A stretch of 61,986 nt of DNA, filler included, from Stramenopiles sp. TOSAG23-3 (lineage: Eukaryota), in NCBI GenBank assembly GCA_900128585.1. It is 15 parts of 15 records of this genome, joined end to end, with 100 filler letters (N's around TTAATTAATTAA, not from the genome) between each part and the next. Parts side by side here need not be neighbours in the genome. Positions count along the whole stretch, not along the records: positions 41,460 to 45,488 come from LT643981.1; 14 more parts are not named here. One strand, 5' to 3'. The notes beneath the pieces were generated by a model. The model was not told where the DNA came from, made no database searches, and was given only the letters and a program-made list of their open reading frames with translations. The position numbers and the translations under genes are program-made. Within the stretch, counting starts at the first letter, position 1. The number at the start of each line of letters is the position of its first letter. Below are positions 1 through 61,986 of the stretch, in pieces.

Positions 1-3000
1 ACTCTTTTTCTTTTGCTTAACGCTCCCATTTTTTTTCTGCTTCCCAGCTTTTGAGGTAGCAGAAACCTTTTCTTTGATTTTGGCATTTTGCAAACGGACT
101 TTCTCTCTCGCGGCAAATTTTGTTATTTCTGCTACTGCTGCCTTCATTTCGATTGATCGTGCCCTAAATTCGTTTATGTTACCGTCGGATGGCAACATCA
201 TGCCTCCGGTGGCATCTTCTCGAAAGCCAAGAGCGACTATGATATCCACACCACCAGGGATTGGGTTAATTTTCGTTTTATAAGATTTTGAATTGGGGTT
301 CAACCGTCTGGCGCTTTGATTGTTCGGGTTCCGAAGGATTGCATCGGCATAGCCACAAACTGTCTCCATCAATTGGCGCCACTGGTTTGCCGTGGGCAGC
401 GCGCTGTTTTTTCCAAGAGATTGACTTCCCAAGTACGACATTGCAGCACTGGCTGCATGAACATTAGAGATTTCCAAAAATTCTAGACCATTTGTGTGCT
501 GTGTGAGCTCCATGATCGATCGCCGAACGGACGTAAGCACGCTTTTGGAAAGACCACTTTTTGATGCCCCAACAGAGCCCCGCAGCGTCAAAAATCTAGA
601 AGTGGCGGACGCGGACTCGTATCCCAACGCCGCCATCAATTCTAACCCCCCTCGGTATTTTCCAATCTTAGAATCAAACATTGTTTCAGAGACGTCGATT
701 TGCCACAGTTTTTGGTTCGTGTGATTCTTTGATAGGCGCTTTGCGTACCCCAATGCCTCTTCGCAAACTTGCAGCACAACAGCCGGCACATTGAATATTT
801 TCAGGAGCCCAACTGCCGCTGCAACAGCCCGAGAGCTATGGTTGATCTTATTGTCCACTCCATCTGCCTTCGTCTCCTCGCCCATGATCGAGCTTCCATT
901 TTTCAGCGATTGTTCTTTCTGCAACGCTGCTGCGAATGAGGCCGATGCATTCAGCACGTATTCACCAGAACGAGGGTCTCGCTGTAAAAAATCATCAGCG
1001 TCGGTTTTAGGTTGCATTAACGCCCCAAACGAAGCTACAAACTCGGGAAAAGTTACAGTTCCATCTAAAGATATGTCTCGATCCTTTATCCATTTTGCAA
1101 TTGCACGATCGGAGGAGTCCTGGCCCGCTTGCCTGAACACAACACGCAATTCGCCTGCGGTTACTTTACCGTCTCGGTTTAGATCAAATCGGTCAAATGC
1201 TTGTTTAATCATTTCCAGTTGTGCTCTTTGAGCTGCTGTTTTACCGCCAACATACTTGCTTAAAACGGACTGCTGCTCTGCTGCAGAAACGGGGTGTCCG
1301 TCATTTTCCTTTTCAGTTTTGTTCTGGTGCTTCTTGTGCCGCTTCTCGTTTTTGGATGGCTTTGCATCACCAGCGGCAGAATCTTTGGCTTTCTTCTCTT
1401 TCCGCTTTGAGTTCACGGTGACGAACACGTGTCCCTTGCCTTCCATTACAGACGCTATTGCGATGTCGAGCTCGGTCTTTCTACGCCAAAGAAACGATGC
1501 AATGCCAGCGTCTAACGTTGGAAAACGAAAGCGGGGACCTTTAGATTTGTTTGTTTCCGTGCCCTCGAGAACGTATACCTCGGGGGATATATCGCTCTCG
1601 TCAAACCCTATTGCGCCCATTAGCTTCGATGCGGCATCGTTGCCGTACCTTCCAATTCGACGTTCAAATATGGGGTTTACTTTCCGTACTCTCCATCGCC
1701 TTGCATCATCAGGGTGCGACAAAATGTTCGTAACGTACTGCAAAGCGAGCTTCATTGCATCCCCAACTTCCTCCCATCCTGGCTCTTTACTGTAGAGTGA
1801 CTGGATTGCATCGGCCAGGCTGCAGCGCCCGCCATTCATTTGTTTCAATTCGTGCTCTACTTCTGCTCTTCGTGCACGTAGTAATTTGGTGGCAGCCTCA
1901 ATCTGCAATTTCCCTCCACTGGACCCAGCAATTGGGGCTTTACCTTTGGGCCATCGCAATTGATAGAACACGTCGGAGCTTCCAGCATCTCGATCTTTGA
2001 AAAAACCAACAGCTTGAATGAGCTCCGACCCACCAAGGAAACGACCCAAATTAGCATGAAACCTATCGCTCATTTCCCGCAAACGCCAATATTTTGAGTC
2101 GTATGGATTCTCTAAGACTTTGTTAATTGCCCCAACGACGAAGTCTCCTGCCGACCGAACGTCTGGCAAGGAAGCATGTAGCCGCATCTGCGAAAAGGCA
2201 GACGCAACGGTGGATTTTGAAGTGACCGACTCAAAAACAAATCCAAATTCTACCAATACTTCTGGGAAGGTAATTTTATCTCTCGGGCCCCGCCCAGTCT
2301 TTTCGGTGTAGCGTTTCACTGTGGTCCCAATCACACCATCGGTAAAAGTGAATTTAATGGGTTGCAATGACACAATTTCCCGTTTAGTGTCTTCAACGTT
2401 TCGTTTCGAACCTGCGTCCGCATTTCCCTTGCTTTGAGACGATCTACGATTATTTTCGCTGTTCTCTTTGCCCGGTACTAGCACAGATTTCGTTTTCAAA
2501 GTACGAAAGAGCTGTACTAGATCTGCTGTAACAATTTCAGCATCCTCGTCCCTGTCCAAGTCCTGAAATACTTGTCGTGCTAGATCAAGGGCTGCGACTT
2601 CGGCATCAGAACGGCCAACACACAGTCGCCGCATCAATATGTCATACTCTTGTGGTTTTCCCGTCCACCCATTTGCAAATACAAGTTGTGCCGTCTCTGA
2701 TATTGTAAGGGGCTCGTCAATAGTGTTCATTGTGGAGCTCAATGACTTTCGGTTGAATAATTTGTCGTGGTAACTTGTACTACCTTTTCCATCCCGATCG
2801 GCATCTGCAAACAGGTAGTAATAGCATCGTGCAAACTCTGCAAGCGTCAAGTTGTCCTCTGGTCGCAAACCGCAATCTTCTGTGTACTCCTTAATTTGTC
2901 CTCGGCTAACGTCTCTGTCCATATCCCATAGGGCTGCCCGTAAACGACGAACTGGGAGGACTCTGGTGCTAGACCGCCGTTCAGCTAAAGACCCTCGAGA

Positions 3001-4053
3001 CACTGAGTGACGATCAAAAGCATCCTCGATCGCTCGAATAATACCTGAGCCCAAATCTTGCGCCCAGCGCTCTTGGCGCCATTGCTTAGGGTCTTCACGG
3101 TTGTCGAGGGATATTGTGGACTTACGATCACTGCTTTCTTCACTATCGTCAAACACAACTGCGTAAGCATGTAAAAATGTCGCAAAATCAATCGTGTCGT
3201 CTGCCCTTAGTTTGCGATCTTTCCTCCACCGTCTAAGATCGGATTTGGAAGCTCTTGTGCCGATGTTCTCAAAAATATCTTCAATGGAGTCGACAGATAC
3301 TTTGGATCCTCGTTTAATTTCTTTCTCAAAATGACGGCGTGTTCCCCGAAGCCATTTGCTTTTGAAGAGTATGTCTAATTTATCCTCGTCGGTGCGCTGT
3401 TCTAGCACTTCGTCCAAATCAACACGATTCCACCGCGTGTCGTTTCGTTTAGCGATTAGCTTGGAAAGCTGTATGAGATCTTCCCAACAGTCGTCTTCTA
3501 AAGAAGATTCTGCCTTTGATTTGCTCTTCTTCCGTTTGGAGTCTTTGTCTCCGTGTGAGTCCTGACTTCTGTCGCTGCCTGAACCACTTCCTGATTCATC
3601 ACCGTCGATGCTTCGAATGCTCTTTTCTGGGACTTCTCGCTTTCGTTCCCCATCCTTGAAGCGAATATCGTATGTACCTTCAGAATGGACCTTTAAAATT
3701 GTCCCCTCGTAATATTTAGTCCAACCTCTCACTTTGGCTTCCACCTTGTCTCCAACCCTCCATTTCGATTTCTTCCGACTCCTAGATCGTGAGCTTCTCG
3801 AGCGACTCTTTGAATGACGATCGCGATCGCGGTCGTCGTCCGATGATCGACCTCCATCATCGCCTCCCCATTTAATTTCGCTTTCTTTCACACCACGCTT
3901 GCGTTCACCGTCCTCAAACTTTATGTCGTACGTACCATCAGAGTTCTTTCGAGTTATCTCTCCACCGTAGTATCTGGTCCATCCGCGAACTTTCGCTTCC
4001 ACCTTGTCGCCAACACGACGACTCTTAGTTCGACTTCTAGGACTCTTTGAACG
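1..4053 (-). CDS. Large multidomain protein, open at both ends: 2 Tudor/Agenet-like domains, RS-rich linker, EF-hands, 4 PUB-like domains (absent from ORF track)
   Basis: Manual translation of the minus frame starting at 4053 gives VGDKVEAKVRGWTRYYGGEITRKNSDGTYDIKFEDGE and a second copy VGDKVEAKVRGWTKYYEGTILKVHSEGTYDIRFKDGE. An EF-hand pair AFDRFDLNRDGKVTAGEL...RDISLDGTVTFPEF lies at about 1200-1030. PUB-like segments include YVTNILSHPDDARRWRVRKVNPIFERRIG...LMGAIGF. All sampled segments share one frame, and the ORF track reports no stop-terminated ORF in it. Confidence 0.85.
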
Positions 4054-4153
4054 NNNNNNNNNNNNNNNNNNNNNNNNNNNNNNNNNNNNNNNNNNNNTTA
4101 ATTAATTAANNNNNNNNNNNNNNNNNNNNNNNNNNNNNNNNNNNNNNNNNNNN
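4054..4153. other. Artificial contig spacer (N44-TTAATTAATTAA-N44), first of 14
   Basis: Identical 100-bp spacers start at 4054, 8205, 12356, 16505, 20653, 24801, 28947, 33088, 37228, 41360, 45489, 49614, 53739 and 57863. The core gives stops in all six frames, and contig lengths never increase along the window. Confidence 0.99.
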
Positions 4154-4447
4154 GTACAGGTACTTCTATTACGTACATTACCACAACATATTTATTATTA
4201 TAATAATAAATAATAAATAATACAATCCAAGAAGAAGTATAATACTTTTTATTATTTTTTTGCACTTTTTATTTTCTTGGATTCAAATAGTAAATATGTA
4301 TGAAGTACAATGTACAATGGATCTTTTTAATACATCTGTTTTGGAAAAAATCAGCGAACGGTAAGAAGAAAAAAACCAGCAAAACCATTGGAACAATCAC
4401 GACGAAAACCAAACCAACCTTGGTGTATTCAAGTAACCAAACACACC

Positions 4448-6583
4448 ATGACCTCGTTCAACAAATCGCTTTACTACTTTCCAAAGGAAACCCCCGTGGT
4501 GCAACTGATTTGCAAGTCAGCCTTCGACAACCTGAGCGAAGTGGAAAAAAAATATGCCACAATGATCGCTGGCGCCTCGTGGAAAGCGGCTCTAATTTGC
4601 CTCTTTCAGACGTCGCCAGAGTCTCCCCTGATTTTTTCCTTGTTGCGGTTGGCGTTCGACTTCATGTCGTCGGAGGCGGTGAAAAAGTTTGAACAGCTTC
4701 AAGGCGCGTGCGAAGTGTCCACGGAGGCTTTTGACCAGGCGATGGCGTACATCGCTGGTTTTTTTGGAAATCTTGGTAACTACAAGAGCTTTGGGGATAC
4801 AAAGATAATTCCAGAGTGTTCAGGCGCAGAATTGGAGAAGATTGTAATGAAGGCGGCCGAGATGTCCGACAACGCCACCGCATGCGCAGAGCTGTGGGAA
4901 AAGGTGAAGGTTGCAGTCTACAGTTTAGAGCCACGCCTTCGGTCGTTGGGCTTCGGACCCGTGGAAGGAATTTCCACTTACTACTCGTCGAATTGCACCA
5001 AGGAAGACGCTGCGTTTTGCCAGAGGTTCTTGGACACAAACGGGATATCTGCGTACAACACTCGGCTGTTTAAGGTGTGCGTGGAAGCCAAGCCTACAAT
5101 GTACATCGTAAGCGTTGCCGCTGCCAAAGCGTCGTCGGACGAGCCCGTTATGTTTGAGGGTGCACAGTTTGTGGTGCAGCGGGGCGATCACAAAGCATTC
5201 ATGGAAAAGGCTGTTGCATTGCTCCGTGAAGGGGCAAAGTACGCTGCGAACGAAACGCAAAAGCGAATGCTGAGTCTGTACGCGGAATGTTTTGAATCGG
5301 GCGACCTGAACAAACATATCGAGGGGTCGCGCGAATGGATCAAAGACAAGGGCCCGGTAGTTGAATCGTACATCGGCTTCATTGAAAGCTACCAGGACCC
5401 CATGGGCACCCGAGGGGAGTGGGAAGGGTTTGTTGCAGTTGTGAACAAGGAAATGTCTGCGAAGTTTCAATCGCTGGTAGATTCTGCGGAAAGCTTTCTA
5501 CCAAAACTTCCGTGGCCCTCGTCGTTTGAGAAAGATGTGTTCCAACGCCCGGATTTCACTTCCCTGGAGGTGCTAGGGTTTGGCTCGAGTGGCATTCCAG
5601 CAGGGATCAACATTCCGAACTACAACAGTGTGCGACAGATCGACGGTTTCAAAAATGTCTCTTTGGGCAACGTACTCGCGTCTGCGTACAAACCCAAAGC
5701 TGGGGAACCGGTGACCTTCGTCCAGGAGAAAGACGTAAAGTTGTACCAGGACTTGGTCACAGAAGCGTTCGAAGTCCAGGTCGGTTTGCATGAATTGCTA
5801 GGCCATGGGAGTGGGAAAATGTTTATGGGGGAAGAGTCTGCCAAGGGCGCGATCAACCCGTTGACGGACAGCGCCGTCGCGTCGTGGTACGGGGACGGGG
5901 AAACGTACGACAGCAAATTTCCGATCATATCGAGCTCGTACGAAGAGTGCCGGGCAGAGCTAGTGGGAATGTTCTTGTGCCCAAACAAGGACGTGCTGTC
6001 TATCTTTGGGCACGTTGGGGAGAAGGCAGACGACATTTGCTACATAAACTGGCTCCATATGGCAAGGGCTGGCATCTTGGCACTTCTGTTCTGGTCCCCA
6101 GAGACCAAGCGATGGGGGCAAGCCCACATGCAAGCAAGGTTTGCAATTTTGCGGTGCATGCTTGAGGCCGGGAATGGCTTTGTGGAAGTGCAAAAGAACG
6201 AAAAGGGGGAAACGTTCCTCAGCATGGACAGGTCGAAAATTGGTTCCGTGGGAGTTAAGGCGATCGGGAATTTTTTGCAACGGGTACAAGTATACAAAGC
6301 CACAGCCGATTTCGACGCTGCGAAGGCCATGTATGATACTTACACCACCGTCGACGAACAGTTTCAGGAACTCAGGGCCGAGGTTATTGCAAGGCGCAAG
6401 CCAAGAAAGATTTTTGTTCAACCAAATTTGCTGATGTCTGAGGCCACTGGGGCAGTAACACTTGAAGAATACGACCCATCGCCACGGGGCGTTATTGAAA
6501 GCTTCGTTGCACGGTATTTGAAAAGTGAAGTGGAGGATGTCATTCAGCAGGCAGAAAGTGAAGAAAAATACCACCAGTATTGA
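4448..6583 (+). CDS. DPP3: Dipeptidyl peptidase III (peptidase M49)
   Basis: Signature HELLGH and EECRAE zinc motifs, plus GFIESYQDP and GIPAGINIPNY. First ATG at 4448 (caccATG). Confidence 0.96.
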   Translation: MTSFNKSLYYFPKETPVVQLICKSAFDNLSEVEKKYATMIAGASWKAALICLFQTSPESPLIFSLLRLAFDFMSSEAVKKFEQLQGACEVSTEAFDQAMAYIAGFFGNLGNYKSFGDTKIIPECSGAELEKIVMKAAEMSDNATACAELWEKVKVAVYSLEPRLRSLGFGPVEGISTYYSSNCTKEDAAFCQRFLDTNGISAYNTRLFKVCVEAKPTMYIVSVAAAKASSDEPVMFEGAQFVVQRGDHKAFMEKAVALLREGAKYAANETQKRMLSLYAECFESGDLNKHIEGSREWIKDKGPVVESYIGFIESYQDPMGTRGEWEGFVAVVNKEMSAKFQSLVDSAESFLPKLPWPSSFEKDVFQRPDFTSLEVLGFGSSGIPAGINIPNYNSVRQIDGFKNVSLGNVLASAYKPKAGEPVTFVQEKDVKLYQDLVTEAFEVQVGLHELLGHGSGKMFMGEESAKGAINPLTDSAVASWYGDGETYDSKFPIISSSYEECRAELVGMFLCPNKDVLSIFGHVGEKADDICYINWLHMARAGILALLFWSPETKRWGQAHMQARFAILRCMLEAGNGFVEVQKNEKGETFLSMDRSKIGSVGVKAIGNFLQRVQVYKATADFDAAKAMYDTYTTVDEQFQELRAEVIARRKPRKIFVQPNLLMSEATGAVTLEEYDPSPRGVIESFVARYLKSEVEDVIQQAESEEKYHQY

Positions 6584-6634
6584 GGTGCACTGAGTGTTGA
6601 GGAGGGGGTGGGGCGTTCGTTCGTCATCACAATT

Positions 6635-6667
6635 AAAAACGAAAAATTGGCTGTTATTTAAGTAATT
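6635..6667 (+). repeat. Dispersed 3'-flank motif A (consensus AAAAACAAGAAAATTGGCTGTTATTTAAGTAATT), one of six copies
   Basis: Other copies on the minus strand at 15583-15606, 45641-45665, 45681-45707, 51875-51900 and 52177-52200. Confidence 0.8.
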
Positions 6668-6939
6668 GAAATTCATGGACTGCGAACTTATCTCTACTTT
6701 ATTTTCGTCGTTTGGTGTTGTATAATACTTAGTCTAGTAGGTACAAAGTACTAAAATATTATCATTTACGAAGTACATTAATCTTTTTTTATACAAGACA
6801 ATGTGTTGCAGTGTTGCAGAAAAGTGCTGGGCGGCGTCTCCCACTCCCTTGTTGCGGCCAGCGTTTCCTCTTCTTTCTGCATGCGAAAATCTCGCTGTCA
6901 AGCTTGACTGTAACCAAGCTGAGCCATGGATCACTTCGT

Positions 6940-7356
6940 TTAGTTGGCTTTCTCTTTGATGTCCGTTGTAAGAATGTACGCGTTGACCAAAACAAGTACG
7001 ACTTGAAGGGCAATTTGTGGGTACCAGGTGAGGCTGACGCACTCTTCAGGCGATTGGTAGTTGATCCAAACAAAGTTAATGAGATGCAGGACAGTCATCA
7101 TCATCGTTTGCTTTAAATGAGCTTTCAATGGAACGCCAAAGACGAACGGGCCGAGGAGGAACGAGAAGAACAGTGCACCGGCCATTCGCGCCCACCATTC
7201 CGAAATGGGATGGGCAGAACCTTTGGTCCAGTAGATTAAAGGAGTGCCGCCCGGGGAGTTTGGACCGAACATATCGTTTTGGCTGATGTACATTCCAGCA
7301 CTAAAGAATCCGAACATTCCCAAAATGAACTTGGCATAGTTTTCCGCAAGTCCCAT
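6940..7356 (-). CDS. Small multi-pass membrane protein of unknown function (138 aa)
   Basis: ATG start after aac, about four hydrophobic segments, GC higher than the flanks, convergent with DPP3. Confidence 0.7.
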   Translation of the reverse strand: MGLAENYAKFILGMFGFFSAGMYISQNDMFGPNSPGGTPLIYWTKGSAHPISEWWARMAGALFFSFLLGPFVFGVPLKAHLKQTMMMTVLHLINFVWINYQSPEECVSLTWYPQIALQVVLVLVNAYILTTDIKEKAN

Positions 7357-8092
7357 GTTGTTTATAGATAAGTGGTTTGGTTTAATTTGGTTTGGTATCT
7401 TATACAGAAGAAAAAAGATGACGTGTTTTTGTTGGCGATTTTATGTGAACAGTTTCTTTTAACAACACATTTGTTTTTGTATATGTCACAAATGGAACCA
7501 CTCCTCTCTCTCTCTCTCTTACTTAGACTGTACCCGAACCCATTCTTTCTTTCTTTCTTTCTTCTTCTTCTCTTCTTCGTTTTTTGTTTTTTTTTTTTAC
7601 ACTACACACCATACACTTAATATAAAAAATAATAATTTTTATTATTATTTTTTATTTAAAAAATAAAATAAAATCTTTTGTTTTTTTACAACATAAGGAA
7701 TTATATATAATTCATTATGTATTTAACAAAAATATCTATTATATAATATATATAAATCACTATTAATATAATTATATTAGTTATATCAAATTAATTAGAC
7801 CTTAATTAACAAAGTTTAGATTTAATTTCTATATCTGTTCTTGAAAAATAGAAATGAAAAAATAGAATATGTAATACAAGTACATGATAAATATATACCT
7901 ATATAAATAAATATCTTTTGGAATCTTGGATACCATCAATGTTATTTCAATGAGAAACGAGTTGGACTTAAATGTGTTTCCACCGACATTATTACCTATA
8001 TATTTATTAATTTTAACACTATCATTTATTGTATACTTACCAAAACCACCAATTCAGTTCAGCACATTTTCGGGGGGGAGGAGGTTGGCTTG

Positions 8093-8204
8093 AAGAAGAA
8101 AGAAGAGGAAAAGAAAGAAGCGGAAAAGAAAGAAGAAGAAGAAGAAGAAGAAGAAGAAGAAGAAGAAGAAGAAGAAAGAAGAAGAAGAAGAAGAAGAAGA
8201 AGAA
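8093..8204 (+). repeat. (GAA)n microsatellite at contig end
   Basis: Long AGAAGAAGA run directly before the spacer. Confidence 0.95.
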
Positions 8205-8304
8205 NNNNNNNNNNNNNNNNNNNNNNNNNNNNNNNNNNNNNNNNNNNNTTAATTAATTAANNNNNNNNNNNNNNNNNNNNNNNNNNNNNNNNNNNNNNNN
8301 NNNN

Positions 8305-8383
8305 ACATAATCCGCCGATGATTCTTTCTTTCTAGTCTTTTCTTCTTTTGTCTTTTGTTTTCCTTCCCTTCCCTTTCTTTTCT
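8305..8383 (+). repeat. 79-bp sequence exactly inverted at the other end of the same contig (12277-12355)
   Basis: ACATAATCCGCCGATGATTCTTTCTTTCTAGTC...CCCTTTCTTTTCT equals the reverse complement of 12277-12355. Confidence 0.95.
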
Positions 8384-8593
8384 CTCTTCCTTTTCCTTTG
8401 TTTCTATATTGTATGGGATGAATTTTGTACCACCCCGTTGCGAGTTCTTTGATACGTTCAATTTTCTTGTCCACCAAAACCTGAAGTTGGTTTCCTGAAG
8501 CGTCTTTTCCCCCGGACACACATACCCAAAAAAAAGAAACAAAACAGGGGAAGGTCCTGTGGTTGTTTGAACGAACAGAGGCTAGTAAAAAAC

Positions 8594-9700
8594 ATGAAAG
8601 AAAACAAAGGGAGAAGGTTCAAGGTCAGCATAAAACTTACGCTGCGAAACTCCATTCTGCTCGTACTATGCCTTCAGAACGCTGGGTTCACGTTGCTACG
8701 GAGGTACTCGCAAGGCGTCCTGAAAGAGCGCTATGACTACTCTTCGTTGCTTTTGGTAGGAGAGTTTTTCAAACTAGCAACAAGCGCGTACATGACAGCG
8801 TTTGGCCCGGGCCAAAGAGATGACACGGATATCAAACACATGGCCGGGGTTGCGAAGCTCCGGTATTTGGCCATCAACGCGAAAAAGATGGTCATGCTCG
8901 CAGGGATATACGGGGCGATGAACCTCTTTAGTTTTATATCGCTGGCGCGCATCAGCGCCGTCGAGTTCACGGTTGCGTCGCAGCTGAAAATACTCGTAAC
9001 GGCAGTGTTTTTCGTGATTTTGTTCCAGCGTAAAATTTCGGCGACCCGGTGGAGGGCGCTGGTGTTGCTCGTCTGTGGCGTCATTTTGGTCTCGAATCCA
9101 GACAGGGGGGCAGGCAGCAGCAGCACGGGGGGCGAGCGGTCCCGCTTCGGCGTGTTTGTGGGGTACGCAGCCGTTTTGATCCAGGTCTGCATGTCCGGCT
9201 TTGCGGCCGTCTATTTCGAGAAAGTGATCAAGTCCAGCACGGAGCGCCTGAGCATTTGGGACCGAAACTTCCAGCTCGCTGGGTGCAGCATCATTTTCTA
9301 TTTCGCCACGTACTTGTTTCAGCAGGTTGCCGGAACAAAGGACGAAGGGGCCGCGCCCGGGGGGGGCGGTTTTTTTGCAGGCTGGAGTGTTATAACCTTG
9401 GTTTTGTCCATGCTGAGTGCGGGGGGAGGCATACTGGTTGCCCTGACGTTCAAGCATGCCGATTCTATTCTGAAGACCCTCGCCGTGAGCCTCGCCATGG
9501 TGGCGACGACGTTCTTCAGTTGGATGCTTTTGGGGGCAGAGCTGAACATTACCATGCTCATTGGGGCAGTTTGCGCGATGCTCGGCGTGGTCAATTACAA
9601 CTGGGACACCACCCCGCCGGAACCGCTGAAGCCAGTAGAGGAGGTAGCGAAAGAGACGGTCGCACTGTTGGATACCCCAAAAGAGGAGGACCGGACGTAA
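8594..9700 (+). CDS. Nucleotide-sugar transporter, SLC35A family (UDP-Gal/CMP-Sia-like)
   Basis: Motifs LQNAGFTLLRRYS, SQLKILVTAVF, SGFAAVYFEKVIK, SIWDRNFQLA and GGILVALTFKHADSILK; about 10 TM segments. Confidence 0.92.
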   Translation: MKENKGRRFKVSIKLTLRNSILLVLCLQNAGFTLLRRYSQGVLKERYDYSSLLLVGEFFKLATSAYMTAFGPGQRDDTDIKHMAGVAKLRYLAINAKKMVMLAGIYGAMNLFSFISLARISAVEFTVASQLKILVTAVFFVILFQRKISATRWRALVLLVCGVILVSNPDRGAGSSSTGGERSRFGVFVGYAAVLIQVCMSGFAAVYFEKVIKSSTERLSIWDRNFQLAGCSIIFYFATYLFQQVAGTKDEGAAPGGGGFFAGWSVITLVLSMLSAGGGILVALTFKHADSILKTLAVSLAMVATTFFSWMLLGAELNITMLIGAVCAMLGVVNYNWDTTPPEPLKPVEEVAKETVALLDTPKEEDRT

Positions 9701-10012
9701 TTGCCAGCATTTGGGAAACCGACGAATTGCGAAGGTCCAAGCCTACGCCATCAAAAGTTACGCATCATCTGCATATGTCATAGGACTGGATAGCGAGGGA
9801 GGAGGGCCGGACGGTTTTAAAGTTAGCCTGTGCAGAGGGTCACCGAGAGGGACAACGCGGTTTGGTAACGACAGAAACGTCAGGGTTGCCTTACAAAGAT
9901 AAATATGCACGATATGTAATGTAAATTCATAGGATTAACGTTTGTTGTAAAATTAGTTATTTGGCTTTTACGCCCCCCCCCGGCACGTTCGGACGCCATG
10001 CTCTCCATCGCC

Positions 10013-10450
10013 TTACCAGTCCGGGTTCATTTTTCGCTTCCCGCGTTCGTCCTTCTGGTCCAATCTACGGTCGAAAATGTCCGCTGCTGCACTAGCGGAG
10101 GCCATTGCAAAGGCTGCCCCGCACCCTGCTCGCACACTCTGCGCGGGGATGCCGAGCACGAGGCCGGCCATAGCACCGCCAATCGCAGCAGAAACGGGGC
10201 CTTTCCCCCCCGTAACGGCTTCCCCAAAGCAGGTGCCTGCCCCGTAGGTAGCGCCGACGACGCCGAACAAGCCAGCGTAACGGCCTAACAACGCGTTTGT
10301 GCGCTTAATCGTGGCTGCCCGCCCGACCAATTCGGTCGGGTTTTGCTGCCAGGCAGAGGCAACGGCCCCAAATATCCCACCAGCTATGGCACCCGACAAG
10401 GCCCCGGCACCAAACCTTTCGGCACACCCTCCTTCTGTTATGTTCGGCAT
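10013..10450 (-). CDS. Tim17/Tim22/Tim23-family protein (NDUFA11/B14.7-like)
   Basis: Gly-rich GxxxG helices GALSGAIAGGIFGAV, FGVVGATYGAGTC and AAIGGAMAGLVLG; ATG at 10450. Confidence 0.8.
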   Translation of the reverse strand: MPNITEGGCAERFGAGALSGAIAGGIFGAVASAWQQNPTELVGRAATIKRTNALLGRYAGLFGVVGATYGAGTCFGEAVTGGKGPVSAAIGGAMAGLVLGIPAQSVRAGCGAAFAMASASAAADIFDRRLDQKDERGKRKMNPDW

Positions 10451-11092
10451 ATTAGTTGAACAGAAACGCACACACGCAAGACACGCAGCACACAAACAAA
10501 CAGCGAAGAAGAGAGAAACAAAAAAAAAGCGAGAGAGAAGTTAACTCAAACCCAAACGAAAACGCAGCACGACGTTGGCAAACGAAAAATACAATTTTCA
10601 ATACACTTGTCCTTTTCTTTCAACTTCGATCAAAATGCAATGCAAAAAAACTCCTTTTTTGTTCTTGTAATTTTTTCCTCCGTCCGGCATCAATTATTAA
10701 GGAAATAATAATTGAATTTAAAAAAATAAATATAGTACATTATAATTGTATTCTATTTAATCATATAAACTATCATGAAGTGCGGATTTGTGTTAAGTAT
10801 AGATTGAATACAATCAAATATCCAATATTAATGTTTAATGTTCTGCCCTTATAACATTCGATCTTTTTCATTTAAATAAAAACTGGGATAATCCTCCACC
10901 GTTCAAAAAAGGTTCTTATAAATAGGATAAATAATATTATATATACAATGATAATGTACTTGTATGTATTATTATAAAGAAACAACTATAATTATATTAC
11001 TATAAATACTAGTCAAACCTCTTTTTGATGTTTTTTTGGATCTTATTAGAACATTGCAATTATCACACTTTAAATTATTTGATACATCTGGG

Positions 11093-12276
11093 TTAGACTT
11101 GGGCTTTGACGCCCTCGGACAGGCTTCGTTTTCTGGATCGTCTCCTACCCTTTTTGGCCAACTTTAGCAACTGCGCCGGATTCACGGCCATGTATTCCTT
11201 GAAACCCGCCCCCTCCGTCTCCTTCGCCCCCTTCCTCGGCTCCGCACTGGGATGCTGCTGCGGTGGGTGGCCGGTTTTCGTTAGAAACTTCGAATCGTGG
11301 TCGCAAATCGTTTTGCCGCAGTACCGGCAATGGTGCCGACGCCTTACAATTGAAAACTTGTGGAAGCATATTTCACAGTGGGAGTGCTGCGTGCTCCATT
11401 TCTCCTTTGGAACCTCCCGAAGGTCCGTGTCGGGTTTTCTCTCCCACTTGTTGAAGCAAATCACACACCCTCTCTTCTCCCCAATGTGTAAGGCGTGCTT
11501 CGCAACGTCCCCCAAATGATGCATGTCGTCAATGTGCAACGCGTGCATCGCACGGTCGCCCAAGTGCATACTTTTGATCTTGTTCGACAGCCGCCGCTTC
11601 ATCTTCGAAAACGCGTCGGTGTGGTCCGACTCCTTCTTCATTTCCACGCGAACTTCGTGAAACGCCGTCTCGACAATCGCAAGGCAGAGACTCATGACGA
11701 TGAAGGTCACGAACACCATGTACGATATCAACAGCAGGGGGCCCAGGATTCGGTTGCTGTACCACAGTTCGGCCCGCAACTCGACGTCGATGAACATGCT
11801 GGTCATGCACGTCATAAAACTGTGGCCAAAAGTTCGAAATGGTGACAGCTTGCTCCCAAAGGCGACGTGGAACGCAACGCTGTAACCGAACACCACGGCC
11901 AGAACGGTCAGTGCGCTGAAGGCCAGCGGTTCCGCCGCCCGCTTCATGGTCCGAATGATGACGGACATCTTCCTGCTCAGCTTAAGGTACTGGAACGACT
12001 TGAACACCGTGAGAAGGGCGTTGAAGGTCAGGATCCAGTCGATGAAATCGTCAGTGGTTGAGATTGCCTGCAGGGCATTCCGCTTCGCAAACGCGTCGGA
12101 GGCTTGCCGAGCGTGCTGCTCCTGGGTCGATTTTGTTATGAAGAGCACGGCGATCAGAACCAGGGTGGAAAAATTGATCGTGTCCAGCAGGCGGCGGTTT
12201 TTGAAGAACTTTCGTTTGTCTTTGGCACGGACGAAGTTGATCGTCAGCTTCGCGGAGTAGCATGCGACCAGAATGT
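11093..12276 (-). CDS. Polycystin-2/TRP-like cation channel C-terminal part with FYVE-type zinc finger (5' partial)
   Basis: S4-S6/pore segments KSFQYLKLSRKMSVIIRTMKRA, AFHVAFGSKLSPFRTFGHSFMTCM and LGPLLLISYMVFVTFIVMSLCLAIVETAF, then CEICFHKFSIVRRRHHCRYCGKTIC. The frame extends upstream of the GTG used by the ORF track (FYILVACYSAK). Confidence 0.85.
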
Positions 12277-13275
12277 AGAAAAGAAAGGGAAGGGAAGGAA
12301 AACAAAAGACAAAAGAAGAAAAGACTAGAAAGAAAGAATCATCGGCGGATTATGTNNNNNNNNNNNNNNNNNNNNNNNNNNNNNNNNNNNNNNNNNNNNT
12401 TAATTAATTAANNNNNNNNNNNNNNNNNNNNNNNNNNNNNNNNNNNNNNNNNNNNTGATTGATCATTCATTTATTAAATTAAATATAATTAATTATAATA
12501 AACTAAAATATAACAACAAAACAAAAACAACTTTTTAAAAAAATAAGGCCTTAAATATTAGTTAATACATACGAAGAGGAAGAAGAAAAATACTAAAAAA
12601 AAGAAGAAATGTATTTTAAAATACAAATTTATAAAAAAATATCCAAAAAAAAAAAATGAAGAGAATTCTTCTTCTTTTTGCTTTTTTGAGAAGAGATGAT
12701 GTGATGATATTATTATAAATGCAATAATTCCTGTTATAATCAGAGTAGTATAGTAGTTATTATACTTAATTATTATATAATAGATAGGATAAGAAGAGAT
12801 ATAATAATATGAACTTTATAACAAAAACAAGAAAAGGAAACAACAACGAAACCATTATTCCTTAAATTAAATAATAATTTGATTAGTTCAGTTCACTCAC
12901 ACCACGCGCAGCAAAAAAAGAAAAAAATGAAGAAGAAGAGGAGAGAAGAAGAAGAAGAGACGAAGAAGAAGAGAACAAAAAACAAACAAACAACAAGAAA
13001 AAAAGAAAAAGAGAACGAACAAACAAGAAAAAAAGAACTACTACAAAATCAATAAACAACAACAAAACAAATAAAATTCAAATTCAATAATATATACTAA
13101 TTGAATTATAATTATTATTTGTTGAGTTTTTTTGTGTAACAAAGACGGCCATGATATAGAATGTACATACACCACCGTGCGTGTATTAATACCCTCCGTT
13201 GTGTATACCATATACATGTATAGGTACAGTGCGTTTTCCACCTCAGCACGTCTTTGCTAAAGGGTAGCGTGCAGG

Positions 13276-15220
13276 ATGAAGCCGCGTTCCAGTAAACGGG
13301 CAAAACAAAAAGACAAGACAAAGGTGCGCAAGAATAGGCGTGGAAGGAGGCGTTGTAACTACATCTTCTGGGCAGTAAACCTGGTTAAACTTCTCATTGT
13401 CTTAGCTTTTGTAGACACCGTCGTTCATTTTATGAGTTTGGCTCTTTTTGGAACATCGCTTTCGATTGTAGAAAGCCTAGGAAGTCGAGTCGGAGACAGC
13501 CGCTTCAGCTTTAAATCATGGAGAAAGCTCAAAATGAAAAATGGAAAAATCTACTACTTTGACGACCCGGCGATTGGCGGGAGTGGCAAAACACAGTACG
13601 TAGATCCTCGCCTGAGCCACAGGCCGTTGGCCGCTTGGTCCGCGAGCGATGCCCAAGAGGCACGGAACCATTCGCTGCATCGCTGGATAAAGAAAATGAA
13701 AGCCGGGCCCAATTTTGATCAATTTCTCGACCCATTCCAGCGTGCCTTTGAAGAATGCAGGGCAATTGGCATGCGATTGCAGAAAGATCGATCCGTCCGG
13801 AACAAGGCGTTCCAGGTCTCCAAAGCGGGAAGTTTCAGCATCACTTCATGCTGCCAGGCGTGCGCGAAGTACGCTGGTTGCAAGATAAGCATATACGACC
13901 CGAAGAACAGAAATTGCGCGTTTCACGGAAGCCGAGGGTCTGGACTTAAAATCACCAGTCCACGCAAAATTAGAGGGGCAAATGGGAAAATGGAAACTTT
14001 CCACATCTACTCAATGTACAAAGACAAGACTATTGCACAGATCAACAAAGAAGTCAACACCAAGATTCAGAAGGCGGTGATTAACTTTGGTAAGCCGCAG
14101 GGTGAAGAAAAGGAAGATATTCGAGGCCACAACGACGGCCCGAAGGTGATAGACGCGTTTGCTTTCAACCACGAGCTAGATTTGCTTGAGATTCGGTTGC
14201 ACGAGCTTCACTCCGCGGTAGATGTTCATATTCTTGTAGAGAGTCACCACTCTACGTTTGGAAAAAAAAAACCTTTGCATTACGAACTGCACCGAAACGA
14301 TCCCCGGTTCAGGCCGTTTAAAGACAAGATAGTCCACATCGTGACTCGCAATAAGCACGGCAAAACGGGGTGCTCCCTTGGGTTCAACCACTTGAACGAC
14401 ATGCGAGACGCGATTGAGGAAGGGCTTCAGAAGCTGCCCTTTAAACCCCAGTATAAGGACATTGTCGTTGTCGGGGATGCGGACGAAATCGTCAGTGCTC
14501 AAGCGATAGAAGAACTTAGAAACAAATGGCCCCAAGGGGATAGAACGACGGTTCAATTTTTGATGAGGTGGAGCTTCTACGGCTTCTTCTGGCAGAATAG
14601 AAGGCATAGTCAAATCAGTCACGCGCGGCTATACGGTCACGAGATGGAGGTGCGACGGCAGCGGCGCGAGGGGCGCGCAGCGTCGAAGTCGTTCGTGTAC
14701 AATCAGCCAAATGGAGGGTGGCACTGTTCATGGTGCTTCAAGCCGTTGGAGTTCCAAACAAAGTTGGAAGATGCCGTGTGTGGGGATGGGGTAAGTTACG
14801 CTACTTCTTGCAATTTTTCGTACGACAATATTCACAACTAACACTTCTTCTTCCCTCTTGTTGCAGGTCCGGTTTGGAGATTTCCGTTGGCCAGCCACGT
14901 TGATAAAGGCCCTTCGGCTGAAAGGTATATGGTTTGGGTTGAACGAGCCCCCAACAGAGTCCAAAACACCAGCAAAGGTTCAAGGCTTGCTGGCTCCCAA
15001 ATATGCATTAAAGCATTGGATGAAATTCAAATACATGCTGGAGCCAGAAAAAGATGACACGCTGGCGAAGAAAAAGATAATCATGCCGTATTGTCAGTGC
15101 ACGGACCCCGATGGTATTGCGAGAATATTCGAAAAGTACGAAGCCCTAGACAAAGGAAAATTGACAATTTTGCAACGAAACTGGTGCCCCTCTAAGTGCA
15201 ACGATGTCAAGTGGGAGTAG
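13276..15220 (+). CDS. GT17 (MGAT3-like beta-1,4-GlcNAc transferase) with WW-like and PAN/Apple-like domains; exons 13276-14790 and 14867-15220
   Basis: Motifs IDAFAFNHELDLLEIRLHEL, VESHHSTFGKKKPL, GDADEI, WSFYGFFW and GWHCSWCF. Splicing restores DAVCGDG|VRFGDF, comparable to the MGAT3 GDFPRWGD motif. N-terminal signal-anchor present. Confidence 0.9.
14791..14866 (+). other. 76-nt spliceosomal intron (phase 0)
   Basis: Donor GTAAGT, branch-like CTAAC at 14838-14842, pyrimidine tract, acceptor TTGCAG. Removal joins two ORFs in frame. Confidence 0.92.
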
Positions 15221-15633
15221 AGTCTCGTATGGGAGTATTAAACGGACATTTAAACTGATAATTTTGTTATTCATACGTTAAAACATCAACAGCCTTCCCG
15301 CCCACATAAACGTTTAAAGCCTTGAGCCCTTGGCACCCAGTCGGTTGAGCCGCCTTGATTTTTATGATTCTCCAAGTAACTCCGATGAGATCGGCGAAGA
15401 AGTGATCTACTCACTAGAGTCTCCAAAGGTGGATGAATTTATCAGGGACTTCAACTGGGGATTGGATCGGTTTGTTGAGTTCCGATCACCTTTCACAAGA
15501 AAAGAAATATTATCACCTGGCAGTACTTCTTCTCATCGGAATAGAAATAATTTTATATATTTTTTTATTTATTAAAAAACCCTAACAGCCAATTTTCTTG
15601 TTTTTTAAAAAACACATTCGCCTTTGACTTTGC

Positions 15634-16503
15634 TCACTCCATACCAAACCCAGTCAACTCCATTTGTATCGCTTCTTTGATTCTCCGTTTCATCTCACCG
15701 TACGATTTGTACGGCGGCAATTCGATGCGGTTGAAACACGTGTGCGCTCGTGGAAAAATGCTCTCTGAAAGTTTGCAACTATCGATGGTAAAGTGTCGAA
15801 TGTCCCCGTCGCGGCCCTGCAACGCACCAAACCCTAGTGCAGGCACCCGGCAGGTCCCCGTGGAAAATTGCAGAAGCCGGGCCCGCTCTTCGTCCGAGAA
15901 CTCCTCGTCCCCCTGCACCAGTTTCCAGAACCACTTGATAATTTTATGGCTTCGACCCTTCCGTTTGTATTCCCCAGTGTAGTCCGTATTTTTCTCCCAA
16001 TCGGCTACGTCGATATTTGGCAGGCCGCACAAAACGAGTTCCAACTCCTGAAAGTCAAATATCGAGAGCAGCACGGGCGGGATCACCTCATAAAAACCCT
16101 GCAGCAGGGCAGACAGTTGCGCGTTGATACGGTCAAGCAAGTAGTACTTCACCATGCACTCGACGTACTGGTCGAAGTTCTCGTTCGTCACATCGATGTC
16201 GTTCCCCCCTTCGATCAGCTCCACTTGCTTGTTCATCCCAAATATCTTCTCGGTCACCACAAACCCTTCCCCGACCACAGAAACGTCCTCCAACTTTTTC
16301 ATCTGGTTCAAACCTTTCTTCAAGCTATCGTCTATTGCCTCCAAGTCATGCAACGTTACCGGCATCCCGAGCATGTGTTTGTACATGGGCATGATCAGGT
16401 GGATCGGAACATTCTGGTGATCGAAGAGCGCTTTCCCAAGAAACTGACCCGCCATTCTGAAGTATTGGATATGGTGCTCGTTCGCCACCCCGGAGTTGGG
16501 GTT
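15634..16503 (-). CDS. HECT E3 ubiquitin ligase, NEDD4-like C-terminus (5' partial)
   Basis: YFRMAGQFLGKAL, FDFQELELVLCG, RARLLQFSTGTCRVP, and catalytic PRAHTCFNRIELPPY. Confidence 0.95.
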   Translation of the reverse strand, partial: NPNSGVANEHHIQYFRMAGQFLGKALFDHQNVPIHLIMPMYKHMLGMPVTLHDLEAIDDSLKKGLNQMKKLEDVSVVGEGFVVTEKIFGMNKQVELIEGGNDIDVTNENFDQYVECMVKYYLLDRINAQLSALLQGFYEVIPPVLLSIFDFQELELVLCGLPNIDVADWEKNTDYTGEYKRKGRSHKIIKWFWKLVQGDEEFSDEERARLLQFSTGTCRVPALGFGALQGRDGDIRHFTIDSCKLSESIFPRAHTCFNRIELPPYKSYGEMKRRIKEAIQMELTGFGME

Positions 16504-16604
16504 GNNNNNNNNNNNNNNNNNNNNNNNNNNNNNNNNNNNNNNNNNNNNTTAATTAATTAANNNNNNNNNNNNNNNNNNNNNNNNNNNNNNNNNNNNNNNN
16601 NNNN

Positions 16605-19340
16605 AGATGCGTTTCCACGTGTCGATATGACAGAGACATTGTAAAATGCGTCGTTATCTTCGTGTGGAAACAAATAGGCTTCAATCGTGTATTGCATGCC
16701 ATCTTGGAAACTATACTGGTGTGACATTGGAGAGCGCGCAGACAATACAATTTCTTTACTAGATACTGATTGTATTTTATACTGGCCCGTTACCATTGCA
16801 CCCGAGACTCTATAGACTAGCCTTGGACTACAGGATAGCAACATGGTATGAGCAACACGGAAAGAAAATGAAATATTTTTGTTCACTTCGGAAATAGTTA
16901 CAACCCCCATATTGTCGCACAAAGCACCCGTAGCAATGTACACATTTTCGCCTACAGAGTAAGGAATACCAAGTTTTTTACGGACGTCCCTGTAAACGGT
17001 GGCCTTAATAGTTTCTCCTGCAGATGTATAATTTATTGAAACGGCACGGTCGACTAAAGGCACATAGACCTCAACAAACATATCCGTTGTAAATTCTAAG
17101 CCATCGCTTTCTGTGCTATGCACTTGGGATACAATTAAGTTACCATTTCTGTACGTACAATTCCGTGTTAGATACCCACGGCGCAAAACCCCTCCAAAAG
17201 TGGTGCCCGTTGCAAACTGCGTGTTTAGCAATGGGAACAGCCTAAGCCGTTCCCCAGATTTACTTCCAACCCGATAAACACCATTCTTCTCATGGTCGGC
17301 CATACCTTCAAGCTTTACTATATCGTCTTTCAAGATGTTCAAGTATCCAGTTACATATATTGTGATATGGGAATCTTTAGAATTTTCGTAAGTTGTGTTT
17401 TTCACATTGCTTAGCTTCGAAATGATTTGTGTAATACTGACTTTTTTGGTTTTTGTCACTTTCCCACCAAAATATGTTCCATCGGGAGCACTAGATTTCA
17501 CTATAATTTTTTTCCGGCTCAACCGAAGATGTCCTCCAGCGTAAACCCCATTCTCGACACCAGTAGATAAAAATGAACAGCAGGAATGGGCAATTAAAAT
17601 ACTGTTGCTATAGTCTGTGGCATCTTCCTCATTTTTGACTCTTCTCCCTTTCAGGTAAGCATTTGAAGTCATGTAACCCCCCTTGTAAACCCCGTCTTCC
17701 AGGGATACATTGATCAAAAAATTCTGAGGCCTTTCCAGCCCAAACCCGTAAGCACGAAATACTCCTGTAATATAGGGTGCTTCTACGGTAACTCTGTCGT
17801 TAAATTGCCATAAATTCATTTTTTGAGCCACTGTGACATTTGCTACAAAATTGTTGACGAAGATCTGCGCGATTGGTACTTTTGATAAGCCAGTGATTAC
17901 AAATAAAATTGAACTAGATTGGAGTTGGACGGAAACTCTGCTGCCAAGTTTCAGCATAGGAATATTAAAGCCCCCGTGTGCAAGCTTAAAGGCAACTTCT
18001 CTATTTTTCAGAACTTGTGCATTATGCACGTCGATACTGCAGTAGGACAACTCTTTTTTACCATTGAGTCTACTATGGCCAGTTCTGCTTAACGACGGTG
18101 CGTCTTTTCTTATTAGGACAAACTCTGTTCTATTTAGAACATCAGGTTTTGGCAGCAAAACAAACGAACCGTTTTGATACACGCGTTCTACAGAAAAGAG
18201 CACCGTTTTATTTATATTAAACCATGATTCTCCCTCGCAGATCACCCCAGAACTGTAATGATTTGATTTTTCAACGAGGGCTTGAATTCCGTCTGTGGCC
18301 TGTATATGTACAGTGGTTTGTAGATTCTCAAAAAATAAAGGTCCTTGCCCAGCTAAATCAATTACCGCACGCCCATTGTTAACGTAAATGGTTGATACAG
18401 TCTGAAAAGCGTTTTCTAAAATTTTGTAGTGCCCATCAAGATCCCTGTCTTGGGTATCCGATAAGAACACATTCATTCCTTGACCTAATGTATTAAACCC
18501 TACCCCACCTACAAACAGCCTTACCGTAGCATACCCTCCTGATACAAAAATTTCTTGTACTAACAAAGGGATTTTCGTAAAGCTGATATTCTTAAATTGC
18601 TGTAACGAAGGGCGACCGCCGCGCCAGCTGCAATCGACTACAAAACGCGTTGGGTTTGGAACATGTAGGACCTCGTGCAAAGAATTCATAAAGCCCCCCT
18701 CAGTAAGCCCCGCAATACTAATCAACGACCCGGGAAATATGTGTTGATTTGTTTCAGAAATAATAATTGACAACATGTCTGAGGAGCGATTGAAGCCCAA
18801 CACTGTATTTATGCGAGGAACCCTGAAGAGAAGCAAGGGGTACCTCGCAGGGCTCATGGTTTCGCGGCAAGCTTCAACAGGGAGGTGTGAAACTTCGATT
18901 GTATTTTTGTTCACGCTAACAACTGCTGTGCTAAACGCAAGGTTTGACGCGGTGTTGTGCAAATGAACTCGATCTGATTTGGCCAATGTGTTTGGGGAAT
19001 TAAAATCTTTTCCCAATGTTAGGAACGACCCGTTACAAAATTCCACTTGAAAATAGTTGAATTGCCATCTTTCTGGTACCTCAACTTCAGCGCACTTTTT
19101 CACCAAGACTTTTCCAGGAGTAGAATAGTTAGGGTTGGCAAGGGCGTGACTGCTTAAAATACTGGAGGACAAAAATCGTCTTTGACCCATATGACTATGG
19201 CGTCTGAGTACATCACAGTTTTCCCAGTGGAAGGAGGCCCCCAGTTTGCGACGGAAATCAGCGGGGTCAATTCCGCTGCAGCCCCTGGTTAAAAAGTGAA
19301 AACATAGCAAACTTAAGCAGCACAAAGTGAAAATGCGCAT
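16605..19340 (-). CDS. Secreted/surface beta-rich repeat protein of unknown function (3' partial)
   Basis: Signal peptide MRIFTLCCLSLLCFHFLTRGCSG and more than 900 open codons. Recurrent G/D-x-V-x-(I/L)...(N/D)G-x-Y-x-(V/I) and (D/N)G-x-Y-x-GG motifs. Confidence 0.8.
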
Positions 19341-19685
19341 GCTGGGATTTACAGACTTTTCTAAGCTATTTTCTTAAACAACATTGAACTATAGGTTTCT
19401 CCAGCAGATTCGACGGTTATCGAAGTACGCAAACAATATTTGTGCAATAGAACTTTGTATTCAGATAATTTTATAAAAAGAACGAAGGAATCCATGGTGT
19501 ATCATTATTGCCTATTATTATCCAGAGAACGTTGTCAGCAACATGGGAAATTTAATGTGCGTGCATTTTATTATTATTATTTTTTTATTTTACCCTTTTG
19601 TTGTTGGGGTCCATAAATCGTAGTAACAATTTATTTTAGTCGTCAAATTATATTGTTCTTTTCGGTGGAAAGTTTGGTTTTTGTA

Positions 19686-20648
19686 TCCCTTAACGCGGAA
19701 ACTTTTTCACGAAATTACAAATACGAATGTTTGTACTTGTAGACAGAAGGTATTACATTGATGATTAATACGCATTCAAGTACACTTGTTAATATGAGAA
19801 TAAAAATATTTCGTTTATTTATGGTATGTAATAATGTATTTATTAGAATGATTACTCGATCATTTAATGATTTTATTATTGAACTAAAACTACAGTAATA
19901 GAATCAAAAACAATTTTTATGGAATCCAAAATATTTTAGTATACATAAACACAACACACACCTATAACTTTAATTAATATCGCCTTTTGGCATGGTCAAT
20001 TTGCAAAAACTGATCAAATTTTTTTACAAATTTCATTAGATAGGATAAAATAGAGTAATTACTAGTACATTTTGTATAAACATAGTATACCAACAAGTAC
20101 ATATTTTTTCAGTTAAAATATTAGAAAGCATTATGTACGTTTTGGACAAAAAAATATTATATTTTTCAAGAGTTTCAAAGATAATGGGGACAAGCTTTAC
20201 CCAAAGTAGACTAAAACAGTCGAAGACAGCCTTTGATAGACAAAATTGAGCAAGTTGTTGTGACCGTTTTGAAACCTGTCTTCAAAATATCAACGGACCT
20301 TCGATTCAAATTTGAATGAAAAAATACATTCCACTTGGCCAATTTTACTGAACATTGGCTTGATCAAAATCTGAACGGGTAAGGCGGTCATTTGCGCTCA
20401 AAATATCGCGCATTCAAACCATCGGCTTTGTTGATAGGGCTGCTGGAATTCTGAAATACCGTAGCGGTATTTCGAAAATACCAATATAAAAAACAAATTT
20501 AGTACTTTAAGAAAATTAGACTTTCTCACAATGTTGATAGGAAATTAATAAGTGTACTTGAAGGCATATTAATCATCAAAAATACCTTCTGTCTACAAGT
20601 ACAAACGTTCGTATTTGTAATTTCGTGAAAAAGTGTCCCCGTAAGGGA
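19686..20648. mobile_element. Non-autonomous DNA transposon/MITE (963 bp) with about 105-bp imperfect TIRs and TA flanks
   Basis: Left end TA|TCCCTTAACGCGGAAACTTTTTCACGAAATTACAAATACGAATGTTTGTACTTGTAGACAGAAGGTATT matches the reverse complement of ...AATACCTTCTGTCTACAAGTACAAACGTTCGTATTTGTAATTTCGTGAAAAAGTGTCCCCGTAAGGGA|TA. No internal ORF. Confidence 0.85.
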
Positions 20649-20752
20649 TATANNNNNNNNNNNNNNNNNNNNNNNNNNNNNNNNNNNNNNNNNNNNTTAA
20701 TTAATTAANNNNNNNNNNNNNNNNNNNNNNNNNNNNNNNNNNNNNNNNNNNN

Positions 20753-22645
20753 CGAAGTAAAACTGGACAATTTAGTCCTCCGACTTTATCCCGTACATAT
20801 ATATCACAATCTTATGTACCAGCTGGCAGTAGAGAAGCCCACAAGAAAACTGTGGGAGAAGAAATAGAAGAACTAAAACATGAATATTATACAAATGATT
20901 CGAGAGACCCGAATATTCTGTTACAGATACAGGCAATTGAACGAGACCTACAAGTTCTTGATTCTACAAACCTTGCTTCAGCGGGCCAGGTAGGAAGCAA
21001 TAATAGTGTCTTAAACCGTTCAAGAAACATGAGATTGCCACAACAGCAGTTGCTTCATAAGCAACCCCAACATTCAATTGGCTACACTGACGGCAGTCAG
21101 ACTGTGATGATGATGATGATGATGCAGCAGCAACAGCAGTACCACCAACAGATACAACTGGAGACTCTGCGACGACAGTACGAAGACGAAAGGAAAAACA
21201 TGCAGTCAGAAATGGAAAATTTAAGTCGCATGAAATCAGACAAAGACGTTAAGAGGAATGAGTACCATCGGATGATGAAAAATGTGCTTCATCGGTTAGA
21301 TGAAGTCTACGTAAAAAGAGGAAACAGAGAAGGACAATCGCTTCAAAATGATCTAATGAGTCATAATATTGGTCATATAACAGAGGAGACCATGAGAGCA
21401 ATTAAAGCTTTGCCAAGAGACAGCGAGCTTCATCGCATCCAAATGAAGCACCTTGAAGAAATAACAAAAATGAGATTTAAAATGCAAGAATTAGCAGAAA
21501 AGCAGCAATTGTTTGAATTGGAAACTAAATTGAAGAGGGCCGAGGGACAGCACCGAAAAGAATTGGAGCACGATGCTTTCATGGACGAAAAACGACGGCA
21601 ATTGCGCGCTGCGCGTATACAACGCGTTTTAGCAAAAGAAATGCCCGGGGCAGCAATTGTAAATTCTTTTGGTACCGATTATAATTCTGATGAGGGTTTT
21701 TCTGTCTTTTTCGATTTTGCAAAAGGTATAGATTCTGGCCACAAATTTTTGAGGCTGGTGTACTGCTTTGCCGTGGGCCAAGAGCAAAAGACGAAAGTAA
21801 GAGCGATGCCCCCTGCTGAATGTGAAACCGAGTCTGGCTCGGCGCAACAATGCGTCATTGCCGCACATCGAGAATTAAAAAAAGTCCCTGCTATTGCTGG
21901 ATCTCGTTGTGTTATCGAAATACAAGCTATACGTGATGTCATGCCTGGCCAACCGGGCCAGCCTGGCCAGCCTGTAGGTTGGTGCGCCTTTGACCTTTTC
22001 CAAGGTGATTTAAGATTAAACACAGGTCTACACAAGATACCATTACAAATCGGCCATGTTAATTTCCATCAAATTGATAAGCAAAGTATACCACAAACAA
22101 GACATATAACACTATTCATTCGCCTCTGCACTGCAGCTGACAGCGAGTCTTTCAAGACTATGTCCCTTGACCCTAGAATCGCGAGCGAAAAATACTCATA
22201 TCCAAGCCAAATTCAGAATATACCGAAGCCTGTAAATTCTTCAACAGGCGAAAAGCGTTCGCGGAAACCGAGAAAAGCACGTACAAGGCCTCGTGCAGAG
22301 CGAGCAGCAGCAGTTAAATCGATACCAGTTGATGTTGCGCGCGAGCCATCAAAAATCGAAATGGAGAAAGTAGAACCGGAAAACAAACATGAAATCAAAC
22401 CAGTTGTAGAGTTACCTAAGACTCTAGCTCTAGAATGGGAATCGGACGGTATAGGGATAAATATTAAATCTCTGGAGGATTGTTACAGTGCGGTCGATAA
22501 AGACACTATATATATCCGGTTTTCTATTTGTGACAAAAATGGGACAGCTATAACAAGCAACCAAACCGGGAACCCATTATTATTTACTACAACGCCGAAA
22601 AAACTTATTTCACTAGAAGTAGCAACTGGTCATCTTCCTATTTAG
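20753..22645 (+). CDS. CCDC17: CCDC17-like coiled-coil and C2-type protein (5' partial; 3' end possibly frameshifted)
   Basis: GFSVFFDFAKG, VGWCAFDLFQGDLRLNTGLHKIPL and LFIRL...YSYP recall the CCDC17 conserved domain. The frame is open from the contig start. Confidence 0.7.
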   Translation, partial: RSKTGQFSPPTLSRTYISQSYVPAGSREAHKKTVGEEIEELKHEYYTNDSRDPNILLQIQAIERDLQVLDSTNLASAGQVGSNNSVLNRSRNMRLPQQQLLHKQPQHSIGYTDGSQTVMMMMMMQQQQQYHQQIQLETLRRQYEDERKNMQSEMENLSRMKSDKDVKRNEYHRMMKNVLHRLDEVYVKRGNREGQSLQNDLMSHNIGHITEETMRAIKALPRDSELHRIQMKHLEEITKMRFKMQELAEKQQLFELETKLKRAEGQHRKELEHDAFMDEKRRQLRAARIQRVLAKEMPGAAIVNSFGTDYNSDEGFSVFFDFAKGIDSGHKFLRLVYCFAVGQEQKTKVRAMPPAECETESGSAQQCVIAAHRELKKVPAIAGSRCVIEIQAIRDVMPGQPGQPGQPVGWCAFDLFQGDLRLNTGLHKIPLQIGHVNFHQIDKQSIPQTRHITLFIRLCTAADSESFKTMSLDPRIASEKYSYPSQIQNIPKPVNSSTGEKRSRKPRKARTRPRAERAAAVKSIPVDVAREPSKIEMEKVEPENKHEIKPVVELPKTLALEWESDGIGINIKSLEDCYSAVDKDTIYIRFSICDKNGTAITSNQTGNPLLFTTTPKKLISLEVATGHLPI

Positions 22646-22960
22646 CCCAAGAATTTGCAGATGAAAAGCGTACATTTCATGTTGATTACAAAGAAAATGC
22701 ATGTTTTGTGATCGAAGTCAAGGGGTTAAGATAGTACGAGACAAAAAGGACAGCAGCCGCGAGGAAGAAAACCGTGATAAAGATTCTAACTCCGAGGAGA
22801 GTTCAGATGGAAAAGTTGACTAGTTGAAATGCAATATGTTTACGTTTTAAAAACAATAGGGGCAGAGCCAGGCGGTATAATCCTGAATTCAGCCATCGGA
22901 AGGCAGAGCCTCACAATTACTTTTTAAAAATATTTTAGCATATATAGAAAAAAAACAAAA

Positions 22961-23027
22961 TATATAGTATGTTTTAAGACTCTCATTTTAAATCAAATAC
23001 TACTTCAAATCCAACCCTAATCCTATC
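22961..23027 (+). repeat. Dispersed 3'-flank motif B (TATATAGTATGTTTTAAGACTCTCATTTTAAATCA...CTTCAAATCCAACCCT.ATCCTATC), one of four copies
   Basis: Other copies at 35160-35214 (+), 52068-52144 (-) and 58000-58024 (-, partial). Confidence 0.85.
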
Positions 23028-23239
23028 GATGGTTGTCAATCATCATCACAGATGATTAGCATATATAGAAATGTAGATAAACATTTATAGTTTGCCCTGT
23101 TGGTTTTAAAAAACTAATTATGCATAGTTTATTTTTAAGACACTCCAAAAGGAAAACCATTCAAGAACCAAAACTCCTCCTTTTTCCAGAATACGTATCT
23201 TCTGAAAATCTTAATTTTAATTCTAGCACCCGGATCGTG

Positions 23240-24430
23240 TTGACTGGCGCAACATTGGCTACGGATGCAATCTATCGGTAAGCCGGCGCCGCCTACAGCG
23301 AGACTTCAATAGGGCAGTCCTCGAAACAAAGGTGGGCTTCTTCCGCACGTTTACCTCAACCATGCTACAAAATGCAAATTCCCTCGGCGCCCCCGCCACC
23401 CGCAAACTATTGGTGCAAGGCATCGTGCACCCCGAGTCAAAGCGCCCCTTGAGATACCCAACGTCGCGCCATACACCCTACCCTTCCAAGCCCTTGACAA
23501 GGACATAGCCGAATTTGGACAAAGCGCGGCAGGGGCCGTCCTTACCCAAAGTGCCAGGTACTGCCCGTACTCAACCAGTCCACAGGGCTATCAAACGAAG
23601 GATTTACATGCGCGTTCATACACCGTATCACCGGTTCCTACAGACTACTCTTTGGCGCCGGCAGGGAAATGGACGACTTAACACTATGCCCATACCTCAA
23701 AAAGACTGGAGAACCCTGTAGCCGCCGTCTCAACGGATATGTGCACCTCATTGTATGCAAACCACACGGCCTGCACTTCTATCAACACAATCGCCACTCT
23801 ATACGCGTGCTATCAAGATGCCCTACGTACCAGGATAATCAGAGGACAAGCATTCACTTGTTTAAATGAAGACAAACGCCCCAGGGAAATCGGGAACCTA
23901 GTCACATCCACCCCCCGCACACCGGTGCCATACAACGCCGAGTACGCCAAATTCGACGAATGAAACCAAGCAGGCGCCTTACAATATTCGGGGGTCACCT
24001 CCCTCGCGACATGTTCCCGATCAACAACAACGCCCGGGGCCCCAATGTCAACCACAACCCGAACAGTCTAGTGAGACGGAAGGAACAGTTCATCGCCCTC
24101 CTTAACATATGCCGCGACCGGGACCTCCAAGCCTGGAACATTTTCAGAGTAAACGACGACAACGTGGAAGCGCTCGAAATCCCGAGCTACCTGAGCCCTA
24201 CCCGCGATGACGCCCCTAAAATACTGTTTGGGATGAGTCTCAGCGGAGCCTTCTCAGAGAGGGCCCAAGCCCTCTGTCGCCGCCTTGCGGAAATAAAGTT
24301 CCCCATCCCGATCACCTCCGGTAGCCACAGCTACTTAGCAGCACCCCAGAAATGGGCGGACTGGTGGATGCGAATCTTCCAGCGGAATACATTCAGTGTG
24401 GTCGCCAAGTCCAAAGCAGCAGGGATCTGA
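23240..24430 (+). mobile_element. Decayed, 5'-truncated non-LTR retrotransposon of the RLE type (CRE/R2-like), C-terminal part
   Basis: Fragments in shifting frames: SAAGAVLT; LSNEGFTCAFIHRITG; zinc knuckle CPYLKKTGEPCSRRLNGYVHLIVC...HN; and FGMSLSGAFSERAQALCRRLA...WMRIFQRN. Order and pattern fit the post-RT CCHC plus restriction-like endonuclease region. No RT seen. Confidence 0.65.
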
Positions 24431-25099
24431 ATTTTCAAAGCCTTCGCCCCAACATCCCTGCTAATGGACTATGCCGCTGAAGCAACCGACACTGTGCCCC
24501 TGATCAGGCACTCTCAAAGCCCGGCATTGGACAGTTTGGACTCGGAGTCCGAGATAGAACCACAAAGCTCGGGGGACGAGCATTCCAGCAGCGATGACTC
24601 TAATAGTGTCATCCTCATTCGATGACACGGAAGTACAATCCTCAACACAATCCAACAGCGAGCAACGCCTCGACCCTATTACTGTCACCCTCGGATGACG
24701 ACACAGATGTACGGTCTTCAATACAATCATCAGAAAAATGGGGCCAGAGCATTGCCAGCAGGGCGAGACTCCAACTGGCACGCCAAAGAACCACAACCAC
24801 NNNNNNNNNNNNNNNNNNNNNNNNNNNNNNNNNNNNNNNNNNNNTTAATTAATTAANNNNNNNNNNNNNNNNNNNNNNNNNNNNNNNNNNNNNNNNNNNN
24901 AGTTGGAAGTTTTGAAAACAGCATCGTACACCACCGTATAAGTGTGTTTGAATTTTTTTGTCAACGATTCAATCTGCTGTTGAACGGCAAGCATCTTTTC
25001 TTCGTACACTTTTGCTTTTATCGCCAAATCACCCATACTGCTGTCGCACTCATCGATAGCCGCCCCAGTTGCACTTACAGTTGCGCCTATACCAACCAA

Positions 25100-28000
25100 A
25101 GAATCCTGGGCTGTTTTTATTTTGCGACAGACGTTGTCGGACAGTTGTTAAAATCTTATAAATTACTGTTTGGCAAGAAAACATCTGGAAAACAAGTGTT
25201 TTCAAGCATTGGCCGCTGCATTGAGCTGCAACAAAAAGTGGTTGCCCGAAGACAGACGTTTGAAGAGTTTGCATCAAATTATCCAGCAAATTTTAAAGTT
25301 GAAGATGCTATCAAAATATCGCTTAAATTAACCAAACTATTAGAGAAAGGTCAAGTGCAAGCATGCGAGGACGATGCGCTAACGATACTGTGCGATTGGC
25401 TGCATGCCGTAGTCTCTATATTTATTGAGCACGAGACTTTCAAAGTAGAAATTGAACCGTTCCGAGAGAACAATATGAAATGTGAAAAAGAGAGAAAACA
25501 AATAAACCGGAAGATATATGCGATAAAACAATCCAAACAGCAACTGCAGAAAACATTGGGCAACGCTCAAAGTAAACATGCAGAATACGAAGACATCGTT
25601 CTGAAATATGAAGATATACAAACTTCTTTGGAAAACCTGAGAAATCAGTTCTTGCCGCATGTTACTGCCTACAGAAATCATACAGACATTGCAGAAGACG
25701 CTATGAAGACAATGAAAGGAGATATAATTTTATCGGCAGCTTTTGTTAGTTTTTGCGGTCCGATGGCATCGGAATTAAGGCAAAAGTGTTGGAAAGATTG
25801 GAAAGTGAAACTAAGGGACTTGGGAATCATATGCAGCGATGCGTTAAAAGGTAAGGAGAGCGACGGAAAAACAGAAATCACAAACGATGATGCGAGGGAA
25901 ACAGACAACTGTATTAATCGACTAACAATCTTAGGTAGAACTTTTTCGGCAAGAACAGATGATTTTGAAATGTTTCCTGTAGCTCATTTTCGCGAAAACA
26001 AATTGATTATAGAGCACAACAACACTAACGATGCAATCATTATTGACCCGGATGGACATTACAGGGCCTGGGCGTACTACGGCGAGGTCGCGCAGAACAA
26101 CTCTGAAAAGTCTTTATCAGCTTACGATTGCCTGCCAAAGCTGCAAACGTCCACTTGGTACACTAAAACGTTAGTTAGTGTAGACCAAGCCCATGAACAT
26201 TATTTTGTAGAACGGTTGTTGTGCATGATAATGGAGTTATATGACACGGATCGTGATGCAACATTAAGCGTGCTAAAATTGGTTCCACAGAAAACATTCG
26301 ATGCCGAAGAGAAAATGGCCCAGGCCATAGATACCACCGCGCAACGTATTACGGAGTTGAACAATAATTTAGCGGAAGCATATGCTATCCAAAAGTTACA
26401 CCAATGTTTATCGCAAAAAGAGCAGGAGTACGATATATTCTTTAAAGAGCAAGAAGAGGAAGTTTCACTGTTGAGATGCACTATCAGCAAAAGTCGAGAA
26501 AACTGGTATAATGTAGCCCACTTTTTATATTTCCTCTATATGGGGATAAAATCAATGGCATACATTGCCCCAGTGGAATCAGTGTCATTTTCATCGTTTC
26601 TTAATGTGGCAAAATTGACACTGTCACAGGCTTCGGCATTAAGCGCAGATATGACTCATGTAAAAAAAATCAAATGTGTCGCTGCTGGCATTACGTGTCT
26701 TTTTTTTAGTCGAATATCAAAACATCATCGTTCTTCATTTTTGTTGGCACTATGGAAGCAAACGAGGCTTCATTTGTGCGCTATTGGTGCGGGACCCGAA
26801 GTAGTTGGCACTGAGTGGGAAGCATTATCAATGGCTCACGAAAAAAGCGGGCAAGACCCTATTTTTGGGACTCAAGTGAGTAGCAGAAAGCTTACCGTGC
26901 AGGAGAAGAACCAAAAGCAAAAGATTCAAAAAGATGTTCCGGACCATATTGCTAAATGGTGTACTAGTAGTACGTGGCAAAAGCTTGTGCAGTTATGCCG
27001 CTCGGTCTCCTCATTCCAGCCACTACTCGATGGTCTAGCAAACCCCTTAGCCACAACAATCTCATCTTCCTTAAGCAATTGGCACGGCAATTGTACAAAA
27101 TATATATCTGATGCATGCATCGGTAGTATCGGGCCGGACAAACTTGGCGAAAAGCTGTGGGCAGAGCAGCTGCCAGGAATTGAGAATTCACCATTAAAAA
27201 AGTTGGTTTTCTTTAAATTTGTTTTCCCGCAAGTGCTTCCGCATTGCTTGTCTATTTTTTTCCAGAAGGACCAGATATTTGGAGGCGTGATGCAAGCTTT
27301 GAAAGCGAGGCAAAAATTAGTTCGAACCGAGCATGTGGAATCCTTTCTTAATCTACCAGGAAATCCTGTCCACCTTCTTGTTGCCAATGACCCGTCTATA
27401 GAAACGATGGGCCTAATACACCATACTGCTATTGGTATGGGACATTCTAATTTGAAAAATATTATAATCAAAACTTTTGCCGAGAAGTTAGATTTAAAGC
27501 AGTGCAAGTCTATGGCTCAAAGCGGTGGATGGTTGCTCGTATTAAGACCTGATGTAGGGACAAAGAAAACAACGCTCGATGTCCTAAAATGTATTTCAGA
27601 CACTTTATCGTCTCAAAAACAACACCCTGACTTTCGTTGCATCATCGTTCTTGATAGACATTTAGGAACGGGACATTTATCGCAAGCCTTTGTGGAGAGA
27701 CTCCCTTGTTTATTGGTGAATAAAATTTCTACAGTGCACGGAAGCATAATAGAGCATATGTACCACGAAGACTGGTCCTCTTTGCCAGAGAGCCTGAGGT
27801 CAGCCTACTTTTTCGCATCGCGTGTCTATGGTGCACTAGCATCCGAATTGGAAGGTCAGAAGGTATTTAATGGCGACTCGCTGACTGTGGGAGACAATCA
27901 TTTTAAGCTGTTTTGGGGAATATTAACCCAGCCTGACATAATTCAGCAAATAGTTGATTGCAGTGGAAGCCAACCTCGCGTTGCAGAGCAGCGCGTTGCA

Positions 28001-28946
28001 GCAAGCGACAAATTAAACCAGCACAGCACATTGGAGATGAATACTCTGTCTGTCGTCGAAAAATTTGTACTGAGTGTCTTGATGGTGGCGTTAAGGACGG
28101 AAACGTTCACTGATGGCGAGCGCATGCAGACGACCAGGACGTTAAAGCGCATATGCAGGGTTGTGAGCACAAACAGCGACAAGAAGACAGACACTTCTCG
28201 GAATCAACATATGGCCCAAAGCGCAATGTCTGTTAAGAACTATGCTTCCAAATTACTTTCACTGAATATGGTGGGAGCAAATGATTTAGCAGTTTCAGGG
28301 GTCACAACCACACTGTTTTCATTAGAAGTCTGCCAACATCTCCAACAAACAAACAATCCTGTAAAGAACTTCGGAAGTTCCGACCTAAAGAAATCAAAAA
28401 CCGCACCGTACGCGGGAAGGTTCAAAAAATATTTGAATGACCTACTATCGCTGAATATAAAGGCACAAAACCTCCTCCAAAACATGTCGATTGCACCATC
28501 GATTTCTGCCGTGGAGCTGGTCGCGCTGCAGTCAGAAAGAACTTCCCACCAGTCCATTGCAAAACAAATTTGGAACGACTTGATTATGTGTATTGCAGAA
28601 GTAGACAAACCTTTTGAAGATAGCTTCAAAGGCATGTCTGCATACATGGAATCAAAATTTAGGCACGGAACCTTCGAAAACGTTTATTCCGCTTTGTACT
28701 GTGACGCTGTACCACATTCTTGGAATCGAATTATGAAAGAGAATTCCCCCATGGCATGGATGAAAAGGTTCAATGTTCGGGCAAGGTACCACACTGCGTG
28801 GGCAACTGCTGGCAGGACGATGGGCCTTGCTCTGCCGATGTACTCAGAACCACTGTACACACTCTTTATGATCAAATACAAGTTTGCGTGCCAGTATCAG
28901 TTGCCAATTTCTGATGTGGTACTGGTAACGGAAAACACATTTGTGG
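25100..28946 (+). CDS. Highly divergent dynein heavy chain-like protein: stalk, AAA5, AAA6 and C-terminal region (partial both ends)
   Basis: GDIILSAAFVSFCGPMASELRQ, IIIDPDG, GGWLLVL, HPDFRCII, LYCDAVPHSW and FACQYQLPISDV follow the order of the dynein GDxLLAAAFxSYxGPF, PLxIDPQ, GxWVLL, HPDFRL, VPxxW and ARKxxxPID motifs. Confidence 0.8.
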
Positions 28947-29214
28947 NNNNNNNNNNNNNNNNNNNNNNNNNNNNNNNNNNNNNNNNNNNNTTAATTAATT
29001 AANNNNNNNNNNNNNNNNNNNNNNNNNNNNNNNNNNNNNNNNNNNNATAATACGAAATTTTACACACATAACAAAAAAACTACATAACACACAAATAAAA
29101 AAAAGGAACAAAATAAATGCCTCTGCACGGGAGAATGATGAACTAATTATAGTACCGACTGCCGTATTGCACTTTCCGACATGTTTCCCTTTACGAACTG
29201 TTTGTCTGCACGCT

Positions 29215-29751
29215 CTAGTTACCTCCTGGCGGGCCCATTCCCGGGGGCGGGAACGCCATCATTCCCGGAGCACCCGGCGGTGGTCCTCCCATCATGCCTG
29301 GGGGAGGGCCTCCCATCATCGGTGGCATCATTCCTGGCGGCGCACCTCCCATCATCCCACCCATGGGTGGCATCATTCCTGGCGGCCCACCCATCGCCAT
29401 GGGAGGGGGCAGCCCACGGTCGACACTTCTTGCAACGCCAGGGCCGCGTTTCGATTGTTTCAACCCCGCTCCTGCTCGCTTCGACGGAACTGGGGGCCCT
29501 TCTACAGCCAACGATACAATATTTTCACCTCGCAACAACACCAGCCCAAGCATACGCCTTTCTTCTCGAACTTCACCTTTCTTTTTACCCTTTCCTTTAA
29601 TTTGTCTAAATTCTTCACAGTCTCCTAACACTAAGTTCATGTGTTTATCAAATGCCATAAAAGTCCCAATCAAAGACCTATTATCTTGTATGGTAACTCG
29701 CATGCGATAGTTGATATAATTCATCATTTTACTACTTTTATTGGTCGCCAT
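29215..29751 (-). CDS. SNRPB: Small nuclear ribonucleoprotein SmB/B'
   Basis: [37 protein letters not shown]...[20 protein letters not shown] with a Pro/Gly/Met-rich tail. Confidence 0.97.
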
Positions 29752-30287
29752 GGTTGGTGAAAAAACGCCTTCTTTCTACTGCAATGCAAAAAAATCAACA
29801 AACAATCGAGGTTTCTATCGTGTTGTGTATTTCGCTTAGATATATCCATCCGTGATCCTTCCCGCCGTTTCACCTCTTTTCTCAAATGCAATCGTAACAA
29901 AACATTGTATGCAAGAAGACACTCCGTTCTACAATGCAATCAATTGCTTTCAATCAAACGATGCGCATGAAGATAGGATCGTATTGGAGAGTTAGGAAGA
30001 CTGACTTAAAATGTAATATATAAACTTCATTCCATGTATTAATATAATATACTATTTATATAAATAGTCTTATTAATGTAAAAAACAAAAATGTTGAAGG
30101 CCAATCAATTTTTATCAATTCTATCGCATACATTAGAGAGCAAGGAGCAATTGATGAAGTTGATGTGAATTACCTATCTATATATTACTACTATACTATA
30201 TATTTACTATTAAGTATATATATAATACTATTACATAGTCTAGTACTCGACTTTAGTGTCAATTGGTTGTCCTCTTCTTTTTATAAT

Positions 30288-30583
30288 TCTTCATTCTTCT
30301 TTTTTTTTTTTCTTCTTCTTCTTCTTCTTCTTCTTTCTTCATTCTTCTTTTTCTTCTTCTTTTTTTTTCTTTTTCTTCTTTCTTCTTCTTCTTCTTCTTC
30401 TTCTTCTTTCTTCTTTTTTTTCTTCTTCTTCTTTTTTTTTCTTCTTCTTCTATCTTCTTCTTCTTTCTTCATTCTTCTTTTTCTTCTTTTTTTTTCTTCT
30501 TCTTCTTTCTTCTTCTTCTTCTTCTTCGCTTCTTCTTTCTTCTTCTTCTTCTTCTTCGCTTCTTCTTTCTCTTTTCTTCGCTT
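30288..30583 (+). repeat. (TTC)n / poly-T low-complexity tract
   Basis: About 300 bp of TTC and T runs between the divergent SmB and PLRG1 genes. Confidence 0.95.
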
Positions 30584-30914
30584 CGCGTAATAAATAAAAT
30601 AATAATTTTTTTTTTCTTCTTTGTTTTTTTCTCACACCTTCTACTACTTGGTACCTCAATTACAAATTTTAATCTCATTCAATATTATAGCTATAGACCT
30701 TCCAATATAAATGACTAATGAACGTAAGATATATCTCTCCTCGTTTTCTTTCCCATTCTTATTTTTCTTAAATTCAATACATCTAAAGAGAATAAGAAGT
30801 GCTGTATCATTACTTTGATTGTGTATACGCGTAACGAGCTTGTTTTTTGTGTTTGTAAGTGGGTGGGCTTACGCCGGGGAAAGTTTATAGCAAAATAGTA
30901 GAACGGACGGGAAT

Positions 30915-32336
30915 ATGTCTAGCCAAAAGGTTCAAGGAGTCAACGAGTCGGTTGAGAAAATGCTGTCTGCATCGTTTAAACGAACGTATGAACTATTTAA
31001 GCACGATGGCAGAGACGGTGTTGCCTACTTGGACGCGCCGTTTCTGGGGTCGACCGGAGTGCACAAAACGTCCAAAACGACCTACGAGTACAAATTAGTG
31101 AAGGACCTGCCGAACAACAACCATTCGGGAAGAACGAAGAAAAAGTCGCGCCGGCAACCGAAGGCCGAGGCGAGGGCAAAGAAAATAGAAAACAAGCCAG
31201 CGGCAGCACTGGCAGCCCCTTCGACGGAATTGACCGTTCACCGCCCAGAGCAGGCCGCGGACGCCGTCTCTGCGTTCAACAAACGGACGAATACGGAAGA
31301 GGTCAAATCGCTCGCCGTCGCGCTGCGGCGCCCCAATAGAAGCCAACGGGCGGAGCCCACGTGGCACCCGCAATGGAAGCTAATGCGCGTGATTAGTGGG
31401 CATTTGGGATGGGTCAGGTCGGTTGCTGTGGAACATGGAAACGAGTGGTTTGCTACCGGGAGCGCAGACCGCACGATTAAGATATGGGACCTTGCGTCAG
31501 GGACGCTAAAGCTCACGTTGACCGGGCACATCAATACCGTCCGGGGACTTGTCGTTTCCCCACGCCACCCGTACCTCTTCTCGGTGTCGGACGACAAGAC
31601 CGTCAAGTGCTGGGACTTGGAGACGAACCAAGTAGTCCGTCACTACCATGGCCACCTGAGTGGGGTGTACTCTGTGGCGTTGCACCCAACCCTCGACGTT
31701 CTCGTTACCGGGGCACGGGACTCGTCTGCCCGGGTGTGGGACATGAGAACAAAGAAACAAATCCACATCCTTGGCGGGCACGACGGGTCGGTGAACACCG
31801 TCGCGTGCCAAGGGGCCGACCCACAGGTGGTCACCGGATCGGCGGACAGCACGATTCGCTTGTGGGATTTGGCGACGGGGAAAACCATGACCACGCTGAC
31901 CAACCATAAGAAGGGCGTTCGGGCGATGGCGCTGCACCCGACCGAATTCACCTTTGCCTCTGCCTCCGCGGACAACATCAAGAAATGGAAGTTTCCAGAA
32001 GGCCGTTTCATGGACAACTTCCAAGGGCACGACACGATCGTGAATTGCTTGTCCTTGAACCACGACGGCGTCATGGTAAGCGGCGGGGACGATGGAATCT
32101 TGAAGTTCTGGGACTGGAAAAGTGGGAATGTCTTTCAGAGCACCAAGACCATCAACCAGCCGGGGTCGCTAGCCGGGGAAGCCGCCATTTTTGCAAGCAC
32201 CTTCGACCAGTCAGGCTCCCGTTTGATTACCTGCGAAGGCGACAAGACCATCAAGATATGGCGAGAGGATGAAATGTCCACCAAGGAGACCCACCCAGTG
32301 GTCTTTGACAGGGACGAGATGAGAAAACGGTATTGA
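30915..32336 (+). CDS. PLRG1: Pleiotropic regulator 1 / Prp46 (WD40, Prp19 complex)
   Basis: [56 protein letters not shown] and [17 protein letters not shown]. Confidence 0.97.
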
Positions 32337-32481
32337 ATGCTTAGCGTTTCGTATTTTAATATATATGTATTGGTATATATATACATGAGAAGGAAACTCA
32401 ATGTTTTAGGGTATTACGGTGCCCCCGAGATACGGTATACTTCTTCAGTGGACATTCTTAAGTAATAAACTCCAGCGATTA

Positions 32482-32760
32482 TTACCGGTAGCCGCCCTGC
32501 TGCTGCTGCTGCTGCGCCGCCTTCACCATTCTACCTTGCAAAAACTGGGTAGTGTTCAAGTAAGATTTGGCACAGTTTGCCACGCACTCGCTTTCGCTGG
32601 ACGAAATAGTTCTATCCGCATATTTGACGCACTTTTCCCAGCAGATGTGTGTGAGCTGCATCATTGTCTGCTGCATGACTGCCTGTTGCTGAAGCTGGGC
32701 AACCTCTTGTTGCATACGGGCCTCTTGGGGCGACCCCGAAAGACGATCGTAACGACTCAT
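32482..32760 (-). CDS. TIM8: Small Tim chaperone, Tim8-like
   Basis: Twin CX3C motif CWEKC...CVANC; 92 aa from the ATG at 32760. Confidence 0.8.
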   Translation of the reverse strand: MSRYDRLSGSPQEARMQQEVAQLQQQAVMQQTMMQLTHICWEKCVKYADRTISSSESECVANCAKSYLNTTQFLQGRMVKAAQQQQQQGGYR

Positions 32761-33397
32761 TCTGTAGGTACACCGGGAACGAAAGATCAAACGTAAAAAA
32801 GATAAAAATGTAAACAAAAAAATAGTTCGTGGTTTCTATTCTTCGTGTGTATTTCTTTCAAACAGACGCTAGTGAAATACGAACAATTTCTTATCTATGA
32901 ACACGCATTATAGAAATATATCAGAAGTCTTTGTGATTACAACAAATCTCGAATTATTATAATAGAAAAAGAAGTTTATGATGATTGTTTGGTGTGGAGG
33001 AGGATGGGATTGATGGTTGATGGTCGGTCGGTTGGATCCATGGTGTGTCCTACTAAGGAGAAGAAGAAAGAAGAAAGAAGAAAGAAGNNNNNNNNNNNNN
33101 NNNNNNNNNNNNNNNNNNNNNNNNNNNNNNNTTAATTAATTAANNNNNNNNNNNNNNNNNNNNNNNNNNNNNNNNNNNNNNNNNNNNAAAAAAAGAATAA
33201 TAGGTGCTATTATACAAAGGTAAACATTTGTTTTATTGTTTATTAAACACTGTGGGTGGACAACAATAATGGAATTCTTCAAACTGATTACATAATTGAA
33301 TTTAATCTATACTGATTGTTCGGGCGCGACATGCGTGGGATATATGTAGATGGTTAGATAAACATTTTTATTTTTTGTTTAACGTGTACGTGAAAGG

Positions 33398-34942
33398 ATG
33401 CGAATGTCGTCAAAGGCAACACGGTCTGCACTGTTATGGAGGTCGTTCTCGAGCCGTTGTTCTTTTCGGTGGCTTCCCCGTACACGAAGTGCCCGTCAAC
33501 GTTTTTTCTCTGCGCTTCCCGAAAATGATGCGGGGTTGAAAATGCGAACGCCGTCTTTGGCATACGATGAATTCGTCGCAAGCGGTGTGGTCAAGCACGA
33601 CGAGGCCCAGGTGGAGGTAGTGCAGTCGTTGGACAGTTTGTTTGTTCAACTTGGTGAGACTGACCACAACAGTGAGACCACAGCGCACAGTTTCGGCGCG
33701 GCTACGTTTTTGCCCTCCTCCGCGTTGGGGAAGCTGGAGAGAAAGTTTAGATCATGGCATCAAATTCAAAAGCACAAAAATGTCCCAAAAGGCTTGTACA
33801 TCCATGGGGGCGTGGGCGTTGGAAAATCGTTTGTAATGGACATGTTTTACAACTGCTGCGTTGCCAGTGGGGTAACCTCTCAGCGAGGTGCCACGCGCCT
33901 GCATTTTCACGAGTTCATGAAGATGGTACACTTGACAATTCACAAAGTCAAGCGCGACAAAGACGTGATGGACCCGTTGCCACACGTGGCGCATATCATT
34001 GCGAGCGAATCGAAACTGCTCTGTTTCGATGAATTTCAAGTGACGGACATTGGCGATGCCGTCGTGTTGAAAGGTTTGTTTGAAAATTTGTTCGACATGG
34101 GAGTGACGGTCGTGGCGACAAGCAACCGTGCGCCGGAAGAATTGTACGAGGGCGGGCTGAACCGCAGCCTGTTCCTTCCGTTCATAGATTTCATGCACGA
34201 GCGCTGCGATGTGCTCTACCTGCCGAGCAAGCACGATTACCGCGCAACGTGCATCGACCAAGATGCTCGACGAAGGGACGTATTTCTCCATCCACTCGGC
34301 GAGCGCACGACGGAAGAGCTGTTGGGTCTCTTTCATGAGATTGGCAGAAACACGGTAGGCGATGAAACCTTGGAGGTCGTGGCCCAGCCCGTGGATTTAG
34401 ATGTTGGCTTTGGAAGATCTCGCAAAGTGAGGAATACTGTTGGAAAGGCCGCGTTTTTCCAATTCGATGAATTGTGTTTAGAGCCATTGAGCGCCATCGA
34501 TTATTTGTGCCTAGCAAAACATTTCGACGCCATCGTAGTCGACAACGTGCCCGCGCTGGACGATAACCGGCACAACGAGGCGCGACGGTTCATCACGCTG
34601 GTCGACACGCTGTACGAAGAGGGCACTTGCTTATTTGCCGGCTGCGCAGTTCCTTTGGACAGATTGTTCGAGGACAACAACGTTGCTGTGGATTTGCTGG
34701 CTGGGGGCGAAGGTTCCAATGAAGCGAACGATGCCGTGCATATCGATGGTGCCGGAGGTTCCTCTGGGCGCAGCACGACCATGATTGGCGAGATGGAATG
34801 GTCTGCGACAGGGCGAGCAGGCGCTGCTTTGGCCGAGTACAGCGCTTCTCGGGATGTGTCGTTTGCGTTTGAACGGGCAAAGTCAAGGCTCACTGAAATG
34901 GCATCTAGCGGGTACCGAGCGAAACGCGGCGTCCTGGCCTAA
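33398..34942 (+). CDS. AFG1: AFG1/LACE1 (ZapE-family) mitochondrial ATPase
   Basis: PKGLYIHGGVGVGKS (Walker A), LHFHEFM, LLCFDEFQVTD, ATSNRAPEELYEGGLNR and EARRFITLVDTLYE; Arg-rich presequence-like N-terminus. Confidence 0.95.
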   Translation: MRMSSKATRSALLWRSFSSRCSFRWLPRTRSARQRFFSALPENDAGLKMRTPSLAYDEFVASGVVKHDEAQVEVVQSLDSLFVQLGETDHNSETTAHSFGAATFLPSSALGKLERKFRSWHQIQKHKNVPKGLYIHGGVGVGKSFVMDMFYNCCVASGVTSQRGATRLHFHEFMKMVHLTIHKVKRDKDVMDPLPHVAHIIASESKLLCFDEFQVTDIGDAVVLKGLFENLFDMGVTVVATSNRAPEELYEGGLNRSLFLPFIDFMHERCDVLYLPSKHDYRATCIDQDARRRDVFLHPLGERTTEELLGLFHEIGRNTVGDETLEVVAQPVDLDVGFGRSRKVRNTVGKAAFFQFDELCLEPLSAIDYLCLAKHFDAIVVDNVPALDDNRHNEARRFITLVDTLYEEGTCLFAGCAVPLDRLFEDNNVAVDLLAGGEGSNEANDAVHIDGAGGSSGRSTTMIGEMEWSATGRAGAALAEYSASRDVSFAFERAKSRLTEMASSGYRAKRGVLA

Positions 34943-35680
34943 TGCATTAGAGGGAGGGAGGGGAGAGAGGCCTCTAATCNNNNNNNNNNNNNNNNNNNNN
35001 NNNNNNNNNNNNNNNNNNNNNNNNNNNNNNNNNNNNNNNNNNNNNNNNNNNNNNNNNNNNNNNNNNNNNNNNNNNNNNNNNNNNNNTTCTTTTACATACA
35101 CATTTTTACAATCTGCAACATGTGATTGATTGATTATCAGTTTTACCCTTACGGAAGAATTAAGACTCTCATTTTAAATCAATTACAATTTCAGTTCCTA
35201 CCTCCTTAATCCTAAAAAGATGTTTTAATTTGATGTTTTAAATTTTGATTTTTTTAATTTCGTATTTTCTTTGGTTGTCAATCACTAAGGAATTATTTAT
35301 ATTCCAAAATGAGAGGTGATCTGTACGATATATATATATCTTATCATTAAATGAAAAAGTAAATGTCAATTTAAAATTACAGTGTTTGAATTTTTATGAA
35401 GAATTACGAATTTTCAGCAAAATTAGACGGGTGTCCCACTCCTTTTATTTACCAAGTTTGCCTTGCCATCAAGCATAGGTTTTGTGGTTCTTGAGAGAGT
35501 ACGTCAGAGATTTTCAACCGCTTCCGGTACAATTGTTGATAGAGCTGTAATATCGCTAGAGCACTTAGGACACTTCATTGGTCTGAAAATGTTGTAAGTT
35601 TTCCTTTAGCACCAAGAGTCTAATTCTATTGCAAGATGAAAGCATGCAAAGAGCCGACCAATTTGTGCTATGGAATCATA

Positions 35681-36808
35681 TCAGACAATGGTACGAGCCG
35701 CACTCTGATCCACAATATCTGGCACTACAGTAGCGACGGCTTTTTCCATTTTATTCATGGCGATGGCTGTCTCTAGTTTCTTGTTTTGGCGTTGCATCGC
35801 ATGCATGGTCATTTTTATATCGAAAGATTCTTCGTCTAATTTGTCCACGTACTTCCAATGGCGGTTAACTGCTGCCTTTATGAAAGCGCCAATAGCTGCC
35901 AGGCAACACAATATTGCCGCGCAGGCGGCCATCAAAATCAGCGTGTACGACTGTGCAGACAACAACGAATCTCCTAATTTGTATACTGCGTCCAGGTTGA
36001 AAATGGTAAAGACGGCGGTATCCACGGCATTCCCACTACTCCTTGCAGCTATTCCGCAGTATATTGACGGGTCAGACTGAGTCTTGCCGACGTATCCATA
36101 TTTTACCCCCCCACTTGGCACAGGCGCGGCACTTCTGTTGTAGCTGGCAACCCACCCTACTTCCCTGAATTGTATTTCTAGTGATGGTGAAGCAAGCTGC
36201 ACTCGTGTGTGGAGAAAGCACAGCGGAGGGCCCAAGTACGTGGATGCCCGGCCTATTTTAACAAAAGAGGCATGTGCGTCATAATTTCCAACGACCTGGG
36301 CTTCCCCCGACTCTTTGAAAAATGGCTGGAAGTCTGTGCCAGGAACCAACAGGACTGAGTTCTCGTTAGGTTCGCCTTTGCACGGGGCAGATGCGTAAAG
36401 TTCAAAACTGACAGTTTTTCCGGGACTGCTAATGTTTGTCCGTATATCGTAGTGCTTTGGGGCTTGGAAAGAAAAGCCAAGCTCATCGCCTTTCGACAGG
36501 TCCAGGTAAAAACTTCCTTCACAAGCACGTTGCCGAAACGTTGTGGAATCTTCGTGGCAACGTAATTCCTTTCCCCCCACGACCTGAAAAAACAGTACTC
36601 CGCGGAACTCCATTTGATACGATCTAATTTCCTTTTTCATGTCTTTCAAATCAATGGTTCCAGCTGTTATGGACTTTTTCAACTCATCTGTTGGGGACAC
36701 CGTCGAAATGAGCCGTATGGTCTGTTGTTGCAAAGCTCGCCCCTCTTCCGCCCAGCTTGCTGCCAAGGCGCAACACAAAAAAATATTAAAGACGAGATTG
36801 CGAGCCAT
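35681..36808 (-). CDS. Type I membrane protein of unknown function (signal peptide, ectodomain, one TM)
   Basis: 375-aa ORF with signal MARNLVFNIFLCCALAASWA and TM segment YTLILMAACAAILCCLAAIGAFI. Confidence 0.75.
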   Translation of the reverse strand: MARNLVFNIFLCCALAASWAEEGRALQQQTIRLISTVSPTDELKKSITAGTIDLKDMKKEIRSYQMEFRGVLFFQVVGGKELRCHEDSTTFRQRACEGSFYLDLSKGDELGFSFQAPKHYDIRTNISSPGKTVSFELYASAPCKGEPNENSVLLVPGTDFQPFFKESGEAQVVGNYDAHASFVKIGRASTYLGPPLCFLHTRVQLASPSLEIQFREVGWVASYNRSAAPVPSGGVKYGYVGKTQSDPSIYCGIAARSSGNAVDTAVFTIFNLDAVYKLGDSLLSAQSYTLILMAACAAILCCLAAIGAFIKAAVNRHWKYVDKLDEESFDIKMTMHAMQRQNKKLETAIAMNKMEKAVATVVPDIVDQSAARTIV

Positions 36809-37702
36809 ACTGTCCGTTTATTTTGTGCCTGCGACGACAACCTCTCGCTTTAAATAATTGGACAGATACATTCTTTCATTGCAAATGTTGAATAGAAACC
36901 AAGAGTTGCCGTTATTAATTGTGTTTGTACCCGTACCACTCTTGAAAGAGTTCCCCCTTCTTTCTCTCTGTTTTCTTTCCGTAATTAAAGCAAGACGTTA
37001 TATCGTCTTACGAAAAAATAACACCTAATAACAGGTGGTAAAATGACGGGGGAAATTATGATTTTGTAATTAATAATAATATTAAATACAAAAACAAATA
37101 GTAAACTCCGATGAAGTTATGTAGATTATATACTATTATACGTTTAGTATTAATAGGTAATAATCAAGAAGAGTTCTAACAACTACGAAAAGAAGATTCA
37201 TCATCGATCTTCTTCTTTCTTCTTCTTNNNNNNNNNNNNNNNNNNNNNNNNNNNNNNNNNNNNNNNNNNNNTTAATTAATTAANNNNNNNNNNNNNNNNN
37301 NNNNNNNNNNNNNNNNNNNNNNNNNNNTTAATTATTAAGAGTGTTCCATTATTTACTGCACCCTAAATGCCCTTCTAAATGTGTATCGGTAATGATATGT
37401 TGAAATGAGAAATTCTGAATCGGTTAGCAATGTATTTTCCCAGGTATGAAACACTTTTCGTAAAATATATCTACGAAATTTCTGTGCTGCGAGAGAGAAA
37501 GAGGTGGACGGACGCCGCGCGCCTCATGTACTATCTAGTGAATATAAAAATCCTCACGGTTGTTTTTTAGATAAAGTAGTCAGGAGTATCGGTCTAATCA
37601 TTGGCAACCGCGTGTGCGCCCGTCGAAAGAAGAAGAAAAAGAGAGAGAGACCGGTTCGGTCGAGATGTGCCGTACACGAAGGTTGCGTTACTTACACTGT
37701 CT

Positions 37703-39172
37703 TCAAAGGTAATGGAAGCTGATGCCCCAGTTCCACTTCTTTGCGTGCCCCCCAATGTCGCCGGCGAACCTCCGGGACCAGCCGACGTAATTTATTTCTA
37801 GGCGCCCCAGCGGCAGCTTGACGACGAAGCCGCAGCCCGCAGAGGCCCGCATGGTCCGCTTCCAGGCCTCGACGCTCCGCATGTGCTGCAACGGCAGGCT
37901 GTTCCCCGCGTTCGTAAAGCACTGGCCGCGAATGCCCAGCTTGTTCAACAAAGGGAGCGGGAAGGGAAACTCTACCCGGGCGGACGCGAGCACCTGGGCC
38001 TCGCCCCCGAGGGCAAAGCCGTCCGCCTTGGGCGCGGCCGCCTCGGGGCCCTTCCCCCCGGCCCCCCCGCCGCCACCACCACCACCACCATTCCCGGCCT
38101 GGTCGACTAGGTCCGCCTCCGGGAGCGCGCGGGGGCCGATGCCCCGAAACTCAAACCCGCGCAGCAGCAGCGGGCTGTTCAAGAAAAACCTGTCGTTGAT
38201 CCGGACCCCGCTCCCGCCGACGCTCTCCACGGCGGCCTTGTCCCGCCCCCACGGGGCGACAAAGCCGGCGAACAGGCCCAACGAGAACACCGGGCCCGTC
38301 CCCGAGTTGAACAGGTTCCTCGACCCGAACCCCATCGTGCGCTGGTAGGTCGCGCTGATCTTGCTGAACTGCACGTCCCCCACGCCCCCAATGCCGGCGA
38401 CCTCGGCGTCCGCCTGGCGGAGCGTCCCCCGGGACGGGCAGAACGGGTGGTCTCGGGTGTCGTCCCGGTACCCGCACCGGACGGAGCCCTTGGTCGACGG
38501 GCGGCAATCGTCCGCGACCGCCTTGGCGCTGGCCATGACCCCCGTCGTTGACAGCACCGTGGTCGGCTCGAGGTCTCGGACGTCCACCGAGTAGCCGGCC
38601 TTGAACTTCCCCGCCCCCCCCATGCTCGCCCCGTAGCTCCGCACATGCTCCGTGTACCCGCTCGTTTCGCCGTAGTGCGTCTTCGTCTTCCCGGTCGCAA
38701 ACTCGCAGGGGGCGTTGAGCGGGGAGAACCGGGGCCACCCGAACGTGAAATGGTAGGCCTCGCTCCGGTCCGTCGTCGACTTTGCGGTGAACGAAAGCTT
38801 TTCGGACGTTCCGAACACGTTCTTCACGTTCACCTTCCCGTTGACGCCGTCGTTCTCCAGCATGACCGACCCGTCTAACAGGTTGGTCTCCTCGACGGAG
38901 ACCTTGAGGTTGACCTCGTCCGCGGTGGGGCCCTCGTCCATGACAATGTGCACTTGCTTGAAGATTCCGAGGGACTGCAAGCTTTTCTGGGCACTCCGAA
39001 GCCCCTGGACTATTTCCCCGTACGACTCCGCATCGTACACCTCCTGAAGCTCCCGCTCGATCACCCCGTCCCTGGTCCTAACGTTCCCGTCGATGTAGAC
39101 GTACTTGACTTTCAAAAACCGGTCGGCCACTCCTCCCCCCCCTTGCCGCTGAAGGTGACTATGCTGGAACAT
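37703..39172 (-). CDS. SAM50: Mitochondrial outer-membrane Omp85 protein Sam50
   Basis: POTRA-like YIDGNVRTRDGVI...LQSLGIF, NVFGTSE, DTRDHPFCPSRG, DRFFL...LRGFEFRGIGP, LGG, LGRLEINY and a C-terminal beta signal WGISFHYL. Confidence 0.93.
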   Translation of the reverse strand: MFQHSHLQRQGGGGVADRFLKVKYVYIDGNVRTRDGVIERELQEVYDAESYGEIVQGLRSAQKSLQSLGIFKQVHIVMDEGPTADEVNLKVSVEETNLLDGSVMLENDGVNGKVNVKNVFGTSEKLSFTAKSTTDRSEAYHFTFGWPRFSPLNAPCEFATGKTKTHYGETSGYTEHVRSYGASMGGAGKFKAGYSVDVRDLEPTTVLSTTGVMASAKAVADDCRPSTKGSVRCGYRDDTRDHPFCPSRGTLRQADAEVAGIGGVGDVQFSKISATYQRTMGFGSRNLFNSGTGPVFSLGLFAGFVAPWGRDKAAVESVGGSGVRINDRFFLNSPLLLRGFEFRGIGPRALPEADLVDQAGNGGGGGGGGGAGGKGPEAAAPKADGFALGGEAQVLASARVEFPFPLPLLNKLGIRGQCFTNAGNSLPLQHMRSVEAWKRTMRASAGCGFVVKLPLGRLEINYVGWSRRFAGDIGGHAKKWNWGISFHYL

Positions 39173-40642
39173 ATGGTAGTCAGTCAGTCGGTCAGTCGGT
39201 CAGACAGACAGATAGATAGATACCAACCGTTCGTTTGTTAATAAGATTGAATTAGTTAATTACTATTTAATTTGTCTCTTTTCTTTGTATCTATCTATCT
39301 ATATATTTGTTACATAGCTGATGTTGTATTAGATTGTATTAAATATGACAGGAGTAGGATATATTATTATTATTATTATTAGACTATTTAATTAATTTTT
39401 TAATTATAATAAATTCAATTATTTATTATTAATAATTCTATATTATTTACTCCTACTCTCCTCCTTCTTCTCTTTTTTCTTTTCTTTTTTCTTTTCTTTT
39501 TTTTCATTAATTAATTATTATAATTAATACTACGTAGTACTCCTCTTCCTTCTCTCCTTCTCTTCTTCTCTTCTCTTCTATTTTTTAATTTTAATTCCGG
39601 AAGAAGAAGACCACCAACGACCCGACGACCGACGACCTTTCATCTTTTCAATCCTCTCTCCTTCTTCTTCTCCTTCTTCTCCTTCTTCTTCCTTCTTCTT
39701 CTTCTCCTTCTTCTTCTTTCTTCCTTCTTCTTCTTCTTCTTCTTCTTCTTCTTCTTCTTCTAAAAGATACAAAATACAAATAATTTAAATATTAAGATAT
39801 AATATCCCCCACCCCTTTCCTTCCTTCCTTCCTTCTTCTATTATATTCTATATTTTATAAATATCTTAAATTCTACCTTTTCCTTATTTTATAAATCTAA
39901 TGCTATCACTATATCTATGTTAATTTTATTATTCTGGTTTACTTCTCTATCTTGTCTCCTTTTCAATCAATCCGAAGAATAAAACCCTAATTCTAATTCT
40001 AATTTAATAGAAATGGCAGTTATTCTTAAATTTAATTTAAGAAGAAAGAAGAAAGAAAGAAGAAAGAAGAAAGAAAGAAGAAGAAAGAAGAAGAAGAAGT
40101 AGTAAGAAAGTTGTCTTTTTTTGCTCTTTTCAAAAAGAATAAAAGAAAGAAAAAAGAAAGAAAGAAATAAAGAAGAAGAAATATATTATAATAAATAGAA
40201 AAAAGAGAAGAAGAATTGAAATGGATAAATAACAAATAAGGAAATAATATAAAGTCTATTTAATTTATACCTTGTTAATAGTATTATATTTAATATAAAA
40301 AAGTATACATAAATACTTAATTATTCTATTTCTGCGAAAGAATTTATTATAATTATTTTTTAAAAACTCCTCCTCTCTCTTCTTTCTTCTTTTTCAAAAG
40401 TATAAATAATACAATTCAACTTATTTATAATTATAAGAAACCAATTCTGTTCTTATCTAAACTTTACACTCTTCAACAGTTTCAACCCTGATCCAAAAGA
40501 ATTGTTACTATAAAACACGTTTCAACAAAACAATACTGAAAGTATCAACCAACAGGAAAGAACGGATTGGACGCTTAGGATATTACAACAAAACCCTAAC
40601 CCCTCCTTCGGACGCACACCTACTACTCTACTCTCAACCAAC

Positions 40643-41350
40643 ATGGCTTCCGCATTTGGCGCAGGACGGCGGGCCGACCAGAACGTTCGTGCCATCAAGA
40701 AACGGCCGCTCCGGCCAGCTGGGTACACGAACCGCCCGAGCGCGGTCCTGGACGCGCGAAAAGCGTCGAACCCGTTCTCAAAGTCCGGCGCAAGAAAGAA
40801 CTCTCCCTTTGCCCAAGCCTACAGCGACGGCGGGGTGCCCTGCCGAATATGCCACGGCGGCGTCAAGCACAAGCTTCAGTGGGACGTGGAGCCCGTAGAG
40901 TTAGACTATTACCCGATCTTGATCACCTTTGCCTTTGGCCTTGCGGAGACCAAGCACCCGTACGTGTTCGTCGCGCCCGTTGGGTTCGAGCAGCTCCTCC
41001 TCGCCGACGGGGCGTACGAAAAGGTCATGCCCCTGGTCAAAGATTTGATGCGCCCGCTGCGCTTGTCCCTCGCGAGCAACGACAAGACCGTCGCCAACAA
41101 CGCCCTCAAGGCCGTGCACCTCCTCTCCAACTTGGTCGGCAACGAGCTCACCCAGTACTTGCCCATGCTCTTGGTCCCGATCAAGAGCAAATGGTTTAAA
41201 CCCAACTTTAAAGAGAAAATTACGGAACTGTTGCAATCGTTGGAAGAGCAGGGTGGGGTAGAGGCCTACAAGAAGATCAAAAAGAAAGTCCCAACGTATC
41301 ACTCCGTAGGGTCGTACAACCACGGCGGCGGCATGGGCATTGGGTTCTAG
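40643..41350 (+). CDS. PACRGL: PACRG-like protein
   Basis: GGVPCRICHGGVKHKLQW, GLAETKHPYVFVA and LEEQGG...IKKKVPTY. Confidence 0.88.
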   Translation: MASAFGAGRRADQNVRAIKKRPLRPAGYTNRPSAVLDARKASNPFSKSGARKNSPFAQAYSDGGVPCRICHGGVKHKLQWDVEPVELDYYPILITFAFGLAETKHPYVFVAPVGFEQLLLADGAYEKVMPLVKDLMRPLRLSLASNDKTVANNALKAVHLLSNLVGNELTQYLPMLLVPIKSKWFKPNFKEKITELLQSLEEQGGVEAYKKIKKKVPTYHSVGSYNHGGGMGIGF

Positions 41351-41459
41351 GGGGGGGGGNNNNNNNNNNNNNNNNNNNNNNNNNNNNNNNNNNNNNNNNN
41401 NNNTTAATTAATTAANNNNNNNNNNNNNNNNNNNNNNNNNNNNNNNNNNNNNNNNNNNN

Positions 41460-44400
41460 AAGGAGTAACTTGTCTCTGCCCCATCTCCCAATGCAATCCC
41501 TGCTAGGCCGAGAAATTTAAATGAAAACGAGTACACCCAGGCGCCGAATAATATTAGCAAGATGCTCACTACGCCCAGGCCAAAAATCAGGCCTCGTCCC
41601 AGTTTCGTGAATTCAACGCGAATGCCACCCTTCCCACCACATCGAAAGGGATGGCTGCATATTCTGCGGGTTCTTGTTTTCCAGCCTTTCTCCTCCGTGT
41701 TTTCGTCTCTAGTGTTTAAAATGGACTGAACATCGCTTCGATGAAATGCGATTATGACGTGGGTGACTATAAGCTGCATCACAGTCATGAGCAGGAAACC
41801 GAAAATTCCCCAATTGGGGAGAACAATTATGTCCGCTTGAAGAACTTCCGGGGGCAAAAACACCCATGAGTCTGGGCTGGTGATGTGGAAGCGAAACGCC
41901 ACCATCATCAAAACTAAAACAATCAAGTCGATAAGGCTCCATTTCCCTAAAATGTCCAGGCAATTGAGCAAAGTCCCCCTTTGGCCTTCTGTAATCCACC
42001 ACGGTGGTGCCATCCAGGAAAACAACAGAAGAGAAAACTTCACGTACGGCCACAAGCCAGAGAACACGGCTATCAACAAGGCGAGCGGGTACACCCCTGC
42101 CGTCCACATGTCGTGGATGCTGTTCAACAGTGAGAACGAAAACAGCGGCGGCAAAGGTACCACGTCCTTTCCCAAATGGACCGTGGCAATGACGCTGGCC
42201 CCTATACTGACATGACCCCCGAGGAGGATCAACATCCCGGAGGCTATGAAGAAGGGGATTGAATAGCGCGCCCAGGGTGGGACGGCGGAACTGCGGTACA
42301 ACGCCCGATCTCCCCCGTCGCCGTCTCGCCCACAGCACGAGCGCTTTTTGCGCAATCGTCCTGGGCAGGACTGTTCGTCGAGGTCATTCTCGCCCAACTT
42401 TTGGTACATAGACATTCTGCTGTCATCGTTTTCTTGGTCCTGGCGTCCAGGCTCCGCTGTACTGTTGACAGCGAGGTCGGTTTTCCCCCTGCAACATTTG
42501 TAAGCGGCTACAATTGCGCACGACATGAAAAAACAAAGCGATGCCAGCACATTGCACACTACCGTGACGGCGGGATAAATCCCCGTAAACTCATCGTGGC
42601 TGCCATGGCTAGAACTGTTGACCCCAGATTGAGCATTGATGCACCCTTGCGCGGACGTGTTCAACGTGTCGTTCAATACACGGTTGGCCAAACGCTCCAT
42701 GGGCCACTCCCCTTCGTCATTCTTAGCATTTCTGAGGGTATTAAGGGCAGACTGTAACATATCGTTCAATTGAATCTTTCCCACTTTGGAGCTTAAGGTC
42801 TTGGATATCTCTGGGAGGGCCTTCGAGGAGCAGCTCAGGCAGTTCAATTCGATGTATACGTCGCTCATTGCTAAAGTAAGGTTTCGGACGTCCAGCCCAT
42901 CAAGCACTTCAAAAATGCAGGATGGGTATTGGAAATCATGCAACTTGTCTGTAAGCAGCCGGTCTTCGTTGATCTGCAAGTTCATGCCGGTCCCGAGGGA
43001 CATCCCCACTGCAGTCAATCGAAGCTCAAAAATATTTCGAATGGGCGTCCCATCAATCTGCAGGTGCGAGTCCGGCGTTATTGCCAGCCCGCACTGGGTC
43101 GAAATTTTTAAGGGCTTTTGCTCCGAGCCGAGACTGATCTCATTTACAGTACTGTATGTTCCGGAGGGGTGTACCAGCTGAAACTGTTCAAATGTGTCCA
43201 GCCCGGCCACGGAGAGGTTGCTCAAATTGAATTGCATCACGCCAAAGTCAGGGTTTAAGTAATTGATGGTCAGCACATTCTCGGCAATGAGCACTTTGCC
43301 AGCTTGCTTGTCTTCGCCGTTCGCCGCGGTAGTAGGTTGCATGTGCCCCACGGTCAATAGGTCCATGACGTCGTTTATGTTCATGTCAACCAGGGAATGC
43401 ACGCCAATAAATCGGTTTAGTACGGTGTCCAACCCCTTGAACAGAAGGTTACCCGATATGTTGACGTCCTTCGAGCGTGGAGGCAACAGCTTTGATGGGG
43501 CCAGGTCGCACGAGACCGCCCTCTCCGCGCCTGCAAGCGCTATGGCCAAGTCAATGGCCTCGTTGAGGATTTTTTTTACCGGGCCGTCCAGGGCCCCGCG
43601 GACTGCTTCTGCCAGCACGGTGCCGTACAATTGATCACCAACCTCAAGCGCCATTCCAAACAGCTCGCTCATCCCCTGGTCGAGAAAGAACAGTACGGGC
43701 TTCCCCAGCACTTCCACGTCAAAGAGCGTCTGTGTTAGTTCTATTTCGTAGAACGAACTGAGGAGGCACAGCGGCTCGGCTAATTCGATCACCGACATGT
43801 TTAGAATACGATCTTGGAATATTGCGAGGGCAGCATCCAGCTGGATCAAGACGTTGCTGGCGTCGATTGACAGCGACGCGGGTGCAGTCAGAACACCCTC
43901 CGTGGTGTGCCCAATGAGCGACCCCGGGCCCAAGCTGACGGTCCCGTTCAAAACGATTTCTACGTGGTCCATTTCAATGTGTGAGGACAGGCCGTACCTG
44001 TCCAAAGGGGAAAAAATGCTAAAGTTGCTAATAGTCTCCAGGCCTTTCAAGCCGACGCTGGAAATAGTAATGTTTGTGTCGGTAATTCCATCGTCCCCTA
44101 AATGCAGCTCCAGGTTAAAGTCTGCCGACAACTGCCCGTCGTCGCTTTCCAGCTGCTTGATGATGTTTCCGGCGACGAAATGGTGGGGGTCCAAGTGGCC
44201 CCTTGCATTTAGGACTTTGTCGATCCCAGTCAAGATCGACAGCTCTGACCAGTCGACCAGCTTCTTGCGTATTTTCGGGGGCGGGGGGGGGAACCCTGAC
44301 CCGGGCGCTGGGGGTACGACGAGTTTTGATAGAGTTTTTGAAAAATTAAAGAGAAGGCTGTCCACTGGCCCGTTGACGACGTTGGGCAGCTCGGCGCACA

Positions 44401-44947
44401 CAATGTCGGACAAGGCCTTATTCAACGCGCTGGCAATGGCTTTGTGAAACAGCTCCAACAAGTCTGCTGATACCCCGCCCTTAAATCTCAGCGAGGAAAT
44501 GTCAAAGGCGCACGTGCAGTCCTTTGCCGGGTCCAGGTGCACGTGGTCGGGCACGTGTTCCGAGTTCCTCGCGATGGCGAACTTTACCCCAACGGAGGAC
44601 TTGCTCACCTTGATGTCTACGCTGCCTTTCCCGGAGGCGTGGGGCCAGTTCTTCTGCTTGTACGCCCATTCGGCCGTGCACCCAAACGAGAAATCGCCGG
44701 CGTCGAGGGAAACAATGTTTTTTTCATCTGAAAGGTTGATATTTACGATCGCAATGTCCGTACACACAATATTCGTGACAGACAGCGAAACCTGGCCGAC
44801 GACGGGGACTTTTATGGGTGGTATGGGCAGGTCTGGGATGTTAAACGTGACATTTTTTAATAATTTAGAGAGCGCCTGTCCCGGGGTCTGCGTTGCCCCT
44901 GCAGGGAAGCACGACGCCAACAGTGCAAGGAGGGAAAGTGTCCTCAT
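41460..44947 (-). CDS. Membrane protein with signal peptide, BPI/LBP (TULIP)-like repeats, a TM helix and PqiA-like domain(s) (3' partial)
   Basis: N-terminal IPDL...SVTNIVCTDI...WAYK...GKGSVDIKVS...C...ISSLRFKGG...LFHKAIASAL...VC resembles the BPI/LBP N-domain. FSLLNSIHDMWTAGVYPLALLIAVFSGLWPYVK...LGKWSLIDLIVLVLM is a PqiA signature. Likely ATG at 44947. Confidence 0.85.
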
Positions 44948-45404
44948 AAAAAACGCGCGGATGTGGAATCTCGATCCCATCCTCCCCGTTGGCAAGGAAC
45001 CCCGTCAACGTTTCTTCCGGGAGCGTAAAAGAAACGGACCGCTGCCTTGACAAGAAAGTTTTCGGGGACCAAATGAGTGAAACGAACGTCTCGTGTTCAA
45101 CAAAGGTTGGTTTGTGTCGAGTTTTGAATGGAATGAATATTGTTTGGTTTTAACTAATATTCAGAAATCACTCTTGTCTTGTCTCTCTATCTATCAGTGC
45201 TTACGTACAACTCCTCCTCTTCTTCTTTTTTTTTCTTCTTTCTTTCTTGCTTGCTGTTTCTTTTGTCGTCACATGCAACATATATTTTATTATTGTACAT
45301 TTGTATACTAGTATAGTAGCTACTAAAATATGACCACCGAATTATTATTATTTTATTATTATCATTTTTAAAAAATTATTGTATTTGTTATAATATGGTG
45401 ATGA

Positions 45405-45411
45405 GAAAGGA

Positions 45412-45447
<36 letters not shown>

Positions 45448-45488
45448 GTCGAAAGAAAGAAAGAGTCGAAAGAAAGAAAGAAAGAAAG
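45405..45488 (+). repeat. (GAAA)n microsatellite at contig end
   Basis: Tandem AAAG units, two interrupted by GAGTC. Confidence 0.95.
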
Positions 45489-45716
45489 NNNNNNNNNNNN
45501 NNNNNNNNNNNNNNNNNNNNNNNNNNNNNNNNTTAATTAATTAANNNNNNNNNNNNNNNNNNNNNNNNNNNNNNNNNNNNNNNNNNNNTGTTCTTGAACT
45601 GACACCTTCTTTTTTTCTTTAATTTTAATTACTATAAAAAATAACAGCCAAATTTTTCTTGTTTTAATTTTAATTACACTTAAATAACAACCAATTTTCT
45701 TGTTTTTAAAATAATT

Positions 45717-47789
45717 TTACTGTTTTTCGCATATTTCCATGATCCCTCGCACTATGGCTTTCTGATCGATTCCAGACTCTTTAATTGCGGATTGATATGA
45801 TGATTGGTTGAAAGGTGGCGAAGATACTGCCAAAGCTTTACTCACAGGAATATGCTCCGATATGCATGTATAAAGCCCACCCCAAGTCGCATGCGATTCT
45901 ACTGTAATTACTTTCCCGCACATGGCATATAACTTTTTCAGTTCAAAACTGGCAATCGGTTTCAAACAGTATACATCAACTACACAGCAACCAAAACCAA
46001 AAGTCTCCTCAGAATATTTTGCAGCTTTGATAGCTTCATGAACACTCAATCCTACTGCACAAATTGTTACTTTGTGAAGAAATTTTTGTGTACTGTACAC
46101 AATATGCAACCCACCAACTTGGAAAGTTTCCGACCCAGAATAAATAGGTGGCAAATTGCAATCATTACCTCTTATGTAGGACATCCCGCCCGTGTTCCAT
46201 GCACACAAGAGTATTTGCCAATACGAAATATTATCGCACGGAATAAAGATAGACGAACCAAAAATTGTCCTGGTTATTGCAAAATCATCTAGTGCTAATG
46301 CAGATAAGCCCAACATAGAATTTTGTAGTCCAGGGTTTTGTCCAACTAACACCATGCCTATACCCCGGGAAAAAGAAGAATATGCAAACTCTTTTAATTG
46401 ATCAACAGAACGGCCAAGCTCTGATGCCTCGAAGACAAGTAAAGGTCTAAATCCTTCCGATGCCACACCCACACATATACCTACAGGCTCATAAGAGTCA
46501 ATACATAGATATTGCTTTGGATATTTAGCAGAATAATTTGTTGAGCAAGTTTGAAGTTTCTCACACAAAAAAAAGCGCTCGTCGTTTTCAGCGGCTACAA
46601 GAGAAAATGTTTCAACTATTGTGCTGGACTCATAAGAAGAGATCTTGTCGTTCATTTGTAGCTTTAGGCGACGGTTCACCAGACTGGGGTCTATTGTTTC
46701 AGAACAAGAGTACACACGGGCTTTAATTTTAGCTCGAAATCCATCCTTAGCTTCTTTTAAATGATTCATACGGCTACCAAGGTCAGCTTCGGACTGAAAA
46801 AGCTGATGAAATACGTCGATAAAATCTCTCTGAGAATTGTTTTCGAAGCTTTTGCAGCCTTTTCCTAAAACAGTCTTGCAAAACACAATTTTTGGTTTAT
46901 CACAATTCATTTTATTTTTCAAATAATCCACAAATAATGTGAAAGTTCTGCACACATCTATAGTTTTTTTCTCGCAAAAATGCCGAAGCAATGAAACAAG
47001 GCGACGATTTTTATTTAGTACATTTCGAGATTCTTCGCTTATGTCTAATTCCTCCCAAACTATTGGATTTGAGCAGTTCACTATTGCACGGAAAACATCC
47101 TGCAACTGCCGGCTATGTATAGAAATGGTGTCGCTTGATACGCTCCTTAACGCTAAGAATATATCCGTCATTTCATGCCCATCAACACATTGCGTATCCC
47201 AACCAAATGATTCCCATTTTTGGATAAAATTGTCCTTGGCAATATTATAATAATTCATAACTACTATAAAATTTTCGAGTTTACACTCTGTGGAGAGTGT
47301 TGCAATTTCCCAAGTGTAGCCAACTTCCATACCCCTTTGATCCATTACACAGAAAACCTTTGCAGGATTGCCTGTTTTTTTCTTTGCCAGGGCAATTCCT
47401 GCGGCAACACCAAACGACGTGTTAGATTCACTGCAACATGATCGGGTCCATAGGTTCCGAAACGTGGGCCTTGCTTCCAATGTGCTTTTTGGGTTGCAAA
47501 AACGTATTTGTGGATCACATATACCCTTTGCTCGAAGTTCGCGCAACGCAATCCATAAGAGAAGTGTAAGGCGGCCATCTGTTAATACAAGAATATCTGT
47601 CGAAGATGTACACCCCCAAGGAATTTGGGGATCAAACTTCATAATCTTGTACAGAAGGCAGGCAAAGACATCACTCATGGCCATACAGTGAAAAGGGAAC
47701 CCGTTCCGATGTTTGAAGGCGCACGTGACAGTGGACCACCTGAAAAGATCAGCCATCCTTGCAACTTGCAACAACTTATATGTATCCAT
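45717..47789 (-). CDS. Transketolase-like protein, probably catalytically inactive
   Basis: Colinear with transketolase (GVAAGIALA, KWESFGW..VDGH, KTVLGKG, GGMSYIR, VHEAIKAA, VVDVYCLKP, VITVESH..GGL), but the GDG and catalytic His motifs are substituted. Confidence 0.85.
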   Translation of the reverse strand: MDTYKLLQVARMADLFRWSTVTCAFKHRNGFPFHCMAMSDVFACLLYKIMKFDPQIPWGCTSSTDILVLTDGRLTLLLWIALRELRAKGICDPQIRFCNPKSTLEARPTFRNLWTRSCCSESNTSFGVAAGIALAKKKTGNPAKVFCVMDQRGMEVGYTWEIATLSTECKLENFIVVMNYYNIAKDNFIQKWESFGWDTQCVDGHEMTDIFLALRSVSSDTISIHSRQLQDVFRAIVNCSNPIVWEELDISEESRNVLNKNRRLVSLLRHFCEKKTIDVCRTFTLFVDYLKNKMNCDKPKIVFCKTVLGKGCKSFENNSQRDFIDVFHQLFQSEADLGSRMNHLKEAKDGFRAKIKARVYSCSETIDPSLVNRRLKLQMNDKISSYESSTIVETFSLVAAENDERFFLCEKLQTCSTNYSAKYPKQYLCIDSYEPVGICVGVASEGFRPLLVFEASELGRSVDQLKEFAYSSFSRGIGMVLVGQNPGLQNSMLGLSALALDDFAITRTIFGSSIFIPCDNISYWQILLCAWNTGGMSYIRGNDCNLPPIYSGSETFQVGGLHIVYSTQKFLHKVTICAVGLSVHEAIKAAKYSEETFGFGCCVVDVYCLKPIASFELKKLYAMCGKVITVESHATWGGLYTCISEHIPVSKALAVSSPPFNQSSYQSAIKESGIDQKAIVRGIMEICEKQ

Positions 47790-48278
47790 TATATAACATC
47801 ATAAAACTTCTTCTACAGCAGCATATAACTTGCCAAAAGATGCGCTGTGTATTGCGACGTTGCTCGGAAGAAATTGTGCGATATCTTACAGTGGAAAAGA
47901 AGGCTCTCATACTTTTCATACTGCTTACATCAGTAGTTTCTTCTTGTAATAGTGGCTTGAGTTTTGAGCTTTTATGTTTGTACCGGGTACCTCCAATATC
48001 GAATACAAAGAAGCGTATCCTCTATCTGGATAAAAGATGCTGTGGTCTGTGCAGCAAAGATAAATATGAGAGATTCCATTTGGAACAGCTGCGTACAGAT
48101 ATATATATATATATAATAGTACATTTTTCCTTGCCCGCAAGTGCTCAGATGTCAAGTAAGGAATTCTAACATTCAGTCGATAAATTAATTTTATGTACAG
48201 AATTGCAATAAACTGAATCTGTCACATTCCTATCAGTGTTTTCATCATATTATTAATGCTATATGATTAAGTTGGATA

Positions 48279-48490
48279 TTGTACTTTGCACGATTAGCTG
48301 ACAGGGGGTGGGGGTACCTCTCGGCGTGCACACACCTTTTTTTGACATTTTTTACCAACTTGTTTNNNNNNNNNNNNNNNNNNNNNNNNNNNNNNNNNNN
48401 NNNNNNNNNNNNNNNNNNNNNNNNNNNNNNNNNNNNNNNNNNNNNNNNNNNNNNNNNNNNNNNNNNNTCAGCTAATCGGGCAAAATACAA
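48279..48490. mobile_element. Putative small MITE spanning a scaffold gap, with 23-bp TIRs and TA flanks
   Basis: TA|TTGTACTTTGCACGATTAGCTGA (48279-48301) versus TCAGCTAATCGGGCAAAATACAA|TA (48468-48490), two mismatches. The interior is partly N. Confidence 0.6.
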
Positions 48491-49088
48491 TACCCCCCCC
48501 CCCCCATTGGTTGGTAGTCGTCTGAATACAATATTTACCTATATTATACATCCTCATATTACCTCATAATTTATACATAAATTTGTTATGGTTGGGTAGG
48601 CGACCCAAAATGTTTGGGTCGATGATTCCAGCCTCAAAAATACCTTCTTTTTTTTTTACGTAGATAGACGACTAACAATGAATGAGAATACAACATTTTC
48701 ATACGTATACTAATTTATATGGCATAAGAATAACTATGAATTAGAATACATCATTTTAATTGAACCTATGATTGTTATGTGTAGTTTATCTATGTACTTT
48801 TATAACTCTGAACACGAGTTCGGTATTTATTATATACAGCCAATGTATAAAATTTATAATTTTTGTGTACAAAGCTTTAAACATCAATAAAATATTTGTT
48901 TGATATATTCTAACTTAAATATTCCTTTCAATATATTGTAGTAAATTCCTTAAATTATACTCTTTTTTTGTAAATTTGTCCCGCGGCTTTAGTGCCATTT
49001 AGAGCACACTACCAGAGTGTGGTCTTTATGAAAAAAGGCCAAGTGATAAAAATAAAATTACTCCGCGCACCAGAAAAGAAGATTTTAG

Positions 49089-49397
49089 CAGGGACCTCGT
49101 ATTTGAAAGAAGAGCCTCTTATTTCTCTGATGGTGTGTACTATTAGTGTTGTATATGCTGTGTAGTGTAAAATGCAAAACTCTTATTTGATCCATGTACT
49201 AGTTTGTATACTAAAAACATTCATTTCTGTCAGACTTTCTTCATTCATTGTTAGTATTAATAAGTTCGTACAATTTTTGTAATAAGAGCCTCTCTATTAG
49301 TGTGTGTTGATGTCAGAGAAATAACACTTTCTTATTTCAAATATGAAAAGAGCCCTCTTATTTGGGCTCTTATTTCAATCAAATAAGAGGTCCCCTG
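49089..49397. mobile_element. Putative MITE (309 bp) with CAGGG...CCCTG termini and CTCTTATTT subterminal repeats
   Basis: Left CAGGGACCTCGTATTTGA versus right TCAAATAAGAGGTCCCCTG. Several CTCTTATTT copies and an inner TTATTTCTCTGA/TCAGAGAAATAA inverted pair. No TSD recognised. Confidence 0.6.
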
Positions 49398-49962
49398 ATG
49401 GTAAAAAAAAACACCTCAGTTTGATTCACAATAAATGATTTCAGGACCATTAGAGAGCTCCTTAGAAGAAATTAGAAAAGCGAGTAATATTATACACTAT
49501 CATTACGTGTTTTTTAGTGTTGTGTTATGATAACAAAACAAAAAGGAATAACCCGTGAATCCAGTATTTTTTATTTGATAGAGCCAGTTTCAATTTTGGT
49601 AAATTACCACCAANNNNNNNNNNNNNNNNNNNNNNNNNNNNNNNNNNNNNNNNNNNNTTAATTAATTAANNNNNNNNNNNNNNNNNNNNNNNNNNNNNNN
49701 NNNNNNNNNNNNNTTGCACGACGACGATGATCGTCAACTCATCGACTCGTAAACAAAACAAAAGAAAACGGTTTGTTTCCTTTCGGTACAATTGTAAAAA
49801 AAGATTTCACTGAGAAATAAGTGAATGATGAAAAGGAATGTGGCCAAACAAGTATCCAACCATACTTTAAACCATTATTCATTTTTCCAAGTGCAACACT
49901 TTTAATTCATTTTTATATTACTCGAAACGTGTTGTGCACTTTTTGGGGAATTCGCATCTACG

Positions 49963-51585
49963 ATGAAACCCTTTCCCACGACGATGACAACGCCGAGGCC
50001 GACCCCACCGCAATTTCTCTGCGCAGATACAAATACGTTGATGAAGTACCCTATGACTTACAACAGTCTCAATTACGATTTGTCTGCCCTTCAAAGATTG
50101 TGCTATGATGGTACTTTCAACTCCGAATTGAAAGAACAGATTCAGCGTTATAACAGTGAAAGAAACCGTGCCCTGCTTGGTAGAGGCTTTCTCTCGTTGG
50201 CCGAGACACACGCCCTTATGCTCTCTAGTAAAGACTTAATGGAGATGATGAAGCGTCTGTTGTCCCCTGAATTCAACAGAGTGATCGATTTGACCAAATT
50301 TCTGTATTGTGTGGAAACGAGTGGTCAGATCGAAGCCGAGTTCGACGGACGTTTTGTAATTGGGAAAAGGGAGCCTGTACTGGTCTCCGTGTCAACCCCC
50401 TGCCTTGGTTTGCACCAGAACGGCACAGCAGTCAAGGAAGACTCACCGGAGCACATGGCTGTGCGGTTACAAGACGGTAAAACGTACAAAATCTTTGAAA
50501 CGAGGCGGTGGTCGTCGGGAAAATTTGTTGTTGAAGCCCGAATCTACAAGAAATTGGTGTCAAAGTTGGAGGTGTGGCAAATGCTGAACAACGAGTATGA
50601 TCGTAGTAAGAAGGGGATCGGCAATCCGGAGGCACGCCGACAACTGGAGGAACTGTTTGGTCAAATTCGTTGCCAAGAAAGGATGACCCCGAAATTCAAG
50701 GACGAATACATCCTTGGGCGCTTCATTTCGTCTGGGGCGGACGGACCGGTGTACAAATGTCGCAGCAAAAGGGAGCCTGGGCTGGAGTTGGCTGTGAAAT
50801 TCGAGGAGGTCAAGTACCACAACTACCGGAGGGGCATGGACCAACTTGAAATTTTCCAAAAAACGAAAGGGATGGAAGGTGTCGTCCAACTTTATGAGTA
50901 CCTGCAGTCCCCGACCAACAGGTTGTGCTCGAACCAGGTTATGCACTTTATCGAAGGAAGGGAAGTACTGGAGTTTGTTCCTCCAGGCGGCTTCTCTGGG
51001 TTTGAGTGTGCGACGATCATGGACAAGGCGCTCAAAATTGCACAACGACTGCACGCAAGGGGCATCTACCACCGTGACGTCAAAGTGGAAAATTTGATGT
51101 ACGACCCCAAGACCACAAACTTGACCTTCTTGGATTGGGGGCATAGTCTTCTGGAAGAACCCGAAAGCAGCGACCCCGAAGATCCGTTCGACTGTCCGCC
51201 GATTACACGGTTGAACTCAACGAGTGGGTTAGGCACACCTGGACGACGCCCAGAAAAACACAAGATCGTTACGATGACGCCCGTGGAACTGGTCTCGTAC
51301 CAGTTCGCGGCAATGTTTCATAACCTTTTGACCTGTAAGCAGCTGGGAGTTCGTCAGAATCAAGCCAGCCGGAGAGATTTTCAATCGGACGAGGAACACG
51401 ATTTTTATCGTTGTCTTTTGGAATGTCGCGGCAAAAGCTTAAATTGTGCATTACAGCACAGTTTTCTGTCGAATCATTTGCGTAAGAAGCGGAAAAGGGA
51501 GGGTGGCGAAGTTCAGGGTACCCCGAACCACCAAAGGCTTAGGTTGACTTCAAACGATGGCTTGCTTAATTGGTTGACGTTTTGA
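49963..51585 (+). CDS. Divergent Ser/Thr protein kinase
   Basis: SSGADGPVY, LAVKF, HRDVKVENLM, DWG and GTPGRRPE; short atypical C-lobe; start codon uncertain. Confidence 0.85.
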   Translation: MKPFPTTMTTPRPTPPQFLCADTNTLMKYPMTYNSLNYDLSALQRLCYDGTFNSELKEQIQRYNSERNRALLGRGFLSLAETHALMLSSKDLMEMMKRLLSPEFNRVIDLTKFLYCVETSGQIEAEFDGRFVIGKREPVLVSVSTPCLGLHQNGTAVKEDSPEHMAVRLQDGKTYKIFETRRWSSGKFVVEARIYKKLVSKLEVWQMLNNEYDRSKKGIGNPEARRQLEELFGQIRCQERMTPKFKDEYILGRFISSGADGPVYKCRSKREPGLELAVKFEEVKYHNYRRGMDQLEIFQKTKGMEGVVQLYEYLQSPTNRLCSNQVMHFIEGREVLEFVPPGGFSGFECATIMDKALKIAQRLHARGIYHRDVKVENLMYDPKTTNLTFLDWGHSLLEEPESSDPEDPFDCPPITRLNSTSGLGTPGRRPEKHKIVTMTPVELVSYQFAAMFHNLLTCKQLGVRQNQASRRDFQSDEEHDFYRCLLECRGKSLNCALQHSFLSNHLRKKRKREGGEVQGTPNHQRLRLTSNDGLLNWLTF

Positions 51586-52262
51586 ACGAGCAAGAAAAGT
51601 GTGTAATGAACGCTGATGTAAAGTAAGAGTAAATCGAAACTTTTGTTCCCTGTAAAAACTGGCGTAATGCTTCCGGTACTTGCTAAACTTAATTCTTAAA
51701 AAGTTGTGTTTACTCTAAAAAGCACTCTTACGAAATTAAAATTTTTATTTTACCGATTCGGATCGTGCATGGAGTCCATCTATCGATTAGTAAAACCACA
51801 AGAGCAAAGATAAGTTCGCAATTTAGAGTGTTAGTTAGGATTAGGGTAGTATGAGGAAGCTAAATTTAATTTCTTAAATAACAGCCAATTTTCTTGCTTT
51901 AATATTTGAAAATGTGCGCGGAAGTGAAAAGAGTATTTTATTGATTAGTGAAATCACAGGAGCAGAGATAAGTTCGCGCAGCAACATGAACGTAAACCTT
52001 TAATGGACAAATGGAGCAGATGCACATTCGCGGTACACGAGGAAGTAAATTTTAATTAAAAAATCAAGATAGGATCAGGGTTGGATTTGAAGTAGTAACT
52101 GATTTAAAATGAGAGTCTTAAAACATATGATATGATACTATATAATTTTTTTTTTTTTTAATTACTTAAATACTCGTAACAGCCATTATCTTGTTTTTTT
52201 AGTTGTTGTTGGTAAAAGCGAAACATACTTCTCCGCACAGATCTGGTGGGGAGGATCGAGAT

Positions 52263-53441
52263 CTATTCGGCTGCGGCTTTCTTCTTCTTCTTCTTCTTCT
52301 TCTTTTTCTTATTTTTCTTTCGCTCCGCCTTCGCCAGTTCCAAAGCGGCCAATTCCTCAACAAGCTTTTGGCTATCGGCGTCCAGTTTTTTTTCGCTTTT
52401 GCAGGCACTGACAATGTCTGCCGGGCCAGACGTGATTTTGGAGGTGCCGTTTGGTAGTACAAGCGCGGTAAATTTCACATGAACTATGTGGTCCCCTTCC
52501 TTCTCAAAAAGGACGGGGTAGGTGTGGAGCATGTTGTGCTTGACGCACTCGACCACACCCATCTTCGATTGTCTGGTGTCGTCGAACGCGGCAATGGAAA
52601 AGGGAAGGCTGGGGTACTTCTTGTTGATTTCATTAAAGACATACCGGGACGCTTTCATCTTCAAGCGATAATTAGTCTCTACGGCACGCTTGAACACAGT
52701 CGTCTTCGTGTCCATCTCTTTCGGTTTGCCTTCACCAGTGCTCAGCGCGATATCGACGGCGTAGACTTCGTTCGCCTCGAACGTAATCTCGTCGACCTCT
52801 TGGTCGACCTCGTTCCGCTGGATGACGACCTTGTTCCCGTCGATCACAAAGCGCTTTAGCTGGTGCATAAGAACCCCTTGAATTGGGTTCACACCGTAGG
52901 TCTTGGCAACCTTGGCAATGGCCTCCGTGACCATCGCGTTCGTGTTCCCCACTTTCAACGTCATAAGGGCCACCTTTGCCGCGTCGTTCCCGGCCTGCAG
53001 GACGTCGGCCAACGGCCCGGTGATCGGCTCGCTGTTTTCAGTCCTTCCTACAACGTGGGTGTGGGCAACTACGGCAATAAACCCATCGACGTGGGCGCCA
53101 ATGTCAATCTTTACAACGTCGCCGTCCTTTAGGGTGGTACTATCCGCCGGCAGCGGGCTGTTGTGGCACACGCAGTTGTTTACACTGATACAGGTCGGAA
53201 ACGCCAGCCCCTTTTCGACTTTCTTCGACTTGAAAATATTCTTGCACTGGGCTTCCACGACCAGATTACCGAACGCACAGATTTCGGACACTGACTTGTC
53301 CGCAACACACTGGGAAATGACGCCTTCCAAAGTTTTTTGTACGATTTCGGCAGACATTTTGTACTTGGTCATTACCGTGTCGTTGGACAAGTCTTGCACG
53401 GCATTCTCGTCGAAGCCGTCTTCAGTAGCGAGGGAGGCCAT
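52263..53441 (-). CDS. PA2G4: Proliferation-associated protein 2G4 / EBP1 (M24 fold)
   Basis: VMTKYKMSAEI, KGLAFPTCISVNNCVCHNSP, KIDIGAHVDGFIA, HQLKRFVIDGNK, YRLKMKASR and a Lys-rich tail; ATG at 53441. Confidence 0.96.
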   Translation of the reverse strand: MASLATEDGFDENAVQDLSNDTVMTKYKMSAEIVQKTLEGVISQCVADKSVSEICAFGNLVVEAQCKNIFKSKKVEKGLAFPTCISVNNCVCHNSPLPADSTTLKDGDVVKIDIGAHVDGFIAVVAHTHVVGRTENSEPITGPLADVLQAGNDAAKVALMTLKVGNTNAMVTEAIAKVAKTYGVNPIQGVLMHQLKRFVIDGNKVVIQRNEVDQEVDEITFEANEVYAVDIALSTGEGKPKEMDTKTTVFKRAVETNYRLKMKASRYVFNEINKKYPSLPFSIAAFDDTRQSKMGVVECVKHNMLHTYPVLFEKEGDHIVHVKFTALVLPNGTSKITSGPADIVSACKSEKKLDADSQKLVEELAALELAKAERKKNKKKKKKKKKKKAAAE

Positions 53442-53855
53442 GGGGGATGGTGTAAAATTGCAAATGTATTTAAATGTAAAAGGTTCGTTCTGAAATATAC
53501 CAAAAAATAATAAATTGGTACAGACATAAACGGTCGGCTGTCCCACTCTTCCATTTAGAATTCATTTTGAAACGCTTTGAATCGTACCTATAGGTTGACG
53601 TATCAAATCCTTCTCTCGTTCGTCGCGTACATTTAAATTATATTTTAGTAATAGTATTATAATAGAGTCGTGTAGGTTGTAGGTCGGTAAATATTATTTA
53701 AGCACAACATGTGATATAATGAAAAAAACAAAAAAGATNNNNNNNNNNNNNNNNNNNNNNNNNNNNNNNNNNNNNNNNNNNNTTAATTAATTAANNNNNN
53801 NNNNNNNNNNNNNNNNNNNNNNNNNNNNNNNNNNNNNNTTCTTCTTCTTCTTCTT

Positions 53856-53889
<34 letters not shown>

Positions 53890-54494
53890 TCTTCTTCTTC
53901 TTGTTCCTCTTCTTCTTCCTTCTTTTTATTTTTGTTGTGAATACACATAGAATTACAATGGTTTATTAATTAAGGATAATATATATTTATCAATATTGAT
54001 ATTCCATAAATGTCAGTAATTACTATGATATTAAATAATTTAGATTCACGAAGCAACGAAGTGATATTTTACCATATAATATTAAATAATTACCTTAACT
54101 AATTTTCCATCGTCACCGTCAGAGTATCACACGTCATCGCATTTTAACATATACACAGCATATAAATTTGTTTTTAAAGCGTCGTCAAATGCATCGTAGC
54201 ATGGAAATAGGAAGAGGAAGAAAAACTTTAACCATCATCATCAATAAATCCCAGCGAGAAGAGCAAGAAGCAGCAGCAAGCAGCAGGACATTTTCATCAC
54301 ATTCCATTCTTCCGATTCAGACATTTTTTATTCTTATTATGACTAGATATACACGAAAATGAAAACATAGTCAAGTAATCATTGAATACTGAGATAGATT
54401 ACACCTTGTAAACATTGTCGCGCAAGTGTCAGTTGTCAGGAAAATTGTTTCATTTCTTGGCCACTTCGTTTGACGTTGTGTGTTGAAGAGAGGA

Positions 54495-54794
54495 ATGGCA
54501 ACGTCGGTAGAGGGAACGGGAAAGTTTAGCGGGGAGGCATGCCAGCAACACCACTCCCAACGCAGGAAACTATCGTCTTCCTCCGTAAGTGAGACGGGAC
54601 CTTTAGAGTACTGTACTTCTCCGGATTTTTTGGGGGAAATTTTTGATAGGAATCAAAGGCTAGAATTATCTTTGGATTATCAGCAAAAGCAGGAAGCAAT
54701 GCAATATTACAACTCACTCCTTGGAACGACCGAGAAGGAAAGGCCAGAGGAGACCCCCAAAACGAATCTTAAGAGAAAACGATTCTATCGTTAG
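54495..54794 (+). CDS. Possible small hypothetical protein (99 aa)
   Basis: ATG-initiated ORF in a GC-richer island with a basic C-terminus (KRKRFYR). No recognisable domain. Confidence 0.4.
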   Translation: MATSVEGTGKFSGEACQQHHSQRRKLSSSSVSETGPLEYCTSPDFLGEIFDRNQRLELSLDYQQKQEAMQYYNSLLGTTEKERPEETPKTNLKRKRFYR

Positions 54795-55317
54795 GATGCC
54801 GGGGGGCACTGAGCACAATCTCTGTGTGTGCCCATGCACTTTTTTCTGCTAGACGGGATCCGGGAGCATTCTAGGTTCCCCCGGCGCGACAAATTGTCCC
54901 CCCACCCGGATGGTTCTCTTCTCTAACGTTTACCGCGGTTTACAAGACGACTAATAAAGGACCTTTATTACTACCAAGGACCAAGGGTACAACTCCCCAT
55001 CATTGATTGTGTCATGCTTATTAGAGATGTAAATATATATATAGACTAAGCATATAAGCAAATAATGAATAATTTTTTGTGGATGGTGTTATTATTATAT
55101 TATTGTTATTTGCCATTATTGCCATGCTGAGTGTATGGGTGGGGTTGGGTGGTGTGTTGTTGTTGTTGTGTTTTTTTGAACTGACTCCTCTCAGTTTGTT
55201 TAGTATTTGGTATCTTGTATGTCATGATTGTTTTGATTATTGAACTCAACGACATAATCAAAAATTTGCTCTGCTTTTACTTTCTTTTGTTGCATTTTCA
55301 CAGCAGGTTATTGCGAA

Positions 55318-57762
55318 ATGGTTTGCGAATCTTCTGCTTACACGCGTTTACTTCTTATTTGGGTACTCATCGTCTCGGTGAGAGCAACCCAAATTGGTCG
55401 GGGGTTACTGACGACGACGATTGCGTCCTCTGGTGACGACTGGAGTTTGCGAGTCAACGGTGTGGAATGGTTCCGTTCTGCAGGAGAAGTAGCACTTCAC
55501 GTGAACAATAAATGGCTGTCATCGCGCAGCTCGCATTCGCTACGCCTTATTCAGAGCAGCAACACCACAGGAAAGGACAGACTTGGGAACTTTCAAGCGG
55601 CTGTTTTCAACTGGTCCGCGCCGGAAGTTCCAGGAAATGTGAAATTTTCTACCAGCGTCAGGGTATACTTGAACACACCAGTGGCTATCTTTTCAACGCA
55701 TTTTCCACATGGATTGAACAACACAGCAATTTGCCATTCAGGAGGTGCCGCTTGCACAAACGAACCATTGTCCCGTTTCCCGTCAATGGACCCTAGTGCC
55801 GGGGTGTACTCCGCCAGCGCCGAGGCCAAGAAACTTGTTTTCTCCGGGATTTTTGCAGTGGCGTCTGTGAACAGTAGCAGCAACATGGACCCGGGGTTGA
55901 TGGGTGTATCAGGGGGTGGCCCGGAAGCAACGTATAAGGATGCAGAAGGGACTGTCGTGGTGAGCTCCCCCCTTACAAAATTTATGGTGGCGTACTCACA
56001 AATTGTGACCCCCATCGCAAAGGATTTGCCCCCCGTGAGCGCAAAAGCATATGCGCATGGTATCGGTGGCGAAGTCGCATCGTTGCCCGCATCGTTCAAG
56101 TATGAGCACATAGTATTTGTTGGAACCAGCGGCATAAAGGATGCCATGATCGGGTGGGGTCATGCCCTCAGGACGTACCACGCGACACGCCCCAAAATTG
56201 CAGATTCAAGCCTTACAGAGCTAGGCTACCGGACAGACAACGGGGCATTCTACTACTGGTGGTACCACAAAACCCCGCCGTTTACCGCAAACCAAGTCCT
56301 AGTCCAGGAGGCAAAATCGCTTGCAGCGCTTGGGGTTCCTGTTCAGCGGGTCCAGCTTGATGCGTGGTGGTATAAAGGCCCCCCTGCAAGCCAAAGACAA
56401 GTTGACGGAGAATGGGCTTGCATTCAGGAGTTTTCCCCGAACCCTCGGTACTTCAACGTCTCGCTCCAGCAGTTAGAGGTTGGAATGGGAATCAAGAAGC
56501 TGAACTTGTACCACAACTACTTTTGCCCAGGGCCAAACAATACGTACATCTCCAAGTTTAGGTTTCTCGGTACTGATTATACCGGAATAAACTTTACGCA
56601 CGTGGCCCCCGAAGAAAGTTACAAATTTTATAAATATTTGTGGGGGAAGTCCGCCCAGCAGGGCATGGTGGCGACAGAAATGGACTACCAAAGCACAGCG
56701 TATAATTTTCTTCCTCACCTGAGGCGAATGCCCAACGGCGCCGAAGTATTTTTGGAGGGAATGGCCCGCGCAGCAGAAGAACTGAAGGTCGGTATACAGT
56801 ACTGTATGTCAACACCTCGGTTTTTTTTGCAAGCCGCACTTCTACCAGCAGTTACAAACATACGAGCGTCTATCGATTACGGAAATAATGGCTCACTAGT
56901 AAACGTTGCATACACAAACCTTTTGGCGCATTCACTTGGAATTAAAGCGACGAAGGATGTATTTTGGACGTATGATTCAAGGAAGGTCCCCGGTGCGTGG
57001 CAAGGTTGGGGAAAGCACGGGCCGATTAAAAATTACACTGGCTTGATCAATTACACTCACCCACAGCTGGACGCGATCGTTGCGACCTTAACCGGCCCCG
57101 TCGTTTTTGGTGATGCCATAAACTACACAAACAAATCGCTGTTGATGTCCTGTTGCCGAACCGATGGGAAAATCTTGAGGGCTAGCATTTCCTTGTTGCC
57201 TATTGATGCTTACTTTAGCAACGAAAAGGGTCGTTACCCAGGCGGGCACGTCTGGGTAGCATCCTCCACTGGGTTGGGATGGTATGTCGTTGGATTTGGA
57301 ATCCCTGGAGGCTACACGCTTCGCTCTTCTGACTTGTTTCCGAAGTCGAGCGCGGCAGTCCATGTATACAGAGAGTTTAATTGGGGTACATGTCAAGATG
57401 GAGCAGCATGGAGCGAGTGTGTAAAACGCTGGGACAACGGGGTTGACTCTAGTGCCCCTTACTTCCCAGACGGGGCCCCCTACCCCGCTTACTCGAACTG
57501 TTCTCATACGTACATGAGCATTTACCCAATGCTGGACGGCGGATTTGTGCTGCTGGGGGAGTTGAGCAAATACGCTAGTGTTTCTACAGACCGCTTCACT
57601 GGCGTACAGGGCGGAAGTAAGCTTTCTGTTACGGTCCACGGGGTCGCAGGGGAGACTGTGGATGTCACCGCACTTGTTCCATCTTCTGCTGGAAAAAAAG
57701 TCCGAGTTCACCGGGTTGTCTTTAAAGGCGATGAGTCCACTATCCAAGTAAACTTTCATTAA
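55318..57762 (+). CDS. Secreted glycoside hydrolase-like TIM-barrel protein (clan GH-D-like: GH27/31/36-related)
   Basis: Signal peptide; motifs GYRTDNGAFYY, QLDAWWY, EMDY (candidate nucleophile), QYCM, RASIDY (candidate acid/base), GPVVFGD and LLGELSKY. Confidence 0.75.
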   Translation: MVCESSAYTRLLLIWVLIVSVRATQIGRGLLTTTIASSGDDWSLRVNGVEWFRSAGEVALHVNNKWLSSRSSHSLRLIQSSNTTGKDRLGNFQAAVFNWSAPEVPGNVKFSTSVRVYLNTPVAIFSTHFPHGLNNTAICHSGGAACTNEPLSRFPSMDPSAGVYSASAEAKKLVFSGIFAVASVNSSSNMDPGLMGVSGGGPEATYKDAEGTVVVSSPLTKFMVAYSQIVTPIAKDLPPVSAKAYAHGIGGEVASLPASFKYEHIVFVGTSGIKDAMIGWGHALRTYHATRPKIADSSLTELGYRTDNGAFYYWWYHKTPPFTANQVLVQEAKSLAALGVPVQRVQLDAWWYKGPPASQRQVDGEWACIQEFSPNPRYFNVSLQQLEVGMGIKKLNLYHNYFCPGPNNTYISKFRFLGTDYTGINFTHVAPEESYKFYKYLWGKSAQQGMVATEMDYQSTAYNFLPHLRRMPNGAEVFLEGMARAAEELKVGIQYCMSTPRFFLQAALLPAVTNIRASIDYGNNGSLVNVAYTNLLAHSLGIKATKDVFWTYDSRKVPGAWQGWGKHGPIKNYTGLINYTHPQLDAIVATLTGPVVFGDAINYTNKSLLMSCCRTDGKILRASISLLPIDAYFSNEKGRYPGGHVWVASSTGLGWYVVGFGIPGGYTLRSSDLFPKSSAAVHVYREFNWGTCQDGAAWSECVKRWDNGVDSSAPYFPDGAPYPAYSNCSHTYMSIYPMLDGGFVLLGELSKYASVSTDRFTGVQGGSKLSVTVHGVAGETVDVTALVPSSAGKKVRVHRVVFKGDESTIQVNFH

Positions 57763-58196
57763 GTGATGCGTAGTTAGTTTCCATGTCCGTGTAACAAGTA
57801 TTTGAGTCAGAACAAAACACTCTCCATCATCATAACTTCACAATAGAAACCACGAAGAAAGANNNNNNNNNNNNNNNNNNNNNNNNNNNNNNNNNNNNNN
57901 NNNNNNTTAATTAATTAANNNNNNNNNNNNNNNNNNNNNNNNNNNNNNNNNNNNNNNNNNNNTCATAGTCACGAATTGATCCTACAATTGAGATAATCTT
58001 GAGAGTCTTAAAACATACTATATAATCAGTTTTTTTTTTTAAAAAAACAAATTATATTAGTAATAATTTTGTTTTTTATATATAATATTTTGATTAAGCT
58101 TTAAAACTGAAATTAAGATTTAGTATTTACACCCATCGTTTCCAGGGGACGTTCACACAAAATATTTCACCAGTGGCACTGCTCGACTTCAGGGCT

Positions 58197-61100
58197 TTAA
58201 TCCTCGAGTTTTCGTATCCTGTCCCTCAGCTTGTTGTTTTCTTCAGATACCTGCTGGTAGTTGTATTTTAAATCCTCTATTTCTTCAAAAAACTCCATGT
58301 CAAACGCCGAGAGTTCATCCCGGAGTTTTTCGTTTTCTTCCCGTAGTGAGCGGTTGTCCTCAACCATACGTGCATCTCGTTGAGTATCCGATGATGCCGC
58401 TCGCTGGCCAATTCGCTCTATGTCCCGTTCGCGACGACGAAGCTCGCCTTTCGCTTCGTCCAATTGGCGTTCTAGGCCATCAATCTTCGATTCAGCCTTC
58501 GATAGATCAAGCGCAAGCTGGTCTTTCTTACCCTGGCCTGTCTTGTCGCGTTCGCTGTCCCGTTTTATTCGGTTGCGATAAATTTGTTCATTCGCCTGTT
58601 CCAATTCGGATTGGAGACGGTCTCGCCCAGTGCGGAGCGCATCGATTTCCTTCCTAAACTTTTTCAAATCTTCATTAGCTCGTTTCAATTTTTGGCGCAG
58701 CTGAACAGATTGTTCTTTCAATCGCGCAGATCCCATACGAGCATCCGATGCACTGGCAACACGGTCCAGCAACTTTTCTTTCTCTTCTTCAAGACTCCGT
58801 ACAGTAGCTCTTAGTTCTTTCGCATCCTTTCGAGCTTCCTGCAATTTGGCGGTGGAGACACCTTTCCTGGCCAAGCGTTCGTTCTCTGCCTGCAACTTCA
58901 TGATGACACGGTTTTGGGAATCGATCACCCCTTCCAAATCTCTTTCTCGCCGGAAACGATCTCCCGCTTGGCGGCTTTTTCGCATCCCATCACGGCTAGA
59001 ATCACCAGAACCACCAACCTGTGAAACGAGCGCCCGGTTAGACGCTTCCAGCTCTAGAATGCGCCGGTTGTACCCCGACTGCTCAGCCCTGGCCGTTTCA
59101 ACGTCAAAACGCAACTCCAACACCAAGTTGTCGCGCTCAATTATACGGGCCTCAAGTGCACGGTACTCGCTACGCAAGGAATCAAGCTCGTCACGTGCAG
59201 CTTCGTCCTTTTCAAAACGTTCGACTGATGACCTGAGATACGCGGAGTCGCTTTCCTTTCCTTCGCCGGACCCTCCGACCGACCGCTCCAGTTGACGCAC
59301 ACGGCGCTTCGCGGCTGCCAAATCGGCTTCCAGCGTGCGTACTTTCGTTTTCAGGACATCCTTGTCGGCCTTGAGTCTCCTAATGTCACCCTCCTTTTCA
59401 ACTTCCGCAACACGTTGCAGCTCCGTGCACTTTCGCTCAAGCTCAAAGACACGCTTCCGAACTTCTTCGGAACTTTGAAGGTCAGACAGTGCCTTTTCCA
59501 AAGATTTTCCGCTCCCCCGACTGCCAGATTTTGCAAGTTTGGACTCAAGCACACTCTTTTCCCGCTGGCACCGGGACAATTGCGTCTTCGCTTTCTCTGC
59601 CGTTTTAATGGCAATGTCTAATTCCTCGCGCTTTTCTTGCAACCTCGCGGACAGGGTCTCCGTTCGTTTGCGGAGGCGCTTCTGAGCTTCCCATGCTGCC
59701 CGGGACGCCGGTCCGGTGGTTTGCGGAGCGCTTCTCTGACCAGGGCTTCGCTTCGTCTCTTTAGTCTTTGGATCTTTCTGCGCTGATTCAACACGGGCAA
59801 GTTCGGACTTGTACGCCTGCAGTTGGGCTTCCAACACACGAACGCGCTCATTGTCCGTCGTGCTTCCACCTGGGGTGTCAGATGTCGCGGTAGAAGATTT
59901 CTGTTTTTTGCGAAAAGTGGCATTCTGTTCCCGCAACTGCTGTGCTTTGCGTTTTGCCTCACCGACCTGTCGTTTAAGATCGTTTACTGTATCGAGCTGG
60001 TCCGTCATCGTGTTCGCTTGCTCTTGAACTTGGTCGCGCAAATCTTCTACTTGTCGAATCATGCTGCCCCTGCCGTCCTCAAGCTTTCGCGTTTTGCGAT
60101 TTGCAACTTCCAGCTCTTCGCGGACGTGTTTCATTCGCTGCTGAAGGCTCTCTACCTTTGCCTTCATACGGCGAACTATTTCTTCCCGTTCACGCTGCGA
60201 CGGGGACGATCTCTCCTGGTCTACCTCCTTGACACGAATCTTTTCTTCCTCTATCTTCTCCATTTCCCTGTTTTCCTCTGCCTTTACAAACTCTTCCTTC
60301 AGGCGAACAATCGCCTCCCGCAGGTCTGCCAGCTTGCGGTCTTTGTCTTTCAGTTGGCGTTTCAATTGTTCGATCATCTTTTTCGTGTTCCTGGAATCGA
60401 CCGTGCGTTGCAAGTGCGCCGCCCGCGCACGGAGCTCGTCCAGTTCAGACAAGGCTTGCCCAGCTCTCTGTTCGGCAAGCCGAAGTTGGTGGCTCTTAGC
60501 CGCGACCTCTCCCTCAAGATTTTGAATCTGTGTGTCCTTCTTTGCGACAGCGTCCGTCAACCCGTCCATTGCCTCCATTAACGTCAGATTGACCCCACCT
60601 GCCTTCAACGTTGCATCATTTGACGAGCCTTCCAGTTTCGCAAACGCTTCACGGAGTTTATCAATGGCGGAACTGTTTTCTTCGTACAATCGGTCGGTCA
60701 GCCTCCTGATTTCCTCCTGGTCTTGCTGCTTTTCGGCTTGAAAACGTGTTTGCTGCTCACTCAAACGGTCCTTGTAGTCGTTGACCATTTTCGTTTTCTT
60801 GTCTAACATGGCTCTCAGCTGTGATATGGTTTGTTTAGCAGCTTCAGTCAGCTTCTGCGTCTCGCGGGCATAAAATTGCGATTTGGCCGCCGCTGTGCCT
60901 GGCGTATTTGGTTGGTTCTTTTTGCCCTGTCCGCGGGGGGTCCTGGGATCAAGCGGTCCGCCCAATGGCTGTTCGTCGGCGTTGAGAACGGGCAAACCCT
61001 CAGAGCGCAACTGCTGGCCGTAAAGGCCTGCCCGGCCTTCTACACTCTTCAGCTTCGAGTTGGCCTCCGTGGCCTTAGATCGTGCCTCGCGCAGTGCTGC

Positions 61101-61986
61101 TTCAAGCTCGTTGATGCGACGCGTTTGCACAGAGTTCTGTTTCTGGTATTCTTCCATTCGTTCCAGCGTCTTCGAGAAGTCCGTGTTGCTCGAGGAGGGT
61201 TTGGATTTGGTAGAGGAAGCGTTCAAATTAAACGCACCAGACTCGGAGAAGTTGTTGGATTGGTCATCCCGCGTCTCAATGAAAGTTTTGTCTAATTCGC
61301 GTTGTTGTCTATCCTCCTGGTCCATCTCATTGTCGCGCAGGTTTTCCAGCTCTCGATGGCGGGCAACAGTTTGAGCTTGCACTAAGTCTTCTTCCATCGC
61401 CTTAATGGCCGCCACATTTTTTCTATCTCGCCTGGACAAGTGTTTGTTCTCATCCCGAAGAAGCTGAAGCTCCCTTTTCTGGCGCAAGGCAAGGAGTTTG
61501 TTTTGCTTCAACTCGTCCGACAATTTCAAGAGCCTGCGAGCAATACCCTTTGAGCCTGCGATAGGACGGAGATCGTTTGAGTTCTCCGACATGGGGAACT
61601 GGCTTTCTTCAAGAACACCCCCCCCCGTCTTCTTTCTCAATCATGCCACGGATATCTCGAATCTGGGCACTCAAGGACTCCACTTCAAGGTCACGCGATT
61701 GGATTTCCCCTTCCAGGCGAAATCGTGCCTTCTCGGCTTCACGGAGACGTTTCTCGCTGTCTTCGCCAACTTCACTCAGGTCACGGATTTGGTCGTTCAT
61801 TTGCTCTAATCTCTCAAAGAGGCCGGCACTCGATCCGCTTGATGGGTGAAGTTCGTCTTTGAGGCGCGTAAGAGCCTTCTCCGACGCGATTATGCGGGCC
61901 CGGCACAACTTCCTCGTTTCTCGCAACTTTGCATCTTTCGCGTCCAGGGCTTGCTCGTACTTTTGACTCGCCAGTCTCGTGCGGTT
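58197..61986 (-). CDS. CEP290: CEP290 C-terminal region (5' partial; one frameshift at the homopolymer 61618-61626)
   Basis: Long coiled coil ending in the CEP290 signature ELSAFDMEFFEEIEDLKYNY, plus AWEAQKRL. The upstream coiled-coil frame 61986-61627 joins the main frame if the G9 run is read as G8. Confidence 0.88.

Follow-up and report, generated by a model that had tools for sequence, protein, structure and literature searches.

In the inner membrane of Escherichia coli, LetA (YebS) and PqiA act as partners of the MCE tunnels LetB and PqiB. LetA has been described as a transporter that feeds lipid into an MCE tunnel, and deep mutational scanning indicated that its zinc ribbons are functionally important (PMC13017536). 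The same source notes that zinc ribbons are missing from the LetA-like proteins of eukaryotes, that a LetA module taken singly is similar to claudins and TARPs, and that a TULIP or bridge-like domain may take the place of the MCE tunnel in these eukaryotic proteins. The latter idea has also been put forward for the TUPALs (TUPA-like proteins), a class named around PfTUPA of P. falciparum (bioRxiv 10.64898/2026.09.11.750981). As reported in that preprint, the TULIP domain of PfTUPA lies in the lumen of the digestive vacuole, and the protein is needed for the clearance of membranes there and serves lipid recycling in malaria parasites, where it is essential. PqiA was reported to be fused to diverse types of TULIP across many clades, the types named being 1x and 2x BPI-like, TrypTULIP, ApiTULIP and beta-sheet extension; in the text of the preprint the term '3xBPI' has 0 occurrences, and the supplementary figures may show such forms (10.64898/2026.09.11.750981).

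A PqiA domain at the C-terminus of CETP/BPI proteins had been recorded previously in protists and amoebae, with the suggestion that both parts handle the same lipid (Wong & Levine 2017, PMC5507252). The protein described below has the same fusion, which in the accessible portion of that paper occupies a one-paragraph remark with no structure, function or barrel count. The fusion itself is consequently not new, having been noted in 2017 (PMC5507252) and 2026 (PMC13017536) and its class named TUPALs in the 2026 preprint; the statement in a preliminary description of the present DNA that no function had been characterised for such a fusion is out of date, since PfTUPA has been characterised (10.64898/2026.09.11.750981).

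Gene Sequence and Assembly Integrity

The window, the whole stretch of 61,986 nucleotides analysed, consists of contigs of ~4 kb strung together, with spacers of the form N44-TTAATTAATTAA-N44 between them. The contig that carries the gene extends over 41460..45488, and the ORF lies on its minus strand, running from ATG 44947 to the end of the contig at 41460, where it breaks off; translation of this single uninterrupted frame of 1162 codons yielded a product (P0001) of 1162 aa. An in-frame ATG 11 codons upstream of ATG 44947 represents an alternative start. Scanning of the 5' upstream stretch, part of which is spanned by a DNA metagenome contig, found no long ORF, and an Rfam search of the window returned 0 matches.

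A full-length near-identical protein of 1383 aa (P0002), the source of which is a separate 13.9 kb contig, supplied the C-terminal end (to aa 1383) missing from the 1162-aa fragment, and independent DNA and RNA-library contigs reached 665–822 nt beyond 41460; between them they provide the 3' end that had initially been left for recovery from reads. The gene sequence was found in sequencing runs from 12 studies besides its possible source, and is widespread in marine plankton DNA as well as being present in RNA libraries, an occurrence that does not amount to proof of transcription; the RNA-library contigs did not span the ORF completely and gave no coverage of the 5' end (about 44836 upward).

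That the window contig is short and ends within the gene might raise the suspicion of an assembly chimera, in which a secreted BPI-like gene had been joined to a separate PqiA gene. Such an origin is scarcely credible: the frame is unbroken over all 1162 codons, the same protein occurs on the separate 13.9 kb contig, the junction is bridged without joints by contigs of an independent DNA run (X2) and an RNA library (X6) which span the ectodomain, the first transmembrane helix (TM0) and PqiA, and the order of three barrels plus PqiA recurs in 59 of 163 relatives, full-length P0002 among them. As independent contigs both bridge the fusion and overrun the contig end, misassembly, named at the outset as a possible source of the fusion, was excluded.

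Domain Architecture and Topology

In the protein, a signal-like N-terminal segment leads into three TULIP barrels, after which come a single TM helix, a disordered linker and the two modules of a LetA/PqiA domain devoid of zinc ribbons (Table 1). The first barrel is of BPI-N type and the second of BPI-C type; the third duplicates the BPI-C type and has a helical stalk. What had been termed a signal peptide is indeed a hydrophobic, signal-like segment, so designated from the translation and the model, and the stated succession of an ectodomain of about 780 aa and a TM helix was confirmed, at ~770 aa (~aa 19–788) and TM0.

Table 1. Features of the gene and its upstream region, with positions in the window and residues of the product.
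Feature	Residues (aa)	Position	Strand	Basis
Signal-peptide-like N-terminus	1–18	44894..44947	-	Hydrophobic; low-pLDDT helix aa 5–12 in model
TULIP unit 1, BPI N-terminal-type barrel	19–215	44303..44893	-	Family profile vs BPI; Der f 7 fold match
Proline-rich linker, barrels 1/2	216–236	44240..44302	-	No secondary structure in model
TULIP unit 2, BPI C-terminal-type barrel	237–480	43508..44239	-	LBP/BPI/CETP alignments; long strands and 50-aa helix
TULIP unit 3, unit 2 duplicate plus helical stalk	481–780	42608..43507	-	hhalign; Foldseek
TM0 helix	789–819	42491..42583	-	Hydropathy; helix aa 792–818 (model 1), 791–829 (model 2)
Predicted cytoplasmic disordered linker	820–890	42278..42490	-	pLDDT <50 for P0002 aa 831–875
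PqiA/LetA module 1	891–1075	41723..42277	-	4 TM helices and extracytoplasmic strands; Pfam; hhalign
G-K-W-S-L-I-D motif (module 1)		41927..41947	-	
Inter-module cytoplasmic linker	1076–1112	41612..41722	-	Small hairpin, 2 Cys
PqiA/LetA module 2 start	1113–1162	41460..41611	-	Cut by contig end; TM aa 1115–1147
5' upstream non-coding stretch		44948..45488	-	AT-rich; CTTT microsatellite at far end

The ectodomain contains 14 of the protein's 16 N-x-S/T sequons and 12 Cys, with six invariant Cys, and basic residues and a Cys pair come after TM0. Judged by these basic residues, by the sequons and invariant Cys in the ectodomain and by the signal-like start of the protein, the barrels probably lie on the extracytoplasmic side of the membrane, where they would face the outside of the cell or else the interior of an endolysosomal or food vacuole, and the LetA-like domain would have both ends in the cytoplasm, as in bacteria. 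The linker that follows TM0, situated where bacterial proteins have their first zinc ribbon, contains 3 Cys only and zero C-x-x-C pairs.

The TULIP Ectodomain

Foldseek searches with the ectodomain model (pLDDT 76.9) gave LBP, CETP and BPI as best matches (E 3e-11 to 2e-10, probability 1.0), and the 31 matches at E ≤ 1e-3 were led by LBP, CETP, BPI, OrfX2, JHBP, Der p 7, Takeout and SPLUNC1. With VIA-align, model residues ~21–479 aligned to LBP, BPI and CETP with Z values of 14.1, 13.2 and 11.8, and unit 1 to Der f 7 with Z 10.8 (rmsd 3.1 Å, 149 aa). Unit 3 was barely covered by the first VIA-align run, and the evidence for its fold comes from Foldseek with the second model, in which JHBP, Der p 7 and Takeout were matched at a probability of 0.99–1.0. 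On these models, the ectodomain is composed of TULIP barrels, as the preliminary description had supposed. In this fold a strongly curved antiparallel sheet encloses a long helix, and two such barrels stand in tandem in units 1 and 2. Superpositions on BPI, LBP and CETP across two barrels gave an rmsd of 20–23 Å, and the barrels of the model are therefore either arranged differently from those of BPI or unreliably placed relative to one another.

Unit 1 scored 18.3 bits (E 0.002) with Pfam PF01273 (LBP_BPI_CETP), below the cut-off of 28.8, and among the matches listed at E ≤ 1 the Pfam family for the C-terminal BPI domain did not appear. The family profile matched human BPI aa 32–194 at E 3e-10 and LBP at E 3e-7, and a relative (P0015) cleared the PF01273 cut-off with 35.0 bits. 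Because of the profile match to BPI, the fold searches and the score of this relative, the BPI-family homology is real, yet the curated boundary of the Pfam family leaves the protein outside; the initial recognition of unit 1 as a BPI/LBP barrel was thus sustained by fold and family profile, and not by the protein's own Pfam score. As a further likeness to BPI, Cys residues of the family profile (C144/C146 and C184 in this protein) align with C135 and C175 of BPI, the pair that forms the conserved disulfide of the N-terminal barrel.

Profile alignment of unit 2 (aa 240–480) with unit 3 (aa 481–780) using hhalign gave a probability of 99.5% (E 3.6e-23, 233 columns), with the motifs that had first drawn attention to the two later units (aa 293–314 and aa 572–593) in register, and the repeat is therefore real rather than a product of chance. 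Unit 3 additionally has invariant C677, C703, C706 and C769, which include an invariant C-x-x-C. At profile level, unit 1 was not significantly similar to units 2 and 3 (11.6% and 3.6%); a TULIP origin shared by all three units may be proposed from fold only.

The LetA/PqiA Membrane Domain

Pfam PqiA (PF04403) was matched over aa 939–1019 at 26.8 bits against a cut-off of 23.8, and two PF04403 stretches were found in P0002 (42.6 bits, same cut-off). The NCBIfam PqiA equivalog models remained far under their cut-off (15.9 vs 562), and hence the protein is not an orthologue of bacterial PqiA. Hydropathy and the model of P0002 aa 480–1383 (pLDDT 83.2, pTM 0.77) indicated 8 TM segments after TM0, with strands between TM1–2 and TM3–4 in each module, and modules 1 and 2, which in the model form a pseudo-dimer as in LetA, matched one another by hhalign at 94% (E 1.3e-7). 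The TM segment in the truncated module 2 (Table 1) and the two PqiA stretches of P0002 confirm that a second similar unit does begin at the contig end, as had been surmised.

Foldseek with the same model returned LetA (9n8w_A) at E 2.6e-7 as the sole match at E ≤ 1e-3, and VIA-align superposed 302 of 392 residues on it, beginning at LetA residue 64, with Z 13.8 and rmsd 7.1 Å, the next-best Z being 8.4; taken singly, module 1 has a claudin/TARP-like fold (Z ~8). The assignment of a PqiA-type membrane domain, made originally from signature residues, is therefore upheld by both Pfam and structural comparison, at a sequence identity to LetA of ~12%.

Module 1 aligned with the C-terminal half of LetA (hhalign 92.8%, E 4e-7), placing LetA residues S321, K328, S364 and D367 opposite the family-invariant S963, K970, S1004 and D1007; 4 of the 7 polar-network residues of LetA were matched in all, with T402 falling outside the alignment. 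The motif of the PqiA/LetA family is G-R-W-S-M-x-D-x-F, and module 1 carries G-K-W-S-L-I-D (Table 1). Module 2 aligned only weakly with LetA (31–39% probability), and it is in such a weak alignment (30.7% probability) that LetA K178/D181 would correspond to E1241/Q1244. The zinc ribbons, which in LetA comprise two C-x-x-C before each module (at residues 31, 51, 233 and 248), are absent: the Cys of the first linker are C861, C871 and C872, all in a disordered region, and those of the second are C1097 and C1103. Their absence accords with what has been published on eukaryotic LetA-like proteins (PMC13017536). Throughout the family, conservation is highest in the LetA-like domain.

Relatives and Barrel Number

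Sixteen of the 17 relatives found by word index reached the PqiA cut-off, several of them covering 97–99% of the query, and homologues at E ≤ 1e-3 amounted to 1939 representative clusters (50% identity clusters). Diatom and green-alga homologues are among the relatives. The ESM Atlas yielded PqiA clusters only, with few taxa given, and a DPP3 ORF on another contig had no named relative with more than 57% identity. At least one barrel unit was present in 148 of the 163 relatives compared (P0002 included), the ectodomains of which were of type N-C (39), N-C-C (59, the type of the present protein), N-C-C-C-C (9) and N-C-C-C-C-C-C (3). These constitute a series of 2, 3, 5 and 7 barrels that grows by whole unit 2–unit 3 pairs, the longest proteins reaching 2750–2920 aa. 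In the long forms each internal unit 3 has a hydrophobic segment behind it, which may span a membrane. No such series was found in the available text of the publications on the fusion class (PMC5507252, PMC13017536 and the TUPAL preprint), and the three-barrel count and the 2/3/5/7 series generated by pair addition may be new.

Discussion

With a LetA/PqiA domain and TULIP barrels which, on the models and the predicted topology, would be extracytoplasmic, the protein appears to be a member of the TUPAL class, and most resembles TUPALs of the N-terminal '2xBPI-like' type, in which a two-module LetA/PqiA domain and BPI-like barrels likewise share one chain without zinc ribbons. TUPALs, as far as they are described in the preprint, occur in diverse protist lineages, as does the present fusion. 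Unlike PfTUPA, which has a single divergent C-terminal ApiTULIP, the present protein has three barrels in the order N-C-C and a separate TM helix before PqiA; because the arrangements differ, function can be transferred from PfTUPA by analogy only.

The membrane domain is like that of E. coli LetA and PqiA in having two tandem tetraspanin-like 4-TM modules, extracytoplasmic strands and PF04403, and shares with LetA the G-[RK]-W-S-x-x-D motif in addition to the equivalents of S321, K328, S364 and D367. Unlike LetA, in which four C-x-x-C are present, it has linkers without C-x-x-C and hence no zinc ribbons, and at profile level the motif resembling that of LetA's C-terminal module is found in its first module; unlike in both LetA and PqiA, the putative conduit is fused and of TULIP type, rather than a separate MCE partner. 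As regards BPI, LBP and CETP (PF01273 and PF02886), units 1 and 2 align to the whole of these two-barrel proteins (Z 11.8–14.1) and have a similar proline-rich linker between the barrels, whereas the third barrel, the membrane anchor and the fusion to a transporter domain set the protein apart from those secreted relatives, as do its sub-threshold Pfam score and the different orientation of the barrels in the model (rmsd >20 Å).

Taken together with the analogy to PfTUPA, the models suggest, with a probability of roughly 0.7, that this marine protist gene specifies a lipid transfer protein of TUPAL type in one chain. The corresponding proposal in the preliminary description, that TULIP barrels and PqiA form a one-chain candidate lipid-transport system, is supported as to both halves of the fusion, by fold and family profile for the barrels and by Pfam and fold for the membrane domain, and has antecedents in print. 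The barrels would bind lipid in their predicted hydrophobic cavities on the extracytoplasmic side and exchange it with a pocket of the LetA-like domain, most likely in module 1, since this module retains the S/K/S/D residues found in the polar network of the C-terminal module of LetA; the LetA-like domain may then shift lipid into or out of the bilayer. The fused TULIP chain, occupying the topological place of the bacterial partner, would so substitute for the MCE tunnel (PqiB/LetB). The continuous hydrophobic conduit and the salvage of prey lipid or LPS in a phagotroph that the preliminary description envisaged would be hypothetical additions to this scheme. Should the analogy with PfTUPA apply, the favoured guess as to direction would be uptake of lipid from the lumen into the limiting membrane.

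The same data can be read in terms of a BPI/LBP-like protein that is anchored in the membrane and acts in recognition or antimicrobial defence. Its barrels would bind LPS or other bacterial lipids in the sensing or killing of prey, at the surface or in the phagosome, with the LetA-like domain serving mainly as an anchor or signal relay rather than as a transporter. Units 1 and 2 are matched best by LBP and BPI, in structure as in profile, the protein is sequon-rich and predicted to be extracytoplasmic, and it lacks the zinc ribbons on which LetA function depends. This role is nonetheless unlikely: the part of the protein that is most conserved is the LetA-like domain, and the residues conserved in it are those of the LetA polar network and motif, which argues for a retained transport function, while the occurrence of PqiA with diverse TULIP types in many clades fits a lipid-transfer partnership (10.64898/2026.09.11.750981). 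Decidedly improbable is a purely structural tether or adhesion protein, a claudin/tetraspanin-like organiser with a rigid extracellular rod that sets the distance to the cell covering or to another membrane without lipid flux. The claudin/TARP-like character of single LetA modules (Z ~8; PMC13017536) and a barrel number that differs among relatives like that of a spacer are what such a function might produce, but the two-module match to LetA (Z 13.8) is well above those to claudins and TARPs, the polar-network residues are conserved, and TULIP domains bind lipid in all of the characterised families matched by Foldseek.

As to the lipid-transfer reading itself, the absence here of zinc ribbons, important as they are in LetA, counts against it, as do the protein's own sub-threshold PF01273 score, the lack of a listed match to the BPI C-terminal family, the deviant or unreliable placement of the barrels relative to BPI, the different arrangement of PfTUPA, and the weak alignment of module 2 with LetA, in which E and Q would stand opposite K178 and D181.

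A more tentative suggestion, doubtful as it stands, is that the TULIP chain on its LetA-like base acts as a modular ruler, its length adapted to how far the membrane is from the source or target of the lipid, in which case the three-barrel form would be a bridge and not a shuttle. Read in this manner, the series would parallel, in eukaryotes, that of the MCE proteins MlaD, PqiB and LetB with their 1, 3 and 7 rings.

LetA/PqiA-type transporters have long been viewed as partners of bacterial MCE tunnels, and the eukaryotic TULIP fusions have one characterised member, PfTUPA. With 1939 representative clusters at 50% identity, the form with several N-terminal barrels is abundant, and the gene described here provides a well-modelled three-barrel example in which the LetA polar-network residues have been mapped. 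If barrel number does reflect bridging distance, the family would offer a natural test set for relating conduit length to membrane gap, and would point to a lipid-uptake route in the digestive or surface membranes of protists.

Completeness and authenticity of the fusion gene

The preliminary description had reported an open reading frame (ORF) in which TULIP/BPI-like repeats precede a PqiA/LetA-type membrane domain, and this was confirmed: the frame (P0001, the window protein) extends for 1162 codons on the minus strand from an ATG at 44947 to the contig end at 41460, where it runs off, and scored 26.8 bits against Pfam PqiA (cut-off 23.8). A word-index search in which 8000 candidates were scored returned 17 relatives, each with a PqiA match at E ≤ 0.01 and 16 of them reaching the gathering score in a Pfam scan. 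P0002, a near-identical 1383-residue protein from a separate 13.9 kb contig, differed from the window protein at two of 1162 positions (P188S and F1018S) and supplied its missing 221 C-terminal residues, while P0003 exhibited 50% identity across 98% of the query. An exhaustive representative search yielded 1939 clusters at E ≤ 1e-3, of which 1192 remained at ≤ 1e-10 and 405 at ≤ 1e-30.

DNA of the contig was present in 20 of the 24 runs listed, from 13 studies (one possibly the source), comprising metagenomes from marine or seawater samples and six RNA-library entries. Alignment of contigs from four runs revealed no joints in the fusion-gene contig, and both a 3519-nt contig from DNA run X2 (41460-44156) and a 2894-nt contig from RNA library X6 (41460-43670) bridged ectodomain, transmembrane (TM) helix and PqiA part. 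The fusion is therefore genuine, rather than the misassembly that the preliminary description had named as a possible refutation. Recovery of the 3′ end, likewise recommended, was achieved from P0002 and from contigs extending past the window contig's end by 822 nt (X2), 683 nt (X6) and 665 nt (X17), each long enough to hold the 221 codons that are missing. Those parts of the ORF covered by the aligned contigs showed no intron. Expression is compatible with the occurrence of the sequence in RNA libraries, of which one was polyA-selected, but is not proven by it. Single-base differences from the contigs of other runs were recorded at 41603, 41630, 42701 and 43600; together with P188S and F1018S, these look like population variation within one species across marine samples.

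The window (1..61986) consists of about fifteen contigs of ~4.0-4.05 kb in descending order of length, joined by spacers of the form N44-TTAATTAATTAA-N44 (for example 41360-41459 and 45489-45588), so that neighbouring 'genes' are not genomic neighbours; the N runs at 34980-35086 and 48366-48467 are gaps within contigs. Coding stretches on the other contigs include 40643..41350 (+), and the contig preceding that of the fusion gene ends in poly-G (41350-41359), which probably arose as a sequencing artefact. The products of these other contigs are unremarkable for a eukaryote: PACRG, from which a flagellate or ciliated cell can be deduced, DPP3 (M49), a nucleotide-sugar transporter, a polycystin-type channel with FYVE, GT17, an AFG1 ATPase, an Omp85-family protein and a WD40 protein.

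Features of the fusion gene and its product (residues above 1162 in P0002 numbering)
Feature	Position	Remarks
Contig with fusion gene	41460..45488	ORF on minus strand
Upstream non-coding DNA, ~540 nt	5′ of ATG 44947	AT-rich, bears a microsatellite
Signal-like hydrophobic N-terminus	aa 1-18	
Unit 1	aa 19-215	
Proline-rich linker	aa 216-236	
Unit 2	aa 237-480	
Unit 3	aa 481-780	
TM helix	aa 789-819	followed by basic residues and a Cys pair
Disordered linker	aa 820-890	
PqiA module 1, 4 TM	aa 891-1075	window 41723..42277 (-)
Inter-module linker	aa 1076-1112	
PqiA module 2, 4 TM	aa 1113-1310	P0002 numbering
C-terminal tail, ~75 aa	after aa 1310	P0002

Three TULIP barrels in the ectodomain

An AlphaFold2 model of residues 1-830 based on a 31-sequence alignment (mean pLDDT 76.9, pTM 0.63) contained long curved strands arranged in three blocks, with a long helix in every block. 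Foldseek gave 31 matches to the PDB at E ≤ 1e-3, headed by LBP (3.3e-11) and by CETP and BPI (about 1e-10), with the three-TULIP OrfX2 (3.4e-7), JHBP, Der p 7/Der f 7, Takeout and SPLUNC1 also among the leading matches; these leaders all belong to the TULIP superfamily. VIA-align over units 1 and 2 (model residues ~21-479) gave Z scores of 14.1, 13.2 and 11.8 with LBP, BPI and CETP, respectively; the corresponding two-barrel superpositions had rmsd values of 20-23 Å, so that the modelled mutual orientation of the barrels is either unlike that of BPI or unreliable.

The proposal that the first unit is BPI/LBP-like was borne out by its superposition on Der f 7 (Z 10.8, rmsd 3.1 Å over 149 residues) and by comparison of the family profile with human BPI residues 32-194 (E 3e-10) and LBP (3e-7), the family cysteines aligning with BPI C135 and C175. 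Of the two Pfam assignments suggested at the outset, that to PqiA held, whereas the window protein fell below the PF01273 threshold (18.3 against 28.8 bits), a cut-off exceeded by the relative P0015. Units 2 and 3 aligned with a probability of 99.5% (hhalign; E 3.6e-23 over 233 columns), the motif previously noticed in both being in register, and unit 3 is an internal duplicate of unit 2; by hhalign, unit 1 had no significant profile similarity to either. In a second model (residues 480-1383), unit 3 matched JHBP, Der p 7, Takeout, LBP, BPI and CETP with probabilities of 0.85-1.0. The ectodomain thus consists of three TULIP barrels, in agreement with the folds originally predicted.

An extracytoplasmic location for this region is in keeping with its share of the N-x-S/T sequons (14 of 16) and with its six cysteines invariant across nine relatives (C394, C480, C677, C703, C706 and C769). 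Right where the TM helix ends on the cytoplasmic side, a Cys-Cys pair (residues 818-819, window 42491..42496 region) precedes basic residues and is a possible S-acylation site. As one TM helix lies ahead of eight, both termini of the LetA-like domain are predicted to be cytoplasmic, as in bacteria.

Correspondence of the membrane part with LetA

The expected match of the TM region to PqiA/LetA was upheld at the levels of profile and fold. The full protein scored 42.6 bits against Pfam PqiA, in two stretches, and the model of residues 480-1383 (46-sequence alignment; pLDDT 83.2, pTM 0.77; 525 of 904 residues at pLDDT ≥ 90) gave as its sole Foldseek match at E ≤ 1e-3 LetA (YebS) of the E. coli LetAB complex (9n8w_A, 2.6e-7). 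VIA-align paired P0002 residues 892-1315 with LetA 64-418 (Z 13.8, rmsd 7.1 Å, 302 of 392 residues), far above the claudin and TARP entries (Z ≤ 8.4), both of which have been described as resembling a single LetA module in structure (PMC13017536). The membrane part is thus LetA/PqiA-like.

When E. coli letA was compared with the profile of each module, the similarity of module 1 lay with the C-terminal half (92.8%, E 4e-7), the N-terminal half reaching 2.9%; module 2 was ambiguous (30.7% and 39.1%). Direct comparison showed the two modules to be related (94%, E 1.3e-7). Consequently, the module with the polar-network motif comes first in P0002, reversing the order in LetA; in the September 2026 preprint (10.64898/2026.09.11.750981), too, PqiA-N was aligned with the C-terminal part of E. 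coli PqiA. LetA residues S321, K328, S364 and D367 of that network align with S963, K970, S1004 and D1007, which are invariant or nearly so within the family. P0002 has no counterpart of LetA's four C-x-x-C zinc-ribbon pairs, its linker cysteines being three scattered in the disordered first linker and two in the second; eukaryotic LetA-like proteins described in the LetA paper likewise lack zinc ribbons (PMC13017536).

Variation in barrel number

HMMs of the three units were used to scan 163 relatives, a set biased towards relatives of the window protein, and 148 contained at least one barrel unit. With N denoting the unit 1 type and C the unit 2/unit 3 type, the order ahead of the PqiA part was N-C-C in 59 (P0002 included), N-C in 39, N-C-C-C-C in nine, and N-C-C-C-C-C-C and N-C-C-N-C-C in three each. 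The remaining 35 (16 C-only, nine C-C, four C-C-C-C, two N-only and five single cases) were kept in the count, many being probably N-terminally truncated fragments. Added units alternated between unit 2 and unit 3 types in most five-barrel and all three seven-barrel forms, which indicates that the chain grows by whole unit 2-unit 3 pairs.

In several five- and seven-barrel relatives (P0031, P0117, P0079, P0072 and P0018), TM-like hydrophobic segments come after every unit 3, the internal ones included. The duplicated block in the long forms seems to be unit 2-unit 3-hydrophobic helix; were the internal segments membrane-spanning, these proteins would have an alternating topology. The series may be new: the preprint's survey drew on InterPro and AlphaFold-DB entries, and its text, supplementary figures apart, makes no mention of three or more barrels.

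Proposed mechanism and significance

Beyond domain order, folds and conserved residues, which are established, we infer the following mechanism. In LetA, bilayer lipid enters a cleft and passes through the extracytoplasmic pocket of the C-terminal module to the MCE tunnel above (PMC13017536). As module 1, which resembles that C-terminal module, comes directly after the TM helix anchoring barrel 3, the fused TULIP chain would occupy the place of the MCE tunnel. Most likely, the barrels would act on the extracytoplasmic side as carriers of lipid or as a bridge for it, with the LetA-like domain inserting that lipid into the membrane or extracting it. By analogy with P. falciparum PfTUPA, whose TULIP domain lies in the digestive-vacuole lumen and which is required for clearing internalised membranes (10.64898/2026.09.11.750981), the favoured direction is uptake: lipid from the lumen or the exterior would enter the membrane that bounds an endolysosomal or food vacuole, or would be taken up at the surface of the cell.

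The interpretation offered in the preliminary description, a conjectural link to phagotrophy apart, is thus supported, yet both fusion and idea were already published. Wong and Levine (2017) noted that in protists and amoebae a few CETP/BPI proteins are anchored via a C-terminal PqiA domain, and suggested that the two parts share a lipid ligand (PMC5507252); the LetA paper (Nature 2026, PMC13017536) placed zinc-ribbon-less LetA-like proteins in parasites and marine protists; and the September 2026 preprint introduced the name TUPALs for the class in addition to characterising PfTUPA, so that the statement that no function had been characterised for such a fusion is out of date. The window protein is a new, uncharacterised form of this recently described class, with three N-terminal barrels, from a marine protist. 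Its significance lies in the mapping to LetA residue by residue and in the extent to which the family turns out to be abundant and modular.
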